From the UHGV virus genome UHGV-0180032: DNA of 64,000 nucleotides; one strand, given 5' to 3'. The stretch comes from a virus. Each line of letters opens with the position of its first letter. Within the stretch, counting starts at the first letter, position 1. The translations under genes and the position numbers were made by a program. The notes beneath the pieces were generated by a model. That model was not told the DNA's origin, searched no databases, and saw only the letters and a list, made by a program, of their open reading frames with translations. Shown here one piece after another: positions 1 through 64,000 of the stretch.

Positions 1-277
1 AGGACGAAGAACAGCTACCCACGCACGACGCTGAACAGTTTCCTGAACAGCTCGAGCAACCGTGAGTACATCCGTTAGAACATGTCCACGAACACGCTCC
101 CCCGCAGTCTAAACGCGAAGGCGTCCAACCGGAAAACGAATCTGCTGCGTTATGCGCTTTCGATGCGACCTGCGCATTGACACGAGGGCCGGTAGCGACT
201 GTATTTTCTACCGTTGTTAACCGATCGCGCATTTGTTTAACACTAATCGCCATTACGCTTCCTTAAAATTAAAATAG

Positions 278-310
278 AGGAGGAACCAGCCATAAGCATA
301 GTTCCTCCTG
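278..310 (-). terminator. hairpin terminator after the 401-aa fibre gene
   Basis: Stem GGAGGAAC/GTTCCTCC (279-286/301-308) followed on the minus strand by a T-rich tract. Confidence 0.5.
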
Positions 311-318
311 TAATTAAA

Positions 319-1524
319 TTATTTCGTACCCGCTTCCGCCTGTACGTCATCACGAGACGTCAGGTTAGCGTTAACGTGTACAGCGGCCTGAACCACACCA
401 CCGTATCTCTTGTGGAGATAACCGCTGTGCGGGTTATCTGCCGCGATGTGGTTTTGTAGGTTCTGGTTCGCTTGACTGATTGCGTTCGTGTTATTGTTAA
501 CCTGCTGTTTAAGCGCATCCAGGTTCTGTTGTACCTGATCGATTTTCTGATCGGTTTCTTGACCCTGTTGCTCTAACGCGGCAACACGCTGAATAACCTG
601 ATTCAGTTTTGTGTTTAAATCGTTGATGCTCTTTTGCAGTTGTAACACTAACGAGTTCAGGTTCGCTAACGCTAAAGCCATTTTCTGGTAGTTTTGAGCA
701 ACCACGTTAAGTTGGTCGTTCCACGCTTCCAGAGAGTTGACAACAGCGTCAATACGTTTACCTAAAGCTTCGTCTGCTTTCTTCAGTGCATTGATTTCCG
801 TAATCGTTGCATCGATAGCAGACTGGACGTCACGAATAAGCGCACGGATTTCCGTTTCTGTTAACCCGTTAACCTGATGGATATCAAGATGGTGAACGTT
901 ACCGGTTGCGTTGATGTGCGCATTTAAAGCGTCTAAGAAGTCATTTTTCAGGCTTTCTAAAATCGCTTTAATGTTCTCTAACTGTACCGCGTCACCGGAA
1001 CTGATCGCGTCTTTAATCCCCGCCAATACGGTGATGATATATTCAAAACCGTAGATGTCACCCACGTCTTTATACGTCGGTGCAGACGGGAATGTATCCG
1101 GTACGTTACGCAAGTCTTTAAACGCAATCGTACGGTTATCGAGGTTTAACTCAGCAATCGCCTGTTCGATAGCCACAATGTTCGCAGACTGTGGACCACC
1201 AACGACCTGCGCAGATACCGTAATATCTGTTGGAATCGCTGTGTTAGTGACCACCACCGCCATAACAATCTCGCGGTTTTTAGTCAGCTTTTCATAAGTC
1301 GGGTGTGCAAAAATCAACTCATAATCGGTACCACGTTCGTAGGTTGCATCCGGTCGGTTAGCAACGCGTAAACGGAACGTGTCCGCAAAGAACGGACCAT
1401 CAGGAAAAGCAAAAGCACGGTTTACTTTACCTGTACCTAACGTAATCTGACGCTCCACAGCGTTAGACGTTAGCGTGCCCGTTAAATCTAAAGGATATTG
1501 ATAAACAATGGAGGCCATGGCCAC
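319..1524 (-). CDS. putative tail fibre protein (shared N-terminal anchor domain plus long coiled-coil)
   Basis: 401-aa ORF; AGGAGA RBS just upstream of the ATG at 1524; N-terminal PFF...G-DYEL motif shared with the three upstream giant ORFs; long Q/N/L-rich heptad region; function inferred from architecture only. Confidence 0.5.
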   Translation of the reverse strand: MAMASIVYQYPLDLTGTLTSNAVERQITLGTGKVNRAFAFPDGPFFADTFRLRVANRPDATYERGTDYELIFAHPTYEKLTKNREIVMAVVVTNTAIPTDITVSAQVVGGPQSANIVAIEQAIAELNLDNRTIAFKDLRNVPDTFPSAPTYKDVGDIYGFEYIITVLAGIKDAISSGDAVQLENIKAILESLKNDFLDALNAHINATGNVHHLDIHQVNGLTETEIRALIRDVQSAIDATITEINALKKADEALGKRIDAVVNSLEAWNDQLNVVAQNYQKMALALANLNSLVLQLQKSINDLNTKLNQVIQRVAALEQQGQETDQKIDQVQQNLDALKQQVNNNTNAISQANQNLQNHIAADNPHSGYLHKRYGGVVQAAVHVNANLTSRDDVQAEAGTK

Positions 1525-1558
1525 TCTCCTTTATTCGAGACGTCCTTGTCCCGAGTCA

Positions 1559-4500
1559 TTAAGATGTAAACATAAGATTGAACTGGAGTTTGTCGATATC
1601 GCGAGTTTCTGCCGGATTCACGGCATCGTACGCGGTCGCTACGTAAACGGTTAGCGTACCGTTCGCGTAAGACGATTTCACCGGTGGGTTAGTTCCGGAC
1701 TGACCATCTCGCACAATGAGTGTAGGTTCACTTGGGAGATTGTCAAACTGACCCTTAACCGCTTTATATACCAAACCCGATTGCGCAGCCAGTTCAGTGT
1801 CCGTAAAGACAAAGAACGGTGTGTCGATATCAGCCTGTTTGATTGTAGTACCAGACTCGACGTCAATCAACTGTACCGCCCCAAACTTCGTACGATAACT
1901 TCCATACTCGTTCTTCGGAATAACGAACGTGACATGAACACGAACCTCCTCGGCGGGTTTAAACCCACTGTGCTCTTTTTCCAGGTACTGGTTGGCGGTT
2001 AACGTTACCGTTTGTTCAGTCATCGTACCACCGGCCTGGTTTATTGCATACCGAGCTTCAACAATACCGGTTGGTGCAGCAAGTCGCAGTTTCAGAGCAC
2101 GATTCGCCGTTCCTGGATTACCTGGCACCTGAACGCGCAAACTCAATGTTAGGTAAGCATTCGTTCCGGTAGTCGGTTTCGTATACGCACCAATCCATTT
2201 CATGTTCGCAGACGCTGCCTGCGTGTTCTCAGAAGCAGTGGCTGTCGCAATGTTAGCAGCTACCGCTTTCTGCCAGAATTGGTCAGCGCAGTTCTCATAC
2301 GCTACCCTGGCCACGCTCTTATAACCCGAATACGTTTCCTGAATTGGTAACTTAGGACGCGTCGTAATGCCAGACAGTGAACCCCATTTCTGACCGTCAA
2401 CATACCCTTCACCTTTTGACGCAGACGCCGTAGGTGCTTTAACAGGCTTGTTAACCAGCGTTAATAGAGGACCCGTCTTTCTGTCAAACGCTGCTGCAAC
2501 ATCATGTTGGTCGATAATCGCTGCGTGGTCTTCCAGTTCTTTCACACGGCCCAAGCGTTTTACTTTGTCGATACGGATATCCGTAATACGGTTGGAATCA
2601 GTGGTTACTGTCCCGACGAACAGTCTCGTTGAAGTATCAGCTAACTGCTCCAAACCGATACGGTATTGCGCAGTAGAACCCGACACCTCAGCGTGCACGT
2701 AGAACGTCTGGTTAGCGTGGTTAGACGGGAATTCGCTGCTTAAGTCCACAGACCACGTTGGGAGCGTGTAACTGCTGCTACCGAAGTCTAATTTGACTTC
2801 TTCCGTCAAATATAGAATCCAGCCTTCTGCTGTCTCCACACCGGCAATAATAACAGCCTGACCTTCGGTTGAGAACGTCGTGTCGTTAACAAACTCTGCG
2901 GCTGTATACGCGTTACCTGAACAGAAAACACGGTCAGCTTTAGAGTAAATCAACGCCATCTTGTCCCAATCACCGGCACCCATAAAGCAGCCTGATTCTG
3001 GTCTATGTGCAGGGGCCATCTGTCGTAACTGTGATTTACCTGCAACGCGTGTCCAACCTGAACCAGGGTCGAAGGTATATTTCGCAGCGTAGCCCAGGGC
3101 GTTTAAGTCCCCGATATTTCGGGTAGTTAACGTATAAGGTAGCCAGATACCGAAGTTAGTTCCATCCACAGATGCAAAAATAGGCTGTCCCACGCGCCGC
3201 GTTTTACCACCCCCTTCTTCCCTCAAAGACTGATAACTTAAACCATAATCGAGGTCTAAGAACCAGTCCACCAACTTAAAGGTAGCGGAGTTGAAACGTA
3301 AGTAGCCGTTCTCTTTAGATGGGCTCACCATGAAGTAATAGATGTCCAGAATTCGACGTCCGTTACTTGAGGTTTTCATGCACGAAACTTGCAACAAGTC
3401 AAATTCGCACACGGTGTTGATACCCAACATCCAAAGAGCAAACAATGCATTACCGGTTTGATGGGCAGCACTAATACGTTCGTTCGCGTATCCGTTCGCT
3501 TCACCGGAAGGCGCACCGTCGACGATCATCCGAATCATTTTCTGCCGATCGGCTTCTTCTAACGTTAAACGTTCGGAGGACAACGCGAAATTACCGTAGA
3601 TGTTGCGATACGGGAACGTTTCTGCTTTGGTCAAATACCAACCGTTTAACTGTCCATGACGCTCCTCAGGGATCATACACGCAGCCATACAGCTAAGCTG
3701 CTCGTAAAGCGTCGCATCAACTTCACGACGGTTGTTGTTCGGACCGTACCCACTATACCCAGAAACATCGTAAGGTTTGTTCGGATCAACTTCCACTTCG
3801 ATCGTGTAACGGTTACGAGGGTTCGATAACCAGACCTTATTCGAACCACCAATCCCTACTGGATAAGACAAACCGATGGTGTAAATGGAGCCACGGCCTT
3901 TATCCCAGGTAAACGTTCCTTCGCCCGAGGTGTTGTTTGGGTTATCGTAACGCAGATAATCGAAAAGCTCTCTGCCTTGTGTACTCTTAATAGAAACATT
4001 AGGCATTTGGTCCGCATCGGCAATTTGCCAACAGGAAAGCATCATTCCTGTACCGTTGGGTTTAGCATACGTCGCGAAACAACGGTTGTTTGCCTGGCCA
4101 CCACCCCACTTACGATTGGTTCCTACAGTTGAACCATCTGCGAACGAGAGTGTAGTAGTAGCATCAGCCTTGATGGGGAAGCGTTCGCGGCCTTCTAACG
4201 TAACCTTGCCCGTCAACGTATCGATTGTAAAACTTGTTGCCCATTGAAGGAAATTAATCGTCGTACCGTCGGCCGCTGCAAACCACACGGTAGGCATATG
4301 GTTCACACGAATCACGCTATCGCGCACAGCACACGCGTGGTTACATTCTGGACCGTGAACAAAGTTACGCCCGATCGTCCATTTAGCACGACCCTCCGGT
4401 GTGAGATATGTAAAGAATTGACCCGTTTGCGACTCTTCGGTTTTCTGACCAATACGCAAGCAGAGGTTATCTCCGAATTGTCCCATCTCGCCGGTTAGAG

Positions 4501-6745
4501 TTACACGTTCAAATTCTAACGTAGTGTTAGTAGACAAATCGGCCTTACGTAGACGCCAAGCTGCTACGGCGTAAGCGGAGTTATTTACCGTTGAACGGAG
4601 AAGATAAACGTAGTCCTCAACCAACACGACATCGTCAGCTTCCGGCCACGGGTTCCAGGTTTGTTCCACAGTACCACTGGGGTTGCCGTTACGGTACACG
4701 GGCATCGTAACGCGACATACCACCGTGTGCTTAGTGTGGTCCATCGAGCCATTAAACAGCACCAAATAACGGTTATTGTCAGAACCCAGGCAAATAATCG
4801 CTTCCTGGCCACCGATCAAAATAGCTTTTAGGGTCACTCCAGGATATTTACTCATCCCGGCAGGGTGATATTTCACTGAGGTCTGCTGCGGATTTACAAA
4901 CGCGTTTGACGTGTCAATGTCAGCATAGCCGTAATAAATAGCTTCCGTACCCGGCACGCCGTTAGAACCGTTACGGAGCGAATAAACCTTACCCTGCTGA
5001 TACCCAACAACCCCTTTCTGGTAAGACTGGTTTTTGGTGTAGCCTGCGTAGTTGCCTAACGCTGGGATAGGTAAGAAGTTTTTATTACCGAATTTCGCAC
5101 CGCCTACTGTCCATGCCGGTAAGATGGTATTCAGTTTATCAGAGACCTTCTTAATCTCTTTTGCGAACAACCACCCTTGACGTGACGTGACAGCTTTATC
5201 GTTAGTGGTGTCAATTGCATCCCACAGCTGTAAGATACCATCAACCGTTGCACTACCAATCGGGACGTTATCCAAGTCAGCAGTGGTGTGGGTGTGCGTC
5301 TTCAAACTCTTGTTTTTCAACACGTTCGTTAACGCTTTTGTCACAGGCTTAGCACTCGGTATGGTGTTATCCATCTTATCGATACCGAAATCGGTTTTCG
5401 TTAAGGTTAACACCATGTTGTCGCCCGTCTTAACAAACCCTTTACCGTTAACGGTATAGTCATCGTCAACGTACAAGTCCAACCGGTCTTTTAATTCAGT
5501 TACGGCTTTCTGGGAGATAGCAGTACCTAACGCCGCAGACGTAGAGATATTCGTAATCGAGAACAACCCATAAACTGATTCGGACGCTGTGGGAATATTC
5601 GCGTTTAACGTGACCGGGTTAGTCTGTTTTGCGGTACCGTACGGTTTTACTGTGTCTGACGCTTTGAAATACGCGTTTGCTTCAAGCAACGTTACTGACG
5701 TCAGATACATGTTCACCATTTCTGGTGTAACCAGGTACACAGAGTTATAAACCGGTGCTAATACGTCCTGCTCTGACCCTGAGTGAACCCAAAGTGTATT
5801 CAGACCCGCACTGAATTCAACCGCTAAACCCGATTCGTTGTTGTCCTGGTCTGCTTTAATCACTAACGGTTGTGGCGAGGTAATTAACCACTTATCACCA
5901 CGAATACTGATGATGTGACCACCTGACGTTTTAAACGTTAATTCATTACCGTTCGTGGTGCCCCATCGACCGTAAACGGTGCCGAGGGCTTCACCCATTA
6001 ACTTGTCAACGTCGGATTGCTCAATACCCGCTGACCCCATCAGCGTAGCCAATTCGTCAATCGTTAACCCAAACGCTTTTGTGGCGTCAACCGCACGTCC
6101 TAATACGGGGAGAGCAGCAACGTCATCAGTGGTATAGTGATGCGCGTTAGGATTACGGTGATGCTGGTATAATTCTTCGTCGAAAACCTTTTTCCCGTTC
6201 TCGTAAATCAGGTTAGTGACTTCACTGAACGCAGCATCTAATTCCGTAGAACGTTTGATGATTTTCTTGCGAATGTCTTCTAAAGCCTTAACGACCTCGT
6301 CCCTCAGAATCGCTTCTTCTAAGTTAGCAGGCGGGTCGATAGGCTGAATAACCGGCGCATACGCCATTAGTTCAGACCAGTCCACGTTACGTGGGTCTTT
6401 CAGGTCAGTACGAACTAAGAACTTCCCGATTTCAGATTGCGGTACACGGTATTGACGTGCTACCCCTAAAATCTCGTATTCGATTTCTGTTGCGGTAAGC
6501 AACATAAACCCGCCGTAAATCTGATCCTGCTCAGCTTCGGCGAGTTCTTTAAAGTAATAGCCTAAATAGTAGTCCAACCCCTCAATCAGAGTACGACGTC
6601 CGTTAGGCGCGGTATCGTCGGCTACTGTGAGTTTTAATCCGATACGATAAAAAGGTCCTTCGGGTGGAATGACCACGTTAAATCGGTTAGGGTACGTCGC
6701 TGTGCTTAGCGTACCGTTAAACTGCGCCGCGTCTTCTCTCGGCAT
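1559..6745 (-). CDS. giant virion fibre/tailspike-like protein (1728 aa)
   Basis: Uninterrupted 5.2-kb ORF; AGGAGT RBS before the ATG at 6745; N-terminal motif (EGPFY...GLDYYL) paralogous to neighbours; size and Gly/Thr/Asn-rich composition typical of receptor-binding fibres. Confidence 0.55.
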   Translation of the reverse strand: MPREDAAQFNGTLSTATYPNRFNVVIPPEGPFYRIGLKLTVADDTAPNGRRTLIEGLDYYLGYYFKELAEAEQDQIYGGFMLLTATEIEYEILGVARQYRVPQSEIGKFLVRTDLKDPRNVDWSELMAYAPVIQPIDPPANLEEAILRDEVVKALEDIRKKIIKRSTELDAAFSEVTNLIYENGKKVFDEELYQHHRNPNAHHYTTDDVAALPVLGRAVDATKAFGLTIDELATLMGSAGIEQSDVDKLMGEALGTVYGRWGTTNGNELTFKTSGGHIISIRGDKWLITSPQPLVIKADQDNNESGLAVEFSAGLNTLWVHSGSEQDVLAPVYNSVYLVTPEMVNMYLTSVTLLEANAYFKASDTVKPYGTAKQTNPVTLNANIPTASESVYGLFSITNISTSAALGTAISQKAVTELKDRLDLYVDDDYTVNGKGFVKTGDNMVLTLTKTDFGIDKMDNTIPSAKPVTKALTNVLKNKSLKTHTHTTADLDNVPIGSATVDGILQLWDAIDTTNDKAVTSRQGWLFAKEIKKVSDKLNTILPAWTVGGAKFGNKNFLPIPALGNYAGYTKNQSYQKGVVGYQQGKVYSLRNGSNGVPGTEAIYYGYADIDTSNAFVNPQQTSVKYHPAGMSKYPGVTLKAILIGGQEAIICLGSDNNRYLVLFNGSMDHTKHTVVCRVTMPVYRNGNPSGTVEQTWNPWPEADDVVLVEDYVYLLRSTVNNSAYAVAAWRLRKADLSTNTTLEFERVTLTGEMGQFGDNLCLRIGQKTEESQTGQFFTYLTPEGRAKWTIGRNFVHGPECNHACAVRDSVIRVNHMPTVWFAAADGTTINFLQWATSFTIDTLTGKVTLEGRERFPIKADATTTLSFADGSTVGTNRKWGGGQANNRCFATYAKPNGTGMMLSCWQIADADQMPNVSIKSTQGRELFDYLRYDNPNNTSGEGTFTWDKGRGSIYTIGLSYPVGIGGSNKVWLSNPRNRYTIEVEVDPNKPYDVSGYSGYGPNNNRREVDATLYEQLSCMAACMIPEERHGQLNGWYLTKAETFPYRNIYGNFALSSERLTLEEADRQKMIRMIVDGAPSGEANGYANERISAAHQTGNALFALWMLGINTVCEFDLLQVSCMKTSSNGRRILDIYYFMVSPSKENGYLRFNSATFKLVDWFLDLDYGLSYQSLREEGGGKTRRVGQPIFASVDGTNFGIWLPYTLTTRNIGDLNALGYAAKYTFDPGSGWTRVAGKSQLRQMAPAHRPESGCFMGAGDWDKMALIYSKADRVFCSGNAYTAAEFVNDTTFSTEGQAVIIAGVETAEGWILYLTEEVKLDFGSSSYTLPTWSVDLSSEFPSNHANQTFYVHAEVSGSTAQYRIGLEQLADTSTRLFVGTVTTDSNRITDIRIDKVKRLGRVKELEDHAAIIDQHDVAAAFDRKTGPLLTLVNKPVKAPTASASKGEGYVDGQKWGSLSGITTRPKLPIQETYSGYKSVARVAYENCADQFWQKAVAANIATATASENTQAASANMKWIGAYTKPTTGTNAYLTLSLRVQVPGNPGTANRALKLRLAAPTGIVEARYAINQAGGTMTEQTVTLTANQYLEKEHSGFKPAEEVRVHVTFVIPKNEYGSYRTKFGAVQLIDVESGTTIKQADIDTPFFVFTDTELAAQSGLVYKAVKGQFDNLPSEPTLIVRDGQSGTNPPVKSSYANGTLTVYVATAYDAVNPAETRDIDKLQFNLMFTS

Positions 6746-6759
6746 CGTAAAGACTCCTA

Positions 6760-6801
6760 CTTTTAAATAAAATGGATACCCCTCCCCATTACAGGGAGGG
6801 G
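6760..6801 (-). terminator. hairpin (partial terminator) between two fibre genes
   Basis: Stem CCCTCCCC/GGGAGGGG at 6780-6801 followed on the minus strand by CCATTTTATTT; lies between the stop at 6840 and the start at 6745. Confidence 0.4.
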
Positions 6802-6839
6802 TTACCTACGGACACACAACTGCCCGCAGGCAGCCTGTC

Positions 6840-9800
6840 CTAAGTACGATCCCCTAACTGCTTCCCGTTAAGTTCTCGTTTCAGTACAGAAAGTATCCAT
6901 TTCCACGCTTTACTCGTGATGTGGTACGGATTGCGTTTCTCCATTAAGAACTGCTTTTCACCGCTACGCAGTTCGAAGCTCTGCGCATTAAGCTGATCCT
7001 GACGAGTGCTTTGCTCATCGGTCACATCTAACGAACAGGTAAAGTTAAGCTCGTAACCTTCAGGATTATTACCCGGCGGGTCTAAGACAATATAGATGTC
7101 CTGACCTACACGTAAGTCGGTGGCCGTGATACTAATCGCTTTACCTACGTCAGCGCTGGTCGACAGAGCAAACTCCGCACTGTCCGTAGACGCTAAGAAT
7201 GGGTCTTTCCCTGCGTCACCGATAATCACCTTACCTGGCCAGTTACTTTTTATCGTTCCCGTCACTTTTGCAATTCGGTACTGTTGTTTATCGGCACCTT
7301 GTGCAAAACGGAGAATGAGTTTGTGACGATAACGACTTGCAGCAGCCTTAGTCGTACTCCACTCGTTGTTCCAGGAAGTGTGCAGTTCGTTGTTCTTCGC
7401 CATCAACGCACCGCGAGACAGCTTACGATCAAAGAACTGCGCAGGTAACTGCCCATCATGAGAAACCGCAACGCTTCCCTGACCAGTTGGCAAGGCAATG
7501 CTCTCCGTAACGCGATATTTCTGACTAATCTCATAAGTCGCAGGGTCAATCACAGACTGACTATAATCAGCGTCTTTGTTATCAGCCAAATACCCAACGG
7601 ATGAATCCAGATACGACTCAAACAGCGAACGTAAGTAATGATACTTATCAATGTTGATGTTGTTCGTAACCGGATCAATCAGCGCATGGCTAATCGTTAC
7701 TCGGCATTTCGCACTCAGTTCTTTAAACGACAACCCTATTCCGTCACCGGTGAAATAATCCACTAAGTCGAACGGGAATTGAATTTCCAACTGACGTTGT
7801 TTAACTGTCGTCGTCCCAAACTGCGAGAACGACAACGCTAAACGCAGCACACGCGTACTTACGTTATAACGGTAACGAATCATCCCACGAGGTGCATGGT
7901 TTGCAGAGATTTTATCTCGAGCGGCACCCCAGCCAATCAAATCGAGAATCGCGGGGTTGGTTTCTTCACCGTTGAACAACACGTCCTTAAACGTTGCATT
8001 CACCGCTGTTTCCCCAGACTCTTCCATTACCAACGGAATGTCAGTAACGTCTGAAACTGAACGGGAACCAATCCCCAACTTGCACGCTTTGGCCGTCAGA
8101 TCGATACGTACGTAACGGCGTTTAACACTCGCCCCTTGCGTTGACGTACACAGCACCAAATCCGGTGCAGCAGTAAGTGCTTGTGTTCCACCGACGTCGT
8201 CAACGTCAAACACAAACGAACCTTCGAATGTCGGTGCGTTGTTTTCTTTCGGGTTAAACGGTGTAAACCAGCAATACGGTGTAGCGCCTTCAGGTATCAC
8301 AACGTACTGAAGACTGGACTTCACGTTTTGGTTGTGTGCGTAAGTATAAAGACCACGACTGACAAGATGGAAAACATCACCTGTACCGGCTGCTAACGCT
8401 TTCCTAAAGATACACGCTCTCGGTTCGGCAATGGCACGGTTTAATAACGGCAACCGTGGGTTATCCGTTAACGCCCAGTCCACAGAACTGAGTCCGTGTG
8501 CTTTACGCGTGGCGATGTGTCCACTAACCTCGGCACTTTTCCCGAAATCAAACGTGGTTTCGAACCCTACCGTTTTATTCGCGTAATTCTCACCAGCAAC
8601 AATATCAACGTAACCGATATAACCGCGTTCAGGATCAACCGCGACGCTCTGAATCGGTTCAGCACGCGAATACAGAGAGCCTGTGAGCATGTTAACGTAC
8701 AGATAGTGACGAATCCCTACGTGCGTGGTAACAAACTCCTGGAGAAGCTCTACGCGCGTTTCAGGGCCACTGAAGTAAACGGGGTAATCCCCATCGTAAA
8801 CTTCAAACTGTACCGCTGCGGACTTAGCCGTATCGCTACATTCGGCTTTAACCGCTATTGTGTAGTTTTCAACGTCTGATGACGTTTCGTACACTGCAAC
8901 GAGCGGAGACTCGCCTGACGCTGCCAGGTTACCGTTAATGTAAACCGTAACCGGACCGCCGCCCGCAGCATAAACCCAGAGCTTTGATTGGTACGCCCTT
9001 ACACGCGTTTTTGCCAGTACCGTAACCACTGACTGGTCACCCATCTGAGTAGCGGTTTTACCTACCGCAACAGACTGGAATCCCATCAACGGCGGTTCTT
9101 CAATACCTGTCCAGTTGATTCCCGTACCGTTACTCACCTTACCCGTAGGCCAAGTCAGTTCAAGCTGGTTGTTAGGTGAGAACCAGTTAAACATCGGGGT
9201 GGTTTGCAGGTCAATCGCACCAGTAACGGTACTGTCGCCTTTCGTCCCGTCCAGCAAATAGAAATATTTCAAATCCTGAACAGAGATTGACGTACCCTGG
9301 CTATTAAAACGCCAGTCCGCACCTTTCACAGCAGCAAAATCGGTTACCGTACCTTCTTTCGCGTTTGCAATTGCCGCAGCGACCACATCTAAACGTGCTG
9401 AAAGCTCTTTTAGGATGTTCGGTACCACCGCTCGGTTTTCAACTAAGCCGTTCTGGTTAGTTGCGTAACGACCAATACCGTAAATCGTCTGCGAGGCTTT
9501 ATAAATGCCTAACTCTGACCAGTCGTGATGGTGACCGACATCTGCTAAACCACTAACCGAAGCATTCAGTGCGGTAGACAACGGTTTGTCAAGGTCTGCG
9601 GTGTTATCCGCTTGCCCTAATCCCAGGTCAGCTTTCGTGATTGTCCTGGAACCGTCGTTCATCGGCTTACCGTTAATCATGGTCGTTTTAGTCACGTACC
9701 CTGATAAGTCGGTTGAATACGGCGTTAATGACGCAGGAGTTGCTGCAACCCCAACCGTTTCTGTGCCTTTACCGGTTTTAAGCTTAACAACACCTTTTTC

Positions 9801-11024
9801 AGCGGTGGTCGCTTTCGTCGGGTCGATAGTCCCCACGATGGGATCGGCACGAGAACCTTTACCGGTAAAACTAATCCCGTTACGGCCTTCGATATACACT
9901 TTGGAGTCATCAGGATCGCTACCGCCACTCCCGCCAGCATCAGGGTCTTGCTGATACTCCATCAGCGCTGTGGTGGTCAACAACGGGTTACCGTTCAGGG
10001 TGAGTTTGTTCATCCCTAAAGCGTCACCGGTTGACTCGATGCGTAAGGTGTTTTTACCCGCACGCCAGTTAATGTAACGCCCCGCACCTGTGCCTTCCAG
10101 ATGCCCTACCGCTAATACCACAGAACCGTTGGATTTTAACGTAAAGCCATCATTCGCAAAAATGATTTCGGATTCACCGTTTTTCGAACGGAATTGTGCG
10201 CGGTTTCCAGACACCGTACAGTTAAACACGCCCCGTACTTCCGAAGAAATCCAGTGGGAGATATACGTGTCAATAACTGACTGTGGTAAACGAAACGCTT
10301 TCAGTTCATCCGTTAACGCTTTCAATTTTAACCCGTACGCCATAAAGGTGTCAGGTGTTTTCAGGTTAACGGGATGGGCATTAATTTGTGCGCTCGTGGT
10401 TTCGTGCGGGTTCGTCGCGGCGATATGTGCTGGGTAGTTAAACGCTTCAATTTCTTTCCCCAACGCAGTCACTAGCACTTTAACTTCGGCTATTTTATCC
10501 TTAATTAGCTGGTTAGCGTCATCGGTTTTCAACTCAATATCGTGAATCGCTGACGCTAAGTATTTTTTGTTCAGCAAATCCGCCCAGGACGTTGCCGCAG
10601 GCGTAGCTGGGTATAACGACGGTCTACCGTCTAACAACAGCCAGTCTGCACTGACTGGGTTATTCAGATATTTCACCAACTCGTCGAGCATGTCAACGAA
10701 CGGGTCGTAGAACGTACCGCCGAGCATTTGTCCTTCAAAGGTTACGATCCCTTTGATGGATGGGTTGATAAGGTGTACCCCACAATACACGTTGGCTGCT
10801 ACCGAGTCATCCAGTTCCGTCAGCTGATATTGCAGTTCGTAGTCCACCCCACGGCTCAGTGGGGTGGTTGAACCTGGTTGTCTGACGACTAAGTCTTCAA
10901 AGAACGGGCGATGGTCTAAAATCACCACCCGGTCATTGTTGTTTTCTGACCCGATGATACGCTCCTCTAAGAAGTGATTCTCGGTTTTCGTCCCCCGAGG
11001 ATCGTAAGGATACGCTTTCATCAA
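6840..11024 (-). CDS. giant virion fibre/tailspike-like protein (1394 aa)
   Basis: Uninterrupted 4.2-kb ORF; starts 10 nt downstream of the preceding gene; N-terminal motif (HRPFFEDL...GVDYEL) shared with neighbours. Confidence 0.55.
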   Translation of the reverse strand: MMKAYPYDPRGTKTENHFLEERIIGSENNNDRVVILDHRPFFEDLVVRQPGSTTPLSRGVDYELQYQLTELDDSVAANVYCGVHLINPSIKGIVTFEGQMLGGTFYDPFVDMLDELVKYLNNPVSADWLLLDGRPSLYPATPAATSWADLLNKKYLASAIHDIELKTDDANQLIKDKIAEVKVLVTALGKEIEAFNYPAHIAATNPHETTSAQINAHPVNLKTPDTFMAYGLKLKALTDELKAFRLPQSVIDTYISHWISSEVRGVFNCTVSGNRAQFRSKNGESEIIFANDGFTLKSNGSVVLAVGHLEGTGAGRYINWRAGKNTLRIESTGDALGMNKLTLNGNPLLTTTALMEYQQDPDAGGSGGSDPDDSKVYIEGRNGISFTGKGSRADPIVGTIDPTKATTAEKGVVKLKTGKGTETVGVAATPASLTPYSTDLSGYVTKTTMINGKPMNDGSRTITKADLGLGQADNTADLDKPLSTALNASVSGLADVGHHHDWSELGIYKASQTIYGIGRYATNQNGLVENRAVVPNILKELSARLDVVAAAIANAKEGTVTDFAAVKGADWRFNSQGTSISVQDLKYFYLLDGTKGDSTVTGAIDLQTTPMFNWFSPNNQLELTWPTGKVSNGTGINWTGIEEPPLMGFQSVAVGKTATQMGDQSVVTVLAKTRVRAYQSKLWVYAAGGGPVTVYINGNLAASGESPLVAVYETSSDVENYTIAVKAECSDTAKSAAVQFEVYDGDYPVYFSGPETRVELLQEFVTTHVGIRHYLYVNMLTGSLYSRAEPIQSVAVDPERGYIGYVDIVAGENYANKTVGFETTFDFGKSAEVSGHIATRKAHGLSSVDWALTDNPRLPLLNRAIAEPRACIFRKALAAGTGDVFHLVSRGLYTYAHNQNVKSSLQYVVIPEGATPYCWFTPFNPKENNAPTFEGSFVFDVDDVGGTQALTAAPDLVLCTSTQGASVKRRYVRIDLTAKACKLGIGSRSVSDVTDIPLVMEESGETAVNATFKDVLFNGEETNPAILDLIGWGAARDKISANHAPRGMIRYRYNVSTRVLRLALSFSQFGTTTVKQRQLEIQFPFDLVDYFTGDGIGLSFKELSAKCRVTISHALIDPVTNNINIDKYHYLRSLFESYLDSSVGYLADNKDADYSQSVIDPATYEISQKYRVTESIALPTGQGSVAVSHDGQLPAQFFDRKLSRGALMAKNNELHTSWNNEWSTTKAAASRYRHKLILRFAQGADKQQYRIAKVTGTIKSNWPGKVIIGDAGKDPFLASTDSAEFALSTSADVGKAISITATDLRVGQDIYIVLDPPGNNPEGYELNFTCSLDVTDEQSTRQDQLNAQSFELRSGEKQFLMEKRNPYHITSKAWKWILSVLKRELNGKQLGDRT

Positions 11025-11034
11025 AAAATTCTCC

Positions 11035-14000
11035 TTAATCGCGAATGATTACCGCCTGCACTTTATTGTTGGTGTCGATAAACGACATTACGCGCTCCTT
11101 GTTAAGATAAGGAGGTATCGGCAACGCAGCATAATCCGCCAGGTTGTTATTAAACTCGGTTGCCACTAACGCATTAAGCGTTTCAGGGTCTGAGCTTGTC
11201 CCGGCCAATTCCACGACGCGTACACGATTTAACGAGGAGTAGTTGCTGATATAATCCAACAGCGTACCGTAGAGTTTATTCCCGGTTATGCTGTCCGCCG
11301 TAGAGCGGATATTGGCACGCACTTCGTCCTCATAAAGTCCCCCTAATCCGTAGTAAATAGGGGTGTACGGATCGTTAACGATAGGCGCGAGGTTGAACCC
11401 GGTTAAACGGTCGGTCAGCGAGATTTTCTGCGTAGTACCACCTGCCGCCGTACAGCTTACGTATTTATCTGCCGCAGACAAATACACCACAATAGTGTAA
11501 ACAGTACCTGCTAAGGTCAGCGTTGCGTTAAACGTTAATTCGTTATTCGCACCACGCGTGTGGGTAAATGTCACATCAGGTTGTAACGTACTCCACGGTG
11601 CTGGGGTAACACGTTTGGTCGGCGTGAAGCCTAACACCACAGATCTCCCGTTACCGAAGTTTAAACCAAACCCGGCGTAACAATACTCACCGTTGCTGTC
11701 AGTTAAACGATAACCACGGGTGATAAGTAACGACAACCGCATAAACTCGTCATCGGTATTTTTCCAGCAACCCAGGATGGTTTCTAGCACCGTACCGGTT
11801 TTTGCGTTGCTTTCGGTTTCCCAACTGACTCGCATCCCCGTATTGTTAAATACTGGGAACAGGTTGTGGATAAACCCGTGAACGTTATCACTTACCCCTT
11901 TCGCATCAAACACCCACTTCGACGCAAGCTGGTCGTATTTCACACCGTCGAGTGCTTTATATCCGCCGCCAACCACATAACGCCAGTCTGCTTCACCACG
12001 CACAACCGCTTGAAGTCCAGAAGCCCAGCAGGGCGCACCTACTGTTAAATTGCTTAACCCCAGCACTGCACGTGAAGCAGAACGCTGAATGTGTGCGTTG
12101 TCATTAGCGACATGGTCTTTCAGCTCACGGAAATCCCCTAACCGTGTCACGTTACGTAGTTCAGTAACGAACACTTCAGAAAGGTCGTTAATACCGATCA
12201 ACCCCACGCGCGTCATGATATCCGTTTCAGCCTGACTGTAGCTGTCGTGAATAATGTACTTCGCTTTGTTATCGACAATGTCAACAAAAATCCCTGCGTA
12301 AACTTCCTTATTCAGATTCGGGAAACGTTCGGTAACGTTAACCGACATCAACGGTACGTTGTACGTTTCACCACCAATGAAATACGTGGAAGCAGGAAGT
12401 GTCACCAGGATTTTGTCTTTAACCGTAACGTCAATTAAGTCGTTACCGGACTTACCAAAGCGAATAATGTCAACTCGCGCACCCGAGTCAACCCCGCCGA
12501 CGGTATTCTCCAGTTTTTCAATCTGGGAAGTCTGCGCCATCACCACACTACTATCGAGTGCTAAAGTGACATCATCCACATCCAGACCGAACTTAATCAG
12601 ACCCCGTTTCGTGGTGTCTGCGTTTTCAACACCGAACACAGAAGACGGGTGTTGGTGAACCTTCGGTGAGTATTTGTCTAACTCAGTCTGCTGTGCAACA
12701 GAAATCGGCAAGTCGAGGTCCGGGGTATTCGCAACATTACCTAAACCAAAGGTAATTTTGTCGATAGTCACCGAACTGGTAAGCTGCATGTCGTTGATAT
12801 ACGACTTGGCAGCAACTAACTTACCGGTAAACTCTGCGTCTAGTTTTTCAATTAACGCGGGTGTAGCTGCAAGGTTTTCAGCCGTACCGAATTCGTCCGT
12901 TAACTGCCAGCAGGCTAACGTTGTGACGTCGTTGGCAACCGGAAGGATAAACGTTGCGACAAACGGTGATGCTTTAATCCCGCTGCCAGTAAGTTCCACG
13001 GTAGACGTCGACGCACCGTAGAACAGACCTGTACCGCCTGCGGTATTACCCGGCAAATACGGACCGACCGTAGTGGGGTCTAAGAGTTTCTTACCACGCC
13101 ACAACAGTCCACGGTCATCGGGGTATAGCACAAGCTGGTTATCGCCTGCCTGTAACGTAACAGGGTTGTTACCCGCATTAACATCGGTGGAGCCTTGACC
13201 GATAAACTTAATGGACTTCGGATCAACGACGAACTGGGCACCTAAACGTTTTTCGTCAACTACACCAGGTGCTTTCTTAATGGTAACCGTGTTACCTTTG
13301 TTTTGCGAACTAATAGAGACGCCGTCAGCAACATTATTGATCAGCGATTTAAAGTGATACCGATTCTCTAATGCTTCTAACGCAGAGTCCATGTTATCGA
13401 AGTTAATCCGGGCGCTATACGTTTTACCGTTTACGGTAATAACGGCGTCAAACACGTTCCCTGTACGCTTCAGTTGAAAACGCAGCGTAAAATCCCCATC
13501 CGGTATTGCTGGATCAGGAGCTTGAGAAATATACCGAACTGACGGTACCGGACTCCCGTAACCGTGCAACGACAGTTCGATAGTAAGAGTACCACCCCAG
13601 ACTTCACCGAAAATCTCTACGTACTTACCGGAGTTACTACCGGGATTTTCGTAGAAACGTAAACCGGCCCTACCGACTGCCTCATTACCAGACGCTGTTT
13701 TACGTCCAGTAACAATAAAGTCAATATCTTGCAGGTTAGCGGGTACCGCATTAAAAGAAGCACTAAATCCATTCTTCGTTCCTGTGTAACGAAGCGCGCC
13801 GTGATACGTGCGGCCTTGACTAACATAGCTTTCGCTAAAATAAGGACTCACGTATTTAGACATCGAAACCGGATCAACTTCTGTCGTGAACGAAGTAAAA
13901 CCGGGCAGCGTTCCAATGGTTCCGTCGGCCGTTTTCGTAGTTGACGTGCGCAGTAGTTTCTTTTGCGCAGCCAATGTTGCTTGCGTTGGATACTTAGCAT

Positions 14001-15357
14001 TAACATAATCTGTTAACTGCGGCTTCGTTTTTCCGTAAGCTAACGCTGTATCCGTCGCAATACCATTCAACTCTAACGCACGGATCGGGCCCCACGTATC
14101 GTTGTGCGGGTTGTCCTTACGTGTAACGTGTTCGTGCGCAGGTGCGTTGCGATAGAGCTGTTCTACTAACTGATGGTACTTAACGATTAGCTGATAAACG
14201 TCATTACTTACGTCTGCTTCTGGCGCACCAGGTAACGCAAGGAATTGAGCGTAATCGTTTTCAGCCGCCCACCAGTTTAAGTTAACGTTGGTTTTGTATT
14301 TCAGCCACTTCGCAACATCCGTTTTGGTGTAACCTGCTGAAAATTCGTCTGGCGGTGTGTCAACGTTAAAGGTGTAGTCCATGGACTGTTTGTTAGTCGT
14401 CACCTCGATAACGTATACACCGTTACCCGGTTGACGAACAACGCTAAACGTTAACTCGCCTTTTAATTCGTCGTCGGTCAAACCGTTGATTAACGTATAA
14501 TCATAATCGGTCGAACCGCTGCCTAACGCAACCGTCAGTCGTAGACCGATTTTACGTTGTTTTAATTGGAGACGAAGGATACTTGCACCACCGTTCGCGT
14601 AGCACAGCATCCAATCGATTTGTTCGTTCGGGTTAATACTCCCCATGTTCGGAAAAATAGCCGGGATACGGTATTTCATCGACAGGGAATATTCATTTAA
14701 CGTGGTGGTTTTGTACGTAACGGAGAAACGACGTTTAGCGGTGTTGTAAGTATACCCACCTTTGTTGTCGTACGTTGCGTACTGTTCAGATGTGATAACC
14801 GTACCATTAGCACGGTGTTCGATATCTAACGTGTTACGTGCAATCGGGTCTACCCGATTCACCACGTTACCTAACGAATCACCTAAGCCTGCAATGGCCT
14901 GCATTAATTCCAGTTCACCTTTCCAGTTTTCCCAGTCGAACTGAATGTCAACCGGTGGAAAGTAAACGTCGCCGATAACGGTATCCCATTGACACGCAGA
15001 CGGGTATTTATCTTTATTGAGTTCGCGTTCTGCGGTAATCTGTTCTTGGGTCGCTTCACCACAACCTACGGCGTGGTAATCTACCGTGAAATTCGATTTG
15101 TATTTGTCGTTAACAATCCAAATCATCCCGTGCACGAGATAGGCTGTGCGCAACATACCGGTCTCGTACGGGTGTGTAATAACGTAATCGTCGCCTAAGG
15201 TCAGTATTTTGCCGCCGCTCTTGACCACCAGGGATGTGGTGAAAAAAGGGGCGTGGGCAGGTACCAACATTCGGTACTTCGTACCAATGACGGCGACCGC
15301 TTCACCGGTTATTTTATTCCCCGGTTCTTTGAAGTGTGGGTCTAGGACGACAGCCAT
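11035..15357 (-). CDS. giant virion fibre/tailspike-like protein (1440 aa)
   Basis: Uninterrupted 4.3-kb ORF, first gene of the minus-strand operon; AGGAG RBS; N-terminal motif (HAPFFTT...GDDYVI) shared with neighbours. Confidence 0.55.
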   Translation of the reverse strand: MAVVLDPHFKEPGNKITGEAVAVIGTKYRMLVPAHAPFFTTSLVVKSGGKILTLGDDYVITHPYETGMLRTAYLVHGMIWIVNDKYKSNFTVDYHAVGCGEATQEQITAERELNKDKYPSACQWDTVIGDVYFPPVDIQFDWENWKGELELMQAIAGLGDSLGNVVNRVDPIARNTLDIEHRANGTVITSEQYATYDNKGGYTYNTAKRRFSVTYKTTTLNEYSLSMKYRIPAIFPNMGSINPNEQIDWMLCYANGGASILRLQLKQRKIGLRLTVALGSGSTDYDYTLINGLTDDELKGELTFSVVRQPGNGVYVIEVTTNKQSMDYTFNVDTPPDEFSAGYTKTDVAKWLKYKTNVNLNWWAAENDYAQFLALPGAPEADVSNDVYQLIVKYHQLVEQLYRNAPAHEHVTRKDNPHNDTWGPIRALELNGIATDTALAYGKTKPQLTDYVNAKYPTQATLAAQKKLLRTSTTKTADGTIGTLPGFTSFTTEVDPVSMSKYVSPYFSESYVSQGRTYHGALRYTGTKNGFSASFNAVPANLQDIDFIVTGRKTASGNEAVGRAGLRFYENPGSNSGKYVEIFGEVWGGTLTIELSLHGYGSPVPSVRYISQAPDPAIPDGDFTLRFQLKRTGNVFDAVITVNGKTYSARINFDNMDSALEALENRYHFKSLINNVADGVSISSQNKGNTVTIKKAPGVVDEKRLGAQFVVDPKSIKFIGQGSTDVNAGNNPVTLQAGDNQLVLYPDDRGLLWRGKKLLDPTTVGPYLPGNTAGGTGLFYGASTSTVELTGSGIKASPFVATFILPVANDVTTLACWQLTDEFGTAENLAATPALIEKLDAEFTGKLVAAKSYINDMQLTSSVTIDKITFGLGNVANTPDLDLPISVAQQTELDKYSPKVHQHPSSVFGVENADTTKRGLIKFGLDVDDVTLALDSSVVMAQTSQIEKLENTVGGVDSGARVDIIRFGKSGNDLIDVTVKDKILVTLPASTYFIGGETYNVPLMSVNVTERFPNLNKEVYAGIFVDIVDNKAKYIIHDSYSQAETDIMTRVGLIGINDLSEVFVTELRNVTRLGDFRELKDHVANDNAHIQRSASRAVLGLSNLTVGAPCWASGLQAVVRGEADWRYVVGGGYKALDGVKYDQLASKWVFDAKGVSDNVHGFIHNLFPVFNNTGMRVSWETESNAKTGTVLETILGCWKNTDDEFMRLSLLITRGYRLTDSNGEYCYAGFGLNFGNGRSVVLGFTPTKRVTPAPWSTLQPDVTFTHTRGANNELTFNATLTLAGTVYTIVVYLSAADKYVSCTAAGGTTQKISLTDRLTGFNLAPIVNDPYTPIYYGLGGLYEDEVRANIRSTADSITGNKLYGTLLDYISNYSSLNRVRVVELAGTSSDPETLNALVATEFNNNLADYAALPIPPYLNKERVMSFIDTNNKVQAVIIRD

Positions 15358-15424
15358 TATCTACTCCTATAGTCCGTGGGCGTCGAGTTCATACTATGAC
15401 TTGAATCTATTGAGGAAAAGAGCT

Positions 15425-16687
15425 GTGACTACTGCTTATCAAGTGCGGCCTGACAGCGCTTTTGGCTTCTCTCGTGAGACCCGTACCTGGGGAGCCATCG
15501 ACGTCACGCAACCCTTAGAAACCTTGTGTTCTGATTACCATATTTTCGAAGTCGGTCTGAGTGCGCTTGGTAGAGACTATACGTTAATTAGCCAATATCA
15601 CCTCGCTGACTTACAAAACCGTACCGATACGTTACAAGACTGGCTGAATGAAAAAGCCGGTGTGGTTATCTCTGCGTTGAAAGACGGTTTACCGACGTTA
15701 GAGTTTGATTGGGCACACTACCAATCGATTAATGCCGATGTTCCAGTAGAAACCTACCTGTGCCCTCCTGGTTATCACTACAGTCAAGAATTCAGTATAG
15801 ACGATGCTGACGACGTTGTGGTGGTGTGTGAAGATAAATGGAAAGACAAGTACCGTAACGGGGTGTTGTACAACATCAACGGACAGTGGGTGCCGCATCA
15901 ATCCGATACTGTTGGTGTACGTTTACCGGGTGCAGGTAAAATAGTACGTCGCGCAGGGACACCGGATATCGGGTGTATGGTCTTTAGTAAATTGGGGAAT
16001 GTTAAAACGTACCCCATTGCTAATTTGACCTTAAACAAACTCGACACCACTCGCGACTATTACTCCACGTTAATGATTTCTTTACCGGAATCTATTACAG
16101 GTAAAACCGTGGGGTTTGTTATCGGGGGATTGATACACTGGTTACCGGTTACTGGGTACTTCTCCGACAAAGCCATTATGGTATCGCTACCGAACTTTGA
16201 CGTTGCGCGTACGGTGTTAGAAACCCGACGTTATTACGACTGGGACAGCATTGGCGTGGGTGATTTGTCATCACCGACCAACGTACAGCGTATCCGTAAC
16301 CCAGAAACGTTAAAGGCGCTTTTAACCCACGAGTCGTCGTTTATCTTTACGGTGGATAATCCGTATCTGGAAGAAGAAGTTGTGGGGGTTTCTCACAACG
16401 CTATCTGGGGGCGTTTATACCTTAAAGATCCTACTGACCCTGATGGGGAAAAACAACTGGGGTATCTGTTAAACCGCTTCGGTAAAACCGTTGCCTATTG
16501 GCCGACGTGGGAAGAAGGAGAATGGGTATTTAACACCACGGAGTTCGACAGTCAAAACTACGTGTTCCGTGAAGCCCGCTGGTATAACCAGAATAAAATT
16601 AACGATGCACAGGCAATCGTAGGGCCTTTCGGTCCCTGGGAAAAAGTCTATTTAGAAATGCATCGTTTCCGTGCAAGAAAAAAATAA
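15425..16687 (+). CDS. hypothetical protein (420 aa)
   Basis: Long ORF; GTG at 15425 preceded by GAGGAAAA is preferred because the ORF-track start at 15209 would overlap the divergent gene ending at 15357; followed by a strong terminator. Confidence 0.5.
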   Translation: MTTAYQVRPDSAFGFSRETRTWGAIDVTQPLETLCSDYHIFEVGLSALGRDYTLISQYHLADLQNRTDTLQDWLNEKAGVVISALKDGLPTLEFDWAHYQSINADVPVETYLCPPGYHYSQEFSIDDADDVVVVCEDKWKDKYRNGVLYNINGQWVPHQSDTVGVRLPGAGKIVRRAGTPDIGCMVFSKLGNVKTYPIANLTLNKLDTTRDYYSTLMISLPESITGKTVGFVIGGLIHWLPVTGYFSDKAIMVSLPNFDVARTVLETRRYYDWDSIGVGDLSSPTNVQRIRNPETLKALLTHESSFIFTVDNPYLEEEVVGVSHNAIWGRLYLKDPTDPDGEKQLGYLLNRFGKTVAYWPTWEEGEWVFNTTEFDSQNYVFREARWYNQNKINDAQAIVGPFGPWEKVYLEMHRFRARKK

Positions 16688-16692
16688 GTAAC

Positions 16693-16734
16693 CTCCTACC
16701 CTCTTAGAGGGTAGGAGTAGCACGTTTTTTTTTT
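16693..16734. terminator. bidirectional intrinsic terminator
   Basis: Stem CTCCTACCCTC/AGGGTAGGAG with TTAG loop followed by T10; sits between convergent gene ends 16687 and 16738. Confidence 0.75.
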
Positions 16735-16737
16735 CAC

Positions 16738-16947
16738 TTAGTCTTTTTTGTAGACGATCGCGTTACCGTGCAGTTTGTTGTTACCGGAAATACCGATAAC
16801 TTTAAACGCTTCACCGCCGATCTTTTCAGCTTCGACAGCCAGCTTAGCAGTAACGTCGTCTACGGTGTCACCGAAAGCGCTTACGTTACCAATTTTCTTG
16901 AACTCTTCAGGAATGTGTTCGGCAGAAGAGAATTCTTTAATAGCCAT
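16738..16947 (-). CDS. BhsA/YdgH-like (DUF1471) small protein lacking a signal peptide
   Basis: 69-aa ORF with GGAGAG RBS; C-terminal ...KVIGISGNNKLHGNAIVYKK resembles the BhsA/YcfR ...SFRITSVTGPNTLHGTAVIYK motif as recalled from memory; no N-terminal hydrophobic leader. Confidence 0.5.
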   Translation of the reverse strand: MAIKEFSSAEHIPEEFKKIGNVSAFGDTVDDVTAKLAVEAEKIGGEAFKVIGISGNNKLHGNAIVYKKD

Positions 16948-17147
16948 AGCTACTCTCCAGTTAAAGAAAGGAAGGACTGTATCGTGTTACAACCAAAGCA
17001 TAAGATAGCTCCTCCCGGAAGGGAGGAGTAGAGTGCGCGAAAAAAGTGGCCTGCTTAACTAAACGACGAGGTTTAAGAAAAGTGTTGATAAGAAGCTTAC
17101 CAACGTCAGGTCACAATATATAATACCAACGTAAGAAAAAGGGGAAA

Positions 17148-18113
17148 TTAGCGCGGGCCTGAAGTTGGACCATGTACACCGTCGTGGATGTGTACGCTGA
17201 AGGTAATACCGGAAATCACCGCATCCTTAACCGTAAAGACACCCACACCTTCACCCGTACCACCGTATTTGAAGTTCTTAGCAACTTCCAAATTACCGGT
17301 GAACATTGCTTCATTACCCTCTTGCTTAAAGTTCGGCGTTTTATACGTTGTGGAACCGGAGGCTTCGGTTAGCCACGTTTCTGTTTTAAAGGTAACCGAT
17401 TTCGACGCTTCGGTATTCCGAACTTCGCATTTCTCATTAATCGTTTTCGTTTCCAGGTTAATCGAACGTTTTGCGTAAATGAACGCATCCTCTTTGTTGA
17501 TGTTCACTTTCGAGAGCATCGCGTTCTCAAAACCTAAATCGTCTTCCACCGAGTTAATGTAATACTTATTCCCTTTATGGTCAACGCACTGCCACGATCC
17601 GTTAGCGTTATCGAATTGGAATAACCACGCCGCTTTCTCCCCGTTCACCATGCTTGTTCTTAGGGTAACGTGTTTGTCAATCGTTGAGACGTTTAACACA
17701 TACGCGTTCGACAAGTCATCCGCCATCTGGTTTTCAGGGTCAGCAGACCACGCGTAAACCGCATCCTCTAATCGCTTAACGTTAGCGAAATTCAAATCAA
17801 TCCAAAAATAAATATCAGTTTGCCCTAGACGTAGCAGAATAACGTAATCTTCACGCTTAACGTCTGGGGAATTAATTCGGTTGGAATTAAACTTCCACCA
17901 CTTTGCAGTAATCGTGTTACCGGTTTTAATCGTTAGGTTGTCGGTAGCACCCCCGGCTTCGTGTACCTTTTCAGCGGTTGAAGAAACGGATTGTACAACG
18001 GTAGGGTTCGCAAAGTTGGTTTCAATGGGAATAACACTCACCCGATCCGTACCACGAGGTTTATCTTCCGCGACGATACCAATCGAGAAAAAGTCAACGC
18101 TGGATTTCTCCAT
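17148..18113 (-). CDS. hypothetical protein (321 aa), possibly virion-associated
   Basis: ORF on the structural-gene strand; C-terminal H-x-H-x-G-x-H-GP motif; no assignable domain. Confidence 0.45.
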   Translation of the reverse strand: MEKSSVDFFSIGIVAEDKPRGTDRVSVIPIETNFANPTVVQSVSSTAEKVHEAGGATDNLTIKTGNTITAKWWKFNSNRINSPDVKREDYVILLRLGQTDIYFWIDLNFANVKRLEDAVYAWSADPENQMADDLSNAYVLNVSTIDKHVTLRTSMVNGEKAAWLFQFDNANGSWQCVDHKGNKYYINSVEDDLGFENAMLSKVNINKEDAFIYAKRSINLETKTINEKCEVRNTEASKSVTFKTETWLTEASGSTTYKTPNFKQEGNEAMFTGNLEVAKNFKYGGTGEGVGVFTVKDAVISGITFSVHIHDGVHGPTSGPR

Positions 18114-18132
18114 TAGGTCGTTCCTTAGATCG

Positions 18133-18155
18133 GAAATGTAATCAGATATATTTTA
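18133..18155 (+). promoter_or_regulatory. conserved promoter-like motif, copy 1
   Basis: CAGATATATTTTACTTAGGTGAG; immediately followed by a 10-bp-stem hairpin (18157-18183). Confidence 0.4.
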
Positions 18156-18501
18156 CTTAGGTGAGTAGGGGCTGAACTCGCACTTCAGCCCCTATGGGCA
18201 CGTTTCTTTCGAAACGGAGTTACCACGTGATTAGGAGACAGACCAATGTCTACTGAGAAGAAAAGCGGATTGGACGAAGTCATCGAACTGTTCAAACGCT
18301 ACAACCCGGCTATTCCTCGGTAATCATAGTATTACTTAAAATTTACAGATTGACCCTTTATTCTGCTACTCGGGATACCGGTAGGGGGTAGGGGGCAATA
18401 TGTATACGGATATAAATAGCGGAGGTATACGTAGTATACCGACATACTCTTCCCAGAGGAACGTAGTGACTTCCTTATTCCTTTTTAGGAGAATAAACCC
18501 C

Positions 18502-19239
18502 ATGAGAGACTTAATTGACGATATCTTTACCAATACCAGTTTAGAGCTTTCTTCTACGGTGGTTAACGATCTAATAGGGCAACCGTATCCTGCTAAGTTA
18601 ATGTCAGTCGGTACCATTAAACCCGAAGATTATCCAGACAATGACATTATCGACTGTATAATTGACGAATACACGATAGCCAGTTACGCCAGCCGGGTCT
18701 TCTTTGTTCTTAATAGCGAAACCAGTGTCATTTTAATCTATAAGTTGATTAGTGGTGCTGAACTTGAAGTTGTAGCCGACCACATTCGTCTTATTGCGAG
18801 TACGATTGATGATTTCGCTGTTGCGCTTTTTGGAGACAGTTGGCCTTTGCAACCCCTGTTCGCTTACTTCCCACTGTTTAAGCATGGAATAGGGTTAATC
18901 CGACATACAGAAACCCTTCCCGATAACGTAGAGCTATCGCTGCTTGGACCCGGCATCGATCTTTATCCATTAAAAGACGAGGGCACGCTATATGGTTTGC
19001 GCATTTATGTTTCTCTGTTAGAGGGATACCGCGTTATTGAATTGATTGCATCAGATTTAGCAAAACAGATCCCTGAAGTAGAAACGATTTCTAAAGCCAC
19101 CCACCAGGTTGAGATTAACCTAGGCGATCCCTTATTGAAATATCACAAAGAAATTGACCTTCGTAAAATCGCCACAACAAGAGGGTGGGGGTGTGCTGAG
19201 GTTACGAATGGCTATCTGTTATTAATTAAAACCGCGTAA
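18502..19239 (+). CDS. hypothetical protein; member of a tandem paralog family with C-terminal GW...LL motif
   Basis: ATG at 18502 with AGGAGA upstream; alternative ATG at 18400 possible; C-terminus RGWGCAEVTNGYLLLIKTA resembles the ends of the next three genes. Confidence 0.45.
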   Translation: MRDLIDDIFTNTSLELSSTVVNDLIGQPYPAKLMSVGTIKPEDYPDNDIIDCIIDEYTIASYASRVFFVLNSETSVILIYKLISGAELEVVADHIRLIASTIDDFAVALFGDSWPLQPLFAYFPLFKHGIGLIRHTETLPDNVELSLLGPGIDLYPLKDEGTLYGLRIYVSLLEGYRVIELIASDLAKQIPEVETISKATHQVEINLGDPLLKYHKEIDLRKIATTRGWGCAEVTNGYLLLIKTA

Positions 19240-19264
19240 GTAAAAACCTAAAGGAGAAAATATC

Positions 19265-19804
19265 ATGATTAGTATCGAAATGAAACAACAAGTTATTGAA
19301 TTTATTAACCGGGGCGTGGGTAAACATCGTTTTGAAAACCCGTACAATATATTGTCTAACGTTATCCAACCGGGTACATTGATCACTGGTATTGAAGTAG
19401 AAAAAATCAGCGAAGATGCTGTGCTTTATTATCGCGGTTACGGGGATAGCTTTACCGAATTATTCCGTAAACTGTTTTCCGGTACCGGATGGAAAGTGAC
19501 GAGCGCGTCCTACGACGGTGGCGCGGATGTTGTTACGCTTCTAGACACGGGGAAAGCACTCTATATCGTGAACTTTACTTTCGCAAGACGCTACGCGTAT
19601 TTCCCGAACCCTCTTACGTGTACGTTAAGTAACCCAGGATTACTGTTGACAGATAAAGAAGCGGAAACACTACTTACAGAACTGAAGAAGGACGGTTGCG
19701 ACGCTGGCGATTGGGAAACATTGGTAGGGACAGCAAAAGCACACGGTTGGTATACCGTGCGTAATCTCGGTCAGCAGTTGTTGTTCTTAGCTTATAATGT
19801 TTAA
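19265..19804 (+). CDS. hypothetical protein; paralog family (C-terminal HGWYTVRNLGQQLLFLA)
   Basis: 179-aa ORF, AAAGGAGA RBS; shared C-terminal motif. Confidence 0.55.
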   Translation: MISIEMKQQVIEFINRGVGKHRFENPYNILSNVIQPGTLITGIEVEKISEDAVLYYRGYGDSFTELFRKLFSGTGWKVTSASYDGGADVVTLLDTGKALYIVNFTFARRYAYFPNPLTCTLSNPGLLLTDKEAETLLTELKKDGCDAGDWETLVGTAKAHGWYTVRNLGQQLLFLAYNV

Positions 19805-19815
19805 AGGATAATATC

Positions 19816-20943
19816 ATGCATATTTGCCATAACGCACCGTCGCACAGACTTTATCTTGAAATGCTTTTCGAGGACTACAAGAAAGGGGTGCCGAAAATAT
19901 TACTTAGCATCTCAGGTGCCACGCAAACTGAATTGTTCGGTCGTGTTTTTGGTTGTACCGTTAACGCTTTGCCAGAACCAATCTGTGCACCTGTGGATGT
20001 TTGTGTTTTCGACGAGCGAATTGAGGATTTTCAATTCACCTTTTACGTAAATGATTCTTTACCGTACGACAAACTTTACGTTCGTGAGTTGAAATCAAAT
20101 CAGCGGTTAATGTACCGCGTCTATCCACCCCACAAATGGTCGGTGCTAGAGTATAAAATCAGGCGGCTACCTTACGAGGGTGTGCAATTACTCGACCAGC
20201 AGGATATGGCTTTTCTGGAAGAACTTTGCGGATTTGAAATTGAGAAGATTCACGTAACCCAGGAAATATCCCGAAACGTACCTAGTCGTCATACCCCTAA
20301 CGGTGGATTTCCGTACGAGTTCACCGACACAGGACTAAGGCTCGTAACCGAATTTAACGACGTAATGTATTACGCAGTGTGTATTGAACGTAAAGTAGTG
20401 GAGAAAGAAATGGCAAGTACATTGAAAGAAGAATTAGCCCAATTCATTCGTGATGTTGAAGAGAAAAGCAAGAGCGATCACATATTCTCACAACGCTATC
20501 CTGAACTTATTGACGAAACCACCGATAGTGTCGTCGACGGTATACGCATTTTCCCAAGTGGTCTTGCAATCTACCGACTACCTAGCGTTAACCAGCTTAA
20601 AGTCATGGAAATGCTAAAAGACGTTTTAGCAGAAGCGGGTTGGGAATATCGCTTCGATTGCAATTTCGAAGGGATGGCGTTATTCGTTACAAAGAAAAAC
20701 TATACCTTGTCAATCGATCTACCTAAAAGTCAATATTACAGTTTCTTCCCGAAAGCGGATGACCGCACTGAAAAAGAACCTGCGATGTTACTTGATGCGG
20801 CAGAATCCAATACGTTAATGGTGCGTCTGCGGTCAATTGACAAAAAGTTAAACACCAGTCATTTAACGACGATCGGTAAAGATTACGGTTGGAAATCTGT
20901 CGAACCGTACGGCAGTCAGCTGCTGTTTGTTGCTGACCTTTAA
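19816..20943 (+). CDS. hypothetical protein; paralog family (C-terminal YGWKSVEPYGSQLLFVA)
   Basis: 375-aa ORF; shared C-terminal motif; followed by a terminator hairpin. Confidence 0.55.
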   Translation: MHICHNAPSHRLYLEMLFEDYKKGVPKILLSISGATQTELFGRVFGCTVNALPEPICAPVDVCVFDERIEDFQFTFYVNDSLPYDKLYVRELKSNQRLMYRVYPPHKWSVLEYKIRRLPYEGVQLLDQQDMAFLEELCGFEIEKIHVTQEISRNVPSRHTPNGGFPYEFTDTGLRLVTEFNDVMYYAVCIERKVVEKEMASTLKEELAQFIRDVEEKSKSDHIFSQRYPELIDETTDSVVDGIRIFPSGLAIYRLPSVNQLKVMEMLKDVLAEAGWEYRFDCNFEGMALFVTKKNYTLSIDLPKSQYYSFFPKADDRTEKEPAMLLDAAESNTLMVRLRSIDKKLNTSHLTTIGKDYGWKSVEPYGSQLLFVADL

Positions 20944-20969
20944 TAAGTGAAAATACACTTTCTCTAACT

Positions 20970-20994
20970 GCCGCGCTTTAGTCGCGGCTTTTGT
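20970..20994 (+). terminator. intrinsic terminator
   Basis: GCCGCG/CGCGGC stem followed by TTTTG. Confidence 0.5.
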
Positions 20995-21010
20995 TAAGAA
21001 GGAAATAGAA

Positions 21011-21784
21011 ATGAAAGTCCATTTAGACGACCTCTTTAAAACTGAACCGTATATGGTTAAAGGTTCATTGGCTTCACTGTTGTTAGATGATAGATTTCAT
21101 CGAACGCTCCAATTACAATCGGTCGAATCCGCACCAACAGAAGACGTGGGTCTTTATCAACGTATCACTTATACACGCGGAGAATATCGGCGATATAAAC
21201 CTGATACGCTAACCGTTAAGCTCTGGCAAGTGGCCACAGGCAAAGTATTAACTTATCGCACTGTTGGTCTGTACTACGTTGAACGTGCCTACGCGTGGTT
21301 AGAAGAAGTTAAAGAAATGGATTACGACCGCTTAAGCAAAAGACTGCGCGATAACAACGCCAGTTTACCGATACGCAATTATTTCTCCACAATTGAAAAT
21401 AGTCGTTGTTTCGTTTCACGCGAATCCATGATATTGCCTGGGGCTGATGTTCAGACGACACTAAAAGATGTGGTTGTGAGGAAAATCTTTCATGAATCTG
21501 AACACGTTGGATTTCGTATCTATTTAACTCACAAGAGGCCATTTACCGTGATTCATCTTGTTACCGTACCCGAAGGCTCAGCGGTCGTACGTGAACTTCC
21601 TGACGCACGTGACCGTAGTCCTAATGAGCCGCTTTACTTAATGTCAGGAACAAAATCAGAATCTTTGATGTCCCGTTACAGCATGGTTGATGTTGTTGAT
21701 ACTGCTATGAAGTTAGGTTGGAAAGAAGTACAGCAGCACGGCAAACAATTGCTGTTTATCGCAGATGTAAATCTCAATAACTAA
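21011..21784 (+). CDS. hypothetical protein; paralog family (C-terminal LGWKEVQQHGKQLLFIA)
   Basis: 257-aa ORF with GAAGGAAA RBS; shared C-terminal motif. Confidence 0.55.
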   Translation: MKVHLDDLFKTEPYMVKGSLASLLLDDRFHRTLQLQSVESAPTEDVGLYQRITYTRGEYRRYKPDTLTVKLWQVATGKVLTYRTVGLYYVERAYAWLEEVKEMDYDRLSKRLRDNNASLPIRNYFSTIENSRCFVSRESMILPGADVQTTLKDVVVRKIFHESEHVGFRIYLTHKRPFTVIHLVTVPEGSAVVRELPDARDRSPNEPLYLMSGTKSESLMSRYSMVDVVDTAMKLGWKEVQQHGKQLLFIADVNLNN

Positions 21785-21796
21785 AGAGGTGGTACC

Positions 21797-22375
21797 GTGT
21801 ACCGATTAATAGAAATGAGAAAAGACGTTTGGTTGGAAAACCTCGTCGATGGGGAGCTCGAGGGAATAGAGCTTTCCTTACCAGAGAGAGCGGACACGGT
21901 ATTGGCCTTTCTGGTAAAACAGGCAGACCGTGAACCGGTAGGAATCTTCACTGTGGACTATAAAGATCCACGAGGAATCCATTTACGGAACATTTGCAGT
22001 GGTTTGGAAAACTTACCGGCTAATCCGTTCTTAAACTACGCAAAACGTAAACTCCAACCGGGACAACACCTCTGGGTAACGTTATCGCCTGACGTTAGGA
22101 TCATACGTGACGATTACTCGGCGTTTGTACAGGCAACGAAAGTCAGTCTGTATAACCCGAACGCAGAGCGTACCGATATGCCGTTTATAATTACCTTAGA
22201 AGACGATGGAACGCAAGAAGGTATCGAGGCAATTACGGAATTAGTAAACTCTTATCCGGTTGCCACTATGGAGTTAGAAAACCCAAGCCGACTACCGTTG
22301 GGTGACCTGCTCGAATGGATTGAACTGAATACAGAATTCTTAATCAATTCTCGTCAGTATCGATTCGATGTTTAA
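21797..22375 (+). CDS. hypothetical protein (192 aa)
   Basis: GTG start with AGAGGTGG RBS; followed by terminator at 22380-22410. Confidence 0.5.
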   Translation: MYRLIEMRKDVWLENLVDGELEGIELSLPERADTVLAFLVKQADREPVGIFTVDYKDPRGIHLRNICSGLENLPANPFLNYAKRKLQPGQHLWVTLSPDVRIIRDDYSAFVQATKVSLYNPNAERTDMPFIITLEDDGTQEGIEAITELVNSYPVATMELENPSRLPLGDLLEWIELNTEFLINSRQYRFDV

Positions 22376-22379
22376 CAAC

Positions 22380-22410
22380 GGTGGGGTGTAAGCCCCACCT
22401 TTTATTTTTT
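22380..22410 (+). terminator. intrinsic terminator
   Basis: GGTGGGG/CCCCACC stem followed by TTTTATTTTTT. Confidence 0.7.
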
Positions 22411-22434
22411 GTTCGCTGACATTAAAAATAATCT

Positions 22435-22457
22435 CAGATATATATTACTCAGGTGAG
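22435..22457 (+). promoter_or_regulatory. conserved promoter-like motif, copy 2
   Basis: CAGATATATATTACTCAGGTGAG; followed by hairpin 22456-22474; upstream of the secreted-protein gene cluster. Confidence 0.4.
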
Positions 22458-22504
22458 AGTTAAGATTAACTCTTTTACTTGGTAACCCCACGAGGAGCAA
22501 AACA

Positions 22505-22966
22505 ATGAAAATCTTCACTTCCTTTTTAATCGCCCTTTTCGCAATCGGATTCAATACTGCACACGCCGCAATCAATAGCTGGGAACAACTACCGAACCCA
22601 GGTCAGGCTGTTTACGAAATTGAAGATACCGCCGGAAACGGACTGTCTATCAACTGTGACACTGAAACTGCGAATCGCAAATTTTACGGTCGCATGGTTT
22701 GGTATTACGGGGAACCTGTAGGTGCAACTAACGCTGAAGACAACACGTTGGATATTGTCGTAAATGGCAAAACCTACAACATCCCTACCGTGGATGGTAG
22801 TGACAAAGCAGAACTCGCTTGGGTGGCTTTCGTTAACGCTATCGGTAACGCCAAAACGTTCAGTGTGAATATCAATGGTAACGAAGCTGCTAACTTTACC
22901 GTAGAAGGCGAACGTCTGTCGGAAACTTTCTTCCAGAACTGTGGACACACCCGTCCTAACAAATAA
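22505..22966 (+). CDS. secreted/periplasmic hypothetical protein
   Basis: N-terminal signal-peptide-like segment MKIFTSFLIALFAIGFNTAHA; GAGGAG RBS. Confidence 0.55.
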   Translation: MKIFTSFLIALFAIGFNTAHAAINSWEQLPNPGQAVYEIEDTAGNGLSINCDTETANRKFYGRMVWYYGEPVGATNAEDNTLDIVVNGKTYNIPTVDGSDKAELAWVAFVNAIGNAKTFSVNINGNEAANFTVEGERLSETFFQNCGHTRPNK

Positions 22967-22988
22967 GTATTAATCTTTTTTAGAGTGC

Positions 22989-23381
22989 GTGAAAATGAAT
23001 ATCAGAACTATACTTTATACAATCATTATTTTCTGTGCAATCGGCATTACTGGCACTTATGCTTTCGGTGGCTCGGATGTCAGCCATTACGAACCGGCTC
23101 CTGACTCACCGATTATCAACCCGGATGAGTCCCCTACGTTAATGCGCAGTTTCGGTAAACTGCAAGTTTATCGCTTAGTACGTGGTGAAACGTGTACCGG
23201 ATTACTCATTGCTGACACCCGTGCACAAGTCTACCAACGTCTGACGGATATCGCCTGCGAACAACCAAAAGTCATGTCGGTCAGTATTCATCCGTTAGAG
23301 GTCGGTAATTATACTGCTGTGGACTTCTTCCATAATGCAGAACTGATTGGCCGTATTACTTTAAATCGTAGCGCTGAATAA
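22989..23381 (+). CDS. secreted/periplasmic hypothetical protein
   Basis: N-terminal hydrophobic leader ...ILYTIIIFCAIGITGTYA; start could be GTG 22989 or ATG 22995. Confidence 0.5.
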   Translation: MKMNIRTILYTIIIFCAIGITGTYAFGGSDVSHYEPAPDSPIINPDESPTLMRSFGKLQVYRLVRGETCTGLLIADTRAQVYQRLTDIACEQPKVMSVSIHPLEVGNYTAVDFFHNAELIGRITLNRSAE

Positions 23382-23399
23382 TTTAATGGAGAATTTACA

Positions 23400-23888
23400 A
23401 TGAAACGTTTACACACCCTGATGTTCTTCGTGGCTATTCTTTTCACAGGCTTTACCTTTAACGCAGAAGCGGCTACCGTAAAACAAGCTCTTAGCTGTAA
23501 CCCGGAAGCCTGGGCTGAACAACCTGGTGCGTGTCCATCAACGTACGAGTTGTACGAAGGTGACGCTACCTACAAAGCCGCTATCGACAAAGCATTAAAA
23601 CCGGTCGGACTGAGCGGCATGTTCGGTAAAGGCGGCTATATGGATGGCCCTGGTGGAGGTATCACGCCAGTAAACATTAACGGTACAGTCTGGCTCCAGG
23701 GCGACGGTTGCAAAGCCAATACCTGCGGCTGGGACTTTATCGTAACACTCTATAACCCAAAAACCCATGAAGTTGTTGGCTACCGTTACTTTGGTTTAGA
23801 TGACCCGGCCTACCTGGTTTGGTTCGGTGAAATTGGCGTGCATGAATTCGCGTATCTGGTGAAAAACTACGTAGCTGCGGTTAACTAA
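23400..23888 (+). CDS. secreted Ivy-like (lysozyme/lytic-transglycosylase inhibitor) candidate
   Basis: Signal peptide MKRLHTLMFFVAILFTGFTFNAEA; KGG-Y ... GCKANTCG loop resembling the Ivy C-K-x-x-x-C motif, compared against a sequence recalled from memory. Confidence 0.4.
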   Translation: MKRLHTLMFFVAILFTGFTFNAEAATVKQALSCNPEAWAEQPGACPSTYELYEGDATYKAAIDKALKPVGLSGMFGKGGYMDGPGGGITPVNINGTVWLQGDGCKANTCGWDFIVTLYNPKTHEVVGYRYFGLDDPAYLVWFGEIGVHEFAYLVKNYVAAVN

Positions 23889-23903
23889 TTTAAGGAGTCT
23901 ATC

Positions 23904-24314
23904 ATGAAAACGTTTATCAAAACTTTACTCGTTGCTGTAACTGTTCTGTTCTCTCTTAACGTGGCAGCAAAAACAGTAAAACTACCGGCGGGTATCAAAT
24001 ACGTCAACAGTACCGATGAATTCTACTGCACAGAAATTGACGGTCTGTATTGCCAGACAAAGAATTTGTTTGAATACAAAGGTAACAGATATGTTTTCGT
24101 TGTTGAGCAAGGCGGTGCCTGGTGCTACGACAGCCCTATGTCGGTACTCAACCTGGAAACTTGGAAAGCACAGAAAATTGAATACAAAGACAACCAACTG
24201 TGTTCAGGCGAAAACAAACCGTTCTTCAAAATCAAAAATGGTGTCCCGACTGTAGGTATTATCGACACCTCTGGAACACCAATCGTTGTAGCTCAGGACA
24301 AACTTAAAATCTAA
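23904..24314 (+). CDS. secreted/periplasmic Cys-containing hypothetical protein
   Basis: Signal peptide MKTFIKTLLVAVTVLFSLNVAA; AAGGAG RBS; several Cys residues. Confidence 0.55.
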   Translation: MKTFIKTLLVAVTVLFSLNVAAKTVKLPAGIKYVNSTDEFYCTEIDGLYCQTKNLFEYKGNRYVFVVEQGGAWCYDSPMSVLNLETWKAQKIEYKDNQLCSGENKPFFKIKNGVPTVGIIDTSGTPIVVAQDKLKI

Positions 24315-24324
24315 GGAGTAAACC

Positions 24325-24714
24325 ATGCGTCTTATCTGCGCTTTGTTGGCGTTTTTCTCAATCGGAGTTATGGCTTCTACACACATCGACGATTTATTAC
24401 TTACCCCGGCAACGAACACAGACTATCACTACAACCCACCGGGTTTTGAAGTCTGCGAAGGCGATGCAGGCGAATGCCAAGAAGTTGGCGCAGATGGACG
24501 CTATATACTCGTAAAAGCAGACGGCGGGACAACCTGTCCTGCGGGTTATTATTTCGTACTTGACTCTGTAGCAAAAGAGGTGCTTCCTGTAACGACCAAA
24601 ACGTGTGACCCCACAGTTGTACTAACGCTTGCGAAAAGCAAATCACGTGACCGTCATCTTATCGTCATCGAAGAACGCGGTGAGATGCTAGGCGCTATCG
24701 AATTAGATTACTGA
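24325..24714 (+). CDS. secreted/periplasmic Cys-containing hypothetical protein
   Basis: Signal peptide MRLICALLAFFSIGVMAS; AAGGAG RBS; terminator follows. Confidence 0.55.
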   Translation: MRLICALLAFFSIGVMASTHIDDLLLTPATNTDYHYNPPGFEVCEGDAGECQEVGADGRYILVKADGGTTCPAGYYFVLDSVAKEVLPVTTKTCDPTVVLTLAKSKSRDRHLIVIEERGEMLGAIELDY

Positions 24715-24725
24715 TGTGTAGTCTT

Positions 24726-24763
24726 GACCCCGGTTCGTGCCGATTCGTCCGGGGTCCTTTTTA
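24726..24763 (+). terminator. intrinsic terminator
   Basis: GACCCCGG/CCGGGGTC stem followed by CTTTTT. Confidence 0.65.
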
Positions 24764-24792
24764 CGACTTGTTTTACCTAAAGGAGAATTAAA

Positions 24793-25269
24793 ATGCGTTT
24801 ATCTAATGTTTATCAAGCAGCCCAATTCCATCACGAACTGACGGCTAAGCCTGAGTATATTCGCCACAACTTAACGGTGGCATGGAAACTGTTAGTGATT
24901 GCTGATGCAGCACGGCACAACGACCAGGAAACCATTATCAAAACTGTGCGTACTTTACGCCCTATTGACCTGGAAACAATTTGGTCGTTTGACTTAACTC
25001 GAATTTATCATCGTCGTTTTAATGCGGCGGTGGATGCGATACGTCCTTATTTCCACTATTTGCAAGCAACATCGGACTGTGGTCCATCCTTAGAGTGGGT
25101 CTTGGTACAAAGCGTATGGAGCGATTACATTTATCTCCTATCTTTAGAGACGGGTGAATGCATTATCGCTAACGAGGTATTCTCAACCAACGCCGAAATG
25201 TATCGTTCCCACGCTACTATCCAGGGTGTCTCACAGCCTATCTTATCACTCACGCACTTAGGGCTGTGA
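24793..25269 (+). CDS. hypothetical protein (158 aa)
   Basis: AAAGGAGA RBS; flanked by terminators. Confidence 0.5.
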   Translation: MRLSNVYQAAQFHHELTAKPEYIRHNLTVAWKLLVIADAARHNDQETIIKTVRTLRPIDLETIWSFDLTRIYHRRFNAAVDAIRPYFHYLQATSDCGPSLEWVLVQSVWSDYIYLLSLETGECIIANEVFSTNAEMYRSHATIQGVSQPILSLTHLGL

Positions 25270-25271
25270 TT

Positions 25272-25306
25272 AGCCCGGCCCCGCTGTGTACGGGGCTTCT
25301 TTTTTG
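25272..25306 (+). terminator. intrinsic terminator
   Basis: GCCCCG/CGGGGC stem followed by TTCTTTTTT. Confidence 0.65.
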
Positions 25307-25323
25307 CCCAAGGAAACTGAAAC

Positions 25324-25932
25324 ATGAACGAAATTACTTTGGTTCGTTTTATCGAAGCGATGCATCGAAACGAAGCTAATCCGCACTCTCCGTTATTCAT
25401 CGATTTAATGGAGGAAGAAGTCGAAGGGTTCTTAGCGTACCCGCGTTTGAAAGCGTATTTCGAACGTAAAACACCAACCGCTTACGAGAAGTTGATGTAC
25501 GCGTTAGACAACCGTACTACGCTGAACACCACACCGTTTAAAGCGCTGGAAGCAATTGACCCTACCGGGGGCGCAGGTATCCCACAACGTGTTGTGTTCT
25601 ACTACATCGACAACGGCCGTATTAAAGCCGACGTTGTAAACTGGATCTCCGAAGGGGAAATCCCAGAAACGCGTACTTTTAACCTCTGTCCGGTGGAAGA
25701 AGGTTGGGTCGCAGGAACGCATTATTCCTATCCGTATCAAAGCATCAAATCGCCTTATCTGTATCCGGTGTATTTAGATGACGTTACGCCAGGCAAATGT
25801 ATTCCCGTTACCAATCTGATTTGCTTACTGACGATGGAAGTTGTTGCGTCAGATGCAGGCCAGGCTTGGGTTGAGCAATCGAAGAATATCCAAAACTGGC
25901 AGGAGATGGGTTACAAACTCTACCAGCCGTAA
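25324..25932 (+). CDS. hypothetical protein (202 aa)
   Basis: ORF between two terminators; no recognisable motif. Confidence 0.5.
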   Translation: MNEITLVRFIEAMHRNEANPHSPLFIDLMEEEVEGFLAYPRLKAYFERKTPTAYEKLMYALDNRTTLNTTPFKALEAIDPTGGAGIPQRVVFYYIDNGRIKADVVNWISEGEIPETRTFNLCPVEEGWVAGTHYSYPYQSIKSPYLYPVYLDDVTPGKCIPVTNLICLLTMEVVASDAGQAWVEQSKNIQNWQEMGYKLYQP

Positions 25933-25937
25933 TACCA

Positions 25938-25986
25938 CGAGAGAACCTTCGGGTTCTCTCCCTTCTCTTTTATTTTTTTTTCTTTT
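25938..25986 (+). terminator. intrinsic terminator
   Basis: GAGAGAACC/GGTTCTCTC stem with TTCG loop followed by a long T-run. Confidence 0.75.
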
Positions 25987-26017
25987 TACACCACGCTCCG
26001 TGAATATGGAGGTGGAC

Positions 26018-28522
26018 ATGTTAAAAGTTGAACGTATTGTACTTAAAGGATTTACCGGAATGGGGTTACACGAAATCGAAACCTTCGATTTTACTATCCA
26101 TTCCCCGACCACCATTATCCTCGGTGGTAACGGCTGCGGTAAGACCAGCTTACTGTCCGTGTTTCTACCTATCGCACCTTCGAAATCCGAATTCCGTGAC
26201 GGGGGTTCTTACACCAATATCTGTTTGGTTAACGACCATCGTTACAAGTTTAAAGTTGCACGTAAAGGCAACTCACTGGTTTGCGATATCGAGAACCTGA
26301 CGACGGGTACCAAAATCGTCGAGCAAGGTAATGCGAAAGTGTACAACTCTCGCGTGGAAGAAATCACGGGTATTACAAAAGAGATTAAAGAGTTACTGAA
26401 CGGGGAAGTGCTTTTAACCGATGCAGGAACGGAACTGCGTCGTAAGTGGTTCTACCGTTTAAGTACATCAGACTTAACGTACGCGTTAGGTTTTTATCAA
26501 CGTTTACGAAAAAACCTGACGATGCTAAACGGCGGTATTGAAATCACCAGCCGTAAAATTGCAGAGTTGCGTACCCGCGTAATTGATAACGAGGAAGAAC
26601 GACAGCAGTTAGCAACACGGTTAAAAGCATTAGAAGCAGATTTACGTGAACTCAACAAACAGATCGAACAACTGCCTGGTCTGAATCGTGACGTTACGGT
26701 GGCAACGATTCAATCGCTATTGCTTAAAATCGAAGCACCGATTAATGCTATCTTGGAACACCGTGGTGGATTACCTACGGAAGAACAGGTAGAGGAAGCA
26801 CGACGCGTTGAAGCCACTGCCCGTGAAGCGGTGGTCTCTGCTGAAACAGAACTGTCTATGCTAAACAAAGATTTGTCTTTGTTGATGGACGAGTCTACCC
26901 GCCAAGATTACCTGATGCGAAATCACGAAGGGTTAAAGAACACGGTTGCGAAACTGCGCGAGTTATTAAAGCAGTGGGACACTGAGCACCTTTTCCCTGA
27001 ACTGTTTGCGGAGACCGTTAACATCGACCAGCTTAAAGCAGCGACGGATGCGCGTGTCTGGGGACAACGTTTAGGAACAACGCTGGACGCCATTAAATCA
27101 ACGGAACGGTTGAACGTACTGGAAGAGAAACTGTTGACCTTAGACCAAAACTCGTCTGGGTTGCGTGACCGACTGCAACGTGTTGAAAACGTATTGCAGA
27201 ACCTCAACCACGAACGGAATCACTATTTGGAAACCGCCGAGGTTGATTGTCCGCAGTGTCAGTTTAAATTCCGTCCGGGTGTCCGTCGTTCTTTGCCTGA
27301 ATTGGAAGAAGCCATTCGTGGGCAGATGGAGCAACGTAATACGTTACAGACTCAACTTGATTCCGTGTTGCGAGACCGTACGGAATTAGAATCGGACGTT
27401 AATTACATGCGTCAAGTACGAGAAATCGTTTTAACATACTCGAAAGACCCGGTATTGAGTTTGTTCTTTAAACGTCTCCAGGAGCGGAATGTCTTTACGG
27501 ATAACCGCAGTCAGTTCGGCAGTTTGTGCGCAGAGTTCGATCGTGAACTTTATTCCGCAATTGAGTACCACGAAACGAAACACCGTTTCGCTAAAGCGGA
27601 AAAAGAGTGGGCAAACGCAGTTGCAGCGGTAGGTAACGTTGACGGTGCACTACAGCAGAAAATTGCCTTCCAACAGGAACGTTTGGGTAAGGCAACAGAA
27701 ACGCTCTCAGAGCGCCGTAGAGAGCACGCAGTTGCTAATGATACCTTTTGTTATCTAAACGAACTTAAAGCCACTGTAGACAATTTTAATGCGGTTTTTG
27801 AGCGTTTAGAGAACGATGTTAAGGTAACATTAACCAACACGGTGGTCGAAACGTTATTAAACGCCCGAGAAAACAAGTTGGATGCGTTCACCACAGCACG
27901 AGAACGGTATCGTCAAATGGAAAACGAACTCAACCAACTTACTGCGTTAGAAAAGGAGTTATCAGATTTACAAGCGCAGCAATTCAATAACAAGCTGATG
28001 ATTCAAGCGTTCTCGCCCGAGAAAGGGGTACTACGCAAATACTTCTACAACGCTATCGTGAGAATCACGGAATTGATGACGCGGTATATCGAACAAGTCT
28101 GGACCTACCCTATGCGGGTCATGCCGTGTGACTTAACCGACGGTGACTTAGACTACACCTTCCCAGTGCAGTTGAAAACCCATCCTGAACCGGTACCTGA
28201 CGTACGGAAAGGGTCGAAAGCACAGCGAGCCATCTTTAATTTGATGTTTCGTTTAACCGCTTACAAGGCCCTGAAACTCCATCAGTATCCGCTACTGTTG
28301 GATGAACCGTCAGAAGGGATGGATGAAGAACACCGAAATAACCTCGTTGGGTTTATTAAAACCTTGGCGAATTCCGGTGAGTTCTCTCAGTTACTGGTGG
28401 TGTCTCACGAAGCAGAAATTCATTCAAAACTTAACGAAGCCGCATACTGTGTTATTGAACCTGAAGGCGTAACACTGCCTGCGGTTTACAATGAAGGAGT
28501 AAAAATTGTCTACGCAAACTGA
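26018..28522 (+). CDS. Rad50/SbcC-like recombination ATPase (T4 gp46-like) with zinc hook
   Basis: Walker A GGNGCGKTS near the N-terminus; long heptad-rich middle with CPQC hook; C-terminal KGSKAQRAIFNLMF (signature-like), LLLDEPSEGMD (Walker B/D-loop) and VVSHE (H-loop); start 26018 (or 26006) chosen over the ORF-track 25841, which would run through the upstream terminator. Confidence 0.75.
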   Translation: MLKVERIVLKGFTGMGLHEIETFDFTIHSPTTIILGGNGCGKTSLLSVFLPIAPSKSEFRDGGSYTNICLVNDHRYKFKVARKGNSLVCDIENLTTGTKIVEQGNAKVYNSRVEEITGITKEIKELLNGEVLLTDAGTELRRKWFYRLSTSDLTYALGFYQRLRKNLTMLNGGIEITSRKIAELRTRVIDNEEERQQLATRLKALEADLRELNKQIEQLPGLNRDVTVATIQSLLLKIEAPINAILEHRGGLPTEEQVEEARRVEATAREAVVSAETELSMLNKDLSLLMDESTRQDYLMRNHEGLKNTVAKLRELLKQWDTEHLFPELFAETVNIDQLKAATDARVWGQRLGTTLDAIKSTERLNVLEEKLLTLDQNSSGLRDRLQRVENVLQNLNHERNHYLETAEVDCPQCQFKFRPGVRRSLPELEEAIRGQMEQRNTLQTQLDSVLRDRTELESDVNYMRQVREIVLTYSKDPVLSLFFKRLQERNVFTDNRSQFGSLCAEFDRELYSAIEYHETKHRFAKAEKEWANAVAAVGNVDGALQQKIAFQQERLGKATETLSERRREHAVANDTFCYLNELKATVDNFNAVFERLENDVKVTLTNTVVETLLNARENKLDAFTTARERYRQMENELNQLTALEKELSDLQAQQFNNKLMIQAFSPEKGVLRKYFYNAIVRITELMTRYIEQVWTYPMRVMPCDLTDGDLDYTFPVQLKTHPEPVPDVRKGSKAQRAIFNLMFRLTAYKALKLHQYPLLLDEPSEGMDEEHRNNLVGFIKTLANSGEFSQLLVVSHEAEIHSKLNEAAYCVIEPEGVTLPAVYNEGVKIVYAN

Positions 28523-28706
28523 TTGGTGGCGTCAGTTACTAAGCGTTTTAGGGTTTAGCGTCATGGTACTGGTTGCCATTCTGTACGTGCTATTTTGTAT
28601 AACGGCGATTTTATGGGTGGTCTTAGCGTACGCGATTAGACTCGCCTGGGGTTCAATTTGGCACCAACGCGAATGTGAGTGGCGGTGTGTTGGAGGGAAG
28701 TCATGA
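28506..28706 (+). CDS. small membrane protein
   Basis: TTG start preceded by AAGGAGT; single strong hydrophobic helix; overlaps the end of the Rad50-like gene. Confidence 0.35.
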   Translation: MSTQTDWWRQLLSVLGFSVMVLVAILYVLFCITAILWVVLAYAIRLAWGSIWHQRECEWRCVGGKS

Positions 28707-28813
28707 TTGAGGGTATTCTGTTAACACTTGGGTCGTTGTGGATTATTGGGAAATCCCTCAACTGGCTGATTAATAAGTACGGATGGGCTTTCAAAGGCTC
28801 TACGCACAGTTAA
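28703..28813 (+). CDS. small hydrophobic protein (36 aa)
   Basis: ATGA overlap with the previous ORF; GGAGGGAAG RBS; hydrophobic ...GILLTLGSLWIIG... Confidence 0.3.
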   Translation: MIEGILLTLGSLWIIGKSLNWLINKYGWAFKGSTHS

Positions 28814-28820
28814 GTTAGAA

Positions 28821-28851
28821 CCCCCTCCTGGGTAACTGGGAGGGCGTTTTA
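28821..28851 (+). terminator. intrinsic terminator (weak)
   Basis: CCCTCC/GGAGGG stem followed by CGTTTT. Confidence 0.4.
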
Positions 28852-28863
28852 CGAGGGGAAACC

Positions 28864-28992
28864 ATGACTGTTGTCAATACTACCAATGCTGCAATTGGCG
28901 CTTTATACAACGCGGAACTAACATGGGGTGCGGGATTTATTACCGTACTGCTTCTCGCCGCAGCCGCTTTTATCATTGGACGTTGGTTTTAA
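28864..28992 (+). CDS. small membrane protein (42 aa)
   Basis: GAGGGGAAACC before ATG; C-terminal helix GFITVLLLAAAAFIIGRWF. Confidence 0.3.
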   Translation: MTVVNTTNAAIGALYNAELTWGAGFITVLLLAAAAFIIGRWF

Positions 28993-29024
28993 TTTCATCT
29001 TTTTGCGTCTGTAAGGTCTGATAA

Positions 29025-29468
29025 ATGGAAATTTATTTGTTGAACGCACTTTCTAAAATCGGTGAAGAACAAGCGAAAGATTTACTCGCGCTTCATTACC
29101 GTTACTTAGATCATCAAGCAACGATGCTGAAAATCAAAACCGCTGTACCGAAATTAAACGTGCGTCAACTGATCGAAGGCAACTGTGTTGTTCTGATTTA
29201 TATCGACGATGTTGCGGTGGGTTATTGCAGTTATCGTAATCGCAACGGGGTACTCAAAATTCGTTCGTTATACGTGCTGCCTGATTACCGTCAGCGTGGG
29301 GTAATGAAAGAAATCTTCAAAGCGATAGCCGCTGATGAAGCATTCGGTGAAATTGCCATTGGGATGTACACGAAGTGCAAAGAAGCGAAAGAGTATTTCA
29401 TTCGTCGTGGCTACAAAGCAACCTATTCTCACGATAAAGAATGGGTGGATTTCAGCAAAACTTTCTAA
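29025..29468 (+). CDS. GNAT-family acetyltransferase-like protein
   Basis: 147 aa; motif ...YVLPDYRQRGVMKEIFKAI resembles GNAT motif A (R-x-x-G-x-G/A). Confidence 0.45.
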   Translation: MEIYLLNALSKIGEEQAKDLLALHYRYLDHQATMLKIKTAVPKLNVRQLIEGNCVVLIYIDDVAVGYCSYRNRNGVLKIRSLYVLPDYRQRGVMKEIFKAIAADEAFGEIAIGMYTKCKEAKEYFIRRGYKATYSHDKEWVDFSKTF

Positions 29469-29535
29469 AACAATAAAAGGCTCTCTTGACGTTCCTCACT
29501 ATGAGTGTGAGAATTTTACGTCAGGAGAGCTACTT

Positions 29536-29772
29536 ATGTTAAACAGTTTCGGTGTAGGTGGAATGGATACAAGCATTTGCTGGAAAGAATACGAACGCGC
29601 AAAAGCATTTCTCCAGCATCCCAACGTGGGCAAGATCGGTCAGGTGTGTTTTGGTAAACCTGCACTGACGGCCTGTATTCAAGGTGCGTTAGGAACGCTG
29701 CCACCTGAATCACCTTTCGAGCCTAAGGAGAATCCAGATGTTACCAGGAACCCAAACCCCGTATCTATTTAG
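29536..29772 (+). CDS. hypothetical protein (78 aa)
   Basis: ATG with AGGAGAG RBS; the ORF-track start at 29335 would overlap the GNAT gene. Confidence 0.4.
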   Translation: MLNSFGVGGMDTSICWKEYERAKAFLQHPNVGKIGQVCFGKPALTACIQGALGTLPPESPFEPKENPDVTRNPNPVSI

Positions 29773-30112
29773 TGAACCACTGGATAACAGCGACATCTTA
29801 CAAATCTGTTATCAGTGTCACGAAGTCGGTGGTAGTGAACTTACGCGGGTTAATAAACTACTGTGGCTGATTCCAGAAATCGAATTACCGTTCGTTAAAC
29901 CGAGTTTGTGGCGTCGTGGTGCGTGTCGTGAAGCGTATATGCTGTCAAGATTTAACATTAATCTGGAGAAGGTCTGGGAGAAAATGAATGATGCCCAAAC
30001 CCGAGAACAGATTACGCACACGCTGGAATTGCATCTTGCCATGAAACGCCTCGGTCTTGAGCATGAAGGGCTAGAGTCCGTTATCAGTCAATGGGTGAAA
30101 AGGAATCGTTAA
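29738..30112 (+). CDS. hypothetical protein (124 aa) with CxxC
   Basis: AAGGAGA RBS; CYQCHE motif; overlaps the previous ORF by 35 nt. Confidence 0.45.
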   Translation: MLPGTQTPYLFSEPLDNSDILQICYQCHEVGGSELTRVNKLLWLIPEIELPFVKPSLWRRGACREAYMLSRFNINLEKVWEKMNDAQTREQITHTLELHLAMKRLGLEHEGLESVISQWVKRNR

Positions 30113-30212
30113 TGTCTAAAACGTATATAGCGATTTTGGTTGAGTTAGCAATTGGCGGTACGCGGTTTATTCCTGTGCATCAACTGCGCATAGCCCAGTC
30201 GGTAAGACCGTT

Positions 30213-30710
30213 ATGCTAACGATACTTCCAGAATCGGATATTAACAACGACCTGTTTAACGCGCCTGAACGCTTCAAGGTCGTTACGATAAATTGCGTAG
30301 GGGCAATGGGTCGGGGTATCGCTTTAGCGTGCAGAGAACGCTATCCTGGGCTTTATCAGGACTACCGAGAGCGTTGCTTCGCTAACGAAATACGAATAGG
30401 GAATGTGTACGTTTACCCCGAGGAAAACTGCATTCTCTTACCAACAAAAACACATTGGAAACTGAAATCCCAGGTTTCTTATGTTATCGCGGGTATCACC
30501 GCGTTGGCAGATGCCGCAGAAAACTTAGAGGGTGGGGTGGCTTTACCGCCGTTGGGGATGGCTAACGGTTGGTTGACAAAAGCTGAACGTCAACAAATCT
30601 TTTTGTTTATCGAAAAGAAACTCGTACCGAGGAGACAACATTACCGTTTCTATTTACCTGATACGCTTTACCAAGAAGCAAAACCTTTAATTCCAAACCT
30701 TTTTAAATAG
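30213..30710 (+). CDS. macro-domain (ADP-ribose-processing, TARG1/DarG-like) protein candidate
   Basis: N-terminal VVTINCVGAMGRGIALACRERYPG resembles the macro-domain MG-x-GIA ligand-binding strand; later LPPLGMANG; assignment by motif memory only. Confidence 0.4.
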   Translation: MLTILPESDINNDLFNAPERFKVVTINCVGAMGRGIALACRERYPGLYQDYRERCFANEIRIGNVYVYPEENCILLPTKTHWKLKSQVSYVIAGITALADAAENLEGGVALPPLGMANGWLTKAERQQIFLFIEKKLVPRRQHYRFYLPDTLYQEAKPLIPNLFK

Positions 30711-30728
30711 ATATTATCATTAGGGCAC
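30705..30728 (+). promoter_or_regulatory. promoter-like motif, degenerate copy
   Basis: AAATAGATATTATCATTAGGGCAC; overlaps the stop of the macro-domain gene. Confidence 0.25.
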
Positions 30729-30810
30729 ACAACAAAGGAGTACCAGCTGTCCGCGCCGTGATTTCGTTCTACGGAACACGGAAATGTATAAATCCAACTG
30801 GAGAACTAGT

Positions 30811-31497
30811 ATGTTTCGTATTTTCTTTCTTTTACTGGTAACACTTTTCGCGTTTAACGCATACGCATCCAAATCCGCGCCCAGTGCCAAACACCATCGT
30901 GAATTCGAAATGATTCAAGACCGTTTCGAACGTGTAAAACCGTTGATTGTGGAAATCTCCCGAAAGCAGGGCGTCGATCCTAAATTGATGACCACGCTAA
31001 TCTATCGAGAGTCACGGTTTAATCCGAAGGCGTATAATCGAACGTCTAAAGCGCACAGTCTGGTTCAGATGCTACCGAGCACAAAGCGTAATTTGCTAAA
31101 ACTCTACGGCAACGAAATCGGGCTTAGTCGTAACGCGGATTTGTACAATCCTCGCAATGCGGTGCTATTGGCTTCCGTCTACGTTAAACATTTAGAAAAG
31201 GGGTTGACTAAACGACTCAAACGCAAGCCCACTATTGCAGAAATTGCATTGGCTTATCACTGGGGTGAAAGCGGTGCACACGCCAGGATTAAAAGCAAGT
31301 CTCGGGCAGCACAACGAGAAATGGCGAGCTTTATGAAAGATGCAACGTTCTACAGTGCGAAAATCGACAAGCCTGTAGCGTCTCGTCAGCTTGCGTTTGC
31401 GAAGAAACCAGAACGCCAGATTCAGTTAGCGGAAGTTAACCGAATTTGGGATACGATAAACACCAGTTTTCCATTTAAACAAGGAGTCACCCTTTGA
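30811..31497 (+). CDS. secreted lytic transglycosylase (SLT-domain)
   Basis: Signal peptide MFRIFFLLLVTLFAFNAYA; catalytic-region motif RESRFNPKA...SKAHSLVQMLPST matches the SLT E-S ... GLMQ pattern; GGAGAA RBS before ATG 30811 (ORF-track start 30784 possible). Confidence 0.6.
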   Translation: MFRIFFLLLVTLFAFNAYASKSAPSAKHHREFEMIQDRFERVKPLIVEISRKQGVDPKLMTTLIYRESRFNPKAYNRTSKAHSLVQMLPSTKRNLLKLYGNEIGLSRNADLYNPRNAVLLASVYVKHLEKGLTKRLKRKPTIAEIALAYHWGESGAHARIKSKSRAAQREMASFMKDATFYSAKIDKPVASRQLAFAKKPERQIQLAEVNRIWDTINTSFPFKQGVTL

Positions 31498-32003
31498 GCA
31501 TCGTTGTAACCGATTGGTATAAAGGTATCACTAAGGCTACCCAACTTACTGCCCAGGACGTATACAGCATCGTTCGTAGCAGTAGCGAAGACCAGATAAA
31601 GTCCGACGAAGACTTTGCAACGCGTCATGAGTTTTACGATGCCCTTAAAACGGCTTTCGGTGATGACGAAGAAGAAGGTTTAGAGTTTGACTGGAATGTC
31701 AACCTTGCCTTGTTGTGGATTTGCGGATTACGTCCGAGTGTGAAAGACACGGAGCAAGGGAAAGTTCTGTTGTGGCACTACACCGGTAAATACAATCCGA
31801 ACCAGGTCTTTAAAGAAGCGTATATGGAAGCCACTGTAGAGTTACAGAATCTGCTGTTGGGTGAGAACACCTACTGCCAGCGTAGCTTCCTGACGATTCT
31901 GGAGAAACTGGCGACTACGCACAAAATCTGGCGACAGGCAGATGCCCCTGAACACATCTTCGTTCTGGAATTTGCTGTGATTCCAAACCAACCGTTCTTC
32001 TAA
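31494..32003 (+). CDS. hypothetical protein (169 aa)
   Basis: TTG start with AAGGAGT RBS, TTGA overlap with the upstream stop; terminator follows. Confidence 0.45.
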   Translation: MSIVVTDWYKGITKATQLTAQDVYSIVRSSSEDQIKSDEDFATRHEFYDALKTAFGDDEEEGLEFDWNVNLALLWICGLRPSVKDTEQGKVLLWHYTGKYNPNQVFKEAYMEATVELQNLLLGENTYCQRSFLTILEKLATTHKIWRQADAPEHIFVLEFAVIPNQPFF

Positions 32004-32009
32004 TACTTG

Positions 32010-32047
32010 CCCCTAATCCGATTGGATTAGGGGTACTTTTATTTATT
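32010..32047 (+). terminator. intrinsic terminator
   Basis: CCCCTAATCC/GGATTAGGGG stem with GATT loop followed by a T-rich tract. Confidence 0.7.
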
Positions 32048-32066
32048 CCCCTAAAGGAGCAAAGCT

Positions 32067-32546
32067 ATGTTGAAGTTTATCTGGCGTTACCCAACCCGCT
32101 TTTGGTTCGTGGTATTAGAGGTAATCACCGTTCTACTGTTAGTGACGTTCGTAAACGTCCCTACGAAACAAATGGTGATTTTCTGTGTATTCGTGTCTAT
32201 ACCGCTGTGGGTGTTTGCAAAGATTATTAAGTTTTGCATGATAAGCTGGGCGAACTATACCTGCCCATTTAAACCCAGAGAAATCATGAACTGGCTGATG
32301 TATATCGAAGACCGTTTACCCGCTCAGTCTAAAACACTGGGCTGGGAATCGATGTTGGATATTGCGCTAGAAACGAATGCAAAATTTCCTGGGTCAAAGA
32401 ATCCTTATTTGCTGCTGGCTGTTATTGTTGCTCAGCAGAAACGTGCGGGCGAACGCTGGTTACCGAAAGAAGCGAAAGACTATATTCGTAAACACCCGAA
32501 GGCTTTCTATTCTGTAGGCCAATGGCGTAACCTCCCACTTTTCTAA
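32067..32546 (+). CDS. membrane protein (two predicted TM helices)
   Basis: AAAGGAG RBS; hydrophobic segments FWFVVLEVITVLLLVTFV and VIFCVFVSIPLWVFAKII. Confidence 0.5.
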   Translation: MLKFIWRYPTRFWFVVLEVITVLLLVTFVNVPTKQMVIFCVFVSIPLWVFAKIIKFCMISWANYTCPFKPREIMNWLMYIEDRLPAQSKTLGWESMLDIALETNAKFPGSKNPYLLLAVIVAQQKRAGERWLPKEAKDYIRKHPKAFYSVGQWRNLPLF

Positions 32547-32598
32547 CTTTTTACAAAACCCTTAGTTGATTTGAACAAACCTAAAGAGGACTATTAAA

Positions 32599-33543
32599 AT
32601 GACTTTTCCATCTGAAGTAATCTACACACTGGCTAATATTTTTCGCCGTGGTCATAATTTCCCACAGTTCCGGAAATCGGCAGATGTTACAGCCGACTTT
32701 CTGTTTAATTATCTAATTGGTACCGATCCTGCAAGCGTTACGCAGGAAACAATTATGGATATTGAACGTGTCTCGGAAATTATCCCGATCGACTACGCCT
32801 CAGGGTATCAAGACGGAGTTAAGTTCAACTTCTCAATGGGTATGCGTCGGACTTCCATTGACATTAAGCCACGCACGAGTAACGAAACCCTTCCAGCAGC
32901 AAACTACAATCACGAAGCTCACGGTAACTGGTTAGTTGTTGTAGAGCAGGGTAAGAATCAGTATGAAGTCGTCGCGGCTAAAGAAGAAAACTATTTCGAC
33001 CTGGGTCAGATTTCTCGCACTGAAGAAATCTTTTTTAATGCACGTCAGGGCAATATCGGTGTAACTGGAAGTACGGTTTGTTTCATTCTAAGCAGCTGGC
33101 CGCATATTGGTTACGTCTTAACCAACGCCTCTAAAACATTCCACACTTTAAAAATAGAGCACAGTCATAAAGTGCTGGGTGATTTGTTTGCTGCCGACGT
33201 TGAACTACCAGTCTCTGGTACAGAAGTCGCTGTCTGTGAAAACTACGATGATCTGAAATCTGTGCTCGTTAAACGTGATGTTTTCGAATCGTTAAACCTG
33301 GATTTCCCTGGTGACGAAAAAGAAATATCCGTAGCTGACCTGGTAGAAGCATTGTGTCAGAAAGACCAAGCTAATGAGATCAGTGACGAAGAAGCGGAAC
33401 TCTTCCAAGTTCAACAACTCGTCAGCAAGGTTATCGGGGGGCAGGAAATCGTTGACACCCTTATGGCTTTACCAGCGAAGAAACGTACTCAAAAGTACAT
33501 TCGTGAACTGGTTCTTAAAAACCTGGGTCAAGCCAAAAAGTAA
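32599..33543 (+). CDS. hypothetical protein; paralog of 33604-34152
   Basis: N-terminus ...LANIFRRGHNFPQF...ADFLFNYL resembles ...LAYGIRRGSVFRTR...ANFLFDRL of the next gene; terminator follows. Confidence 0.55.
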   Translation: MTFPSEVIYTLANIFRRGHNFPQFRKSADVTADFLFNYLIGTDPASVTQETIMDIERVSEIIPIDYASGYQDGVKFNFSMGMRRTSIDIKPRTSNETLPAANYNHEAHGNWLVVVEQGKNQYEVVAAKEENYFDLGQISRTEEIFFNARQGNIGVTGSTVCFILSSWPHIGYVLTNASKTFHTLKIEHSHKVLGDLFAADVELPVSGTEVAVCENYDDLKSVLVKRDVFESLNLDFPGDEKEISVADLVEALCQKDQANEISDEEAELFQVQQLVSKVIGGQEIVDTLMALPAKKRTQKYIRELVLKNLGQAKK

Positions 33544-33551
33544 TTTAAGTC

Positions 33552-33585
33552 CCCTACTCCTCCGGGAGTAGGGTTATTCTTTTTT
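33552..33585 (+). terminator. intrinsic terminator (CCCTACTCC family)
   Basis: CCCTACTCC/GGAGTAGGG stem followed by TTATTCTTTTTT. Confidence 0.75.
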
Positions 33586-33603
33586 CCATCTTAGGAGTAT
33601 TAA

Positions 33604-34152
33604 ATGTTTCCATCGTCTGAATATTTAACCCACCTGGCTTACGGTATTCGTCGTGGTTCTGTTTTCCGTACACGTTTAAAGGATATAAATTTCCTGGCTA
33701 ATTTCTTATTTGACCGTTTGGGAGATGGTAATAGCGTTTACAAAAAGATCACCACAACACAACTTTATTCCCTTATAGCAGCATCTGAAATTGTACCTAC
33801 AGATATTTGGCGATTCAAACGGTATTGCGAGGAAATTACGATCAGTTTTCTTGATCATTCTCCGATTACCGTTGAAATCGTCGATCGTGTGGACATTAAT
33901 AGTGAGGTATCAGGTTGGAAGATTCTGTTCGATTGTGGCAATCGTTATGCGGTACTTGGTTCTTCGGATGAGCGTGACTTCCCATTCGACAAGCCCTACT
34001 ACTACCTCAACGAAGATGAATTCCCGGATAAAGAATCCAATATCTTTTTAAACGGGAATACCGTTTACTTCATTTTTCGTACCTGGAACGATGTTGCTGC
34101 TATGATTGCTCAAGGCGTCATCGATTACCGTAAACTAGAAGTCGACATTTAA
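33604..34152 (+). CDS. hypothetical protein; paralog of 32599-33543
   Basis: AGGAG RBS; shared N-terminal motif; terminator follows. Confidence 0.55.
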   Translation: MFPSSEYLTHLAYGIRRGSVFRTRLKDINFLANFLFDRLGDGNSVYKKITTTQLYSLIAASEIVPTDIWRFKRYCEEITISFLDHSPITVEIVDRVDINSEVSGWKILFDCGNRYAVLGSSDERDFPFDKPYYYLNEDEFPDKESNIFLNGNTVYFIFRTWNDVAAMIAQGVIDYRKLEVDI

Positions 34153-34161
34153 AATAAAAGC

Positions 34162-34198
34162 TACCCTACTCCCGAAAAGGAGTAGGGTAATTTCTTTT
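34162..34198. terminator. intrinsic terminator (CCCTACTCC family), between convergent genes
   Basis: TACCCTACTCC/GGAGTAGGGTA stem followed by ATTTCTTTT; adjoins the stop of the minus-strand gene at 34197. Confidence 0.7.
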
Positions 34199-34820
34199 AG
34201 TTAACTAACCCGTTAGCTTTAAGAATCTCTAACATCTGGTTGTTTAACTCTTTTAATTTTTTGTTTTCGTTTGTCAACGAAGTAACTTGTTCCGACAACG
34301 GAATAGCCTCTCGAATTTTCCTTTTCCGTGCTGCTTCCATTTGCAAGTGTTGCTCCTCCGTCACTTTCCCTTCATACTCCATGGTCGTGATTTCGACTTT
34401 CGGGTCAATACCCAAGGTACGGGTAAGAATATCCGAAACGTCTTTAGTCATCACCGACACATCTACATAATCCGGTACAAACGATAAGTCCACCACCATC
34501 ACATTACGCTGATACGCAATTCCTGATAAACCAGGACACGATTCTACGTAAGTGTCAGGGATATAAACGACTTGGCCATCGCGTGATTTAAACGTAAGTA
34601 TTGACGCGTTAACGGTAGCATCAGCAAGATATTCTTCTCGCTCCAACCCGACGGGCTTGTAATACTCGTTGTAAACATCAATATTCTGACGTACTAAATC
34701 TGGGAAGGTACGTGATGCCTCCACCGTGAAGATAACCGTTTCGGCTAACGTAAACGGTGTTTTTACCTTAAATAAACCCGTTGTGTTAACGGGAACCAAA
34801 AGAGGTAAACGCGTAGCCAT
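34197..34820 (-). CDS. hypothetical protein (207 aa)
   Basis: Minus-strand ORF starting 4 nt after the upstream gene stop; C-terminal coiled-coil-like segment. Confidence 0.5.
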   Translation of the reverse strand: MATRLPLLVPVNTTGLFKVKTPFTLAETVIFTVEASRTFPDLVRQNIDVYNEYYKPVGLEREEYLADATVNASILTFKSRDGQVVYIPDTYVESCPGLSGIAYQRNVMVVDLSFVPDYVDVSVMTKDVSDILTRTLGIDPKVEITTMEYEGKVTEEQHLQMEAARKRKIREAIPLSEQVTSLTNENKKLKELNNQMLEILKANGLVN

Positions 34821-34823
34821 TCA

Positions 34824-36197
34824 TTACTCCTCGTCGATTTCAGTGTACCATTTCGCTTTACGAGACAGTATACGGTATTCGACGTTATCGTATTCGAACA
34901 CCCAGAAGTAGTTATCTGGATCGGCTTCATCAACGAGTTTCACGACATCCAGACTGGTCTGGTACGGATGGTATTCTTCCGCTGCAATTAACGCCTGGAA
35001 GAACAACGCTAACCACTCGGTGGTGGATTTCGACATTCGTGCAATGTCTGGGTTTGTTGTTGCGATCAGTGCGTAGTCTGGTAACGTTTCGTGTAAGGTA
35101 TTCTTACGAGTGTCGTTCTCAGGACCACTGATAACCACCATGTTCAGTGATTTGTACACGGTCGGTAAATCGGTAACATCCGTCGTCGGTTTGCTTACCG
35201 TTTTACTATTTCTTTCTGCAACAGACTGATCAGACCATTCCCCAAACTTTGTAATGGCTTTGACCCAGAAATCATATGGAAGGATGGGGGAATAGAGAGC
35301 CGCCACGTCTTCCTCATTCGGGATACCACGGATTTTCCACCCCGGAACCATTGTGAATTTCGTGGTGGTAAAGATCTCAGGGAATACCTTCACCCCAATC
35401 GGAACCGTAAAGCTGGAGTTTGCAAGAATGTGTTCACGCAACGCTTGCTTTATTTTCGTTGGGTTTTTTCCTGCACGTCCGTAAATGATAACCGACATTG
35501 GAACAACCAGTGTTGACTCGTAGTTTTCTTGGTCATGCCAGGTGTAGTAGTTAGTCTGGATGGCAGTATACGGGAACCCTGCCATTAACTCGTTGATTTT
35601 CTTATGGTGTTCGGTAAGGTTAAACCCTTCCATCGCTTTTTCAACGACTGACTTCGTGGCCAAGAACGTGTCGATTGGCTCAATCGGCATCTGTACTTCG
35701 ATTTCAAAACCCGTGTAGTCCTGGTCGAAGTCTTCATCCGAGAACCAAACTATGATTTGGTTATCTACATCAGTGTCATCTTGTACTTGATCTGCTGTTG
35801 CTTCATATTTCCAGCTCACCCAACGTGGGAACCAGTTACTGTTCGTCTGGATCATTGCACCGGACTGAACACCGGAAATGGTTGATTGGAATTGGCCTAA
35901 TAATAGGCGCTGGAATTCAAGTTCGTCATTTCTCAGATTCCCCAAGATGGCTTGCTGGTAAATCCATTGAGAAACGGTTAGAATATGATCAGAAAACTCG
36001 GCTGGAACAACAACCGTCCGTTTTTCTCGTTTAGACGTAAATGTCACCAACTGCACTTGCAGATTGGATTTAGTAAACGTCTGTTTACTCTTCGCGTACG
36101 AGAGGGTCAGATCAGACAGCTCACCTACCGGAGCGGTGACGCCGTCCTGATTGTCAAACAGAGCCGGTATCTGAATAAAACCTTGTAAGTCTAACAT
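34824..36197 (-). CDS. hypothetical protein (about 458 aa)
   Basis: Minus-strand ORF; internal ATG at 36197 preferred because the track start at 36257 would overlap the divergent plus gene. Confidence 0.45.
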   Translation of the reverse strand: MLDLQGFIQIPALFDNQDGVTAPVGELSDLTLSYAKSKQTFTKSNLQVQLVTFTSKREKRTVVVPAEFSDHILTVSQWIYQQAILGNLRNDELEFQRLLLGQFQSTISGVQSGAMIQTNSNWFPRWVSWKYEATADQVQDDTDVDNQIIVWFSDEDFDQDYTGFEIEVQMPIEPIDTFLATKSVVEKAMEGFNLTEHHKKINELMAGFPYTAIQTNYYTWHDQENYESTLVVPMSVIIYGRAGKNPTKIKQALREHILANSSFTVPIGVKVFPEIFTTTKFTMVPGWKIRGIPNEEDVAALYSPILPYDFWVKAITKFGEWSDQSVAERNSKTVSKPTTDVTDLPTVYKSLNMVVISGPENDTRKNTLHETLPDYALIATTNPDIARMSKSTTEWLALFFQALIAAEEYHPYQTSLDVVKLVDEADPDNYFWVFEYDNVEYRILSRKAKWYTEIDEE

Positions 36198-36222
36198 AAT
36201 TAAAAATACTCCGAGGTGAGCA

Positions 36223-36726
36223 ATGGGTTCATTTCTTAAAGTGCTTCCGTTCTTCATTCAGATGTTGATGGAAGCATTTAAACCAGGAGAAGGAGAAAAC
36301 GTATCAAGAGCAAACAAGATAATGACTTTAATCATCACGGTCTTGTTATCCTATTCGGCTTTCGTCTCCTATGCGTACGTAGTGCAGTTTCACAAGCTCG
36401 TTACAGTACAATCTCATGATCAATACATGTCGCAATCTTACCAAGAGATGAAGCAAGATCGTGACAAACTGAAAGATGATAATGGTAGACTATACGACAA
36501 GCTCTTTATTTGCCTCGGCCAGAAACCGCCATATGAAAGCGGGTACAGCTCGGTAAAAGAAGACAACTCTACCAAAGATTTAACACCTAAGAAACCAGAA
36601 ACTCCTGTTAGCCCAGCTTCAACACCAGAACAACGCAGAGAAGCTTCGGCGCGACCTGTTGGTAGTCAAAACGCTAACAGTTTCCGTCAGGAGATCATAA
36701 AGACGTTATCCTCACCTAAGGAGTAA
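36223..36726 (+). CDS. membrane protein with N-terminal TM helix and Pro-rich C-terminus
   Basis: GAGGTGA RBS; hydrophobic ...IMTLIITVLLSYSAFVSYAYVV; C-terminal PKKPETPVSPASTPEQ. Confidence 0.5.
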   Translation: MGSFLKVLPFFIQMLMEAFKPGEGENVSRANKIMTLIITVLLSYSAFVSYAYVVQFHKLVTVQSHDQYMSQSYQEMKQDRDKLKDDNGRLYDKLFICLGQKPPYESGYSSVKEDNSTKDLTPKKPETPVSPASTPEQRREASARPVGSQNANSFRQEIIKTLSSPKE

Positions 36727-36729
36727 CTG

Positions 36730-37185
36730 ATGAAATTGCTGTTATTCATCATGATTTTGTGCGTGGGTTTGGTGAGTAATAGCTATGGAGAACCCGGTAA
36801 ACGGCCATCCTATACTGCGTTACAACCTCCGCCAGCGCCGCCTATCATGCTAAATTGGAAGATTGATAAAGACGCGATGCGGGAATATGTTGCGGATGTG
36901 AATACATACGCTTATTACGTTTATCTCTACACACGAAACTTAAATCAACAAGCAGTCAAACGTGGGTGGAATCCACCGATGTTAGCACCTATCTGCGAAC
37001 GGTTTGAAATTCCTAAATTACATTCCGTTCCAGAAAAGATGTTATTAGACGACAAAGCGTTAACGCCACAAGAAATCAGTCTGGATTTGTCACGTAAACT
37101 GAATTCGTTGTTGTGGAATGATCGCTCTGACCGACAAGCTTTATTAGACGCCTACGATCAGTATCTGACAACGTGTTTGAACTGA
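36730..37185 (+). CDS. secreted hypothetical protein
   Basis: Signal-peptide-like MKLLLFIMILCVGLVSNSYG; starts 4 nt after the previous stop; terminator follows. Confidence 0.5.
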   Translation: MKLLLFIMILCVGLVSNSYGEPGKRPSYTALQPPPAPPIMLNWKIDKDAMREYVADVNTYAYYVYLYTRNLNQQAVKRGWNPPMLAPICERFEIPKLHSVPEKMLLDDKALTPQEISLDLSRKLNSLLWNDRSDRQALLDAYDQYLTTCLN

Positions 37186-37189
37186 CAAC

Positions 37190-37230
37190 GCCTCCTGTAT
37201 CCTTCGGGATACAGGAGGTATTTTCTTTTT
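37190..37230 (+). terminator. intrinsic terminator
   Basis: 12-bp stem CCTCCTGTATCC/GGATACAGGAGG with TTCG loop followed by TATTTTCTTTTT. Confidence 0.8.
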
Positions 37231-37272
37231 AACGTTTAACCCCCTTCTAATGTATAGAGAAAGGAGCTTAAC

Positions 37273-38007
37273 ATGACATACCCGAAAACGATTCAACCCA
37301 CCTTACCGACGCTGGTAATTGGTGCTGACGCAGAAACCAAATCACTGCGTCCTGATGCGTATCTGTTAACCACAGGCTTAGTTGCCTTTGACGTACCGAC
37401 TTTAAAAATGGTAGGGTCGTCGTATATGCGTATTGATCCTAACGACCCTAAAGCAAAAGCTGTGTTCCACGAAGATCCACAGACCGTAGGATGGTGGGAA
37501 GGTAAAGGGGAACCTGAATACGCGCCGTCTCGCGAAGCCTACACGGAAGCATGGAGCGGTACAACACCTATGCCGGAAGCGCTGTGGGCGATGCGTAAGT
37601 GGTTAGACGAAATCACCGGTAAACACAATTTCGTGATTACCATGCGTGGGCCGGATTTCGATTCTCCGATTTTCATGAACGCGTTTGCGCAATGTGACGT
37701 TCCTCCAGGTAAATTCCGTAAGTTCAGCGCGTTAGACAGTGACCGCACCGCAGAACGTTTAGCGCTGGCGTTTGGTTTTGAGCCTGATTTGACCGTTGAG
37801 CAAGTTTACTGGACGCGGGGCAAACCGGCATTTGAACACCATGCTTTGTGGGATGCCGCGAAAGAAGCTTATACCACCGCACGTATTTATCACCTTGCAC
37901 TGATTACCCGCGAGTACGGGTACGAACGTGCTAAAGCCTGTCACGAAGAACTGAAAACCGGTGAGTATATTCCACCACAGATTCGTGATCAGTTAACCAG
38001 GGATTAA
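37273..38007 (+). CDS. dexA: DEDDh-type 3'-5' exonuclease (DexA-like)
   Basis: Exo I-like VIGADAETKS, Exo II-like RGPDFDSPIF and Exo III-like EHHALWDAAKEAY motifs; AAAGGAG RBS. Confidence 0.55.
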   Translation: MTYPKTIQPTLPTLVIGADAETKSLRPDAYLLTTGLVAFDVPTLKMVGSSYMRIDPNDPKAKAVFHEDPQTVGWWEGKGEPEYAPSREAYTEAWSGTTPMPEALWAMRKWLDEITGKHNFVITMRGPDFDSPIFMNAFAQCDVPPGKFRKFSALDSDRTAERLALAFGFEPDLTVEQVYWTRGKPAFEHHALWDAAKEAYTTARIYHLALITREYGYERAKACHEELKTGEYIPPQIRDQLTRD

Positions 38008-38009
38008 GA

Positions 38010-39521
38010 ATGAAGAACGTTGATGTTGCTGTACTTTATACCGACGGTAGCCATTTAACCTCACCGATGGGAACAGGCGGTGGGATTCACGGCTACCTGT
38101 TTAACAAGGAAGAGATTGTTGACGGTGGCGTTTATCGCCACCCTACTATTCCCGAAGGGATTACGACCTCAGGCTATCGCCAGATTAACAAAGAGGAAAA
38201 ACTTCCTACGTTACCAGACTCTGTTGAGTTCGTGGACTGCGTTATTCCGGTACCGAAACACCACCACTCCGATGTTGCAGAGATTGTTGCTTTTTTAACC
38301 GTTTTTGAAAAAGCACCATTCGTTGCAAAAAACTACGTTATCTATATCGATGCGTCCTACGTTGTGAATACGTTTAACGATTGGATTGACGGTTGGGCTA
38401 AGCGGGACTGGCGACGGGCTGATGGCACCCCTATCGCGAACCTTGAGCTGGTTCAACGGATGTGGGAAATTAAGAAACGTCTGAAGCGTGAAGGGAAAGG
38501 GATTCGTGTTCTTAAAATCAAAGGACACTCTGGTCACTACGGTAACGAACGGGCTGACGAGCTGGCACGAAAAGGATCGTCCATCTCTGCACACGGAGAA
38601 GGCTTAGATTATCAAGCGTACTGGTCGGCAGACGAAATTCCGGAAGAACAGCAGGAAGAAATTGTCAGCGAAGGCGTTAACGTTGCCGCGTTTCCTGATA
38701 TTTGCGTAACCAAGTTCTGTTACCCGATGGTAAATGAGCAGCACCCTACGGTTAAAGTAAACGGTGAAAATCTCTATTACATGTTCGGGGGTAACCACGC
38801 AAAACAGAAGGACGATATTGTCTTCGTTGGGAAATACATTCCTGATGCGCAGTTCTGTGTGATGTTTACACGTGAGCCGTGGACGAACGTTTACGATTTG
38901 GTTAACGCCCACGCTGCTAAAGCCTGGGAGGGTGTACCACGTTTGCGTCAGTTTGACCCTATCGCTGTTGTGTTCAACTTGTTCGTAAAACGTAAGAAGT
39001 TTGCGGAAGCGGCGGCTAATGGCATTCCGGTTGACAAAATGCACTTTAGCGAAGACAAGAACCTGTGGATGTACGAAGACTTGTCTATCAGTCGTATTCT
39101 GCGTCCCGCGTTATTGTCATACCGCTGCATTTCCATTCGTGATGAACTGGCAGAATGGTTACGTGACTGTTTGGAAGGCAAATCGAACGTTGTCTTAAAC
39201 GACATTACCGATTTGCTTTATGACGAAAAAGGTAAACCCACCAAAGACTTTTACCGAAACGTGGATAAAGGGTTTGACGTTTCCATTAAAATCCCTAACG
39301 GGAAGGTTGCCGTTAAAACTATTTTGACACGTGCTATCGACTTACCGACGCGTACGGAAATCAACCGTATCAAAGAACCGAATGGACGATTCTACGTCGC
39401 TGTACGTCGTCCAGAACGTCAGTACGTTGAATACGCGTTAGTGTATATCGGTGAGAAGTATCACGGTCTGTGGTGTGGTTATTATTCAAACAAACGAATA
39501 TTGACCGATAAGGAACTTTGA
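38010..39521 (+). CDS. rnhA: RNase HI domain protein with a roughly 300-aa C-terminal extension
   Basis: N-terminal 190 aa contain the RNase HI hallmarks: ...LYTDGS..., E in AEIVAF, D in YIDASYVV, W..W..DG.PI.N, and KGHSGHYGNERADELAR. Confidence 0.8.
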   Translation: MKNVDVAVLYTDGSHLTSPMGTGGGIHGYLFNKEEIVDGGVYRHPTIPEGITTSGYRQINKEEKLPTLPDSVEFVDCVIPVPKHHHSDVAEIVAFLTVFEKAPFVAKNYVIYIDASYVVNTFNDWIDGWAKRDWRRADGTPIANLELVQRMWEIKKRLKREGKGIRVLKIKGHSGHYGNERADELARKGSSISAHGEGLDYQAYWSADEIPEEQQEEIVSEGVNVAAFPDICVTKFCYPMVNEQHPTVKVNGENLYYMFGGNHAKQKDDIVFVGKYIPDAQFCVMFTREPWTNVYDLVNAHAAKAWEGVPRLRQFDPIAVVFNLFVKRKKFAEAAANGIPVDKMHFSEDKNLWMYEDLSISRILRPALLSYRCISIRDELAEWLRDCLEGKSNVVLNDITDLLYDEKGKPTKDFYRNVDKGFDVSIKIPNGKVAVKTILTRAIDLPTRTEINRIKEPNGRFYVAVRRPERQYVEYALVYIGEKYHGLWCGYYSNKRILTDKEL

Positions 39522-40189
39522 TGCTGATTGTTTTTAGTCAAGCGTTATCGATGGCACCGAGTTATATCCAGATACGCTTTTCAGCAATTGCGCGTCAGCA
39601 GTGGGGCTTTAAAGCCCCCTATTCTGACGACCACTATACACTCGGAGAAGTAGCACTTGAACTCGCCTTACGCTCATTGTGGGAAATTATCGCATTGTAT
39701 AATGCAGGTTGTGATATACCGAAAGATTGTTTCCCACAACGGGTGATTGCGCAAGGTACTACGAACACTTACGGTAATCCGGCATTGGTAGAAGAGTGCT
39801 TAGGCTACGCTAACCAGTCTGGGGAATTGCAACACAACTTTAATCTGGTGATTAACAAAGTCTGGAGTGAGCTGGAAAGCTACCCTGAAAAGATTATCTG
39901 GTTTGATCGTAACCAATTCGTTAAGGAGGTGGCCAGTAAACGACCTGTACGTTTAGTTACCTTAAAACCCACCGACCTTGATTTGAAACAAACGTATCCC
40001 TTCCCGGAAGAAATTCAACTTTCTCCAGAAACTGTAGGTCACACTATTTTCAAACAAGGTGACGCCTGGATATTGCCTCACGATCTAGACCGTTACTTGC
40101 TCAACTCCGATCAGATTCACTCCGGCTATGATTCTCTCGTGAAAGCGTTTCACATCGATCCCTATTTCGCTAAAAATTTTCTTAGATAG
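39518..40189 (+). CDS. hypothetical protein (223 aa)
   Basis: ORF overlapping the upstream stop (ATGA). Confidence 0.45.
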   Translation: MMLIVFSQALSMAPSYIQIRFSAIARQQWGFKAPYSDDHYTLGEVALELALRSLWEIIALYNAGCDIPKDCFPQRVIAQGTTNTYGNPALVEECLGYANQSGELQHNFNLVINKVWSELESYPEKIIWFDRNQFVKEVASKRPVRLVTLKPTDLDLKQTYPFPEEIQLSPETVGHTIFKQGDAWILPHDLDRYLLNSDQIHSGYDSLVKAFHIDPYFAKNFLR

Positions 40190-40207
40190 ATATTATTCAG
40201 GTGTAGA
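40184..40207 (+). promoter_or_regulatory. conserved promoter-like motif, copy 3
   Basis: TAGATAGATATTATTCAGGTGTAG; upstream of gene 40227. Confidence 0.35.
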
Positions 40208-40226
40208 ACCTTCGGAGTTAATCACC

Positions 40227-40964
40227 ATGTTGAAAGTTTATGTCCCTCAATTACAACGTATTAATCCCTCGTTGTTCGAGGGATTCTTTTATAAAAACTG
40301 GCCACGGTTCTTCGAAGAATCCCTCAAAGATCCTAAGTGGACGACGATACAAGGGGAATTTTTCTGGACTGCACAATCGGCCTGTACCAATATCTTTGCT
40401 AACTTTATTGGCGAAGTTATCAACAGTATCAACTCAAATATTCCTTTTGACTTAGAAAACGTAACCGTAGACCTTACCGCGATTTACGACGGGTACGATT
40501 GTTCCGATGTTAACTTCGAACACTTCTCTTCGGAAGAGGTTTGGGAGAAAGTGTATAACTGGCTGGAACATTACGTTAATATGCTACTCTCACCGTCGAT
40601 GTTATCGGGGTTCAATAAAGCGATTCTTCCTATCTACCACGACTTACTGAACGTTAAAGTAACGACGGGTTTATTAGGTTACTGGTATTCCACCTACGAC
40701 ATGGAAAGCACGTTGTGGGAGAAACAAATCAACGCGTACGGTATCGAGTACGGTGACTTTGAAGAAGTCTATCGCGGTTACTGGCCACACAGTTTCTACA
40801 GAAACAGAGAAGTGGGCGAACCATATCTGTGGTCGTTTTATCGCTGCAACACCACAGGCGTTATTTATCTCGAAGACACCGGTGTACAAATCCCTAACGG
40901 TGCTGATGTGACGTATTGTCAAATACGCAAAGACCGGGGACACGTCATTTATAAGGATTATTAA
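40227..40964 (+). CDS. hypothetical protein (245 aa)
   Basis: ORF with upstream promoter-like motif. Confidence 0.5.
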   Translation: MLKVYVPQLQRINPSLFEGFFYKNWPRFFEESLKDPKWTTIQGEFFWTAQSACTNIFANFIGEVINSINSNIPFDLENVTVDLTAIYDGYDCSDVNFEHFSSEEVWEKVYNWLEHYVNMLLSPSMLSGFNKAILPIYHDLLNVKVTTGLLGYWYSTYDMESTLWEKQINAYGIEYGDFEEVYRGYWPHSFYRNREVGEPYLWSFYRCNTTGVIYLEDTGVQIPNGADVTYCQIRKDRGHVIYKDY

Positions 40965-40965
40965 C

Positions 40966-41508
40966 ATGAAATTACTTATTGATTTCTCTCTGAGCTCGTC
41001 ACGCGACAGGCTAAACAAAATACTTACTGAAATGCGAAGTAAGGTGAGGTTAGAACTGCACGACGCAATAGCAGTGTACGAGAGAAAACTGACGAAAGAG
41101 AACAACGGGGAAACCGTGGTGATCTTAGACGCTAAGGCGATGGTGGATTTTCTGGTAGACATGTTAGAAAGGCGGATTCACGCGGTGATAGAGCGACCTT
41201 ACTTAGTTCGTGTAACTGACCCAGACACTACGGTAGAATCAATACTGGAAAAGGCGTTCGTCGACGCAGCACACTATTTACAAAGGCATTCCCCAGACGA
41301 TTTCGAAACGATTTACGTTGGCGTTATACAGCAACAGAATGCTGAAACCAACATCGTGGATACCGTCTGCTGGAGCGATATCCTTACTAATGAAACCATA
41401 TCTCGTGTCCGAGACATCTTTATTGAAAATTTGGCATTAGTGAAAAGGGTGTGCAGTTCCGAGATTATTTACTTGTCATCAAAATACGAAAAAACTAAAG
41501 GAGTATAA
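40966..41508 (+). CDS. hypothetical protein (180 aa)
   Basis: Tightly packed ORF. Confidence 0.5.
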   Translation: MKLLIDFSLSSSRDRLNKILTEMRSKVRLELHDAIAVYERKLTKENNGETVVILDAKAMVDFLVDMLERRIHAVIERPYLVRVTDPDTTVESILEKAFVDAAHYLQRHSPDDFETIYVGVIQQQNAETNIVDTVCWSDILTNETISRVRDIFIENLALVKRVCSSEIIYLSSKYEKTKGV

Positions 41509-41510
41509 CC

Positions 41511-42035
41511 GTGGATATTTTAATTCAATTTCGTAAGAAAACAACCATTACCACGCCGATTGAGTTAGAGGAGAAAATCTCTAGCGCGGTTGCACGCAAG
41601 CTCTGTGGTGCTCACGGCTTTAGCAGTCATCAAGAACGGGTCGTTACTGCCGCCACATTACACAACTTACGACACACAGTACATTACTGTTTAGTTGACA
41701 ACGTCACCATCACTCTTGATGATACCGCAAAAGTCGACCAACTGCGTCGTGAAATTGACCACAAGATCGGCGTTTATAAAAGACGTTTTGATCGTGCCTG
41801 TGCACGTTTAACCGACAACGAGGCATTATGGAAACGTTTGAAACTTGAAATTGAGTATGCTGCGCAGCGTTACGGGATTGGCGGTACCGAACCGTTGCTG
41901 ACCGAACAAGAAATCATGTTAGCAATCGAAGTTTACATCACCGTTTGTCTCGCCATCCTAAAAGAAACCAACTACGAAATTACAAAAGCGTTGTTAAACA
42001 CCGCTGACAGTCTCCACTCAATCTTAGGACAGTAA
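41511..42035 (+). CDS. hypothetical protein (174 aa)
   Basis: GTG start with AAAGGAGTA RBS. Confidence 0.45.
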   Translation: MDILIQFRKKTTITTPIELEEKISSAVARKLCGAHGFSSHQERVVTAATLHNLRHTVHYCLVDNVTITLDDTAKVDQLRREIDHKIGVYKRRFDRACARLTDNEALWKRLKLEIEYAAQRYGIGGTEPLLTEQEIMLAIEVYITVCLAILKETNYEITKALLNTADSLHSILGQ

Positions 42036-42036
42036 A

Positions 42037-42525
42037 ATGAACTTAAATGATATTATCAATCTTAGTAAAAGTGATATTGTGCATGAATTTCTCAATCACG
42101 GTGCGCGTGTAAGAAAAGAAATTGAAGAAAAGTTGGCCCCAACGGTTGCTTCCACTCCTTGGATGGCAGATTACGCTGCGGACTACTTCAGTTGCCAGAG
42201 CGTAATAGCATACATAGCTAACCTGTTTGATTTCTTCAATCCATCAAACGACCACATAACAGAAACAGACGTTCGACAACGCCTTCGCGATTGCCGGTAT
42301 CAGTTCTTAAGAAAAGTTACTGATGCGTACAATTTAGAGAAATTTCCTACACCGATTGTTCCCTATACAGAACCGGAATGGGAAAATTTTTATAGACGAA
42401 TTTGGATTGGTGGGTCTTACGTGGCAGATATCATGGAAATCATCGAACGTAGTGAAAACCTACTTTCCTTACAGCTATGGGAGTGGCTAAAAGCTAACTA
42501 TCCTGACTACGTCAAATTCGACTAA
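42037..42525 (+). CDS. hypothetical protein (162 aa)
   Basis: ORF followed by terminator. Confidence 0.5.
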   Translation: MNLNDIINLSKSDIVHEFLNHGARVRKEIEEKLAPTVASTPWMADYAADYFSCQSVIAYIANLFDFFNPSNDHITETDVRQRLRDCRYQFLRKVTDAYNLEKFPTPIVPYTEPEWENFYRRIWIGGSYVADIMEIIERSENLLSLQLWEWLKANYPDYVKFD

Positions 42526-42530
42526 TAGAC

Positions 42531-42561
42531 ACCCTAGCTTCGGCTAGGGTAACTTTATTTT
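42531..42561 (+). terminator. intrinsic terminator
   Basis: ACCCTAGC/GCTAGGGT stem with TTCG loop followed by a T-rich tract. Confidence 0.65.
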
Positions 42562-42583
42562 AACCATTTTAGGAGCATATACC

Positions 42584-43516
42584 ATGTATTTGTACAAAAG
42601 TAAAAAAGTAAAAGGTATTAGAGACTGCCTTAGACAAATGGGGAGTCAGCATCTAGAAAATGTCATGGAAGAAAATCAAACAAAAGAAAATCCTGTCTCG
42701 AAATGGATAAAAAAGAATCGTAAGCATTTAACTAATGCCTTTATACCCTACGACGCTGAGTTAGGTCTCAAAGATCCCCGTTCCCTTCACGCACAAACAT
42801 TGGCAATTGGATGGCTATACGGTGGTGCTTCCTTAATATCCAATCGAGCACTTAGAGAACTTGTTTTCGAGACTGAGATGCCCAGTAAATTCCCCGAAGA
42901 ATGGTTGGACTTTATACCCACATGGACTGTGGCAATCGATGTAGGTAAAGAGGATGAGACTTTCTTTCTCGGTTATCGAAAAAACGGGGAGAGAAGGTTT
43001 ATTATAATTGCTACAAATACTGATTACGGGTTAACAGAAGGCGTTACCACGATCGCCACCTGCTCGTTAGAGATATGTAGCGTTGGAAACGGGCTTGTTG
43101 AAATCGATTATACAACTGGCGTACAGACCGAACAAGAGAAGACGTTATGGCTATCACTGGCCAAAACCGCCATATCGTTGATATTTCTCTGTACGCTAAT
43201 CCCGCCTAATCTCAGAGGGTCTTTCAATGACATTAAGTTCAAAGAAATCAAAAAGAATGGTAGCATAAGTCACGAAATCAAACCTCGTGAACGTGACGTT
43301 AAAATAGACATCACGCCAGGACAAGTGAAATATCTAAAGGGATTTAACACCGACTTGAAAACCATGGAAGGTATCAAACACGCCAAGGCTGCACATATTC
43401 GTCGTGCGCACTGGCGTAGATACTGGGTTGGCCCAAGAAACGGTGAAAGGAAGAGAAAACTTTACTGGATTCCACCGACATTTGTCCGAGGTTACGTACC
43501 CCACACGCAAGACTAG
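42584..43516 (+). CDS. hypothetical protein; paralog pair with C-terminal AHIRRAHW-R-W-GP motif
   Basis: AGGAGCA RBS; C-terminus KAAHIRRAHWRRYWVGPRNG...WIPPTF. Confidence 0.55.
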   Translation: MYLYKSKKVKGIRDCLRQMGSQHLENVMEENQTKENPVSKWIKKNRKHLTNAFIPYDAELGLKDPRSLHAQTLAIGWLYGGASLISNRALRELVFETEMPSKFPEEWLDFIPTWTVAIDVGKEDETFFLGYRKNGERRFIIIATNTDYGLTEGVTTIATCSLEICSVGNGLVEIDYTTGVQTEQEKTLWLSLAKTAISLIFLCTLIPPNLRGSFNDIKFKEIKKNGSISHEIKPRERDVKIDITPGQVKYLKGFNTDLKTMEGIKHAKAAHIRRAHWRRYWVGPRNGERKRKLYWIPPTFVRGYVPHTQD

Positions 43517-43526
43517 GAGAATTATA

Positions 43527-44411
43527 ATGTTAAGACGCAGAATTTATGGAGACACGCTTCGACGTATTAGTGAAGCTATAGAGACTGCACACAAAGACTT
43601 GTTTGGTCTGAAAGAAGATCGTTTTCTAACGTTTGTCAGGGAACACAAGAGACAACTTCCCGTAACCTTTCTGCCCGTTAACGACCCAACGTACCGTGAG
43701 TTCGGCACCACCAAACAGGTGCCGTATTCTATCCGTCAATCATTAGGTTTGGGTTGGCAATACGCAGGTATTGAAATTATCTCTGATAACGAGTTGATGG
43801 CGTTACTTGCAGACACAGAACGTTTAACGGATATTCCGTACGCGTGGATTGAAGCCATCCCTTCATTCACCTTTTCCGTGACTGTCAAGATTAACGAACT
43901 TCCTGCTACGCTCTTTATCGGTCGTCGTAAATTCGAAGGTGAAGAAGTATTGTTCGTTTTACGGTGGGTGGAGATAAATCAGCGGCACTGTTGGACAACC
44001 AAGATTTATCGGTTCAACAGAAAGGCAGATGACTTTGTTAGTTTAGAGCCTTACTTTGCTAACGAGTCAAAGGACGAGGAACTTCTGGATGAGGTACATA
44101 TCGGTTTATATCTTTCCTCGCGGGTGAAGAAATCGGATCGCGAGAGACGGGAATACCGTGGTAGAACGACACGTTACGTACCTGATACAGAAATCCTTCC
44201 ACGCAGAGAACCTGTCGTTGTTGACGTCAGTCCAGTACAACGCGAAGACTTAGAGAAGCAACGCAGGGAAGGCAGGAGAATCTGTTTAACGCCGCATCGT
44301 GCTGCACACATACGCAGGGCACACTGGAAACGGGTCTGGTGTGGGCCAATGACAGGACCACGCTGGCAGGAGTGGCGATGGATTGCACCCACCTTTATAT
44401 CTGGTTTTTAG
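43527..44411 (+). CDS. hypothetical protein; paralog of 42584-43516
   Basis: AGGAGA RBS before ATG 43527 (track start 43404 overlaps the upstream gene); C-terminus RAAHIRRAHWKRVWCGPMTG...WIAPTF; also shares mid-region GW-Y-G motif. Confidence 0.55.
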   Translation: MLRRRIYGDTLRRISEAIETAHKDLFGLKEDRFLTFVREHKRQLPVTFLPVNDPTYREFGTTKQVPYSIRQSLGLGWQYAGIEIISDNELMALLADTERLTDIPYAWIEAIPSFTFSVTVKINELPATLFIGRRKFEGEEVLFVLRWVEINQRHCWTTKIYRFNRKADDFVSLEPYFANESKDEELLDEVHIGLYLSSRVKKSDRERREYRGRTTRYVPDTEILPRREPVVVDVSPVQREDLEKQRREGRRICLTPHRAAHIRRAHWKRVWCGPMTGPRWQEWRWIAPTFISGF

Positions 44412-44426
44412 CGTGAAAATAAAGAT

Positions 44427-44473
44427 TACCCCTAGACCTTGTGGTCTAGGGGTAGCTTTTACTTTTTATTTTT
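44427..44473. terminator. bidirectional intrinsic terminator
   Basis: 12-bp stem TACCCCTAGACC/GGTCTAGGGGTA followed by a T-rich tract; between convergent gene ends 44411 and 44466. Confidence 0.7.
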
Positions 44474-45221
44474 TGTTTGCCTTCAGCGCTTTCAGGCGTT
44501 CAGCCGTCACGTTCAGACATTCAATCAATTCGTTCACTTGTTTCATGAACAAGCCAAACAGTTCAACCCAATCGGATGCAAAGTCTAACATCGCTGTCAG
44601 TTCTTTTGCTACGTTAGGATGGATGTTTTGTTCAGACAGAATCGTTGCAGAAGCTTTAATGGACTCGATGGATTTGTCGATGTTCGTACGAAGTTTCTTC
44701 GTAATTTCAACGTTCAGTGCTTTTGCACGGTTAAACGCAATATCGATTTCCGTAGCACTGTGATACGTTTTCTCAATCGGACGCTGGTCAATAACGTTGT
44801 TGGTGTAAGACTTAGCCAACTGGTTAACCAGGTCTTTCGGATTCACGTTACGTAACGGAATGTTAACGTTTTTATAACGGAAACCGATAGGTAATGACAG
44901 TACGCCCACATCATGTGTAAGGGCGGAAAGTTGCAACTCAACAGGTAAAAGGACACCGTCGTAGATCTTCTGTAAGGAACTCCACACCGATTCTAAGCGG
45001 TTAATGTGATCCATTACGTAGGTATTGAAGCCTGGCGGTACAATAACCAACATGCCTGCAAAGTGTAAGAATTTTTCCTGTTGCATCCACTTGGAAACGT
45101 CTGACATGTCGTCGTAAGTGGTTAATGCAATCTCTTGTTGAGGGCCACTGAACCCTTTGGGTAAGATTGCAGACGCTTTAGCGGCAAAGCTAGTTAACGC
45201 TGCAAGTGGATTTACGTTCAT
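44466..45221 (-). CDS. hypothetical protein (251 aa)
   Basis: Isolated minus-strand ORF with GAGG RBS; terminator at its 3' end. Confidence 0.5.
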   Translation of the reverse strand: MNVNPLAALTSFAAKASAILPKGFSGPQQEIALTTYDDMSDVSKWMQQEKFLHFAGMLVIVPPGFNTYVMDHINRLESVWSSLQKIYDGVLLPVELQLSALTHDVGVLSLPIGFRYKNVNIPLRNVNPKDLVNQLAKSYTNNVIDQRPIEKTYHSATEIDIAFNRAKALNVEITKKLRTNIDKSIESIKASATILSEQNIHPNVAKELTAMLDFASDWVELFGLFMKQVNELIECLNVTAERLKALKANKK

Positions 45222-45318
45222 TTAAAACCTCGGATTATAAGTCAGGGTTACATAGTAAAGTCTTTTTACAGTTCATCCTGAACTTATGACCGAGATTATC
45301 TCATAAAGGTAAAGCTCG

Positions 45319-45618
45319 ATGAAAATCAAATTACTGACTCGAAACACCACGCCTCGTCTGGAACCGGAAATCTATCTTACCCCGGTGAAAAAAGACAAAG
45401 AAGGTAAGCCTATTCAAGTAGGTAAGATTCTTAGCGTGACCTCTTTACCTAACGGTAAGCGCGTGATGGAATTAGAAATCGACGAGCGCAACAAACGTCG
45501 TTTCGAGTCTATTGAGAACCCCTATCCTGAAAAATCGGAAGAAGTCACCGAGTGGGCAGAGACCTACTTTGAATTCTGGCACAAACGTCGCCTTCTTCTT
45601 CCGACCAAGAATCGTTAA
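45319..45618 (+). CDS. hypothetical basic protein (99 aa)
   Basis: ORF immediately upstream of the recombinase gene. Confidence 0.45.
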   Translation: MKIKLLTRNTTPRLEPEIYLTPVKKDKEGKPIQVGKILSVTSLPNGKRVMELEIDERNKRRFESIENPYPEKSEEVTEWAETYFEFWHKRRLLLPTKNR

Positions 45619-45633
45619 TTATTGGAGCGCTAA

Positions 45634-47130
45634 ATGGCAGGCCCAACTAAGCAAGTTATCGGTGAAGTAATTCGTCCTCGTTTTAACGTTTATACCATCA
45701 TGGACCACGCCTTAGGCAACTACGAAAGAGGCGAAGATGGTTTGTACTACCTTAACGGTGGTTTTGCCCACATCATGGGTTTCGCGGGTCGTGGTAACAC
45801 CTTCAAATCTACACTGTTGGATTTCTGTATCTTCCAAATCCTACAACGCTATAAAGCAGAGTGGGGTTCGAAATACGATACCGAAGTGTCTGCTGCCCTC
45901 GATCGCTTAGAGACCGGTTATATTTCTGCCATGCACGCCAACGGTATTGACGATGGAACTTCGGTACTGGAACTTATTCACGAAGGTCGTTATAACCTCG
46001 TTGGTTCTGACGTGATGCCTGGGGAACAGTATTACAGTGACTATATTCGTGACGAAGTGGAAAAACGCTTCAAGCAGTATATGTCTGGTAAAACCCGCGT
46101 AACACCGTTCCTTGACCCGGTTCGTCGTAAGCAAAAAGAAATCCTTGACCCGTGGCTGTATTCTATCGACTCCCTGTCTGAGTGGCACTCGTCTTCTCTG
46201 GAAGACAAGCACGCTAAAACGGATATCGGTGATTCCGATCAGAACATCCTCAACGCCCACGATGCCTTACAGAAATCGAACATGATGAGCCGTTGGCCGT
46301 CTGCGTTTGCCCGTGGCGGTTTCTACATGGGCTTTGTTGCACAGATGGCGGACGACTCCGGTAAGGCGATGGCGGGTGGTCGTCAAGGACAGAAAGCAAA
46401 CGCGAAACTGCTGGACGATGCGAACGACGATCTCAAATTCGCAGGAATTCCTCGTCGTCAGTTAAGCTTCCTGACCAACTCGTTTATTGTTGCGACAAAA
46501 TCAGGCGAGCTGAAAAAAGACCAGAGTTATAACGCCCAGACCGGTGTTAACGAAGAACTTTACCCAACCGCACGTTCAAAAGCCATGAACGCATCGGTTA
46601 ACGACCTGAAAGTTATCACCTTTACACAATACCGTGCTAAAGGCGGTCACACAGGCGTGAAGTTCCAGATGATCTTCTCGCAAGAGATGGGTCTACTGTA
46701 CCACCTGAGCCTGTGGCATTACCTGAGTGACACCCTGAAAAAATCCGAATTTGGCTTTACGTCCAGCGGTAGTGGTGGTTCCATTAAAGAACTCCAGATT
46801 CTGCCTGGTGTTAAATTCCAGCGTACGACGATTCGTGACATGATCGACGATAACCCGAAACTGCGTCGGGCATTAGAAATCACGGCTGCGATTGCGTACA
46901 TGCAAAACAACTACCATCGTTTAGAGGTTAAATACCACCTCACGATGGAAGAAATCTACAAACTCATTGATGAAAAATGGGATTGGAATGAGATTCTGGA
47001 AAACACCGTAGAATACTGGATGTTTAAAGACCAGGAAACGAAAGGTGGTAAACGTACGTTAACTGCCCGTACGATTCTGGGTATGGCCGTGGACGGCCTG
47101 GAACCGAAGTTCCTGACCAAAAAGAAATAA
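45634..47130 (+). CDS. uvsX: UvsX/RecA-family recombinase
   Basis: N-terminal ...YLNGGFAHIMGFAGRGNTFKSTLLDFCIFQILQRY parallels T4 UvsX ...GGMQSGLLILAGPSKSFKSNFGL...YMRQY as recalled from memory; size of 498 aa is appropriate. Confidence 0.6.
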   Translation: MAGPTKQVIGEVIRPRFNVYTIMDHALGNYERGEDGLYYLNGGFAHIMGFAGRGNTFKSTLLDFCIFQILQRYKAEWGSKYDTEVSAALDRLETGYISAMHANGIDDGTSVLELIHEGRYNLVGSDVMPGEQYYSDYIRDEVEKRFKQYMSGKTRVTPFLDPVRRKQKEILDPWLYSIDSLSEWHSSSLEDKHAKTDIGDSDQNILNAHDALQKSNMMSRWPSAFARGGFYMGFVAQMADDSGKAMAGGRQGQKANAKLLDDANDDLKFAGIPRRQLSFLTNSFIVATKSGELKKDQSYNAQTGVNEELYPTARSKAMNASVNDLKVITFTQYRAKGGHTGVKFQMIFSQEMGLLYHLSLWHYLSDTLKKSEFGFTSSGSGGSIKELQILPGVKFQRTTIRDMIDDNPKLRRALEITAAIAYMQNNYHRLEVKYHLTMEEIYKLIDEKWDWNEILENTVEYWMFKDQETKGGKRTLTARTILGMAVDGLEPKFLTKKK

Positions 47131-47137
47131 AAGCGTT

Positions 47138-47160
47138 AGGGTAGGGTAATCCCCTACCCT
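47138..47160 (+). other. intergenic RNA hairpin without U-tract (possible processing or attenuation site)
   Basis: AGGGTAGGG/CCCTACCCT stem immediately followed by the AAGGAG RBS of the next gene. Confidence 0.4.
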
Positions 47161-47175
47161 AGCTAAGGAGTCGTT

Positions 47176-47475
47176 ATGCGTTATCAAACGGAGATTGTGG
47201 AACGCTTAAGCGAAGGTTTAGCCAGCGTCAGTCTGGAAACAGCAGCGGCATTTCGTGAGACTTTCGCTACTTTCTTTCCCGATCGTGAATCTTTTTGTTT
47301 AAAGGTCGGTGAATATTATTCCAAGTTACTCGAACACTACGGTTATCCGCCTGTGAAATTCGACGTACCTGAAAACACCGACGACATCAGTTATTGGATT
47401 GAAACCCTCGAAGCAGGGACACTTTCCAACTTGCGTAAGGCGGTAGAAAATGAAACTCGATCCAGCGCGGCGTAA
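47176..47475 (+). CDS. hypothetical protein (99 aa)
   Basis: AAGGAG RBS. Confidence 0.5.
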   Translation: MRYQTEIVERLSEGLASVSLETAAAFRETFATFFPDRESFCLKVGEYYSKLLEHYGYPPVKFDVPENTDDISYWIETLEAGTLSNLRKAVENETRSSAA

Positions 47476-48118
47476 AAAAGCAGAAGCTTACGCCTTACAA
47501 ATCTTAAGCCTGGTTGACCCCTCTGGGATTAACGCGGAAGCAGCAAAGAAAGCCTTTGCACGAATGACGGACGAACAGTTTAATCGTCTTCGTGAAGGGC
47601 TACCGATTTACAACCCGGTCGGCAGTAAAGTTAAAATCGACCACATGCGAAACATCGAACTATGTCGTGTTTTAGGTTTGAACCTGGAACAACGGTTGTG
47701 GTTAACTGAACCGAAAACGGGTGTTTTCCATCGTACCCGCTACCCGCATCTGGTGCTACGTTTACCTGCACGTCGTCAAACGCAGATGCAAGAGAAGAAA
47801 ATGGCGGTAGCGAAGAACGACAAAGTTCGTGATAAACTCTCCGGCCAGGTTGTTGGTCCTTCTAAAGCATCTGGTGTGTCTTTCCCAGAAGCGTACATCA
47901 TGTACTCCGATGGTCACGACTGGACACTGAAGGAGTTTCTGTGGGCGCGTGGGGGTAACGAAGCGTTACAACGTGCGTTCTATCAATCGTTACGCCAAAC
48001 CGGTAAGGGACGTATTGACCTACCGGGGGCAGAACGTACCAGTTCAAAAGCAACGCGTACCTGGTCTGCGTATCTGAAAGCGATGCACATTGGTAACAAC
48101 ATAGGCCATCCGTCATGA
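47450..48118 (+). CDS. hypothetical protein (222 aa)
   Basis: ORF overlapping the upstream gene end. Confidence 0.5.
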   Translation: MKLDPARRKKAEAYALQILSLVDPSGINAEAAKKAFARMTDEQFNRLREGLPIYNPVGSKVKIDHMRNIELCRVLGLNLEQRLWLTEPKTGVFHRTRYPHLVLRLPARRQTQMQEKKMAVAKNDKVRDKLSGQVVGPSKASGVSFPEAYIMYSDGHDWTLKEFLWARGGNEALQRAFYQSLRQTGKGRIDLPGAERTSSKATRTWSAYLKAMHIGNNIGHPS

Positions 48119-48837
48119 GATTTTCTCGACGTTTTTTGATTGATATCGATGCGTTGTTTGACACCCGAATCGGTTGGGTCAAAGCCATCAAACCTGAAAG
48201 ATTGGAAATTATGGATTACGACGTTTATCGTCGTCGTTTTACGGAGGAATGGGCGACTGTCTTGGGGTTTGAGAATTGGAAAGAGGAGTATCAGAAACGC
48301 GATAAACGTGCGTTGATGAATGCGGAACCCACCGAACTGTTGTTGACGATGAAGAACGAGTTCGAATGCATGTTACTCGAAATCGAGATGCATTCGCCTA
48401 TCGAAAAACCGACGTTGACGATTAACACCTGGCCGTATACTGACCTTACTGACCAAGAAATGCAAACGTTCTTGCAGATGTTCCGTATCTATTACGATAT
48501 GGTGCAGGTTGAGCTAGTGTCGTGGCCGCATTCGGAGCTTACGCCAGGTCGTTTAGCGACAGCTTGGGATTGCTGGATAATGTACGATTGGTTCGCTTGG
48601 ATTGAACTCAATGCGAAACATCTGAAAAAGCCTATCCCTAGCTTTACCATTACACACCCTGCCCTGCTAACACCGGAGCTTACAAAAGAGACGGTAGAGC
48701 AGCTTAAACGCGATGGTGTAAATCCGTTCAAGGAACACATCCGGTTTATGGCAGAGTGGGTCGGTGTCGACCCACGTGATTCTGCGCTATTTAGTCTGGC
48801 TCGTCCGAAGAAGGACGCGCAAACGCCGCAGTCATAA
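48115..48837 (+). CDS. hypothetical protein (240 aa)
   Basis: ATGA-coupled ORF; 3' end overlaps the convergent gene. Confidence 0.5.
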   Translation: MRFSRRFLIDIDALFDTRIGWVKAIKPERLEIMDYDVYRRRFTEEWATVLGFENWKEEYQKRDKRALMNAEPTELLLTMKNEFECMLLEIEMHSPIEKPTLTINTWPYTDLTDQEMQTFLQMFRIYYDMVQVELVSWPHSELTPGRLATAWDCWIMYDWFAWIELNAKHLKKPIPSFTITHPALLTPELTKETVEQLKRDGVNPFKEHIRFMAEWVGVDPRDSALFSLARPKKDAQTPQS

Positions 48838-49255
48838 TGGACTTCACGTCAATTTGTTCGCCAACCGGAGCCAACTCCCCTTCCGAGATTTCTACGTTAG
48901 GAATGTCTGGAAGGGTGGGTTGGTAACTATTATTTTCATCAGGTTCTTCGTCGTGACGTTTTATTTTCACGTTGCCACGCTGCATCAGAATCGTATTCAG
49001 TGCGTTAGCCAAGTCTTGGTTCGCTTCACTGTTTTTCTGGGCAGCGGCAACACGACGTTTAGAAATGATTTGCTTATCTAGGTCGTTTAATAACGTCCCG
49101 ATACGATCCACGGTCTTTAAGTCTTTGTGAGCATTAGGATCGTCTAAGATTAGATTGACAATTCTGACACGAGCTTGTTGCGTTTGGCGGAGAAGCGATT
49201 CTTCGTCGTCTACTTCACCATCTAACGCCTGGTATTTCACTTCTTCTTCAGCCAT
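48791..49255 (-). CDS. hypothetical acidic protein (154 aa)
   Basis: Minus-strand ORF with GAGGTGG RBS; convergently overlaps 48115-48837 by 47 nt. Confidence 0.45.
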   Translation of the reverse strand: MAEEEVKYQALDGEVDDEESLLRQTQQARVRIVNLILDDPNAHKDLKTVDRIGTLLNDLDKQIISKRRVAAAQKNSEANQDLANALNTILMQRGNVKIKRHDEEPDENNSYQPTLPDIPNVEISEGELAPVGEQIDVKSIMTAAFARPSSDEPD

Positions 49256-49284
49256 TTAAAACCACCTCATTTTCAAAAAGAAGT

Positions 49285-49310
49285 CAGACAGATATTATTT
49301 ACGTGAGACA
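49285..49310 (+). promoter_or_regulatory. conserved promoter-like motif, copy 4
   Basis: CAGACAGATATTATTTACGTGAGACA; upstream of gene 49328. Confidence 0.35.
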
Positions 49311-49327
49311 TTCTTTCGGAGTGAATT

Positions 49328-49876
49328 ATGTTTACAGGATTAATAACGCGTTTTAAGAAACGTCTACAGCAAAAGCGTTTACAGGCTCTCAGAGAGTCTC
49401 TAAGGCAGGAGTTTCATAAGAACATCCATAACCCCTACGTGAGAACGTTTAGCGGCTTACGGTTGCTTACGTTGCCTATAAACGTAGATACCGAACCCTA
49501 CCACCCCAGCTTACGTGGTAATCTCGAGTTACGCGTCGCTAATCTCGATATTCTTTACCAACGTCTTGCTTTTTATATCAACGAATACCAACGCACGATT
49601 AACGGAACGTCTATCGAGTGGTTATCGCTGCCAGAGTCGTTAAGTAAACAAAAAGACTCATCGGAAAACCGCTGGTTAGACACTTATTTTGGGACGTCCA
49701 ATCCGGCGGTTGCCTATTATAAGCTAACGCAGTTACTCGAGCTTATCGAACCTTACGAAGACATTTTCTTAAAGCCCAAGACCGATGAAGATCGGGCATT
49801 GGTAAATCACTGTGCACATTTGTTTCGTGAAATGGAGGTACTCATCGAACACTACCTTTTAAACCGACCTGTTTAA
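49328..49876 (+). CDS. hypothetical protein (182 aa)
   Basis: ORF downstream of a promoter-like motif, GGAG RBS. Confidence 0.5.
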   Translation: MFTGLITRFKKRLQQKRLQALRESLRQEFHKNIHNPYVRTFSGLRLLTLPINVDTEPYHPSLRGNLELRVANLDILYQRLAFYINEYQRTINGTSIEWLSLPESLSKQKDSSENRWLDTYFGTSNPAVAYYKLTQLLELIEPYEDIFLKPKTDEDRALVNHCAHLFREMEVLIEHYLLNRPV

Positions 49877-49909
49877 TAACCAGTTAACCCCTTGTAACAA
49901 GGTGAAGTG

Positions 49910-50722
49910 ATGGATAACGAAGCAAAAGCAAAACTGCAACGAGACGAAGACGAACGTGCGGGTAAACCGTTGCAAAAACTTTACTGGGAATATAAAACTC
50001 AGATTGGGTGGGAACCTAAAGATTATAAGCTTGCAGTTGCAAGACACATCCTATCCCCTGATTTCCGCACACGTTCGAAGGCCGTTCTCGAAGATCGAGT
50101 ACAACGCATCTCAACGAAACTTACCTCGGGTAACAACCGTGACTTACCGGTTGACCTTACGTGGCGTGGGTTCACGGAAGGGTTAGTGATTACCGGAGTG
50201 GAATCGTTGAGAATCTGTATAACGACTTACCGTGGACGTTTCCAGACAAAAACCATTTCTGAAGTCACCACACGAGTGCGTGACGATCTTATCCGCTACG
50301 ATTTTGAAGACTGTAACGAGAAACCGACGGCCAGTGCCAGTACGGAACTGAATCGTTTCTTCCGAGATTGTGCGGGAACCGCAAAGACGATGGAGCACCC
50401 CCTTTCGAGACTCTTGTGGACAATCTTTGCGAATATCAAAATGACTTCGGATTGGTGGCATCGACTTTCAACGAACTATGTTAATAATCCAGAGAACTGT
50501 CTTCCTATCTCTTCTAAACGCAATGACATGCGGCACAATATGCAGCACAACATGCGACTGAAAAAGAAGCTGTCTTGGAAATGGTTTATGAGGATACTCA
50601 AGGCGATTGATGTGAAGAAATTCGACATTCTGTTGACGTTAAAACGCAAAAACGACAACAAGATTTACGAAGTCGTTCACACGGTTGACCTCGAGGCTTA
50701 TCAATTTCGGAGTACAGAATGA
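49910..50722 (+). CDS. hypothetical protein (270 aa)
   Basis: ATG 49910 with AGGTGA RBS. Confidence 0.5.
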   Translation: MDNEAKAKLQRDEDERAGKPLQKLYWEYKTQIGWEPKDYKLAVARHILSPDFRTRSKAVLEDRVQRISTKLTSGNNRDLPVDLTWRGFTEGLVITGVESLRICITTYRGRFQTKTISEVTTRVRDDLIRYDFEDCNEKPTASASTELNRFFRDCAGTAKTMEHPLSRLLWTIFANIKMTSDWWHRLSTNYVNNPENCLPISSKRNDMRHNMQHNMRLKKKLSWKWFMRILKAIDVKKFDILLTLKRKNDNKIYEVVHTVDLEAYQFRSTE

Positions 50723-51993
50723 AACTCGATCAGATAACCGGCCAGATTAACAAAGGTCAATCGGCTATCGACAACTCGGTTAATACCGCGAAGAACGCGG
50801 TTAACCGAGTACAATCTACGGTAGAGAACGCCGAACGTGGCATTCAGAATACCGTCGATAAAGTCAGTCAGCTTTCCGATCGTGCTGGTGAAACCTTTAA
50901 CAAACTCATCAGCGGTGGGAGCGAACTGACCTCAAAAATCGGTAACCTCTTCGGCGGTAGTGACATTGCCAGCGTAGGGGGTACCAAAACAGCAGGTAGC
51001 TCCACCTCCGGTGTTTCTCCAGGACAAAAAGTTCCTGGGTTTGCTTCTAACACTAAAGAGACACTGCCTGTTCTCGACCCGCAGAAGCGTGATGTGTCAG
51101 AACCTTTCAAAAAGGTTAATGAGGAAGGGCTTAAAGCACTAGGATATCTGTCACCGGGTGACTCAGGAAGTTTACTGGGTAAAGGTTGGAACAGTCTTTC
51201 GTCGCTTAGTGATTCTCTTCTGTCAGGAATCGGTACTGACTTTTCCTCCGTGAAGAAACGTCTCGAAGGGACGCTGAATATCGCAGGCCAACTGGCTAAG
51301 CTTCCTTCAGAAATCAGTCATGAAGTCAACAACTTTATGTCTGAAGTCAACAGTATGCGTTACCAGATAACCTCGGTTATTGATGACGTACAACACACGT
51401 TTGACAGCTACAAAGACCTTGACGATTTCTTAGCCATCGACAACTTGATTAACAGTTTCAAAGGCAGCGACAGTTTTTCAGCGTTAGACATTAACACATC
51501 GTCTGCGCTGATCTACGGTTTGTCTACGAAACTTAACAGTTACGGACTGCCTGCAAAAATCGACCCGATGATTCAGGCTATTAGTGACGATCAAGCAAAA
51601 GAGGCGCTTTACGGGGAGTTGATGATTCAAGCTGCGGCTACCGGTAACTTGGACTCAACGGAATATTACCTGGACAAACTTCAGGAAGGTCAGGGCAAAC
51701 AGATTGCGGAAACCGTGATTCAAAACATCATGGCTAACTTGCGTGTAGAACCCGGTACGAGTTTTAGTACGTACGGGACACGAATGTTGGCGTTGTTTAA
51801 AGCGCTGGATGCCAAATGGGATAAAGCGAAAAACGTTACTCCCGAAACTACCGAATTGAAACTCTATACTTACGCAGGCGCTAACGCGATACAAGCGCTG
51901 TTGACCACCGAAAAACGTAACTACGTTTTAGCGGCAGGTAGTGTAAGTTATCAGTCTACCGATGAAATCGTGGAAGACTACTTTGCAATCTAA
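50719..51993 (+). CDS. hypothetical protein (424 aa), Ser/Gly-rich
   Basis: ATGA-coupled ORF. Confidence 0.5.
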   Translation: MKLDQITGQINKGQSAIDNSVNTAKNAVNRVQSTVENAERGIQNTVDKVSQLSDRAGETFNKLISGGSELTSKIGNLFGGSDIASVGGTKTAGSSTSGVSPGQKVPGFASNTKETLPVLDPQKRDVSEPFKKVNEEGLKALGYLSPGDSGSLLGKGWNSLSSLSDSLLSGIGTDFSSVKKRLEGTLNIAGQLAKLPSEISHEVNNFMSEVNSMRYQITSVIDDVQHTFDSYKDLDDFLAIDNLINSFKGSDSFSALDINTSSALIYGLSTKLNSYGLPAKIDPMIQAISDDQAKEALYGELMIQAAATGNLDSTEYYLDKLQEGQGKQIAETVIQNIMANLRVEPGTSFSTYGTRMLALFKALDAKWDKAKNVTPETTELKLYTYAGANAIQALLTTEKRNYVLAAGSVSYQSTDEIVEDYFAI

Positions 51994-52003
51994 GAGGCCG
52001 GAT

Positions 52004-52825
52004 ATGTCCGAACCACAATTACTGCGTTCCGTATTGAAGAAAATCAAAAGTCAACGTGAAGATATTCAATCACTGGCTATAACGCTCGGTTATGCGCCGG
52101 GTGACTTACGTTCTAAATCCTACGTGAACGCGTCAAGCATTGTACTCACACCTGATGAGCGCCTTGCTTATGTCCTATACCTGAGACGGTTAGGCTATGT
52201 TTGTGCGTTACCTGAACAACTCCCGTTTACCGATGGGGTGAACCACATCAACTTTTACTCCAACGGTCGTACTACCGTGGGTAAGATGATCAGCAACTTC
52301 TACGCGAAACCTGACGGGTCAAAATTCGACACGATTCACGGTCAGTTCCTGACGTTGGAAGGTTACTATCACTACTTGCGTATCGTTGACTACATGTTAC
52401 ACGTGGGTTATTCGATTAAAGCGATGGGGCGTCTGGAAACCGAGTTTCCTGATATTCTTCGTTTACGTACGTTAACGGGTACCGAGTGTATTCAGTTAGG
52501 CCGTCGATTAAAAGCGGCAATTTACGGGAAAACGGATTACCGTCCGGGTGAGTTTAGTAGCTACGCGACTGGCGCATTTAAGAATGCAGTGCTGCGTAAG
52601 TTACACCTGTTACAATACGACGGGTCTTGTTTAGGTAATACCCTGTCTTACTGCCATTCGATGAATCTTCCGTTCTTGCATTATTACGTTATGAACGGTC
52701 GGGTGATTACACCACCACATTCTGAATGGCTTCCTAATCTGGTGATTTCTATTGTAGAAAACATCGACTATAACGACTCGACGTTCGATATTACGGACGT
52801 CAGTGAACGTATGGGATTAATCTAA
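52004..52825 (+). CDS. hypothetical protein (273 aa)
   Basis: ATG 52004 with GAGG RBS; the ORF-track start at 51962 overlaps the upstream gene. Confidence 0.45.
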   Translation: MSEPQLLRSVLKKIKSQREDIQSLAITLGYAPGDLRSKSYVNASSIVLTPDERLAYVLYLRRLGYVCALPEQLPFTDGVNHINFYSNGRTTVGKMISNFYAKPDGSKFDTIHGQFLTLEGYYHYLRIVDYMLHVGYSIKAMGRLETEFPDILRLRTLTGTECIQLGRRLKAAIYGKTDYRPGEFSSYATGAFKNAVLRKLHLLQYDGSCLGNTLSYCHSMNLPFLHYYVMNGRVITPPHSEWLPNLVISIVENIDYNDSTFDITDVSERMGLI

Positions 52826-53484
52826 TGGGATTGTTCGATACCCTAGCGCGGCTGGATAAAGCGCAGGAAGAAGAAATCATTCGTGTTGCTGGTGAGTCCA
52901 TTAAACACGAAGTCGAAAAGGAATACTGCGTTTGGGTAAAACCGACGCAGGCGGGATGGGATTGGCTCCACGCACAAGAAGCCAAGATGTTCATGGACAT
53001 CCTCATGCCGATAGAAGGCGGGCGTCGTCGTATCCGTATCAAAGAAGACGGTACAGCACAGCTAACGCTTAAGCGTAAATTCCTTGACGGAAAGGTTGAA
53101 GAGAATTCGGATATCGGGATTAGTTCCGCACTCTCTTTTTACAAAGATGGCTATTTGTCACACCTGGTGAAGCGTATTCACTTAGAGCCAGGTGAATTAG
53201 CCGACAAAGGCGCTAAGCATTGGGATATTGATATTTTCAGTATCACCACCGGACACCCTGCCATTGAAGTTTCAGGTGACTTTAACGATCTTATCACTGA
53301 GATGCGTAGTAGCACCAGCGTCGGTGACTGGGTGAAAGTTGAACTGGAAGTCGAACGTTACGAGATTGCGGATGTGTTGTCTGTAATTCCGTTTGAGTTT
53401 GACGGTCATATTCCGGCTACACCGAAAGATCCTGAAGACCAAGAATATCTTCGCGATTACTGGGATTCAGTTACCCGTATGTAA
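52825..53484 (+). CDS. hypothetical protein (219 aa)
   Basis: Start overlaps the upstream stop; terminator follows. Confidence 0.5.
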   Translation: MGLFDTLARLDKAQEEEIIRVAGESIKHEVEKEYCVWVKPTQAGWDWLHAQEAKMFMDILMPIEGGRRRIRIKEDGTAQLTLKRKFLDGKVEENSDIGISSALSFYKDGYLSHLVKRIHLEPGELADKGAKHWDIDIFSITTGHPAIEVSGDFNDLITEMRSSTSVGDWVKVELEVERYEIADVLSVIPFEFDGHIPATPKDPEDQEYLRDYWDSVTRM

Positions 53485-53488
53485 TACC

Positions 53489-53528
53489 TACCCTACTCCT
53501 AGACAGGAGTAGGGTATTTTCATTTTTT
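53489..53528 (+). terminator. intrinsic terminator (CCCTACTCC family)
   Basis: TACCCTACTCC/GGAGTAGGGTA stem followed by TTTTCATTTTTT. Confidence 0.75.
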
Positions 53529-53548
53529 ACCCTAAAGGAGAATTTACC

Positions 53549-53902
53549 ATGCAAGCTCAGTTTTTTAATACACCCAACGGATTCGGTTTTAGATTCCCTG
53601 AATCTGTTATTGAAGTACCCCTCACACGCGGGGTGCTATTAAAACTACGCACCGTTCTTGCCAACTTCTCAGGAAAGACTGTGGATATTCGCGTATGGTC
53701 AGGCTCGGGAAGTCCTGGTGGTGTTTTGTTTGTCGATTACAATTGGATTAAAAGAACAGGTTTTCCGCTTGTACGAAAAGTTGAAGCTGTACACGGATTA
53801 TCCTTCCACACTCTACTAGGGGATTTATCGTTTCCTGAAACCGGCGATTATTCTTCTCCTGCGGATGACGAATACCAAATTCATCTTGTCTTGTTGAAAT
53901 GA
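53549..53902 (+). CDS. hypothetical protein (117 aa)
   Basis: AAAGGAGA RBS. Confidence 0.5.
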   Translation: MQAQFFNTPNGFGFRFPESVIEVPLTRGVLLKLRTVLANFSGKTVDIRVWSGSGSPGGVLFVDYNWIKRTGFPLVRKVEAVHGLSFHTLLGDLSFPETGDYSSPADDEYQIHLVLLK

Positions 53903-53963
53903 TTTTTACAGTTGGGAACAGACTTATGTCTCCCCGAACTACATTCAAGCGGAGAAAACGATT

Positions 53964-54512
53964 ATGCGTACATATATTCTCGAACTTGCAATTTCCGTAG
54001 AGGAACTTGTGGAAAAACTCGGTGGTACTGGACGCGGACTTCATGAGAAGACCAAAAGTATAGCCTATCTTCTCGAACCAAAATACGAACGGAAACTCCA
54101 CATGATTGCTTCCGTTCGCAACAAAGCCTCTCACAGGAGAATTCTTCCCGATCGCATAGACGTCTATGAACAAGCTGTGGAAGAAACGAGGCTCTATTTA
54201 GAAGAGCTGATTAAGAAAATTGAAGAACGGAAACGTCAACGGGCTGCGGAAATGAATGCCCGAGCTGCGGAGATAAACGCCAGATATCTAAATCGTGAAG
54301 CGTTGTGGAAACAGGTAGAAGACGAAATCGAACGTAATGAAGTTGAGACAGAACGCATGAGAGCACAAGCCTTCTCAGCGAATACTGGCTCGTCTACTAC
54401 GGAAGAGAAGAAATGGTCTGATTTGACTGTAGTAGAAAAGATAGGTTGGGGTGCCGGTATTGCAATCATGGGAGCTGCGGTTGCGTACCTTAAAATAAAG
54501 TCTCGCGACTAA
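53964..54512 (+). CDS. HEPN-like (R-x4-H) protein with coiled-coil and C-terminal TM anchor (speculative)
   Basis: GGAGAAAA RBS; N-terminal ...LHMIASVRNKASHRRI contains an R-N-x-x-x-H motif; charged coiled-coil with repeated AAEMNARAAEINAR; C-terminal hydrophobic IGWGAGIAIMGAAVAYL. Confidence 0.3.
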   Translation: MRTYILELAISVEELVEKLGGTGRGLHEKTKSIAYLLEPKYERKLHMIASVRNKASHRRILPDRIDVYEQAVEETRLYLEELIKKIEERKRQRAAEMNARAAEINARYLNREALWKQVEDEIERNEVETERMRAQAFSANTGSSTTEEKKWSDLTVVEKIGWGAGIAIMGAAVAYLKIKSRD

Positions 54513-54526
54513 ATCGGGTATCGGAA

Positions 54527-55072
54527 ATGAAACAAATACAGTTAACTGATCACGTTAATGCGTTTAAACACTTTCTGGATAACGCGGGTATAAAACCTGG
54601 CGAGCAGACAGACGCATGGACTGCACGTGTTTACGGAAGTATTGGCAAAGTCTGTGAGTCCACGACAACACAGGACGGGTTGTTTGTTGCTAAAGCAGTA
54701 GGTATTGCCTTGTGGGATATTGCTGCTCTAGTTTACGTGATGAATAACGGGGATTTACGTCCCCTTGAAAAATCATTACACCGACTACTAGCCATTAAGA
54801 AATGGAAAAATGAACATCCTGAGTCAATCGCGCTTACGTTGATGCCAGAAGCGGTACTTGCTATCAAAGCGGTACGCAGTTGTACCGCCCGTGCACAAAT
54901 GGAGCGTCGGCTACATCTCACGACGCTCTTTTATCAATTGGCCAGAATTGTAAAGATGAACGGCCTAATCTTCGACCGGGTTCTACAGAACGGACGTATA
55001 AGTTGGACAGAAGAACTAAGTAGCTCTCCGTTCTATACAAAACTAAAACTTAAAGACATTTTGAAGGATTAA
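54527..55072 (+). CDS. hypothetical protein (181 aa)
   Basis: ORF. Confidence 0.5.
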   Translation: MKQIQLTDHVNAFKHFLDNAGIKPGEQTDAWTARVYGSIGKVCESTTTQDGLFVAKAVGIALWDIAALVYVMNNGDLRPLEKSLHRLLAIKKWKNEHPESIALTLMPEAVLAIKAVRSCTARAQMERRLHLTTLFYQLARIVKMNGLIFDRVLQNGRISWTEELSSSPFYTKLKLKDILKD

Positions 55073-55073
55073 C

Positions 55074-55382
55074 ATGGAAAACTATTCGGGTTGGGCAATT
55101 TCGCAGTGCATTGGCTATTCTTTACGTTCTTTAGTGCGTACACTTTATAACAAAAACTCAGGCGAAGCTATTACACCACAGTTACTGGACAAATTGGAAG
55201 TCGAAGTTAACCACAAATTAAAGCAGTTACTCGACAACCACGTAAGAACAATGCGTTGGGAGTTCTTGTTACGTGGTAAGAAGCCTTCAATTACCGTTGT
55301 AGCAGAAGGCAGTGAAATTGTTCTCCAATCCAACGCAGACCTGTTTGAAATTTTAACTGAACTAGAAAAGGACAAAATCTGA
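55074..55382 (+). CDS. hypothetical protein (102 aa)
   Basis: Stop overlaps the start of the downstream thymidylate-synthase gene (TGATG). Confidence 0.5.
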
Positions 55383-56416
55383 TGAAACAGTATTTAGCGT
55401 TAATGCAAGACATTCTGGATAACGGTGTTGTCAAGAAAGACCGCACAGGCGTAGGGACACTTTCTGTATTTGGCCGTCAATTACGTTTTGACTTGAAAGA
55501 AGGTTTCCCATTAGTTACTACGAAAAAGGTTCACCTGAAAAGTATCATCCATGAGCTGTTGTGGTTCTTAAACGGTGACACTAACGTGAAGTACCTGCAA
55601 GAGAACGGGGTAAAAATTTGGAACGAATGGGCGAATGAAGAAGGGAACTTAGGGCCAGTATATGGTAAACAGTGGCGTGAATGGCGAGACTGTAAGGTTG
55701 TGGAAAGCCATGACGTAGGACGTACACAACAACTAATGCAGCGGGGTTACAAGTATATCGGGAATATGAAGGAAGATGGCACAACGTATTTGGTTTATGA
55801 AAAACCACATGACCAGATCAGTAAAGTTATCCAACAGCTTCGTGAAGACCCAGATTCTCGTCGTATTATCGTTAGTGCCTGGAACGTAGCCGACCTGGAC
55901 GATATGGCACTTAACCCATGTCACAACTATTTCCAATTCTACACTACGGAAATGTCACTGCTTGAGCGACTGGATTGGTACGAAGTAAACGAGCCGGAAA
56001 AATTTGCGAACGCACCGCTTATTAATCACGAAGATATTGATGATGAAGAACGACTTCATGAAACTTTAGATCGTGAGGGCATCCCACGCCGTAAGCTTTC
56101 ATGTTTTTACATGATGCGCAGCAACGATTACCTACTTGGCGCGCCATTTAACATCGCTTCTTACGCACTGTTAACCTATATGGTTGCTCAACAACTGAAC
56201 ATGGTTCCAGACGAGTTGGTTTATAGTGGTGTGGACGTTCATCTGTATTCCAACCATCTGGAGCAAGCAAAACTTCAGCTTACACGCGAACCCTACACGT
56301 TACCTAAACTGGTTATCAAACGTAAACCTGATTCTATCTTCGATTACAAATACGAAGACTTCGAATTAGTCGGCTATCAAGCTCATCCACATATTGCTGC
56401 CCCCGTCGCAGTATAA
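55382..56416 (+). CDS. thyA: thymidylate synthase family enzyme (ThyA-like; dUMP-dependent) with two insertions
   Basis: Collinear with E. coli ThyA as recalled: [55 protein letters not shown], catalytic PCH-FQFY, RS-D...[10 protein letters not shown] (Asn retained, so dUMP not dCMP), PKL.IKRKP.SIFDY..EDFE; about 38-aa and about 50-aa insertions. Confidence 0.85.
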
Positions 56417-56446
56417 ACTACCACCTAATTAAAAAGGTACGATAAA

Positions 56447-56893
56447 ATGTCTAAAACTCATGTTAATTATAACATCGTAGTAGAAGAATTATCAAAAGGT
56501 TTAACCGATCTGGATTCTAAAGATAATCCGTTTACCGAACGTTATGGTCCCAATGCTTTATCTGAATTTCGTACTATCCGCTACGGTACAGGCAGACAGA
56601 TGGGGCTTACAGACTTTGCTGTTGAATTAGCTAAAAACCATAAAGGGAAAGTGTTGTTCGTTAACCCAAAAGGGTTCTTAGAGGACGACGTGCTATTCCG
56701 TTTGGGTCTCGATGAATTACCGGAGAATATCACGCAAATCAGCGGTTACCAAATGGGTACAGAAAAAGAAAAATACAGCCTTGTTATTGTAGACGACGCT
56801 GGGGTTTTCTTTAGCATGTTCCGTTACATGAAGTTCTTCCGCTTACTTGCAAACACAGTGACTAAAGACGTTGTAATCCATTTAATGGGTTAA
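56447..56893 (+). CDS. hypothetical protein (148 aa)
   Basis: ORF. Confidence 0.5.
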   Translation: MSKTHVNYNIVVEELSKGLTDLDSKDNPFTERYGPNALSEFRTIRYGTGRQMGLTDFAVELAKNHKGKVLFVNPKGFLEDDVLFRLGLDELPENITQISGYQMGTEKEKYSLVIVDDAGVFFSMFRYMKFFRLLANTVTKDVVIHLMG

Positions 56894-56924
56894 TTAGAAC
56901 CTATCACATTCGAGTGGAAATCTA

Positions 56925-57149
56925 ATGAAGAAGCCACGCTTTCACAGCCTGAGATACTTTACAGGTACTCTATATTTTATTGGCTACAACCGTGTGCGTA
57001 AGGGTCCTGGTAAATCGAAGATGCGCATCGTGCGATATAAAGAGACGCCACCAGGTCTAGCACCGATGGCGAAACTTCTGTCGCCGTTCGCTAACCTTAA
57101 AATCAAAACTGTTAACCCCTTTGTAAGAAATTTGGAAACTAAAAAATGA
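56925..57149 (+). CDS. small basic protein (74 aa)
   Basis: ORF, Lys/Arg-rich. Confidence 0.4.
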   Translation: MKKPRFHSLRYFTGTLYFIGYNRVRKGPGKSKMRIVRYKETPPGLAPMAKLLSPFANLKIKTVNPFVRNLETKK

Positions 57150-57289
57150 CTGAAGAAGTTAAAGTAGAAACCGTTAAAGAAACTGACGAATTTGCAATCC
57201 CTGGCTTAGACCCGGAAGCTACCGTAGAGAAGGGTGCTGACCCAACTACAGAAGACGATAACTGCTCAGGCGGGGCTTGCAAAATTTAA
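57146..57289 (+). CDS. small acidic peptide (47 aa) ending CSGGACKI
   Basis: ATGA-coupled to the upstream ORF; MTEEVKVETVKETDEFAIPGLDPEATVEKGADPTTEDDNCSGGACKI; strong terminator immediately downstream. Confidence 0.35.
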   Translation: MTEEVKVETVKETDEFAIPGLDPEATVEKGADPTTEDDNCSGGACKI

Positions 57290-57297
57290 CAGTTCAC

Positions 57298-57338
57298 GGG
57301 GTGCTTATGTAGCACCCCTAATCTTTATTCTTTTTTTT
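57298..57338 (+). terminator. intrinsic terminator
   Basis: GGGGTGCT/AGCACCCC stem followed by a T8 tract. Confidence 0.75.
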
Positions 57339-57360
57339 GTTAATCTAATGGAGTTTTAGA

Positions 57361-58191
57361 ATGGGCGAACGTTTTAACATCAACGCTATCTACAACATCG
57401 TAGTTAATCCTGGTCAACACCTGGAAGAAGTTAACGCACAACTGCGTGCTCTGAATGAGAAGGCAATACAGTTCGACGCCATTTACACAATCGGTGTAAA
57501 CCCTGGTACCAATCGTATTCGCGTGGAAGGTAAACGACACACCGGCACTCAAGAACTGGACATCGAAACGATTGAAGCACCGATTAAACTTACCGACGCC
57601 GTTTATAACGGTACTGTGATGCACACCGTGTCGGTTCCGGTCTATTCTATTGCGAACTGTGCAGAGCATGTTAAAGGTTGGTCCAAAGAACGTGGCATCC
57701 TCGATAACGGTAAACTGGAAACTCAAATCACGAAATTCTTTGAAGAGTTTGGTGAAATCGCAACAGGTATCAGTAAAAACAAACCTGAACTGATCATGGA
57801 TGGCATCGGCGATGCGTTAGTGGTTTTAGTGAACATCCTGGAACTGGGTAAAGACAAACTGTCTGGTGAAATGACAACCGCTGAAATCATCGAGCACGGT
57901 TTACAATTGCAGGTAGATGATGTCGCTGACGTTGAAGAACATTTTGATGACAACGGGTATCCACATCATTTGTATCTCCACGCTACCGAAATCTTCGCTA
58001 CCGCATTTATTCGCTCCGATGCTGGTTTCGATCAGCTTAACTGGGCTTTGTACCGCCTTGCAAAACTAGCTCTCTACTATCGTCTTGACATTCGTCATTG
58101 TTTCTCTTTAGCCTGGCACGAAATCAAAGACCGTAAAGGTTACCTGAACGCCGACGGCATCTTTGTAAAAGAAGCAGACCTGGCGAAATAA
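57361..58191 (+). CDS. mazG: MazG-like nucleotide pyrophosphohydrolase domain protein (C-terminal) with N-terminal extension
   Basis: C-terminal half has KFFEEFGEIATG...DALVVLVNILELG and ...AWHEIKDRKGY, resembling the all-alpha MazG/HisE E-x-x-E ... D-x-L motifs; GGAG RBS. Confidence 0.45.
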   Translation: MGERFNINAIYNIVVNPGQHLEEVNAQLRALNEKAIQFDAIYTIGVNPGTNRIRVEGKRHTGTQELDIETIEAPIKLTDAVYNGTVMHTVSVPVYSIANCAEHVKGWSKERGILDNGKLETQITKFFEEFGEIATGISKNKPELIMDGIGDALVVLVNILELGKDKLSGEMTTAEIIEHGLQLQVDDVADVEEHFDDNGYPHHLYLHATEIFATAFIRSDAGFDQLNWALYRLAKLALYYRLDIRHCFSLAWHEIKDRKGYLNADGIFVKEADLAK

Positions 58192-58198
58192 ATAAAAG

Positions 58199-58250
58199 TA
58201 CCTACCTCCGAAAGGAGGTAGGTTAACTTTCTTATTTTTTTTTCTTTTTT
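58199..58250. terminator. bidirectional intrinsic terminator
   Basis: TACCTACCTCC/GGAGGTAGG stem with GAAA loop followed by long T-runs; between convergent gene ends 58191 and 58249. Confidence 0.75.
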
Positions 58251-58812
58251 AGGCGTCTGGAACAATTCCAGAAGTGATATACGTCAAACCGTCAAGTTCG
58301 GTAACTTTAATCAGCTTCGAAATATCCTTACCGTCAGACGGCAGTTCAGTTAAGTACACTTCCAACTGACCTGTCCACGCCAAAGATCTCCCGTTCATGA
58401 TAATGATGGTTTTATCTCTGCTGTCTGGTGCAGCTGTTGGGTTCTCAACTTCGTCGTCCGTAATCTGTAAGTTATATTTCGTACGGAACAGTTCCAATAC
58501 TTCAGAAACAGTAGTAGCGTTCACACCTGCGACAGAGACAACGAAATCACCTAACAGATGTTCCAAATCCAACCGACGATAAATCACGTCGATATTACCA
58601 AACGTTTTCTGTTCAATAATTCCCTGGACGCTGAGTTGAGTATTTAATCGTGTAAATTGAGTTTCTGGTGTTTCTACTGCGGGGATATGTGCCGGTGTGC
58701 CGAAATTCAATTTATCGATTGTAATACCTTTCTCTACCAAACCTGGATTCTTTTTTACTAATAACTCATAAACCAGTTGTTTTCCTGATTTACCTAATAG
58801 CGTATTAGCCAT
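58249..58812 (-). CDS. hypothetical protein (187 aa), possibly virion-associated
   Basis: Minus-strand ORF at the head of the right-hand minus-strand block. Confidence 0.5.
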   Translation of the reverse strand: MANTLLGKSGKQLVYELLVKKNPGLVEKGITIDKLNFGTPAHIPAVETPETQFTRLNTQLSVQGIIEQKTFGNIDVIYRRLDLEHLLGDFVVSVAGVNATTVSEVLELFRTKYNLQITDDEVENPTAAPDSRDKTIIIMNGRSLAWTGQLEVYLTELPSDGKDISKLIKVTELDGLTYITSGIVPDA

Positions 58813-58828
58813 TATTTCCTCTCAAACA

Positions 58829-61030
58829 TTAACGTGCTTGCGGCAAGAAGATGTTCGCGATCTGGCGTGCTGGGATAACATCCAGTGCCGAGTTAATAAA
58901 ACTACCCTGTGACCACGCAGATGCCCAGTTTTGTGCCCAGATGCTCGCGTTAATCTTGGCACGCGCAATACCGTTAGTACGTTCGTACAACGTAGCACCA
59001 CCTAAACACGCCATAAATTCACTGAATTTGTTATCATCATCCCACACACCTGTGTCAGTAACAATGGGCATGTACATAACGCGAGTCAAATCACGAATAG
59101 TAACAGAGATGTCGCAAGACAATGGGACGGAGTCGCCTGGCCGCCAACCTAAACCACCCACACCGAACTGTAACGACATCGACGTTACCATTGCATTACG
59201 GAACGAGAAACGCCCTTGAGAGTAACACTCTAAGTAGAACGGGTGGGTAAAGGATTGTTTACCGGTTGCGAGCGGACACACTGCTGCAATCCAAAACGAA
59301 AGCGGAACTAACAAATCCTGGAAAATGTCCAGGTCGTTACCCGACCAACAACGTAAAGGAATGGTTAAAGTAATGTCGTCTCCTGATGCGTCAGAACTAT
59401 CCCAGACTTCTGGGAAGTCTATCACCGAGGAGTTGTACAACGACATTATCCCTGTCAAATGTAGGGTGTCTGCAACGCCTCGCATCGCTGACTTAATACC
59501 GGAAACTAAAGCATCGACCGCACTAAAACCGGTTTGTCCACCCGACAGGTTAACCTCCAACGAACGCGCTTTTGCTGTTGCGGAGTTTACCATCCCGGAA
59601 ATCTCAGGTTCTTTCGTGGAGTTGGAGAACGAACGTGAAACGGTGTCTTTACCGTCAATACGCCAAGTAACCCATTGTGAACCGTTCTTAATCTCCGACA
59701 AGACGTTATCACCAACATCAGCAACCATGTCGGTAAACTCTTTAAAGAACGTTCCTATTTTGGATTCATCTTTACCTTTGTTCATCCAATCTTGGACTTG
59801 AACGATATCACCCTCAGTAAGATCTTCTGGGTTCTTTTCATCTAACGTAGAGTTCAACTGCTTAGCTGCTGCCGCACGTTTCTCCATAGCCTGACGGGTT
59901 TTTTCCTGCTCTGACTGGATTTGTGCAGCTTGCTCTTGCAGTTCATTAGCGGTGCCACCCACCACCAGGCTATTACTCATCTGTCCGATGAGTTCGTCTT
60001 CCTGGCTGTCAATATCCTGTATCGGAGAAGCGTAACCCCCCTTTTCACTTCTGGCAACTTTTTCCAAGTTGTATAGTGAGACTTCGAACTGTTCTGCTTT
60101 TAGACGTACGTTATCGCTGTAAGTAGCATTATAGTAAAACGCACGTAAGCGACTGGCAAACAATTCTTCATCGTCGCCGGATTCTACACGAATCGCGTCG
60201 ATAGTTTTAGCCTGGTAGTTCGCCAAGGTCTGGTAACGGTTAATCATTCGGTAAATGTCAAACTCACCGTTCGCTTTCCAGACTTCGGGCAAAGATTCAT
60301 ACCACTCTTTACGATCTTTATGGTAACTATTTTCTTTACTTTCGGTATCGTAGCCCAACGCAAAAGTCCCTAACACCCCTGTAGGTACCAAACGACGGTA
60401 AATTAACTGGGTATTCAGGATGTTTTGCACTGCACGTAAGTACAGATGCATTGTGGGTTTAACGTAATAGTATCTTGACGTTTCTTTATTCAGCGCTGCC
60501 GAAAGAATCCTCGGTGTAATCAGAATCACCGCAAACGCTACAGTACCCACCGTCGCCCAAATAGCAGCCGCACCGACGTACGATGCCGCCGTTCGAATAA
60601 TTCCTGGATAGTCGCCAGTACGTGCAAGATACGCCAGGTTAGAGTCGTACATGTTCGCAAAGAACGAAGCCATACCCAGATACTTCGGTTTACCGAAACG
60701 GCAGTGGACGTAAAATGAGTTCTGGCTGATACTTTCGTAATAATACGTCCCTAAGCGATAAGACCCTGCGGCTGAGGAGTTATAAAGGGACTCGGTACCG
60801 CTCTTAGTCGCGTCGGGTTGTGCAAACGCGCCTGTTGAGGAAGGGTCTGCAAAAAGTGTAAACTGGGGCGGCGTGTTAATCGCTTTACTACCACCAACTG
60901 TGGTGTCCTCAAACGACAACATGCCACCGGAATAGCGGCGCAAGGCCAGGAAACGTTCATCTCGGCCATCGACTGCGCCATTAAATAGGTTTTTGACCCA
61001 GCTTGAGTCGTTAACTGTTCTAGCGTCCAC
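58829..61030 (-). CDS. hypothetical large protein (733 aa) with hydrophobic segment and coiled-coil
   Basis: Long minus-strand ORF; internal hydrophobic stretch GAAAIWATVGTVAFAVILITP; no enzymatic motif recognised. Confidence 0.5.
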   Translation of the reverse strand: MDARTVNDSSWVKNLFNGAVDGRDERFLALRRYSGGMLSFEDTTVGGSKAINTPPQFTLFADPSSTGAFAQPDATKSGTESLYNSSAAGSYRLGTYYYESISQNSFYVHCRFGKPKYLGMASFFANMYDSNLAYLARTGDYPGIIRTAASYVGAAAIWATVGTVAFAVILITPRILSAALNKETSRYYYVKPTMHLYLRAVQNILNTQLIYRRLVPTGVLGTFALGYDTESKENSYHKDRKEWYESLPEVWKANGEFDIYRMINRYQTLANYQAKTIDAIRVESGDDEELFASRLRAFYYNATYSDNVRLKAEQFEVSLYNLEKVARSEKGGYASPIQDIDSQEDELIGQMSNSLVVGGTANELQEQAAQIQSEQEKTRQAMEKRAAAAKQLNSTLDEKNPEDLTEGDIVQVQDWMNKGKDESKIGTFFKEFTDMVADVGDNVLSEIKNGSQWVTWRIDGKDTVSRSFSNSTKEPEISGMVNSATAKARSLEVNLSGGQTGFSAVDALVSGIKSAMRGVADTLHLTGIMSLYNSSVIDFPEVWDSSDASGDDITLTIPLRCWSGNDLDIFQDLLVPLSFWIAAVCPLATGKQSFTHPFYLECYSQGRFSFRNAMVTSMSLQFGVGGLGWRPGDSVPLSCDISVTIRDLTRVMYMPIVTDTGVWDDDNKFSEFMACLGGATLYERTNGIARAKINASIWAQNWASAWSQGSFINSALDVIPARQIANIFLPQAR

Positions 61031-61075
61031 TTTCTACCTCTTTAAAATGGGGGTGGTTTCCCACCCCCGTATGTA

Positions 61076-64000
61076 TTAACCTGCACGTCTAACGTTAAGC
61101 TGTCGTGCTGGCTGTTCAACGGACATTTGTCGTGATGCTGAACCTGCTGGTGCCGTAGGTTTAGACGATACAGTGTTTTGTACCGGCTGCGGTCGTTGTT
61201 TAAGGATCGTGACAATCTCTTTGAGATAGCCCGCCGATTCTTTTGCAACAGCCAACTGTTGAACACTAATCGGATCACCACTGCTGAGAGTAGGCCCGCT
61301 TTGTGCATCAGAAGTAACCGCAGGTGCCGGTTTGCTCGTCGCTGCTGCACGCTGCACAGCACCTTCTTTCACTTTCTCGACATCTTCTTCAGGCAACCCT
61401 TCATTTCTGGCTCCAGCTGCAACGGTCTCCCCAATCACAGAGGCATCACCGCCTGCACTACTACCGCCAGGTGACGGTACTGCTGGGCCACCACTGGTTG
61501 CGGCTTTGACGTTGTCTGCACCCATTGCACCTTTCTCTGCTAACGCATCATCACGACGCGCAGCATTCGATGCAGGTAGGTTATCAGCCGGATCAGAAAT
61601 TGATGGATCGTTAGCTGCTCCTGCTGCTACCGCCGGAGAGGAGGCAACCGCAGGCGTTAGCCCTTTCACCATGTCTTTCGTTGAAGCCGGATTAGCCGCA
61701 ATTTCGTTTGTCGCCACAGCACCCATGCGACGGTTCAGTTCATTAATAACTTCACCAACAGTACGAATACGAACAATCTGCTTGCCACGCATTTCGTAGA
61801 AGACTCCTTTATTACCTCTAAGGATTTGAGGAGTAATGCCTTCTGCTTTGTCGGCTGGCATGTTCGGATTCTGCCGCCATGCATTAAGGAACTTCTTACC
61901 ACCGCCTGGGCCCAAGAAGTGATACAGATACGCAACAGCCGGAGGCGGTTCTACACCACCCAGGTCTTTCTGCGCCTGCATGATATTATCGCGAATAAAC
62001 TGCACACCGAGAATGGTATTTGCCCACGGGTCGTACTGGTTTACTTGCGGTATACCGTACCGACGAGAATATCCTTTCATCATTCCAGACCACGTTTTGT
62101 CAATGAACTGGAACAACCCTGCTGCCGACGCACCTGGGTTCTTGACACCGTATTTGAAATCAGATTCGGCTTTCGCCATCGCGATCGCAACCGCAGGCGG
62201 AACACCTAAGGTATTTGCGACATCCGCAATCATCGCCTTAACGCCTTCTACGTTAGGTGACTCACCACTACCCAGTTTACTGATTGGGTACTTCTCAGCC
62301 AAGGTTTTGTAGTCACCCTCTTTGACGTCTCCGAGTTTAATCCCGGATTGGCCCGTAGAGAACTTCGCGTAATTGCTGATGCCCATCTCGCCCACAACTT
62401 GAGACAAGTCGCCCGGTGTACCGTAAGACGCACCACCGTTTGGCAAGTACCCATCGTTAGACGCTGTACCCCAATCAACGACACCTTTGAAACGATCTTT
62501 GGTGTCTTCGTCGGTTTGGTACATTCTCGTCGCACGATCGGCTTTCTGCCATTTCGCACGTTTACCTGCTGCTGGCGTAGACCGCAGGGTATTACGAACA
62601 GCCAGGTCAGGTTCTTTGGACAGTTCTTTCAGGTTGGCAAGTTCGGTAGCAACAGAACCTGCGTCGGTGTTTGCTTCTTCACCCAGTGGGTTGAACGGAA
62701 TCTCCCACACGGATTGACGAATACCGCCCTTCATGTTGTAAGCGCCACGAATCATCAACGCCAATTCGTACATGAACCCACCGGACACTTTCAGTTCGGT
62801 AGGGTCTGCTTGCGGAATGTAACGTTTCAGACCAACGACGTAGGTCATATACGCCGGTAAGAAACGGTTGTAGAACCAGTTCTTACAACGCTCCTCTTTA
62901 GGGCCACCTATCAGGTCAGGTGAGATAACCGCAATGGCTTCTTTCCAGTTGCCTTTATAGGTACAGTTCTTCACATCAATGTCTTTCAACACGTTCTTCT
63001 CTAACAGCGTGAAAAGATTACGCGTTGTTTGGTTGATAGTCACCGCACCGTAAGTTTTCCACCTGACCGATTCCAGGTCTTCCAAATCGCTTTTCTTCGG
63101 TAACGAATGCCAGTCAACTTGGATTTGAACCTGCTCGGTTCCGTCTTCCCATCCTTCAACTTTTGCAACTTTTTCGTTACGTTCAGCATCTGCATTCGCC
63201 AGTACCTGACTGGTTTCAGCAACAGACGCAACCTTGTGACCTTCGACGGCGTCACGCATACCCGAACGTTGTTTCCGTTTGTCGTCAGTACGCATGTTGA
63301 TTGACCGCCACACGCGTTCCTGTGCTTCGACAACCTCTTCCCCTGACAAGAACTCTGCCGGAGTAAAGGTAACGAAATCCCACGCTTTAGAGAACCAACC
63401 CTGGTTAACTTTACGCGGGTCAGTCAACGAACGGAACTCCGCAGAATCTTTACCCATCTTCATTTTGTTGTAGAGGGTAATCATATCCGCTTTCGACACT
63501 TTCTTCGGATCACCAACATCCGCTAGAGCGATATCGTTATCCATCGACTTCAGTGCTGAAATCCAGCGGAGATAAATCGGTGCGAAACGTTGTAGCATAA
63601 ACGCAGTAAATGCTAACATCTCACCACGTTCTTCTAAGTTTACACCGAACCCTTCTGCGAGTTTCTTCACGTCTTCAGAAGACAAGCCACGTAATTGTGC
63701 TTCACCCCCTTCGGTATACGAGACGTAAGGTTTCAAAGCGTCTTCTAAATAACGGGCTTTCATACCGTCTTCAGAAGACCACTGGTCGTAGTCACGGAAA
63801 CCGTACTGTGCCAGACGCATATAGTCGAGGTATTGTGCTTTCACACGGGTAGCGCATTTATACGCCCAATAACCCAGACCAGCGGCAGTCGCGCCGATCA
63901 CAATTGCAGGCCAACCCACCGCAGCCACTACCGTAGATGCAGCCGAGGCTACCGCAGTCACTGCCGGAACCGCTAAACGTTGTACGGCAAACTTACCAAC
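61076..64000 (-). CDS. virion-associated lytic transglycosylase-domain protein (5'-partial; ORF open to the window edge)
   Basis: SLT-like catalytic region ...AMAKAESDFKYGVKNPGASAAGLFQFIDKTW...; N-terminal hydrophobic segment; C-terminal Ala/Gly/Pro/Ser-rich low-complexity tail; frame has no stop between 63961 and 64000, so the true start probably lies beyond the window. Confidence 0.55.
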   Translation of the reverse strand, partial: VGKFAVQRLAVPAVTAVASAASTVVAAVGWPAIVIGATAAGLGYWAYKCATRVKAQYLDYMRLAQYGFRDYDQWSSEDGMKARYLEDALKPYVSYTEGGEAQLRGLSSEDVKKLAEGFGVNLEERGEMLAFTAFMLQRFAPIYLRWISALKSMDNDIALADVGDPKKVSKADMITLYNKMKMGKDSAEFRSLTDPRKVNQGWFSKAWDFVTFTPAEFLSGEEVVEAQERVWRSINMRTDDKRKQRSGMRDAVEGHKVASVAETSQVLANADAERNEKVAKVEGWEDGTEQVQIQVDWHSLPKKSDLEDLESVRWKTYGAVTINQTTRNLFTLLEKNVLKDIDVKNCTYKGNWKEAIAVISPDLIGGPKEERCKNWFYNRFLPAYMTYVVGLKRYIPQADPTELKVSGGFMYELALMIRGAYNMKGGIRQSVWEIPFNPLGEEANTDAGSVATELANLKELSKEPDLAVRNTLRSTPAAGKRAKWQKADRATRMYQTDEDTKDRFKGVVDWGTASNDGYLPNGGASYGTPGDLSQVVGEMGISNYAKFSTGQSGIKLGDVKEGDYKTLAEKYPISKLGSGESPNVEGVKAMIADVANTLGVPPAVAIAMAKAESDFKYGVKNPGASAAGLFQFIDKTWSGMMKGYSRRYGIPQVNQYDPWANTILGVQFIRDNIMQAQKDLGGVEPPPAVAYLYHFLGPGGGKKFLNAWRQNPNMPADKAEGITPQILRGNKGVFYEMRGKQIVRIRTVGEVINELNRRMGAVATNEIAANPASTKDMVKGLTPAVASSPAVAAGAANDPSISDPADNLPASNAARRDDALAEKGAMGADNVKAATSGGPAVPSPGGSSAGGDASVIGETVAAGARNEGLPEEDVEKVKEGAVQRAAATSKPAPAVTSDAQSGPTLSSGDPISVQQLAVAKESAGYLKEIVTILKQRPQPVQNTVSSKPTAPAGSASRQMSVEQPARQLNVRRAG

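Follow-up and report, generated by a model that had tools for sequence, protein, structure and literature searches.

The whole 64,000-nt stretch of virus genome UHGV-0180032 analyzed here (the window) encodes a small SLT-type lytic transglycosylase with a predicted Sec signal peptide, which is best read, with moderate confidence, as a Sec-exported periplasmic lysin assisting lysis. Because a near-DNA search against deposited phages gave no match, identity was taken from protein searches, by which the window is assigned to a giant enterobacterial phage, a relative of SPN3US forming a distinct lineage of roughly 222 kb. Lysis in nucleus-forming giant phages has been worked out only recently, for phiKZ (PMC12894885), and SPN3US-like phages carry no recognizable copy of the phiKZ lysis cassette. 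Three muralytic activities are predicted at three addresses: the virion (a tape-measure SLT domain), the cytoplasm (a signal-less GH108 enzyme), and the periplasm (the exported SLT). The exported SLT has its own conserved promoter motif, structured leader, and coupled partner gene. The features concerned are as follows.

30705–30717, + strand: promoter-like motif AAATAGATATTAT, probably an early virion-RNA-polymerase promoter, overlapping the stop codon of the macro-domain gene before it
30723–30781, + strand: conserved 5′ leader made of helix P1 and a hairpin (RNAalifold, pair counts)
30800–30803, + strand: Shine-Dalgarno sequence GGAG, 7 nt 5′ of the ATG (read directly from the sequence; kept in the ortholog alignment)
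30811–31497, + strand: small secreted SLT-type lytic transglycosylase, 228-aa precursor (Pfam SLT, orthology, AF2/Foldseek)
30811–30867, + strand: predicted Sec signal peptide, residues 1–19, with signal peptidase I cleavage after A-Y-A (rule-based)
30946–31317, + strand: SLT catalytic domain, residues 46–169 (limits from Pfam)
31494–32003, + strand: translationally coupled 169-aa acidic cytoplasmic protein of the SPN3US gp199 family
32008–32035, + strand: intrinsic-terminator-like hairpin closing the SLT and 169-aa gene pair (12-bp stem with 6 GC pairs, then the tail CTTTTATTTA)
32067–32546, + strand: 159-aa membrane protein with two N-terminal hydrophobic segments, a weak holin candidate (hydropathy scan; phrog_20030, function unknown)
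36223–37185, + strand: tentative spanin-like gene pair (topology)
61076–64000, − strand: C-terminal ~974 aa of a predicted tape-measure protein, cut by the window end (gp239/phrog_3201 orthology)
61964–62221, − strand: SLT domain within the tape-measure protein, residues 581–666 of the 961-aa listed ORF (Pfam SLT)

The open reading frame at 30784/30811–31497 is genuine, and translation from the Met at 30811 gives 228 aa. This start is supported by the GGAG at its Shine-Dalgarno position; the annotated SPN3US CDS begins at the equivalent MFR, the in-frame ATG farther upstream at 30784 is not conserved across orthologous loci, and near-identical proteins in public assemblies are called as either 228 aa (MFR start) or 237 aa. 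The 228-aa protein matched Pfam SLT (PF01464) over residues 46–169 (E=3.7e-14, 52.7 bits against a cut-off of 21.3) and phrog_4067 'transglycosylase' at 5.7e-47. Glu67, the catalytic residue (codon 31009–31011), and Ser68 are invariant among 14 orthologs at ~50% identity and align to MltE E64, phiKZ gp144 E115, and phiKZ gp181 E1906, with SLVQM and AYHWGE occupying the positions of the GLMQ-like and AYNxG-like motifs. The AF2 core has a pLDDT of 84–95 over most of residues 30–180 (59–73 at residues 71–90), and Foldseek returned phiKZ gp144, MltE, and MltC as top matches, with a probability of 1.00 to each of these and to Slt; the modeled structure thus has a goose-lysozyme-like helical fold. 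By profile threshold and catalytic motif, the predicted protein is a family-1 (SLT/GH23) lytic transglycosylase. It contains no cysteine and is predicted to be basic, with a mass of 24 kDa and a pI of 10.4.

Full-length identities of 47–53% were found to SPN3US gp198 (AEP84031.1/YP_009153492.1), its orthologs in the Erwinia phages Asesino, ChrisDB, phiEaH2, and Huxley, and the 'lytic glycosylase' ORF200 of pSal-SNUABM-04, with values of 51–53% to gp198 and to the 'putative endolysin' of Erwinia phages. These orthologs share with the window SLT the signal peptide, catalytic motif, and C-terminal extension, the same neighborhood (macro-domain gene, SLT, and gp199-like gene), and the same upstream motif and leader hairpin, although the C-terminus is shorter in the window protein than in the Erwinia phage proteins. 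A literature search found no experiment on gp198, its orthologs, or gp156. Among solved structures, the best sequence matches are E. coli MltE (EmtA) and MltC, which share the fold and the aligned catalytic Glu; both are outer-membrane lipoproteins, whereas the phage SLT lacks a lipobox cysteine and is expected to be soluble. The phiKZ gp144 endolysin (PDB 3bkh), the top structural match, belongs to the same SLT subfamily and carries the catalytic Glu-Ser, its catalytic domain showing 27% identity to the small SLT (E=1e-9). It differs in possessing an N-terminal PG_binding_1 domain and no signal, whereas the window SLT, in which Pfam detected no PG_binding_1 domain, has a signal peptide instead.

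The N-terminus of the small SLT reads M-F-R, then IFFLLLVTLFAF, then N-A-Y-A|S-K-S, so that a single positive charge precedes a Phe/Leu core of 12 residues (17% Gly/Ala/Ser/Thr), and the −3 and −1 positions are occupied by small residues. A19 and S20 are invariant among the 14 orthologs, and the layout of M-x-R/K, hydrophobic core, and A-x-A recurs in 28 of the 29 small homologs of the wider family whose N-termini were inspected. The signal-peptide assignment follows rules (n-h-c anatomy and the −3/−1 rule) rather than a trained predictor; the anatomy is textbook-like and points to export and cleavage. A Sec-leader-bearing SLT-type transglycosylase had been proposed at this locus by an earlier sequence-only reading, and both the PF01464 match and the signal anatomy bear this out.

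In the preferred reading, the N-terminal 19 residues would serve as a cleavable Sec signal peptide, the basic, soluble 24-kDa enzyme would enter the periplasm without need of a holin hole, and it would there cut MurNAc-GlcNAc bonds via Glu67. A recognized class of exported endolysins stays inactive for as long as the proton motive force lasts (PMC6116005), and the small SLT may be a Lys44-like 'e-endolysin', waiting in the periplasm and attacking the wall once the membrane is de-energized as infection ends. Lys44, which comes from Oenococcus phage fOg44, resembles it in the cleavable Sec signal (predicted here) and in holin-independent export (PMC6116005), but belongs to a Gram-positive system and is neither an SLT nor a homolog of the window protein; moreover, proton-motive-force control was demonstrated for Lys44, to which the window SLT is likened from sequence alone. 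Among the points against a role as a lysis aid, no means of keeping a soluble lytic transglycosylase in check in the periplasm was identified, and the neighboring holin candidate is not conserved. If this ordinary reading is true, the protein would be one more exported phage lysin. It is also a small, basic, cysteine-free lytic transglycosylase predicted to be naturally suited to the Gram-negative periplasm.

A third muralytic gene, encoding a signal-less GH108 and PG_binding_3 protein, lies ~8.4 kb outside the window in the same phage lineage, in a virion-gene region. Its product shows 62% identity to SPN3US gp156 (RefSeq label 'endolysin'), and 65–66% to the proteins annotated as endolysins in Cronobacter phages CR3, CR8, and CR9; it is a candidate endolysin of the canonical type. 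Since a gene of this type is present in the same genome as well as in SPN3US, the small SLT is not needed to explain lysis, and it may work alongside the GH108 enzyme. The routine label 'putative endolysin' is thereby corrected, and the question of which enzyme lyses the cell becomes answerable by knockouts and time courses in the SPN3US amber-mutant system.

The SLT gene and that of its acidic 169-aa partner are tightly coupled and would be transcribed together from the probably early promoter, with the structured, conserved leader placed between promoter and SLT start codon. The partner had no match in Pfam or in a PDB sequence search, matched a PHROG family of no known function, and gave one unnamed match in BFVD. 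Upstream of the pair, the AAATAGATATTAT motif is invariant across nine orthologous loci, the proteins of which are ~50% identical. In 50 kb of SPN3US, AGATATTAT occurs five times against 0.21 expected, always on the + strand; four of these copies lie 41–72 nt 5′ of + strand genes and the fifth inside a gene, and the genes preceded include, among others, an operon with a DNA polymerase subunit, and non-virion RNA polymerase genes. No copy precedes the GH108 gene, and the scan of structural-gene stretches yielded a single one, the variant AGATATATT in L023. Within the window it is common to the small SLT and a block of five secreted proteins. The 10-mer TAGATATTAT, searched in the window alone with one mismatch, was found 4 times against 3.15 expected, which is not significant; the case for a promoter motif is made by cross-phage invariance and the SPN3US count, not by the window count. 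According to a review, the sole conserved motif detectable bioinformatically in these phages marks early promoters (PMC7598289). As operons for DNA polymerase and for the non-virion RNA polymerase share the motif, it probably marks an early promoter, the class being taken from that review. A promoter of this type would be atypical for a dedicated late lysis gene and points to early rather than late expression.

In the leader, helix P1 is formed by GGGCA (30723–30727) pairing with UGUCC (30748–30752), and the hairpin at 30756–30781 consists of CCGU, a variable stem, and ACGG. RNAalifold and pair counts showed 90.5% of cells paired, against 30–52% with the partners slid; the hairpin folds in every ortholog, both sides have changed in five of its nine pairs, and its covariation score was reached by none of 500 shuffles. 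In the loci that matched, the exact leader pattern was found only 5′ of the SLT gene. A terminator was rejected, there being no U-tract after the hairpin, as was a known RNA, the Rfam search of the leader having returned no family, and an IMG/VR scan for more diverse copies yielded only the same giant-phage contigs together with unrelated chance matches. Two more matches to the leader pattern in the window lie inside coding regions.

A serious, if less probable, alternative holds the small SLT to be an early periplasmic wall-remodeling enzyme, which would be produced and exported shortly after infection and would loosen or recast the sacculus, lysis being left to the GH108 enzyme; remodeling might accommodate swelling around a large replication compartment, change muropeptide turnover, or alter the wall met by a superinfecting phage. 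It draws on the invariant AGATATTAT shared with the SPN3US DNA polymerase and non-virion RNA polymerase operons, the motif shared in the window with the five secreted proteins, the tie made in PMC7598289 between the sole bioinformatically detectable motif and early promoters, the separate canonical endolysin candidate in a virion-gene region without the motif, and the location of the SLT in a block of + strand genes that are non-structural (SMC-like, GNAT, macro domain, and RNase H). However, the promoter class and the timing are themselves deduced, the conserved leader could delay translation, the closest characterized relative, phiKZ gp144, is an endolysin, and the sequence names no specific remodeling function. 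Early transcription would also be compatible with a role in lysis, as T4 lysozyme is likewise transcribed early. A fuller version, in which the SLT is not the lysis enzyme and belongs, together with the five signal-bearing ORFs at 22505–24714, to an early periplasmic export program driven by the virion RNA polymerase and re-engineering the host wall, with synthesis gated by the clade-specific leader RNA and possibly by the acidic partner, is slightly less probable again.

It is unlikely that the small SLT is a signal-anchor-release (SAR) endolysin, in which an uncleaved N-terminus would tether the inactive enzyme until a pinholin depolarizes the inner membrane. The N-terminal hydrophobic segment, the annotation of relatives as 'putative endolysin', and the small two-TMD proteins that come after the operon in most relatives would all suit such an enzyme, but the core is only 12 residues long and Phe/Leu-rich (in 10 of the 11 close orthologs, Gly/Ala/Ser/Thr make up 17–33% of it), the A-x-A|S cleavage site is kept among orthologs, and no cysteine is available to serve as a regulatory switch. 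The SAR domains of P1 Lyz and R21, by contrast, are ~20 residues long, with 55–65% Gly/Ala/Ser/Thr. The length and composition of the core, together with the conserved cleavage site, accordingly led to rejection of a SAR domain, so that of the two export modes first suggested from the sequence, Sec export fits and signal-anchor release fails in its defining features.

In phiKZ, the gp144 endolysin depends on the holin gp142, and the two are encoded together with spanins and a regulator in one cassette (PMC12894885). A phiKZ-type lysis cassette (spanins, class III holin, regulator, and gp144 endolysin) was not found around the window SLT, the neighbors being unlike gp141–143; in BLASTP of ten window proteins (the SLT and nine neighbors) against gp140–144, the sole match was between the SLT and gp144. 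The position after the operon is occupied by one- or two-TMD membrane proteins in most relatives, including the 88-aa SPN3US gp200, and by none in phiEaH2-like and Asesino-like loci. Given this variability, a conserved holin adjoining the SLT was rejected as a general rule. Of the spanin-like pair, the first protein (36223–36726) combines a TM segment with a helical region and a Pro-rich tail, and the second (36730–37185) is predicted to be secreted, its gene encoding lipoboxes in the SPN3US (LTGC) and L008 (LMGC) orthologs and none in the window lineage. The pair has no sequence similarity to phiKZ gp141/gp141.1, and both it and the holin-like protein are tentative candidates, put forward on topology.

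An Ivy-like protein, earlier suggested as a possible control on either SLT enzyme, was not detected: the five signal-bearing ORFs at 22505–24714 gave no Pfam match to Ivy (PF08816), a scan of ORFs of 40 codons or more showed no CKPHDC-type motif in a plausible gene frame, an Ivy query sequence matched the window at best with E=0.46 (in 23400–23888), and a PDB sequence search with the best candidate gave no match. CKPH itself matched only once among ORFs of that length, in a + strand ORF that overlaps a large minus-strand gene and is implausible as a gene frame.

The large minus-strand ORF shows ~60% identity to SPN3US gp239 (2372 aa) over residues 16–959 and covers positions 1443–2405 of the 2408 of phrog_3201. 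As its reading frame is open up to the window end, it represents the C-terminal fragment of a larger protein, predicted by homology to be a ~2400-aa tape-measure protein of the SPN3US gp239/phiKZ gp181 type. A second SLT catalytic motif, which the sequence-only reading had placed inside this ORF, was recovered by PF01464 (E=2.1e-08, 34.2 bits against a cut-off of 21.3), and its AES motif aligned with the catalytic Glu of both phiKZ gp144 and gp181 (Glu599, codon 62165–62167 on the − strand); the catalytic Glu is thus present in both SLT domains. In gp181 (Glu 1906 of 2237) and here alike, the domain is placed near the C-terminal quarter; the window contains only the C-terminal ~974 aa of the protein.

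SPN3US gp239 is a 259-kDa tape-measure protein present in virions and missing from tailless particles (PMC5694885, PMC5105663), which supports, by orthology, a virion-borne location for the tape-measure SLT, where it would be the enzyme for crossing the wall at entry. The list of 86 SPN3US virion proteins, which extends down to proteins with only 4 spectra, includes gp239, gp238, gp237, gp202, and gp203; gp198, the ortholog of the small SLT, is not among them, and gp156 is also absent from virions. By SPN3US orthology, the small SLT would therefore not be packaged. The presence of gp239 and absence of gp198 support a division between a virion and a non-virion enzyme. The initial suggestion that one SLT serves lysis and the other the virion is upheld as to this division, whereas its two-enzyme premise is incomplete, given the third muralytic gene. 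That the small SLT is a low-copy virion protein in the manner of phiKZ gp144, to the catalytic domain of which it is related and which is a chain in the phiKZ neck structure (9xps), is highly improbable, given that gp198 is missing among the virion proteins, that a cleavable Sec signal would route the protein to the periplasm and away from cytoplasmic virion assembly, and that the PG_binding_1 domain of gp144 is lacking. A recent duplication of the tape-measure SLT of the same genome was rejected as the origin of the small SLT, only 23% identity being found between the two; the tape-measure SLT domains of other giant phages are closer to the small SLT, at 31–36%.

The ORF at window 30811-31497 (+) encodes a 228-aa protein, hereafter the small SLT, whose SLT-type character is borne out by matches to Pfam SLT (E=3.7e-14, residues 46-169) and to phrog_4067, "transglycosylase" (5.7e-47). 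Position 30811 was taken as its start because a GGAG lies 7 nt before it, the annotated SPN3US protein begins at MFR, as does one of two gene calls in public assemblies, and an in-frame ATG at 30784 is not kept in orthologous loci. Fourteen aligned orthologs (~50% identity) all have E67 and S68, and E67 lines up with the catalytic E64 of MltE, with E115 of phiKZ gp144, with E1906 of phiKZ gp181 and with the Glu in the SLT domain of the window's tape-measure protein. Most of the core of the AlphaFold2 model is confident, and the closest solved structures are phiKZ gp144 (3bkh), MltE and MltC. The predicted mature protein has 209 aa, a mass of 24 kDa, a pI of 10.4 and no cysteine. We conclude with good confidence that the small SLT is a family-1 lytic transglycosylase with an intact active site, and it is a gene type already annotated in this phage group.

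Near-identical DNA to the 64-kb window was not found among deposited phages. Its proteins and gene order agree with those of SPN3US-like giant myoviruses (Seoulvirus and related Erwinia and Salmonella jumbo phages), and the local order of SMC-like protein, GNAT acetyltransferase, macro-domain protein and SLT is identical in SPN3US. Complete genomes of two hosts include the same phage lineage as a circular "plasmid", one of 221,873 bp in E. coli strain 98232 (NZ_CP173450.1; 97.8% identical across 8.9 kb) and one of 222,441 bp in Enterobacter ludwigii (NZ_CP134650.1). The exact small-SLT protein is carried by 170 contigs (~225 kb) whose labels read E. coli, Salmonella or Shigella. This wide occurrence of a ~222-kb phage suggests either a carrier-state or extrachromosomal phage, or recurrent isolate contamination.

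A second SLT catalytic motif had been proposed within the large minus-strand protein, and Pfam SLT indeed matches there (E=2.1e-08). This ORF (61076-64000, -), whose frame is open to the window edge, aligns with positions 1443-2405 of a tail-protein profile 2408 positions long and is equivalent to the last 40% of SPN3US gp239 (2372 aa), a tape-measure protein (259 kDa) present in virions and missing from tailless particles. The SPN3US virion list (86 proteins) contains gp202, gp203, gp237, gp238 and gp239; gp198, the ortholog of the small SLT, is not in it. Orthology thereby supports a split between a virion and a non-virion SLT, and we place the small SLT outside the virion with good confidence; a virion-associated small SLT is very improbable.

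The sequence-only reading had judged it likely that one of these enzymes serves the virion and the other lysis. The first half stands, whereas the second is undermined by a third, canonical endolysin-type gene, listed in NZ_CP173450.1 as "glycoside hydrolase family 108 protein" and located outside the 64-kb window, ~8.4 kb past its left end:
NZ_CP173450.1 35123-35713, minus strand, GH108 and PG_binding_3 protein
SPN3US 135425-136042, GH108 homolog gp156
The 196-aa product matches Glyco_hydro_108 (1.4e-21) and PG_binding_3 (1.6e-16), is signal-less, with no hydrophobic N-terminus, and is conserved in Erwinia giant phages as well as in SPN3US. It is 62% identical to SPN3US_0156, "endolysin" in RefSeq, and shares 65-66% identity with proteins annotated as endolysins in Cronobacter phages CR3, CR8 and CR9; gp156 is likewise not in the 86-protein virion list. 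With such a gene present, assigning lysis to either SLT is not established. For GH108-PG3 proteins of other phages, endolysin activity has been shown by experiment (PMC7188820), and the genome paper of a related phage names all three enzymes, ORF200 as lytic glycosylase, ORF158 as N-acetylmuramidase and ORF243 as tape-measure-fused lysozyme (PMC7823757). Beside the GH108 gene, a 171-aa ORF (NZ_CP173450.1 33848-34363) has by eye the look of an M15/LAS-type peptidase (HKFGNAFD, WLHID); it has no Pfam match.

Export by Sec or by signal-anchor release (SAR) had both been considered. The N-terminus of the small SLT reads MFR / IFFLLLVTLFAF / NAYA/SKS, with one positive charge, a 12-residue core mainly of Phe and Leu, and a cleavage site at which -3 and -1 are small residues and +1 is not Pro. 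Neither A19 nor S20 varies among the orthologs, and this layout is kept in 28 of the 29 small homologs (orthologs and those from a library-wide search) whose N-termini were inspected. By these rule-based criteria, the small SLT is predicted with good confidence to be exported by Sec and to have its signal cleaved off. SAR domains span ~20 residues and are rich in Gly and Ala. Gly/Ala/Ser/Thr content is 17-33% in 10 of 11 close orthologs vs 55-65% in the SAR domains of P1 Lyz and R21, and this low content, the short Phe/Leu core and the conserved cleavage site contradict a SAR domain, making a tethered enzyme unlikely.

The ~100 nt upstream of the small SLT are far more conserved than its coding sequence and comprise, in order:
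30705-30717, element 1, AAATAGATATTAT, invariant in nine loci
element 2, GGGCAC
element 3, ACAAAGGAG
element 4, GCTGTCCGCGCCGT
30756-30781, element 5, hairpin whose CCGU/ACGG base is constant and whose upper stem varies and covaries
element 6, GUAUAAAU
element 7, Shine-Dalgarno sequence
In the proposed leader structure, 90.5% of cells are paired vs 30-52% with slid partners, five of nine hairpin pairs show both-sided changes, and the covariation score was reached by none of 500 shuffles. Among matching loci, the exact hairpin pattern stands only before the SLT gene; two further matches, chance-like, fall within coding regions of the window, and no Rfam family matched. The first 50 kb of the SPN3US genome hold the motif AGATATTAT five times, all on the + strand (0.21 expected). 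Four sites precede + strand genes (gp9, gp22, gp30 and gp34) by 41-72 nt, and the fifth is inside gp30; gp9 starts a gene run with the DNA polymerase subunit gp18, gp22 is followed by gp23 and gp34 by gp35, and gp23, gp34 and gp35 belong to the non-virion RNA polymerase as subunits. The motif or close variants precede window + strand genes at 18144, 22436, 40188 and 49290; it was not found upstream of the GH108 gene, and the structural stretches scanned held a single AGATATATT variant. According to a review, bioinformatics picks up a single conserved motif in jumbo phages encoding RNA polymerases, and this motif marks the early promoters used by the virion polymerase (PMC7598289). From this statement and the motif distribution we infer that the small-SLT operon would be early-type. 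The predicted early-type promoter and covarying hairpin make regulation of the small SLT testable.

Written as AGATAT(T/A)(A/T)T..., the motif lies intergenically on the + strand at window 18144, 22436, 30709, 40188 and 49290, and in SPN3US at 7394, 15711, 23814, 25230 and 28973, one copy being intragenic. Intergenic copies precede non-structural + strand genes, and in SPN3US-like phages the motif probably represents the consensus of early promoters, those read by the virion RNA polymerase; a published consensus was not found in the literature searched. SPN3US_0197 (5912-6043 of the SPN3US locus sequence, minus; 43 codons, 'hypothetical protein') overlies the conserved leader and promoter motif and is probably a spurious gene call.

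With respect to function, we give an even chance to the small SLT being an exported lysin of the Lys44 type, for which there is precedent (PMC6116005); the enzyme would be pre-loaded in the periplasm and would contribute to lysis jointly with the GH108 enzyme. An early role in wall remodelling, unrelated to lysis, is the main alternative, possible though less probable.

A promoter-like site, TCAGATATATATTACTCAGGTGAG, at 22436 precedes five + strand ORFs with signal-peptide-like N-terminal segments:
22505-22966, +, secreted-type ORF
22989-23381, +, secreted-type ORF
23400-23888, +, secreted-type ORF
23904-24314, +, secreted-type ORF
24325-24714, +, secreted-type ORF
These could form an early secreted-protein module; four match PHROGs of unknown function, the fifth none, and no Pfam family was matched by any. 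The Ivy-like protein that the sequence-only reading had raised as a possible control of either SLT was not detected at the sequence level: none of the five matches Pfam Ivy, an Ivy sequence used as query gave at best E=0.46 (in 23400-23888), and a PDB sequence search with that ORF found nothing. When ORFs of 40 codons or more were scanned, CKPH turned up once, in a + strand ORF that overlaps a large minus-strand gene.

The stop codon of the small SLT shares bases with the TTG that initiates an acidic partner of 169 aa (pI 4.7), which has its own AAGGAG and is followed by a strong terminator-like hairpin (32008-32035). The partner lies directly 3' of the SLT in all loci examined and in nearly all listed rows (53 phage records); its model is confident (pLDDT 87), with no informative sequence or fold match found. 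We consider with good confidence that the small SLT is co-expressed with this conserved partner under clade-specific regulation. The search for holin and spanin genes yielded candidates by topology only. One or two small membrane proteins, holin-like in this sense, follow the terminator in most relatives, with none in phiEaH2-like and Asesino-like loci, and a spanin-like pair, its first member i-spanin-like, lies 4.7 kb downstream (36223-37185). The second spanin-like protein carries a lipobox in SPN3US (LTGC; 11440-11919 of the locus sequence) and in a metagenomic relative (LMGC; 8070-8546), whereas in the window lineage (36730-37185, +) a 5-residue deletion has removed it, leaving an SPase-I-type signal (SYG/E); the counterpart in a close relative has no cysteine at that position. 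The partner, membrane and spanin-like proteins of the window bear no resemblance to those of the phiKZ lysis cassette (PMC12894885). Further ORFs that are holin-like by topology only follow the SMC-like gene:
28506-28706, +, 66 aa, two TMDs
28864-28992, +, 42 aa, C-terminal TMD
Terminator-like hairpins at 16688-16720, 33552-33573, 34162-34189 and 53485-53520 share nearly the same stem (CCCTACTCC...GGAGTAGGG) and are a repeated terminator module, not independent hairpins.

Follow-up and report, generated by a model that had tools for sequence, protein, structure and literature searches.

Two adjacent genes of a jumbo phage, encoding proteins of 314 and 182 amino acids and each followed by a hairpin with the same stem, probably descend from an old duplication of an N-terminal domain, and the terminator-like hairpins behind them belong to a family of stems reused throughout the genome and in related phages, so that the match between the two stems says little on the origin of T1, the hairpin between the genes.

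The window, i.e. the whole 64,000-nt stretch of UHGV virus genome UHGV-0180032 that was analysed, derives from a jumbo phage of Enterobacteriaceae with a genome of about 222 kb, a distant kin of Machinavirus and Seoulvirus (SPN3US). Five relatives were found, which formed two sublineages: NZ_CP173450.1, which belongs to a complete E. coli assembly as a circular "plasmid" of 221,873 bp and was 98.3% identical at the locus, and four IMG/VR contigs, which measured 107-225 kb (220-225 kb in three cases) and whose identity to the locus was either 97-99% or about 75%. Proteins near-identical to the locus products occurred in assemblies of E. coli, Shigella and Salmonella. The closest isolated phages were distant, namely Erwinia and Salmonella phages of the genus Machinavirus, which shared 24% amino acid identity with the 314-aa protein, and SPN3US; a Megablast search of the locus against INPHARED phages and a tblastn search of the 182-aa protein against phages returned no match. 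The gene order was common to the window, the Machinavirus genomes and SPN3US: genes for a macro domain protein, an SLT transglycosylase, phrog_8114 and one or more small membrane proteins preceded the phrog_11818 gene, which was followed by a convergent DUF7194 gene and virion structural genes. The features of the locus are listed in Table 1.

Table 1. Features of the locus and related hairpins in the window (positions are those of the whole stretch)
Feature	Position	Strand	Remarks
T0	32008..32035	+	Variant stem CCCCTAATCC/GGATTAGGGG; related terminator, two genes upstream
314-aa two-domain protein gene	32599..33543	+	phrog_11818; orthologue of ChrisDB gp222, Huxley gp212 and SPN3US gp201
Hypervariable N-domain block (~aa 9-214)	32622..33241	+	The part paralogous to the 182-aa protein
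C-terminal domain (~aa 215-314)	33242..33543	+	Acidic/helical, ALPxKKRTxK motif; nearly invariant; kept in Machinavirus and Seoulvirus orthologues
T1	33552..33585	+	CCCTACTCC-TCCG-GGAGTAGGG plus TTATTCTTTTTT; unidirectional, intrinsic-terminator-like; between the paralogs
182-aa stand-alone N-domain paralog gene	33604..34152	+	Lineage-specific; purifying selection
T2	34153..34198	.	A-tract + TACCCTACTCC-CGAAAA-GGAGTAGGGTA + T-tract; bidirectional, convergent junction
DUF7194 gene, convergent	34197..34820	-	PF23824, 1.8e-70; T2 is its predicted terminator too
T3	53489..53516	+	TACCCTACTCC-TAGACA-GGAGTAGGGTA; third exact stem copy, after an unrelated phrog_7768 gene

Both open reading frames were present as delimited in the initial annotation and listed in Table 1, and the paralogy proposed for them there was borne out at the protein level. 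BLASTP aligned residues 3-187 of the 314-aa protein with residues 2-181 of the 182-aa protein (45 bits, E=2e-10, 26% identity over 191 columns), with the N-terminal motif RRG..F...FLF..L inside the aligned span. The similarity that had been expected at the DNA or the protein level was present in the proteins (26%, E=2e-10) and absent from the DNA apart from the hairpins, the comparison of the two gene-plus-hairpin segments giving only short repeats at the level of chance. The phrog_11818 profile matched the 314-aa protein over its full length (8.4e-30) and the 182-aa protein weakly (4.1e-3, profile positions 6-176). Eight columns (M1, F3, P63, W111, Y122, N152, V160 and W167) were invariant among both paralogs and the Machinavirus orthologues. 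The 182-aa protein lacked the C-terminal domain of the 314-aa protein; since it was 90-97% identical in amino acid sequence among the relatives, with dN/dS of 0.08-0.18, its gene is a real one under selection.

The N-terminal domain of the 314-aa protein was mosaic. In the block comprising most of this domain, the window shared only 50-66% identity with every relative, including those 98% identical to it, whereas L003 and L006, which belong to different sublineages, were 88-94% identical to each other there; at least four alleles of the block have been exchanged among phages otherwise 97-99% identical. At the protein level, 18 alleles had aa 1-9 invariant and aa 209-314 nearly invariant, with the variable N-domain between them. 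Within the block dS was 1.5-2, dN about 0.42 and dN/dS about 0.25, and the divergence is an old allelic one rather than the product of in-situ hypermutation. In contrast, the flanks at nt 32548-32621 and 33235-~34260, the latter containing the C-domain, T1, the 182-aa gene and T2, had 90-100% identity throughout the five genomes, including pairs from different sublineages that are otherwise about 75% identical, and flank dS was about 0.03-0.33 in every pair. The breakpoints of the mosaic were located at nt 32622, 33241 and ~34240-34269, none of them at the hairpins (nt 33552-33573 and 34162-34189). A diversity-generating retroelement, considered because a variable domain lies beside a conserved paralog, was rejected: the 182-aa gene and the variable block had no DNA similarity, synonymous sites were saturated with dN/dS of about 0.25, and no reverse transcriptase was encoded among the neighbouring genes.

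Each of the six outgroup genomes (five Machinavirus genomes and SPN3US) carried one phrog_11818 gene at the syntenic site, separated from the convergent DUF7194 gene by just 44-57 nt; hence the 182-aa gene was added in the lineage of the window. These genomes establish an ancestral state of one gene ending at T2. That gene encoded a two-domain protein, with a variable N-domain and a conserved C-domain, and shared the bidirectional T2 with the DUF7194 gene. When 1.84 billion representative proteins were searched exhaustively with the family profile, 14 clusters were recovered, only one of which was short (183 aa), corresponding to the 182-aa type. The 182-aa gene lies directly 3′ of its presumed parent on the same strand, and its product aligned with every co-resident 314-aa allele over the full N-domain at 37-46 bits, compared with 21-27 bits and partial alignments for the orthologues of other genera. 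These sequence comparisons lend good support to a tandem duplication of the N-terminal domain that is specific to this lineage; a tandem duplication had also been proposed in the initial annotation, and the single-copy outgroups and the closest resemblance of the 182-aa protein to its own neighbour agree with it. The duplication must be old, because amino acid identity is down to 26% and no residual DNA similarity is left.

The 182-aa gene could instead be a diverged homologue from an unsampled phage that was inserted beside the resident gene, possibly with a terminator of its own. Recombination demonstrably has a hotspot at this locus, where the block at nt 33235-34260 has a separate genealogy and N-domain alleles cross sublineages, and an identity to the neighbour of just 26% would be in keeping with acquisition. 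However, the bit scores place the protein with the co-resident alleles rather than with any other genus, no other cluster of short homologues was present among the 1.84 billion representatives, and the searches turned up no donor lineage; acquisition is considered very unlikely. For the duplication, the following course is proposed: part of the gene covering the N-domain would have been tandemly duplicated in the ancestor of the E. coli phage group, leaving a stand-alone 182-aa gene between the parent gene and T2, and purifying selection would since have retained both copies.

Each gene was followed, as the initial annotation had described, by a CCCTACTCC/GGAGTAGGG hairpin, and both hairpins had a T-rich tail: T1 contained the stem-loop CCCTACTCC-N4-GGAGTAGGG at nt 33552-33573, and T2 had the core CCCTACTCC-N6-GGAGTAGGG at nt 34164-34187. 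Both hairpins began 8-11 nt past the stop codons and had perfect stems. The predicted folding energy was -18.3 kcal/mol for T1 (z -4.6) and -21.0 and -23.4 kcal/mol for the two strands of T2; the z scores of the hairpins ranged from -4.6 to -6.5, and their tails had at least 5 T in 8 residues. Terminator calling returned T1 on the plus strand alone and T2 on both strands. By prediction, both hairpins are terminators of the Rho-independent type. The 3′ arm plus tail of T1 was 85% identical to that of T2 over 20 nt. As to stem length, T2 and T3 shared the 11-bp TACCCTACTCC, and the stem of T1 had just 9 bp. Within the window, the 9-mer of the stem occurred six times on both strands compared with 0.23 expected, and the full hairpin pattern occurred three times compared with 0.00 in shuffled sequences.

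The same stem was found at other places in the genome and in related phages. The third copy in the window, T3 (stem-loop at nt 53491), follows a phrog_7768 gene whose product has no similarity to either paralog. In the 98%-identical complete genome, 58 terminator-like perfect hairpins were counted, five of which had the CCCTACTCC/GGAGTAGGG stem; another stem, (T)ACCTACCTCC, recurred in four of them, and three further stems were present twice each. The pentamer CCTAC was contained in 15 of these 58 stems (2.5 expected), i.e. the CCTAC/GTAGG core was sixfold enriched in stems, although CCTAC is under-represented genome-wide. A scan of IMG/VR for the exact pattern located the hairpin at 88 sites on 58 contigs, 25 of them at least 200 kb long, mostly with 2-6 sites per genome and with T/A tails at most sites. 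At the convergent junction itself, the T2 stems were orthologous: CTACCCTACTCC in the window, CTACCCACTCC in ChrisDB, CTACCTACTCC in SPN3US and CCTACCTACCCC in Huxley. The stems of ChrisDB and SPN3US differed from that of the window by one base, while the adjacent protein has meanwhile diverged to 24% identity. T2 is, on this comparison of sequences, the ancestral and orthologous terminator of the convergent junction. These findings demonstrate that the hairpins are members of one family of palindromic, C/T-rich stems that have CCTAC/GTAGG as their core and recur at many sites within the genome and across the clade. In the complete genome, neighbouring terminators shared the same 8-nt core more often than expected (4 versus 0.66, P=0.002), and in three of the four neighbour pairs with an identical stem the flanking genes were not detectably related. 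Such clustering was not reproduced in SPN3US (0 versus 0.24 expected) and was therefore treated as specific to the genome of the window.

The shared stem had initially been taken to mean that the duplication extended over the terminator; T3, the five copies in the complete genome, the 58 contigs and the ancestral T2 argue otherwise. Under the earlier reading, a single tandem duplication would have copied a gene-plus-terminator cassette, with T1 descending from T2 and the identity of their stems being inherited. This would account for two adjacent genes of one orientation that both have an identical 9-bp stem behind them, and for the 85% identity on the 3′ side of the hairpins. If the whole cassette had been duplicated and the second C-domain then lost, T1 would be a genuine copy of T2, and the resemblance along those 20 nt would be covered as well; local cassette duplication could further explain why neighbouring terminators in the complete genome share stems above chance. 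However, an additional and precise deletion of the second C-domain is then needed, T2 resembles the distant T3 (11-bp stem) no less than it resembles T1 (9 bp), five copies of the stem exist in the genome and many in the clade, and three other neighbour pairs share a stem without paralogy of their genes. The 5′ regions of the two genes were hardly more similar to each other (score 28) than other gene starts (27, 27 and 25). In addition, since the paralogs are only 26% identical and have no coding DNA similarity, the 18/18 match of the stems cannot be a passive relic, i.e. inheritance alone cannot yield it. Because the stem is reused across the genome and in related phages, its match is weak evidence for co-duplication of the terminator. 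Duplication of a gene-plus-terminator cassette is accordingly rated a doubtful explanation; co-duplication of T1 with the gene is conceivable, if rather unlikely, and is not implied by the evidence.

No DNA-level repeat or junction defining a duplicated unit was found between the two genes and their hairpins, the shared DNA being limited to the hairpin, which occurs outside this pair as well. Two candidate junction scars were discarded. One was TTTTCCATCT, which the T1 tail shares with codons 2-5 of the first gene; the other was an imperfect 24-nt repeat at the second gene's start. As the score of the start regions given above does not exceed those of other genes, these repeats are no evidence of a junction.

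Comparison of the relatives revealed how the hairpins evolve. The T1 loop was TCCG or CGGA, the flipped form being that of L005, and the stem was unchanged in the five relatives; the T2 loop was CGAAAA or TTTTCG between relatives whose genomes were 97-99% identical; the T0 loop was GATT or AATC; and the T3 loop was TAGACA or TGTCTG, that is, a flip plus one substitution. Stems thus stayed perfect while loops appeared in reverse-complemented form among genomes 97-99% identical, and the T0 stem had compensatory changes between sublineages. Template switching between inverted repeats, as outlined in PMC8604942, homogenises the arms and inverts the spacer. The loop flips between close relatives indicate that template switching is active here, and it would help to keep the arms perfect, as far as can be judged from these alignments. 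The identity of the stems would then be upheld by selection on the stem, by homogenisation of the palindromes through template switching, or by both. Since stem identity is, on this view, actively maintained, the match says little on whether T1 arose with the duplication.

The repeated palindromes might also be recombination substrates or mobile regulatory cassettes, so that a gene is gained at a hairpin and a copy is left on each side, as has been proposed for gene shuffling mediated by PeSL-type elements (PMC4122927). The 182-aa gene indeed has a copy of the palindrome on either side, and the three further neighbour pairs with identical stems bracket genes as well. At this locus, however, the mosaic breakpoints lay off the hairpins, which counts against a PeSL-like role, and no hairpin-bounded indel polymorphism was observed among the five relatives; a promoter half of the sigma-70 type was not detected, and the clustering of stems was not reproduced in SPN3US. 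Gain of the gene by recombination at the hairpins is therefore regarded as improbable, and a domain duplication remains the preferred reading.

The 182-aa gene has its own AGGAG ribosome-binding site, and 30 nt separate the end of T1 from its ATG. No sigma-70-like promoter was found beside T1 or T2 in a scan that covers promoters of that type. Since 30 nt leaves no room for a promoter of the sigma-70 type, T1 is likely a leaky terminator or a stabiliser of the 3′-end, and the 182-aa gene would most likely be expressed by read-through; T2 is predicted to end transcription from both directions. The SPN3US relative encodes its own multisubunit RNA polymerases, and those of the phage studied here may respond to other signals, including very short promoters beyond the reach of the scan.

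Neither the two proteins nor the region had a match in Pfam, NCBIfam or Rfam. AF2 models were obtained with pLDDT 63.5 for the 314-aa protein and pLDDT 75.4 and pTM 0.74 for the 182-aa protein; the only Foldseek matches in BFVD were uncharacterised orthologues encoded by jumbo phages of Erwinia and Salmonella, and the fold of the N-domain pair had no match in the PDB. A SAP domain was considered for the C-domain, for which the best profile hit among solved structures was a weak one to the Tho1 SAP domain (E=0.2), and was dropped because Pfam lent it no support. Nothing relevant to the stem sequence or to SPN3US gp201 was found in the literature.

The swapping of N-domain alleles suggests, from the pattern of variation, a role in host interaction of the arms-race type. 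An arms-race module may exist, for example, in which one copy would target the host or evade its defences while the other would be an invariable partner or decoy. Likewise, the CCTAC/GTAGG palindromes could be a sequence-specific signal common to jumbo phages of the Seoulvirus, Machinavirus and E. coli types, read by the phage RNA polymerases, an RNA-binding protein or a nuclease, or could be substrates of hairpin-mediated copying that seeds new gene cassettes. That both hold together, i.e. palindromes with a role beyond that of generic terminators and an N-domain pair acting as an arms-race module, is given only a slim chance.

On the whole, the locus is ordinary biology with side observations of modest interest, and current understanding is unchanged unless sequence-specific recognition of the stem turns out to be true. 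For annotation, identical terminator stems beside paralogs cannot, in these phages, be taken for scars of duplication; as members of a reused family, the stems have to be surveyed over the whole genome before any such reading. The stem is conserved across genera far beyond structural need, and its frequent loop inversions mark the palindromes as mutationally active. The genes themselves represent a narrow, uncharacterised SPN3US gp201-like family whose N-domain is swapped among near-identical phages, a typical signature of host interaction, in an unstudied E. coli jumbo phage with clinical associations.

Compared with known systems, the 314-aa protein resembles the phrog_11818/SPN3US gp201 family as a full-length match at the same syntenic position, whereas the 182-aa protein is C-terminally truncated, matches the profile weakly (4e-3) and, unlike the rest of the family, is confined to the phage group of E. 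coli, Shigella and Salmonella. The hairpins resemble the PeSL of T4-like phages, as described in PMC2839356 and PMC4122927, in being short, conserved, repeated intergenic stem-loops of a large myovirus that sometimes bracket accessory genes; they differ from these composite promoter-terminator elements in that no promoter half of the sigma-70 type was detected and in that breakpoints and indels were not located at them. They resemble the template-switching systems treated in PMC8604942 and PMC8794818 in that the loops of T0-T3 are exact or near-exact reverse complements between relatives while the arms are perfect; those systems concern yeast coding DNA and RNA hairpins, whereas phage terminators are involved here and the mechanism is deduced from the pattern.

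With Rho-independent terminators the hairpins share a G+C-rich perfect stem of 9-13 bp, a loop of 4-6 nt and a T-rich tail after the stop codon, and T2, with an A-tract upstream and a T-tract downstream that would serve both genes, is similar to bidirectional terminators at convergent junctions. In ordinary terminators it is the structure that is constrained and not the sequence. The terminators predicted here differ from ordinary intrinsic ones in that their T-tails are interrupted and in that the same stem sequence recurs, both at several sites of one genome and in different genera.

Comparison of nucleotide identity placed a hotspot of allelic replacement in the part of the 314-aa gene that codes for the variable N-domain. 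This block shared 50-66% nucleotide identity with those of relatives versus 97-99% across the remaining genome; within it, dS was saturated with a dN/dS of about 0.25, and the N-domain alleles were common to different sublineages. The flanks (nt 32548-32621 and 33235-34260) were unusually conserved, being 90-100% identical between sublineages against a background of about 75%.

In the conserved C-domain of the 314-aa protein (nt 33242-33543), the family profile aligned weakly with the Tho1 SAP domain at aa 216-257 (E=0.2), and the AF2 model showed a helix-extended-helix arrangement over the same residues; a SAP domain here was not confirmed by Pfam. Variants of the family were also collected (P0013, P0028, P0030, P0031 and the SEGD1 proteins A0A142IIR4/5). 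They differed in architecture: in one allele, 34 aa were inserted into the linker that joins the domains, a truncated form had 103 aa, SPN3US-type members had 377-401 aa with a large insertion between the two domains, and in phage SEGD1 the gene was apparently split into two ORFs, A0A142IIR4/5.

At the start of the 182-aa gene, which encodes the N-domain paralog, an imperfect direct repeat of 24 nt (17/22) was found across nt 33582-33630, reading FPS*EY*M and then FPSSEYL. The sequence TTTTCCATCT was located at codons 2-5 (nt 32604-32613) of the 314-aa gene and again within the tail of T1, the terminator following that gene. This region may hold a duplication scar, but the start-region similarity did not exceed that of other genes.

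Terminator stems in the whole genome of the relative NZ_CP173450.1 and in IMG/VR loci L007-L087 were drawn from a restricted vocabulary, with arms built from C, T and A only. A CCTAC core was present in 15 of 58 stems of NZ_CP173450.1 (2.5 expected), and the exact stem CCCTACTCC was found in 25 IMG/VR contigs of at least 200 kb, at sites that were not all orthologous. Consecutive terminators of NZ_CP173450.1 had the same stem in four cases versus 0.66 expected (P=0.002), only one of these four pairs flanking paralogs; no such excess was observed in SPN3US (0 versus 0.24 expected). At each of four terminators, the hairpin loop appeared in reverse-complement form between near-identical genomes while the stem remained perfect. 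Judged from this pattern, the loop changes are spacer inversions, the signature of template switching at palindromes. Shortly 5' of start codons, frequently straight after a terminator tail, lay the motif (C/A)CCTAAAGGAG, with 4 matches in the window versus 0.59 expected when up to one mismatch was allowed; it may be a common ribosome-binding or promoter context.

Coordinates of the replacement block, inverted loops, same-stem terminators and upstream motif
Feature	Position (nt)	Sequence or comparison
N-domain block, 314-aa gene	32622-33241	Window; nucleotide identity
Inverted loops	32020-32023, 33561-33564, 34173-34178, 53500-53505	Window; related loci L003-L006, L018, L052, L069
Same-stem consecutive pairs	58967/59755, 64377/65140, 108414/113781, 214304/214920	NZ_CP173450.1 (L092-L096)
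(C/A)CCTAAAGGAG sites	32049-32059, 53530-53540, 19246, 24775 (and 32582-32592)	Window

NZ_CP173450.1 (221,873 bp, L091-L096) was deposited as a circular 'plasmid' in the complete assembly of an E. coli urine isolate, and Shigella and Salmonella assemblies also hold proteins of this phage, on contigs of about 222-226 kb. These records suggest that the jumbo phage travels with clinical isolates, as a carrier state or by pseudolysogeny. The related phage SPN3US encodes, at nt 21020-22168 (L099), a palindrome-specific endonuclease subunit resembling SbcD, which could bear on the tolerance or processing of the numerous perfect palindromes that these phages carry.

Follow-up and report, generated by a model that had tools for sequence, protein, structure and literature searches.

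Rhc (RNase H-clamp) is the name given in two bioRxiv preprints of October 2026 (PMC13648687, PMC13648698) to a protein of nucleus-forming jumbo phages which is also the subject of a 2025 paper in Nature (PMC12571901). The protein from phage PhiKZ, gp155 (PhiKZ155 or Nlp2), is a nuclear cargo whose import depends on Imp1/PicA (10.1101/2024.03.27.586873), and it is essential, being needed for both nucleus maturation and genome amplification (PMC12571901). In vitro it shows genuine RNase H activity, yet its D102N mutant still complements fully (PMC12571901). The essential role of the PhiKZ protein is therefore a non-nucleolytic one (PMC12571901). Basu et al. report cryo-EM structures of PhiKZ DNAP-N (gp82) and DNAP-C (gp50) with the C-terminal domain of Rhc and dsDNA, where one Rhc subunit is seated on the polymerase at its thumb, palm and palm insertion, and Rhc and the thumb together grip a 16-bp primer–template duplex (PMC13648687). 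With Rhc(D102N), the polymerase shifts from primer degradation to extension. [quoted passage not shown]

In Goslar, Rani et al. find that replication is lost and the nucleus halts at the nascent stage when the corresponding protein, gp190, is knocked down, that its clamp domain binds DNAP-C and is enough alone to stimulate synthesis in vitro, and that DNA-binding mutants and assembly mutants both fail (PMC13648698). Moreover, RNase H activity and DNA binding by the clamp are each separately needed for a subset of the late genes to be transcribed, a requirement which the authors read in terms of R-loop removal (PMC13648698). Both of the key mechanistic studies are preprints that have not been through peer review (PMC13648687, PMC13648698), and they disagree with the PhiKZ data on the weight of the catalytic activity of Rhc. 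The main function ascribed to Rhc in the published work is, in other words, that of an accessory (processivity) subunit of the polymerase, together with the removal of RNA:DNA hybrids and R-loops in the phage nucleus.

The window analysed here is a stretch of 64,000 nucleotides of viral DNA (UHGV-0180032), one gene of which very probably encodes the Rhc of an uncultured, nucleus-forming jumbo phage akin to SPN3US and Asesino (Table 1). By orthology, the function of this Rhc would be that of a polymerase clamp combined with an RNase H. Both this open reading frame and the one preceding it have exactly the boundaries given in the original prediction, which had been made from the DNA alone.

Table 1. 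Features of the Rhc locus, with positions counted from the first nucleotide of the window.
Feature	Position	Strand	Evidence or remarks
Strong terminator-like hairpin; 13-bp stem, TTCG loop, T-rich tail	37190–37219	+	
Putative DEDDh 3'–5' exonuclease gene, 244 aa, Rv2179c/DexA-like	37273–38007	+	PF16473, phrog_255, motifs
Rhc (RNase H-clamp) gene, very probable assignment, 503 aa + stop	38010–39521	+	ORF call, phrog_3265, homology
RNase HI domain, residues 1–195	38010–38594	+	Catalytic D12, E91, D114, H173, D183
Family-specific insertion of ~45 aa, residues 32–76	38103–38237	+	pLDDT ~90; E49 and P80 nearly invariant
Acidic linker, residues 198–225	38601–38684	+	8 D/E, no K/R
Predicted clamp-like C-terminal domain	38685–39518	+	Numerous near-invariant basic residues
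Downstream gene, 222 aa, phrog_9472	39521–40189	+	ATG overlaps Rhc stop (TGATG)

The best protein matches to the Rhc of the window extend over all 503 residues and come from Erwinia phage Asesino (66% identity), phiEaH2 (65%) and Salmonella phage SPN3US and its relatives (63%). The genes in question, SPN3US gp059 and Asesino gp226 (phrog_3265; 63–66% identity), are annotated only as ‘ribonuclease’ and share the local synteny of the window, with a divergent virion structural gene followed by two small genes, the exonuclease, the RNase H and hypotheticals. Neither of them matches the window at the DNA level, and when the 2.2-kb region was compared by megablast with 50,697 phage records no match was returned, such that the lineage is distinct from SPN3US and Asesino, and uncultured. 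From the Rhc similarity and the gene order, the window would belong to an uncultured jumbo phage within the Chimalliviridae, the nucleus-forming family, on its SPN3US/Erskinevirus branch. In this regard, Asesino is reported to be nucleus-forming (PMC11724907). A tblastn search of the 64-kb window with PhiKZ DNAP-C, ChmA, PicA, helicase and nvRNAP subunits found nothing. DNAP-C is present in SPN3US-like and Erskinevirus phages (~34% identity to PhiKZ gp50), where it lies ~170 kb from Rhc, and it is from such relatives that we infer the presence of the partner polymerase genes, chimallin and PicA in this genome.

The relationship to the studied Rhc proteins is more distant and is collinear in both cases, BLASTP aligning residues 5–493 with PhiKZ gp155 (25% identity, E = 4e-32) and residues 73–496 with Goslar gp190 (24% identity, E = 7e-27). 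When the C-terminal domain alone is used as the query it matches Goslar (E = 7e-9), PCH45, RSL2/RSF1, 2050HW/Moabite, RTH11 and others, so on sequence this domain is family-wide. These similarities identify the protein as an orthologue of Goslar gp190, PhiKZ gp155 and SPN3US gp059. It shares with Goslar gp190, PhiKZ gp155 and PhiPA3 gp176 its length and two-domain plan, an RNase HI active site bearing the insertion, a flexible linker and a clamp-like C-terminus. As in Goslar and PhiKZ, Rhc has small genes and a divergently transcribed virion structural gene on its upstream side. The differences from Goslar and PhiKZ are that identity is only 24–25%, that some of the residues mapped to DNA binding and to the polymerase interface are not the same, and that a DEDDh exonuclease precedes Rhc in this subclade where Goslar and PhiKZ have none.

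The residues mutated in the two studied proteins were mapped on an alignment of Rhc with the Goslar, PhiKZ and SPN3US proteins and 13 metagenomic homologues. The catalytic aspartate mutated in both studies, Goslar D119 and PhiKZ D102, corresponds to D114. Three of the five DNA-binding positions of Goslar are basic in the protein of the window (K235, K265 and K329 for Goslar R233, K259 and R318), whereas Goslar K262 and R264 align with the non-basic D268 and I270, with K267 adjacent. At the polymerase interface, Goslar L363, which is M346 in PhiKZ, corresponds to an invariant leucine, L369, and Goslar W365 to Y371. Of the Goslar ‘assembly’ positions, which number five, S272, Y505 and L507 are unconserved, as are PhiKZ F478 and I479. 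Such divergence of interface residues is what co-evolution of the interface with the polymerase, if it occurs, would produce.

The N-terminal part of the protein is a type-1 RNase H domain with a complete DEDD(H) active site, in keeping with the original prediction, which had located an RNase HI core in the first 190 residues or so. The Pfam RNase_H model matches residues 77–190 (E = 5.4e-21), its late start being due to the insertion, which separates the N-terminal β-hairpin of the RNase H fold from its strand 3. The active site was placed from a HMMER alignment to human RNase H1 together with the invariants of the family, and the catalytic residues listed in Table 1 are invariant or nearly so in 41 homologues. 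A pairwise alignment to E. coli RnhA was rejected because it misplaces E48, again on account of the 45-residue insertion. The domain also bears a tryptophan-rich basic protrusion (W125, W129 and W134).

A length of 503 residues is unusual for an RNase HI, and this is the sole point in favour of reading the gene as an artefact, whether of two genes run together through a sequencing error or of a single gene that an undetected frameshift has split. The open reading frame is single, and the phrog_3265 profile (‘ribonuclease’) matches it end to end, with residues 1–503 on profile positions 2–496 of 496 (E = 7.7e-168). At least 80% of the protein is covered in one frame by 176 phage records, the 480–540-residue architecture is common to 46 metagenomic clusters, and independent contigs, among them the 223,842-bp metagenomic contig NODE_10 of ENA ERZ1744496, carry a gene call for the identical protein. 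The artefact reading is thereby already refuted, its probability being practically nil, and the gene is a single one. Minus-strand open reading frames at 38295–38594, 38604–39044 and 38948–39205 were discarded, as they overlap the strongly conserved coding frame of Rhc.

The remaining 300 residues had been described in the original prediction as lacking any recognisable motif and as uncharacterised. The former stands, since no Pfam or NCBIfam model matches residues 196–503; the latter does not, since the domain has been characterised by cryo-EM, biochemistry, knockdown and complementation in the related phages (PMC13648687, PMC13648698, PMC12571901). A PDB sequence search with Rhc likewise gave RNase H matches only, save for an insignificant cystatin-like one (E = 0.15). 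In an AlphaFold2 model of the full-length protein, built from a 41-sequence alignment, both domains are predicted with confidence (mean pLDDT 88.9) and only the core of the linker, residues 209–221, is predicted to be disordered (pLDDT < 50), the invariant W205 being placed in a short strand within the linker. An acidic, partly disordered linker accords with the PhiKZ cryo-EM maps, in which the RNase H domain cannot be seen (PMC13648687).

Residues 198–503, when predicted alone, give a pLDDT of 89.1 and a pTM of 0.85, and a fold search with them is headed by the ASFV clamp (5.3), Ddc1 (5.1) and RAD9A (4.9), followed by T4-type gp45, archaeal and eukaryotic PCNAs and bacterial β clamps, and includes the herpesvirus proteins UL44, PF-8, UL42 and BMRF1. 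Taken over this and a further fold search with the C-terminal domain, the clamp matches have low Z scores (4–6.7) and are partial, ca 150 residues being aligned. By themselves such scores are weak evidence for a clamp-like fold, yet the list is coherent and agrees with both preprints. In a Foldseek search of BFVD the domain is found in chimallivirus RNase H proteins of 450–557 residues (E = 1e-43 to 8e-10; Wellington, Noxifer and RP12 among them) and in one protein of 233 residues, and the next match is a phage β clamp (E = 0.02). In other words, predicted structure and fold search both assign the domain to a sliding-clamp-related fold, and what the original prediction took for an uncharacterised extension is a known, clamp-like fusion partner, the very finding that it had named as telling against it.

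Conservation within the domain can be considered in the same light. It has a pI of 8.7 and is rich in near-invariant basic residues (K265, K267, K275, R328, K329, R365, R372, R377, K409, K412, R416, R448, R453 and R496), and within the SPN3US-like set H263, D398, T400 and K409 are invariant. The last four, being polar, could be taken to mean that the domain is not a passive DNA-binding module and is instead an enzyme, namely the missing primase or another nucleotidyl transferase, there being no recognisable primase in chimalliviruses (PMC7824862). Such an enzyme is very improbable, and a clamp-like, DNA-binding domain is the preferred reading.

It is useful to set this clamp-like domain beside the known processivity factors. 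PCNA, the 9-1-1 complex, T4/RB69 gp45, the bacterial β clamp and the ASFV clamp are the best structural matches of residues 226–503, albeit with the low Z scores and partial alignments given above. The Rhc of the window is not classed as a canonical clamp, because PhiKZ Rhc is reported to be without oligomerisation elements and to be present as one subunit per polymerase. To our knowledge, no clamp loader has been found in chimalliviruses. The herpesvirus processivity factors (HSV UL42, HCMV UL44, KSHV PF-8 and EBV BMRF1) have no detectable sequence relationship to Rhc and, unlike it, are without a fused nuclease domain; UL44 and PF-8 dimerise. Retroviral reverse transcriptase carries its RNase H on the polymerase chain itself, where it acts after reverse transcription, whereas in Rhc the RNase H belongs to a DNA-binding accessory subunit, the polymerase being a DNA-dependent one of the B family.

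The two-domain anatomy, the full active site, the clamp-like fold, the part-conserved DNA-binding patch and the full-length homology to Goslar gp190 and PhiKZ gp155 are seen directly in the protein of the window. By orthology, its mode of action would be as follows. Rhc would be imported into the phage nucleus, where its C-terminal clamp-fold domain would act as a single subunit, with no ring being formed. One face of this domain would dock on the split B-family polymerase, DNAP-N plus DNAP-C, at its thumb and palm, and the opposite, concave and basic face would hold the nascent duplex, such that exonucleolysis gives way to processive synthesis. The RNase H domain, for its part, would cleave the RNA of RNA:DNA hybrids lying in front of the polymerase, as well as that of R-loops arising from transcription in the nucleus.

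The gene upstream of Rhc most likely encodes a DexA/Rv2179c-type 3'–5' exonuclease for nucleic-acid turnover; a DexA-like DEDDh exonuclease had been proposed originally. It scores 47.3 bits (E = 2.6e-12) with Pfam PF16473, the Rv2179c-like 3'–5' exoribonuclease domain, whose gathering score is 27, and it also matches phrog_255 (‘exonuclease’; E = 4.9e-46). Its sequence contains D19-A-E21 as Exo I, D128 and D130 as candidates for Exo II, and H189-x4-D194 as Exo III. The DEDDh motifs and a PF16473 match above the gathering score are thus held in common with M. tuberculosis Rv2179c and with T4 DexA, which we take to belong to PF16473; the difference is that the exonuclease of the window has no significant match in a PDB sequence search and none in NCBIfam. 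The terminator-like hairpin closes the preceding unit, so that the exonuclease gene, with a ribosome-binding site AAAGGAG at 37261–37267, opens a new co-directional block. Its stop codon, TAA at 38005–38007, is followed by 2 nt and then by the ATG of Rhc, 6 nt upstream of which is an AGGGA Shine–Dalgarno-like element. The stop of Rhc, TGA at 39519–39521, in turn gives its A to the ATG of the next gene, an overlap at which a second, independent gene caller also arrives on a public contig. The next terminator-like sites of comparable strength on the + strand are at 42531–42550 and 44426–44455, and Rfam and tRNA scans of the whole 64-kb window gave no matches.

This tight junction is the basis on which the two genes had been read as a translationally coupled, functional pair, the full proposal being a stand-alone RNase H for primer removal or host-DNA degradation, forming a two-enzyme unit with the exonuclease and having an accessory C-terminus of unknown role. 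The 2-nt spacing and the Shine–Dalgarno-like element agree with coupling in the window. Indeed, the exonuclease lies directly 5' of Rhc in every jumbo phage with comparable coordinates, that is, in SPN3US-like, Erskinevirus, Wellington/ChrisDB/Machina, EarlPhillipIV and Vibrio pVa-21 phages. The coupling is not universal, however, as the genes overlap or are 2 nt apart in SPN3US-like phages but are separated by 15 nt in Asesino and by 166 nt in pVa-21. Moreover, tblastn finds orthologues of the exonuclease only in jumbo phages of the SPN3US-like, Erwinia, Cronobacter and Vibrio pVa-21 types, with distant relatives in small temperate phages and none in Pseudomonas phages or Goslar, and in PhiKZ and Goslar unrelated small genes occupy the place where an exonuclease would adjoin Rhc. 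Since these two phages have no adjacent exonuclease and since the gap varies, the exonuclease is a subclade-specific accessory neighbour which falls outside the definition of Rhc, and a functional pair of family-wide extent is not borne out.

The nucleolytic roles in the same proposal fare differently from one another. Host-DNA degradation finds no support for Rhc. Primer removal, which Iyer et al. assign to the RNase H1 of group-1 jumbo phages (PMC7824862), is possible, but it is not the source of the essentiality of Rhc, given that catalytically dead PhiKZ Rhc rescues fully (PMC12571901). The demonstrated function of the C-terminal domain in published work also speaks against an RNase H acting alone. 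A further point concerns location. Phage RAY gp064, a ‘putative exonuclease’ and divergent member of PF16473 that is not adjacent to Rhc, is reported to be cytoplasmic, whereas Rhc is nuclear. In BLASTP it has no similarity to the exonuclease of the window and was rejected as its orthologue in spite of the shared Pfam family, and so it gives only a weak hint that exonucleases of the PF16473 type may act outside the nucleus. Overall, the stand-alone RNase H with its exonuclease partner is decidedly unlikely, and the assignment as an Rhc that serves the polymerase is preferred.

A narrower role for the exonuclease is conceivable alongside this Rhc assignment. In the SPN3US/Erskinevirus/pVa-21 subclade it might be an add-on to the Rhc–polymerase machine, as a nuclear 3'–5' exo(ribo)nuclease that either disposes of the short RNA products of the RNase H domain, standing in for oligoribonuclease in a compartment that keeps out host enzymes, or trims 3' ends at RNA-primed starts. 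We regard this as rather unlikely. If true, it would make a four-component replication module that is undescribed for PhiKZ or Goslar, and the conserved exonuclease–Rhc gene pair itself goes unmentioned in the published Rhc work.

The overall emerging picture is that the protein of the window is a new and divergent member of a known family, for which we infer the mechanism by orthology and for which the residue-level support is good but incomplete. The striking biology of Rhc is already published and the window raises no new mechanistic question; what it contributes is a divergent orthologue from an uncultured phage, along with a 41-sequence alignment that brings out the residues invariant across the SPN3US-like branch and the only partial retention of the interface residues mutated in Goslar and PhiKZ. 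For the family as a whole, Rhc answers how nucleus-forming jumbo phages copy more than 200 kb of DNA with neither a recognisable sliding clamp nor a recognisable primase.

Rhc, the RNase H-clamp protein, carries in its RNase HI domain an insertion of ~45 aa that separates the first beta-hairpin of the fold from strand 3, and it is because of this insertion that the Pfam match on the protein is truncated. The segment is conserved and is confident in the predicted structure, and the residues E49 and P80, considered along with it, are nearly invariant. Moreover, the Goslar and PhiKZ proteins contain an insertion at the equivalent position of the RNase H domain. The papers on Rhc that were read do not take up the feature.

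In all the SPN3US-like, Erskinevirus, Wellington/Machina-type, EarlPhillipIV and Vibrio pVa-21 genomes that were compared, a PF16473 (DEDDh) exonuclease gene adjoins that of Rhc on its upstream side, as it does at 37273-38007 in the window; at the same position in PhiKZ and Goslar, no PF16473 exonuclease lies immediately upstream of Rhc. In phage RAY a divergent member of the family, for which a cytoplasmic location has been reported, is sited elsewhere (13675-14427 of the RAY record). The two bidirectional hairpins listed below have stems of 11-13 bp, and resemble the terminator-like hairpin at 37190-37219, which precedes the exonuclease gene, in stem length and in having a 4-nt loop.

DNA-metabolism genes form a block in the window's right half. 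Across the whole 64 kb, a tRNA scan found no tRNA genes and an Rfam scan gave zero matches to Rfam families. The three very large structural genes match one another's PHROG families (phrog_7449, 8078, 7557 and 2163) and look like a tandem array of paralogues. The adjacent phrog_6160 ORFs, which overlap by ~110 nt as their coordinates are listed, may have arisen by tandem duplication; the second of them may have a mis-set start.

Features of the window, with positions and strand
Feature	Window	Strand	Remarks
Three adjacent genes, 1728, 1394, 1440 aa	1559-15357	-	PHROG virion structural
ORF, 279 aa	18400-19239	+	No PHROG match at E<=1e-5
ORF, 375 aa	19816-20943	+	No PHROG match at E<=1e-5
SbcC-like gene	25841-28522	+	
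Bidirectional terminator-like hairpin	34161-34190		At switch of gene orientation
Rhc insertion	38103-38237		Residues 32-76
phrog_6160 ORF	42584-43516	+	PHROG match; family of unknown function
Second phrog_6160 ORF	43404-44411	+	PHROG match
Bidirectional terminator-like hairpin	44426-44455		At switch of gene orientation
UvsX-like recombinase gene	45634-47130	+	
Thymidylate synthase gene	55382-56416	+	
MazG-like gene	57361-58191	+	

Outside Rhc, a BFVD structure search with its clamp-like domain matched I1VX43, a viral protein of 233 aa (E=5.9e-9; TM 0.52, normalised to the target), from which an N-terminus of RNase H size is missing. I1VX43 may be a stand-alone or split form of the clamp-like domain.

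What the first reader, a model, noticed from the sequence alone, without database searches (positions are those of the whole stretch)
42584..44411. Paralog pair with conserved C-terminal A-H-I-R-R-A-H-W ... W-x-G-P ... W-I-x-P-T-F motif
Two adjacent 300-aa proteins share a strongly basic, His/Trp-rich C-terminal block (KAAHIRRAHWRRYWVGPRNG.../RAAHIRRAHWKRVWCGPMTG...) and a mid-region GW-Y-G-(A/G) motif but diverge elsewhere. The basic block looks like a nucleic-acid-binding module that I cannot assign to any known family.
Basis: seen in the sequence. Interest (0 to 1): 0.45.

Follow-up and report, generated by a model that had tools for sequence, protein, structure and literature searches.

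The report
Tandem AcrVA2/FinQ-like genes in jumbo phage
The two adjacent genes are a duplicated pair of AcrVA2/FinQ-family proteins in an SPN3US-like jumbo phage of Enterobacter, so the "unassignable" basic His/Trp block is the known C-terminal motif that the anti-CRISPR AcrVA2 needs to destroy its target's mRNA; this makes them new members of a named family whose targets here are unknown.

Summary
ORF A (42584-43516, 310 aa) and ORF B (43527-44411, 294 aa) are full-length paralogs (BLASTP E 2e-24, 26% identity). They share GW-x-Y, AAHIRRAHW, W-x-GP and WI-x-PTF.

Three things are new here:
- Relatives carry one copy or none at this locus; this lineage carries a tandem duplication.
- Among strains about 98% identical elsewhere, the N-terminal three quarters of A is a hypervariable allele. 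A's C-terminus and all of B are conserved.
- Two similar hairpins bracket the pair.

The most likely function is two target-specific co-translational silencers of host or rival-element proteins, probably not Cas12a. Verdict: new members of a known kind, moderate interest.

The parts
42531..42550 (+). Upstream stem-loop ACCCTAGC-TTCG-GCTAGGGT followed by a T-rich tract. It is probably the terminator of the upstream gene block and the left boundary of the two-gene unit.
   Evidence: Found by the terminator scan and read in the sequence. It is one of only two CCCTAG..CTAGGG hairpins in the 64 kb window, against 0.04 expected by chance.
42570..42575 (+). Ribosome-binding site TAGGAG, 8 nt before the ATG of ORF A.
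   Evidence: Read in the sequence.
42584..43516 (+). ORF A, an AcrVA2/FinQ-like protein of 310 aa.
   Evidence: Supported. dN/dS against orthologs is 0.12-0.21.
42584..43317 (+). Hypervariable N-terminal and middle part of ORF A (about residues 1-245). This is the inferred target-recognition region.
   Evidence: Nucleotide identity to otherwise roughly 98%-identical relatives falls to 50-80% (L006) and 79-95% (L009, L010) in this stretch only. dS is 0.38-1.3 against a background of about 0.1.
42812..42814 (+). Codon of Trp77 of ORF A in the GW-x-Y motif, equivalent to AcrVA2 W79.
   Evidence: Shown by the alignments. The column is at least 90% conserved in the 107-sequence family alignment.
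43394..43414 (+). Codons of H271-I-R273-R-A-H276-W277 of ORF A, equivalent to AcrVA2 H286/R288/H291.
   Evidence: H271, R273 and H276 are invariant in the 107 sequences. The equivalence to AcrVA2 comes from the alignments. The functional data are in Marino et al..
43514..43519 (+). Ribosome-binding site TAGGAG for ORF B. It overlaps the TAG stop codon of ORF A, and the intercistronic gap is 10 nt.
   Evidence: Read in the sequence.
43527..44411 (+). ORF B, an AcrVA2/FinQ-like protein of 294 aa and the conserved paralog.
   Evidence: Supported. Its orthologs carry PF26125. It is 97-99% identical among relatives, with dN/dS 0.03-0.11.
44307..44327 (+). Codons of H261-I-R263-R-A-H266-W267 of ORF B. 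Trp77 and Asp87 lie at 43755-43757 and 43785-43787.
   Evidence: Positions; alignment.
44426..44455 (.). A 13-bp stem-loop (TTACCCCTAGACC-TTGT-GGTCTAGGGGTAG) with T-runs on both strands. It is a bidirectional terminator between ORF B and the convergent 251-aa gene, and it forms the right boundary of the unit.
   Evidence: Found by the terminator scan on both strands, read in the sequence and matched by the motif search.

Best explanation
ORF A and ORF B are a lineage-specific tandem duplicate of an AcrVA2/FinQ-family gene (Pfam PF26125). They sit at a variable accessory locus of an SPN3US-like jumbo phage that infects Enterobacter. By analogy with AcrVA2, each protein most likely works in two steps. 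First, its divergent N-terminal and middle domains bind a specific polypeptide, probably the nascent chain of a host defence protein or of a protein from a rival mobile element. Second, its conserved, basic C-terminal beta-hairpin module (A-H-I-R-R-A-H-W ... W-x-G-P ... W-I-x-P-T-F) triggers loss of the mRNA that is being translated. The two paralogs would then silence two different targets. A is the fast-changing specificity allele that is swapped by recombination between strains, and B is the stable one. Shown here: paralogy, family membership, fold, conservation of the functional residues, purifying selection, operon layout and allele mosaicism. Inferred: the silencing activity, the nascent-chain mode of recognition, and what the targets are. 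Confidence in family membership is about 0.95; the 0.55 below is for the mechanism as a whole.
For: Family membership:
- phmmer of A hits AcrVA2 7ci1 at E 3.3e-4 on the motif.
- A profile of the window clade finds 2035 representative proteins at E<=1e-3. Most are 300-370 aa and are matched from the GW motif to the C-terminus.
- A 107-sequence profile built from those hits matches AcrVA2 residues 12-318 of 323 at E 1.3e-38.
- Orthologs of both genes carry PF26125 'AcrVA2-like'.
- hhalign of the window clade against FinQ gives probability 97.5%, E 6e-12, over 220 columns.

Fold:
- The AF2 model of A has pLDDT 86.6 and pTM 0.85.
- Foldseek against the PDB gives one significant hit, 7ci2_A, at E 2.6e-9.

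Functional residues:
- H271/R273/H276 in A and H261/R263/H266 in B lie in invariant family columns. They align with AcrVA2 H286/R288/H291.
- Alanine mutants of those AcrVA2 residues lose mRNA downregulation but still bind Cas12a (paper 10.1101/2022.11.29.518452).
- W77 in both proteins aligns with AcrVA2 W79, which contributes to binding or stability.

Domain logic:
- Marino et al. report conserved C-termini and divergent N-termini across the family.
- Here A's variation is confined to residues 1-245, while its C-terminus stays 91-99% identical.

The genes are real and expressed as a unit:
- dN/dS is 0.03-0.21.
- Both genes have TAGGAG sites, the gap between them is 10 nt, and hairpins flank the pair.

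Accessory, arms-race character:
- The gene is absent from SPN3US itself, which has a 62-bp gap at the locus.
- It is present as alleles only 40% identical in EC001 and SaP7, which are assigned to the same species.
- It is only 25-31% identical to these relatives, although the neighbouring UvsX-like gene is 81% identical.
Against: - No experiment bears on these two proteins. Only two members of a family of roughly 2000 clusters (AcrVA2 and FinQ) have any functional data, and how the C-terminal motif causes mRNA loss is unknown.
- The direct sequence match to AcrVA2 is significant only in the C-terminal 45-55 residues. Full-length homology rests on intermediate sequences and on the fold.
- ORF A has Asn87 where AcrVA2 has D89, a residue whose mutation moderately weakens AcrVA2. 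ORF B keeps Asp.
- For a lytic jumbo phage, blocking new synthesis of a host protein does nothing against protein already present. Marino et al. raise the same caveat.
- ORF B itself was not modelled.
Confidence: 0.55

Rival explanations
1. A and B act together as a heterodimer on a single target, rather than as two independent silencers. B would be the conserved scaffold or effector subunit and A the exchangeable specificity subunit.
For: AcrVA2 is described as a homodimer, and a natural protein with two AcrVA2-like domains matches the two chains of 7ci1 (paper PMC12230656). One of the representative proteins, P0092 (565 aa), carries a partial copy followed by a full copy. The two window genes are 10 nt apart, and the ribosome-binding site of B overlaps the stop codon of A. 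The pair is kept together on every related contig recovered. A varies while B does not.
Against: Related phages make do with a single copy, so a homodimer or monomer is sufficient for the family. Both paralogs keep the full set of conserved motif residues, so neither looks like a degenerate scaffold. No complex prediction could be run.
Confidence: 0.2
2. The C-terminal block is itself a nucleic-acid-binding or RNA-cleaving module. The invariant His/Arg/His would form a metal-independent RNase-type active site that cuts the mRNA directly once the N-terminal part has docked on the nascent chain. This would refine the best explanation rather than exclude it.
Confidence: 0.25
3. They are true anti-CRISPRs that silence Cas12a, as AcrVA2 does.
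For: They belong to the same family as AcrVA2 and keep its functional motif.
Against: Identity to AcrVA2 is only 16-18%, and the target-binding N-terminal part is not conserved. Marino et al. find that most family members occur in bacteria without Cas12a, and FinQ targets F-plasmid transfer genes instead. The closest deposited relative was deposited as a plasmid of an Enterobacter ludwigii strain, and the related cultured phages infect Salmonella, E. coli and Erwinia; from my own knowledge, not tested here, type V-A CRISPR systems are not typical of Enterobacterales. No Aca-type HTH gene lies nearby.
Confidence: 0.05
4. The proteins do something other than target-specific silencing. Examples would be regulating the phage's own gene expression or excluding co-infecting phages by an unrelated mechanism. 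In that case the motif is conserved for structural reasons.
For: Function is known for only two family members. The gene is absent from SPN3US, so it is dispensable for the basic lytic cycle. All phage homologs are annotated as hypothetical.
Against: Invariance of His/Arg/His across very divergent members argues for a shared chemical or interaction role. The presence/absence pattern and the allele diversity fit a conflict gene better than a housekeeping regulator.
Confidence: 0.15

Closest known systems
AcrVA2 (Moraxella bovoculi prophage anti-CRISPR; PDB 7CI1/7CI2; Marino et al. bioRxiv 10.1101/2022.11.29.518452)
   Different: Identity is only 16-18%, and the N-terminal and middle parts are not alignable by direct pairwise search. 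The window genes are in a virulent-type jumbo phage, not a prophage, and they are not next to AcrVA1 or an aca gene. They form a tandem pair rather than a single gene. ORF A has Asn at the D89 position. The target is almost certainly not Cas12a.
FinQ (fertility-inhibition protein of IncI-type conjugative plasmids in E. coli and Salmonella)
   Same: It is in the same family. hhalign of the window clade against FinQ gives probability 97.5%, E 6e-12, over 220 columns from the GW/YW motif to the C-terminus. FinQ carries RPHIRRGHWHTYWTG...LIWLPPVPV. It comes from Enterobacterales, like the likely host here. It is reported to lower the mRNA of a rival element's genes.
   Different: FinQ is encoded on conjugative plasmids, 595 plasmid records in all, not on phages. 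It is 363 aa, with a different N-terminal region. Its target (F tra genes) is irrelevant to a phage. NCBI names FinQ, but annotates the window-type proteins as hypothetical.
Single-copy homologs at the syntenic locus of SPN3US-like jumbo phages (Asesino gp235, ChrisDB gp236, EC001 MGA_211, SaP7; PHROG 6160)
   Same: They occupy the same position, between a block of small unknown genes and the convergent 251-aa gene, the 99-aa gene and the UvsX-like gene. They belong to the same PHROG (E 1e-37 and 4e-22). They have the same motifs. Asesino's copy is also flanked by two copies of one hairpin.
   Different: They are single genes, and are only 25-31% identical to A or B although the flanking genes are 60-85% identical. 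SPN3US itself has no gene at this position.

Membership tests
AcrVA2-like family (Pfam PF26125; AcrVA2/FinQ) | Significant match to the family's sequence model. | tested here: met
   PF26125 is recorded for P0001 (91% identical to A), P0002, P0003, P0004 and P0005 (B-type). It is also recorded for both tandem genes on L006 and L009-L012. The local Pfam copy lacks this model: 0 of 107 family members hit anything relevant. The match was therefore confirmed independently: the A3 profile hits AcrVA2 at E 1.3e-38 over residues 12-318, and hhalign to FinQ gives 97.5%.
AcrVA2-like family (Pfam PF26125; AcrVA2/FinQ) | The AcrVA2 three-domain fold: a helical N-terminal part, an alpha/beta middle domain and a small C-terminal beta-hairpin domain. 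| tested here: met
AcrVA2-like family (Pfam PF26125; AcrVA2/FinQ) | The conserved C-terminal H-x-R-x-x-H residues (AcrVA2 H286, R288, H291) that are required for activity. | tested here: met
   The residues are H271/R273/H276 in A and H261/R263/H266 in B. These columns are invariant in 107 sequences and aligned to AcrVA2.
AcrVA2-like family (Pfam PF26125; AcrVA2/FinQ) | The conserved N-terminal-domain residues W79 and D89 of AcrVA2. | tested here: inconclusive
   The Trp is present in both proteins as W77, in a column at least 90% conserved. The Asp is present in B as D87 but is Asn87 in A and in its 91%-identical ortholog P0001. P0002 and P0003 have Asp.
AcrVA2-like family (Pfam PF26125; AcrVA2/FinQ) | Causes translation-dependent, polypeptide-specific loss of a target mRNA. 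| not testable with these tools
   This needs expression, RNA-seq and pull-down experiments. It is known only for AcrVA2, and FinQ lowers tra mRNA.
Type V-A anti-CRISPR (functional class) | Inhibits Cas12a, which must be present in the host, and recognises its LSKT N-terminal motif. | not tested
   The host genome was not examined. The closest deposited relative is in Enterobacter ludwigii. Marino et al. note that most orthologs occur without Cas12a.
Type V-A anti-CRISPR (functional class) | An acr-aca operon layout, with an adjacent HTH regulator. | tested here: not met
   The neighbouring genes have no HTH or any other Pfam domain, and their PHROG families are of unknown function.
FinQ fertility inhibition | Encoded on a conjugative (IncI-type) plasmid and acting on F transfer genes. 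| tested here: not met
   The context is a phiKZ/SPN3US-like jumbo phage, with UvsX-like, split RNA polymerase beta, virion and baseplate genes. FinQ loci are on conjugative plasmids.

The most novel reading that the evidence does not exclude
The pair is a natural two-part system for silencing genes by recognising their nascent peptides. A conserved partner (B) and a recombinationally exchangeable specificity cassette (the N-terminal 245 residues of A, swapped between otherwise clonal phages at a hairpin-bounded locus) act as a heterodimer or in parallel against non-CRISPR host defence proteins in Enterobacterales. This would show that AcrVA2-type co-translational mRNA destruction is a general counter-defence strategy that can be retargeted by cassette exchange, and that lytic jumbo phages use it.
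Probability: 0.15. Interest if true: 0.7.

Novelty: new member of a known kind. Interest (0 to 1): 0.38.

Why it matters
AcrVA2 is the only prokaryotic protein reported to destroy a specific mRNA after recognising the peptide that mRNA encodes. How it does so is still unknown, and so is what the roughly 2000 other family clusters target.

This locus offers a tractable natural experiment. It holds two paralogs with the same effector motif and different recognition parts. One of them exists as several diverged alleles in otherwise near-identical phages of a culturable Enterobacter host. Comparing those alleles could reveal the targets and the specificity code. Motif mutants could be used to trap the partners.

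For annotation, both genes should be named AcrVA2/FinQ-like instead of "hypothetical". The same applies to PHROG 6160 and to the RefSeq proteins WP_311383487.1 and WP_305771585.1.

Tried and rejected
- **Local family libraries.** Pfam and NCBIfam scans of A, B and close orthologs at E<=10 returned nothing. A scan of all 107 family members showed that the local Pfam copy simply lacks the model. These are therefore not evidence against membership.
- **First structure prediction.** The 8-sequence alignment failed, with pLDDT 42, and the model was discarded. The 107-sequence alignment worked.
- **Rejected or unavailable jobs.** The afdb50 fold library was unavailable.
- **Word-indexed protein search.** It found only 6 close relatives even when given a profile. 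The exhaustive HMMER search was needed to see the family.
- **Literature search for 'FinQ'.** It returned almost only unrelated words.
- **Third copy in the window.** None found.
- **Paralogy among the three small upstream genes** (180, 174 and 162 aa). None detected, with E 9.5 and 0.14.
- **Sigma-70 promoter scan.** It found fewer sites than in shuffled sequence. This is uninformative for a phage that has its own RNA polymerases.
- **Positive selection as the cause of A's variability.** Rejected. dN/dS is 0.12-0.21 and dS is 3-10 times the background. This points to exchange of old alleles, not rapid in-place change.

Full report
**Observation**

The window holds two adjacent + strand genes. 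ORF A runs 42584-43516 and encodes 310 aa. ORF B ends at 44411. The ORF listing extends B back to a GTG at 43404, which would overlap A. Gene callers on five related contigs start it at the ATG at 43527 instead, giving 294 aa. That ATG is preceded by TAGGAG (43514-43519), which overlaps A's stop codon.

The two proteins align end to end with BLASTP E 2e-24 at 26% identity. The last 50 residues have pI 11.3 and 12.0 and are rich in His and Trp, whereas residues 1-240 are near neutral. A profile scan of all six frames finds no third copy in the window.

**What it is**

Local Pfam and NCBIfam scans were empty. PHROGs places both proteins in phrog_6160, of unknown function (E 1e-37 and 4e-22).

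A phmmer search of PDB sequences with ORF A hit one protein at a significant E-value: the anti-CRISPR AcrVA2 (7ci1, E 3.3e-4). The match lies on the motif, HTKRPHIRRGHWHGYWQG...VRWQPAVFV.

An exhaustive HMMER search of 1.84 billion representative proteins, using a profile of the window clade, found 2035 clusters at E<=1e-3 and 155 at E<=1e-10. Most are 300-370 aa and are matched from the GW motif to the C-terminus.

A 107-sequence alignment of these hits has five invariant columns, in ORF A numbering: H271, R273, H276, W281 and G283. Five more are nearly invariant: W77, P104, P112, W295 and P298. The profile of this alignment matches AcrVA2 residues 12-318 of 323 at E 1.3e-38.

The precomputed Pfam label on orthologs of both genes is PF26125 "AcrVA2-like". 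The local Pfam copy lacks that model, since 0 of 107 members hit it.

tblastn with AcrVA2 finds 595 plasmids, mostly conjugative E. coli and Salmonella plasmids, where the gene is annotated finQ. hhalign of the window clade against FinQ gives 97.5% probability and E 6e-12 over 220 columns. The pair therefore belongs to the AcrVA2/FinQ family.

**What the motif means**

Marino et al. [quoted passage not shown] H286A, R288A and H291A abolish the mRNA loss but still bind Cas12a. W79A and D89A weaken function.

The equivalents here are as follows:

| AcrVA2 | ORF A | ORF B |
|---|---|---|
| H286 | H271 | H261 |
| R288 | R273 | R263 |
| H291 | H276 | H266 |
| W79 | W77 | W77 |
| D89 | N87 (Asn) | D87 (Asp) |

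The same paper reports about 1800 orthologs on mobile elements, including megaphages. Most occur without Cas12a, and they have conserved C-termini and divergent N-termini. Al-Shayeb et al. had already noted AcrVA2-like proteins in huge phages.

A 2026 review and 2025 meeting abstracts still list the decay mechanism as unknown. The fold searches show no resemblance to any known nucleic-acid-binding or nuclease domain above noise.

**Genomic setting**

The window is part of a phiKZ/SPN3US-like jumbo phage. It encodes a UvsX-like protein 81% identical to SPN3US gp216, an RNA-polymerase beta fragment, baseplate and giant virion proteins, and thymidylate synthase.

A circular record of 222,441 bp is 95% identical to the window over 36000-50000. 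It is deposited as "plasmid unnamed1" of Enterobacter ludwigii 51A:C (NZ_CP134650.1) and carries the same pair, annotated as hypothetical. This suggests that the host is Enterobacter.

In Asesino, ChrisDB, EC001 and SaP7, a single homolog occupies exactly this position. It lies upstream of the convergent 251-aa gene, the 99-aa gene and the UvsX-like gene. SPN3US itself has only a 62-bp gap there. EC001 and SaP7, which are assigned to the same species, carry alleles only 40% identical.

The window proteins are 25-31% identical to these homologs, whereas the downstream neighbours are 60-85% identical. This is therefore a variable accessory locus, and the tandem pair is a duplication specific to the window's lineage.

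**Population-level pattern**

Five metagenomic contigs (L006, L007, L009-L012 less L008) and the Enterobacter record (L013) all keep the A-B pair; a sixth contig, L008 (1,252 bp), ends before B's position. Against L006, L009 and L010, whose nucleotide identity to the window is about 93-100% in nearly all other 150-nt windows, three patches diverge:

| Patch | Gene | Identity to relatives |
|---|---|---|
| 40331-40930 | 245-aa gene | 59-72% in all three |
| 41981-42570 | 162-aa gene | 43-76% in L010 and L006; 94-99% in L009 |
| 42570-43317 | First three quarters of ORF A | 50-80% in L006; 79-99% in L009 and L010 |

A's C-terminus and all of B stay at 91-99%.

Nei-Gojobori estimates give dN/dS of 0.12-0.21 for A and 0.03-0.11 for B. 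A's dS is 0.36-0.96, against about 0.1 for B, the UvsX-like gene and the RNase H-like gene. Both genes are thus under purifying selection. A's diversity reflects exchange of old alleles rather than recent positive selection in place.

L009 and L010 share an identical A but differ in the adjacent 162-aa gene. The cassettes therefore recombine independently, with a junction near the hairpin at 42531-42550.

**Unit boundaries**

The pair is bracketed by two stem-loops with the same core. The first is ACCCTAGC-TTCG-GCTAGGGT at 42531-42550. The second is a 13-bp bidirectional terminator at 44426-44455. These are the only CCCTAG..CTAGGG hairpins in the 64 kb window, against 0.04 expected by chance.

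Asesino's single gene is likewise flanked by two copies of its own hairpin, TACCCACTCC..GGAGTGGGTA. SPN3US, which has no gene there, has one copy of that hairpin in the gap. EC001 has a different upstream hairpin together with the conserved downstream one. This suggests cassette gain or exchange next to a terminator stem-loop. I did not test that further.

**Mechanism proposed**

Each paralog is a target-specific silencer of the AcrVA2 type. Its variable N-terminal and middle domains recognise a polypeptide, probably a nascent chain. Its invariant basic C-terminal hairpin module triggers loss of the mRNA being translated. Two paralogs would give two targets, with A as the rapidly exchanged specificity.

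Shown here are the family, the fold, the residues, the selection pattern, the operon layout and the mosaicism. Inferred are the activity, the mode of recognition and the targets. Cas12a is an unlikely target given the host group, the 16-18% identity to AcrVA2 and the family's general distribution.

There are four rivals:
- **A:B heterodimer.** AcrVA2 is dimeric and two-domain fusions exist. The genes look translationally coupled, and B is conserved while A varies.
- **Direct RNase or RNA-binding role for the block.** This is unproven, and only noise-level fold hints support it.
- **Genuine anti-Cas12a activity.** This is unlikely.
- **An unrelated function.**

**Verdict**

The finding is real, but the family is known and named, and its presence in large phages has been reported. 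I rate it a new member of a known kind.

The modest added value lies in the lineage-specific tandem duplication, the contrast between a hypervariable and a conserved paralog, the presence/absence polymorphism, the hairpin bracketing and the missing annotation. Interest is moderate, because the family's mechanism and targets are still open questions and this locus is a usable handle on them.

Noticed in passing
window 42531-42550 and 44426-44455; L001 5833-5862 and 6836-6862; L005 7795-7822; L002 2752-2776 and 3750-3778: The AcrVA2-like pair is bracketed by the only two CCCTAG..CTAGGG stem-loops in the window, against 0.04 expected by chance. Asesino's single copy is also bracketed by two copies of its own hairpin core. 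SPN3US, which lacks the gene, has one such hairpin in the 62-bp gap. This may mark cassette insertion or exchange at a terminator stem-loop.
   Followed up: partly
window 40331-40930 (inside the 245-aa gene 40227-40964, phrog_8219) and 41981-42570 (the 162-aa gene 42037-42525, no family): Two further hypervariable cassettes, at 43-76% nucleotide identity, occur in relatives that are otherwise roughly 98% identical. They recombine independently of ORF A. Both encode proteins of unknown function, so together with ORF A this 4-kb stretch looks like an accessory, possibly counter-defence, island.
   Followed up: partly
L013 = NZ_CP134650.1 (Enterobacter ludwigii 51A:C 'plasmid unnamed1', 222,441 bp, circular): A jumbo-phage genome 95% identical to window 36000-50000 is deposited and typed as a non-mobilizable plasmid. 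This points to Enterobacter as the host, and to either a carrier state or co-sequenced phage DNA. Both AcrVA2-like genes are annotated as hypothetical in that record.
   Followed up: partly
L005 (SPN3US JN641803) 7769-7832 compared with L002 (EC001) 2818-3741 and L003 (SaP7) 2875-3798: Within one species (Seoulvirus SPN3US), the AcrVA2-like gene is either absent (SPN3US) or present as alleles only 40% identical (EC001, Lh1B and JN03 against SaP7).
   Followed up: yes
window 1562-15357, minus strand: Three giant tandem genes (1728, 1394 and 1440 aa) encode paralogous virion structural proteins. They cross-hit phrog_7449, 8078, 7557 and 2163, mainly through a shared N-terminal region. This is a second, much larger paralog family in the window.
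   Followed up: no
window 37273-38007 and 38010-39521: An Rv2179c-like 3'-5' exoribonuclease and a 503-aa RNase H-like ribonuclease lie 3-5 kb upstream of the pair. Both are conserved in SPN3US (gp206, gp207). Any link to mRNA decay triggered by the AcrVA2-like proteins is pure speculation.
   Followed up: no
P0092 (565 aa): This family member carries a partial AcrVA2-like copy (residues 14-129) fused in front of a full copy (192-558). It is consistent with the two-domain homolog described in PMC12230656 and with dimeric function in the family.
   Followed up: partly
window 1-64000: ARAGORN found no tRNA or tmRNA genes anywhere in the window.
   Followed up: yes
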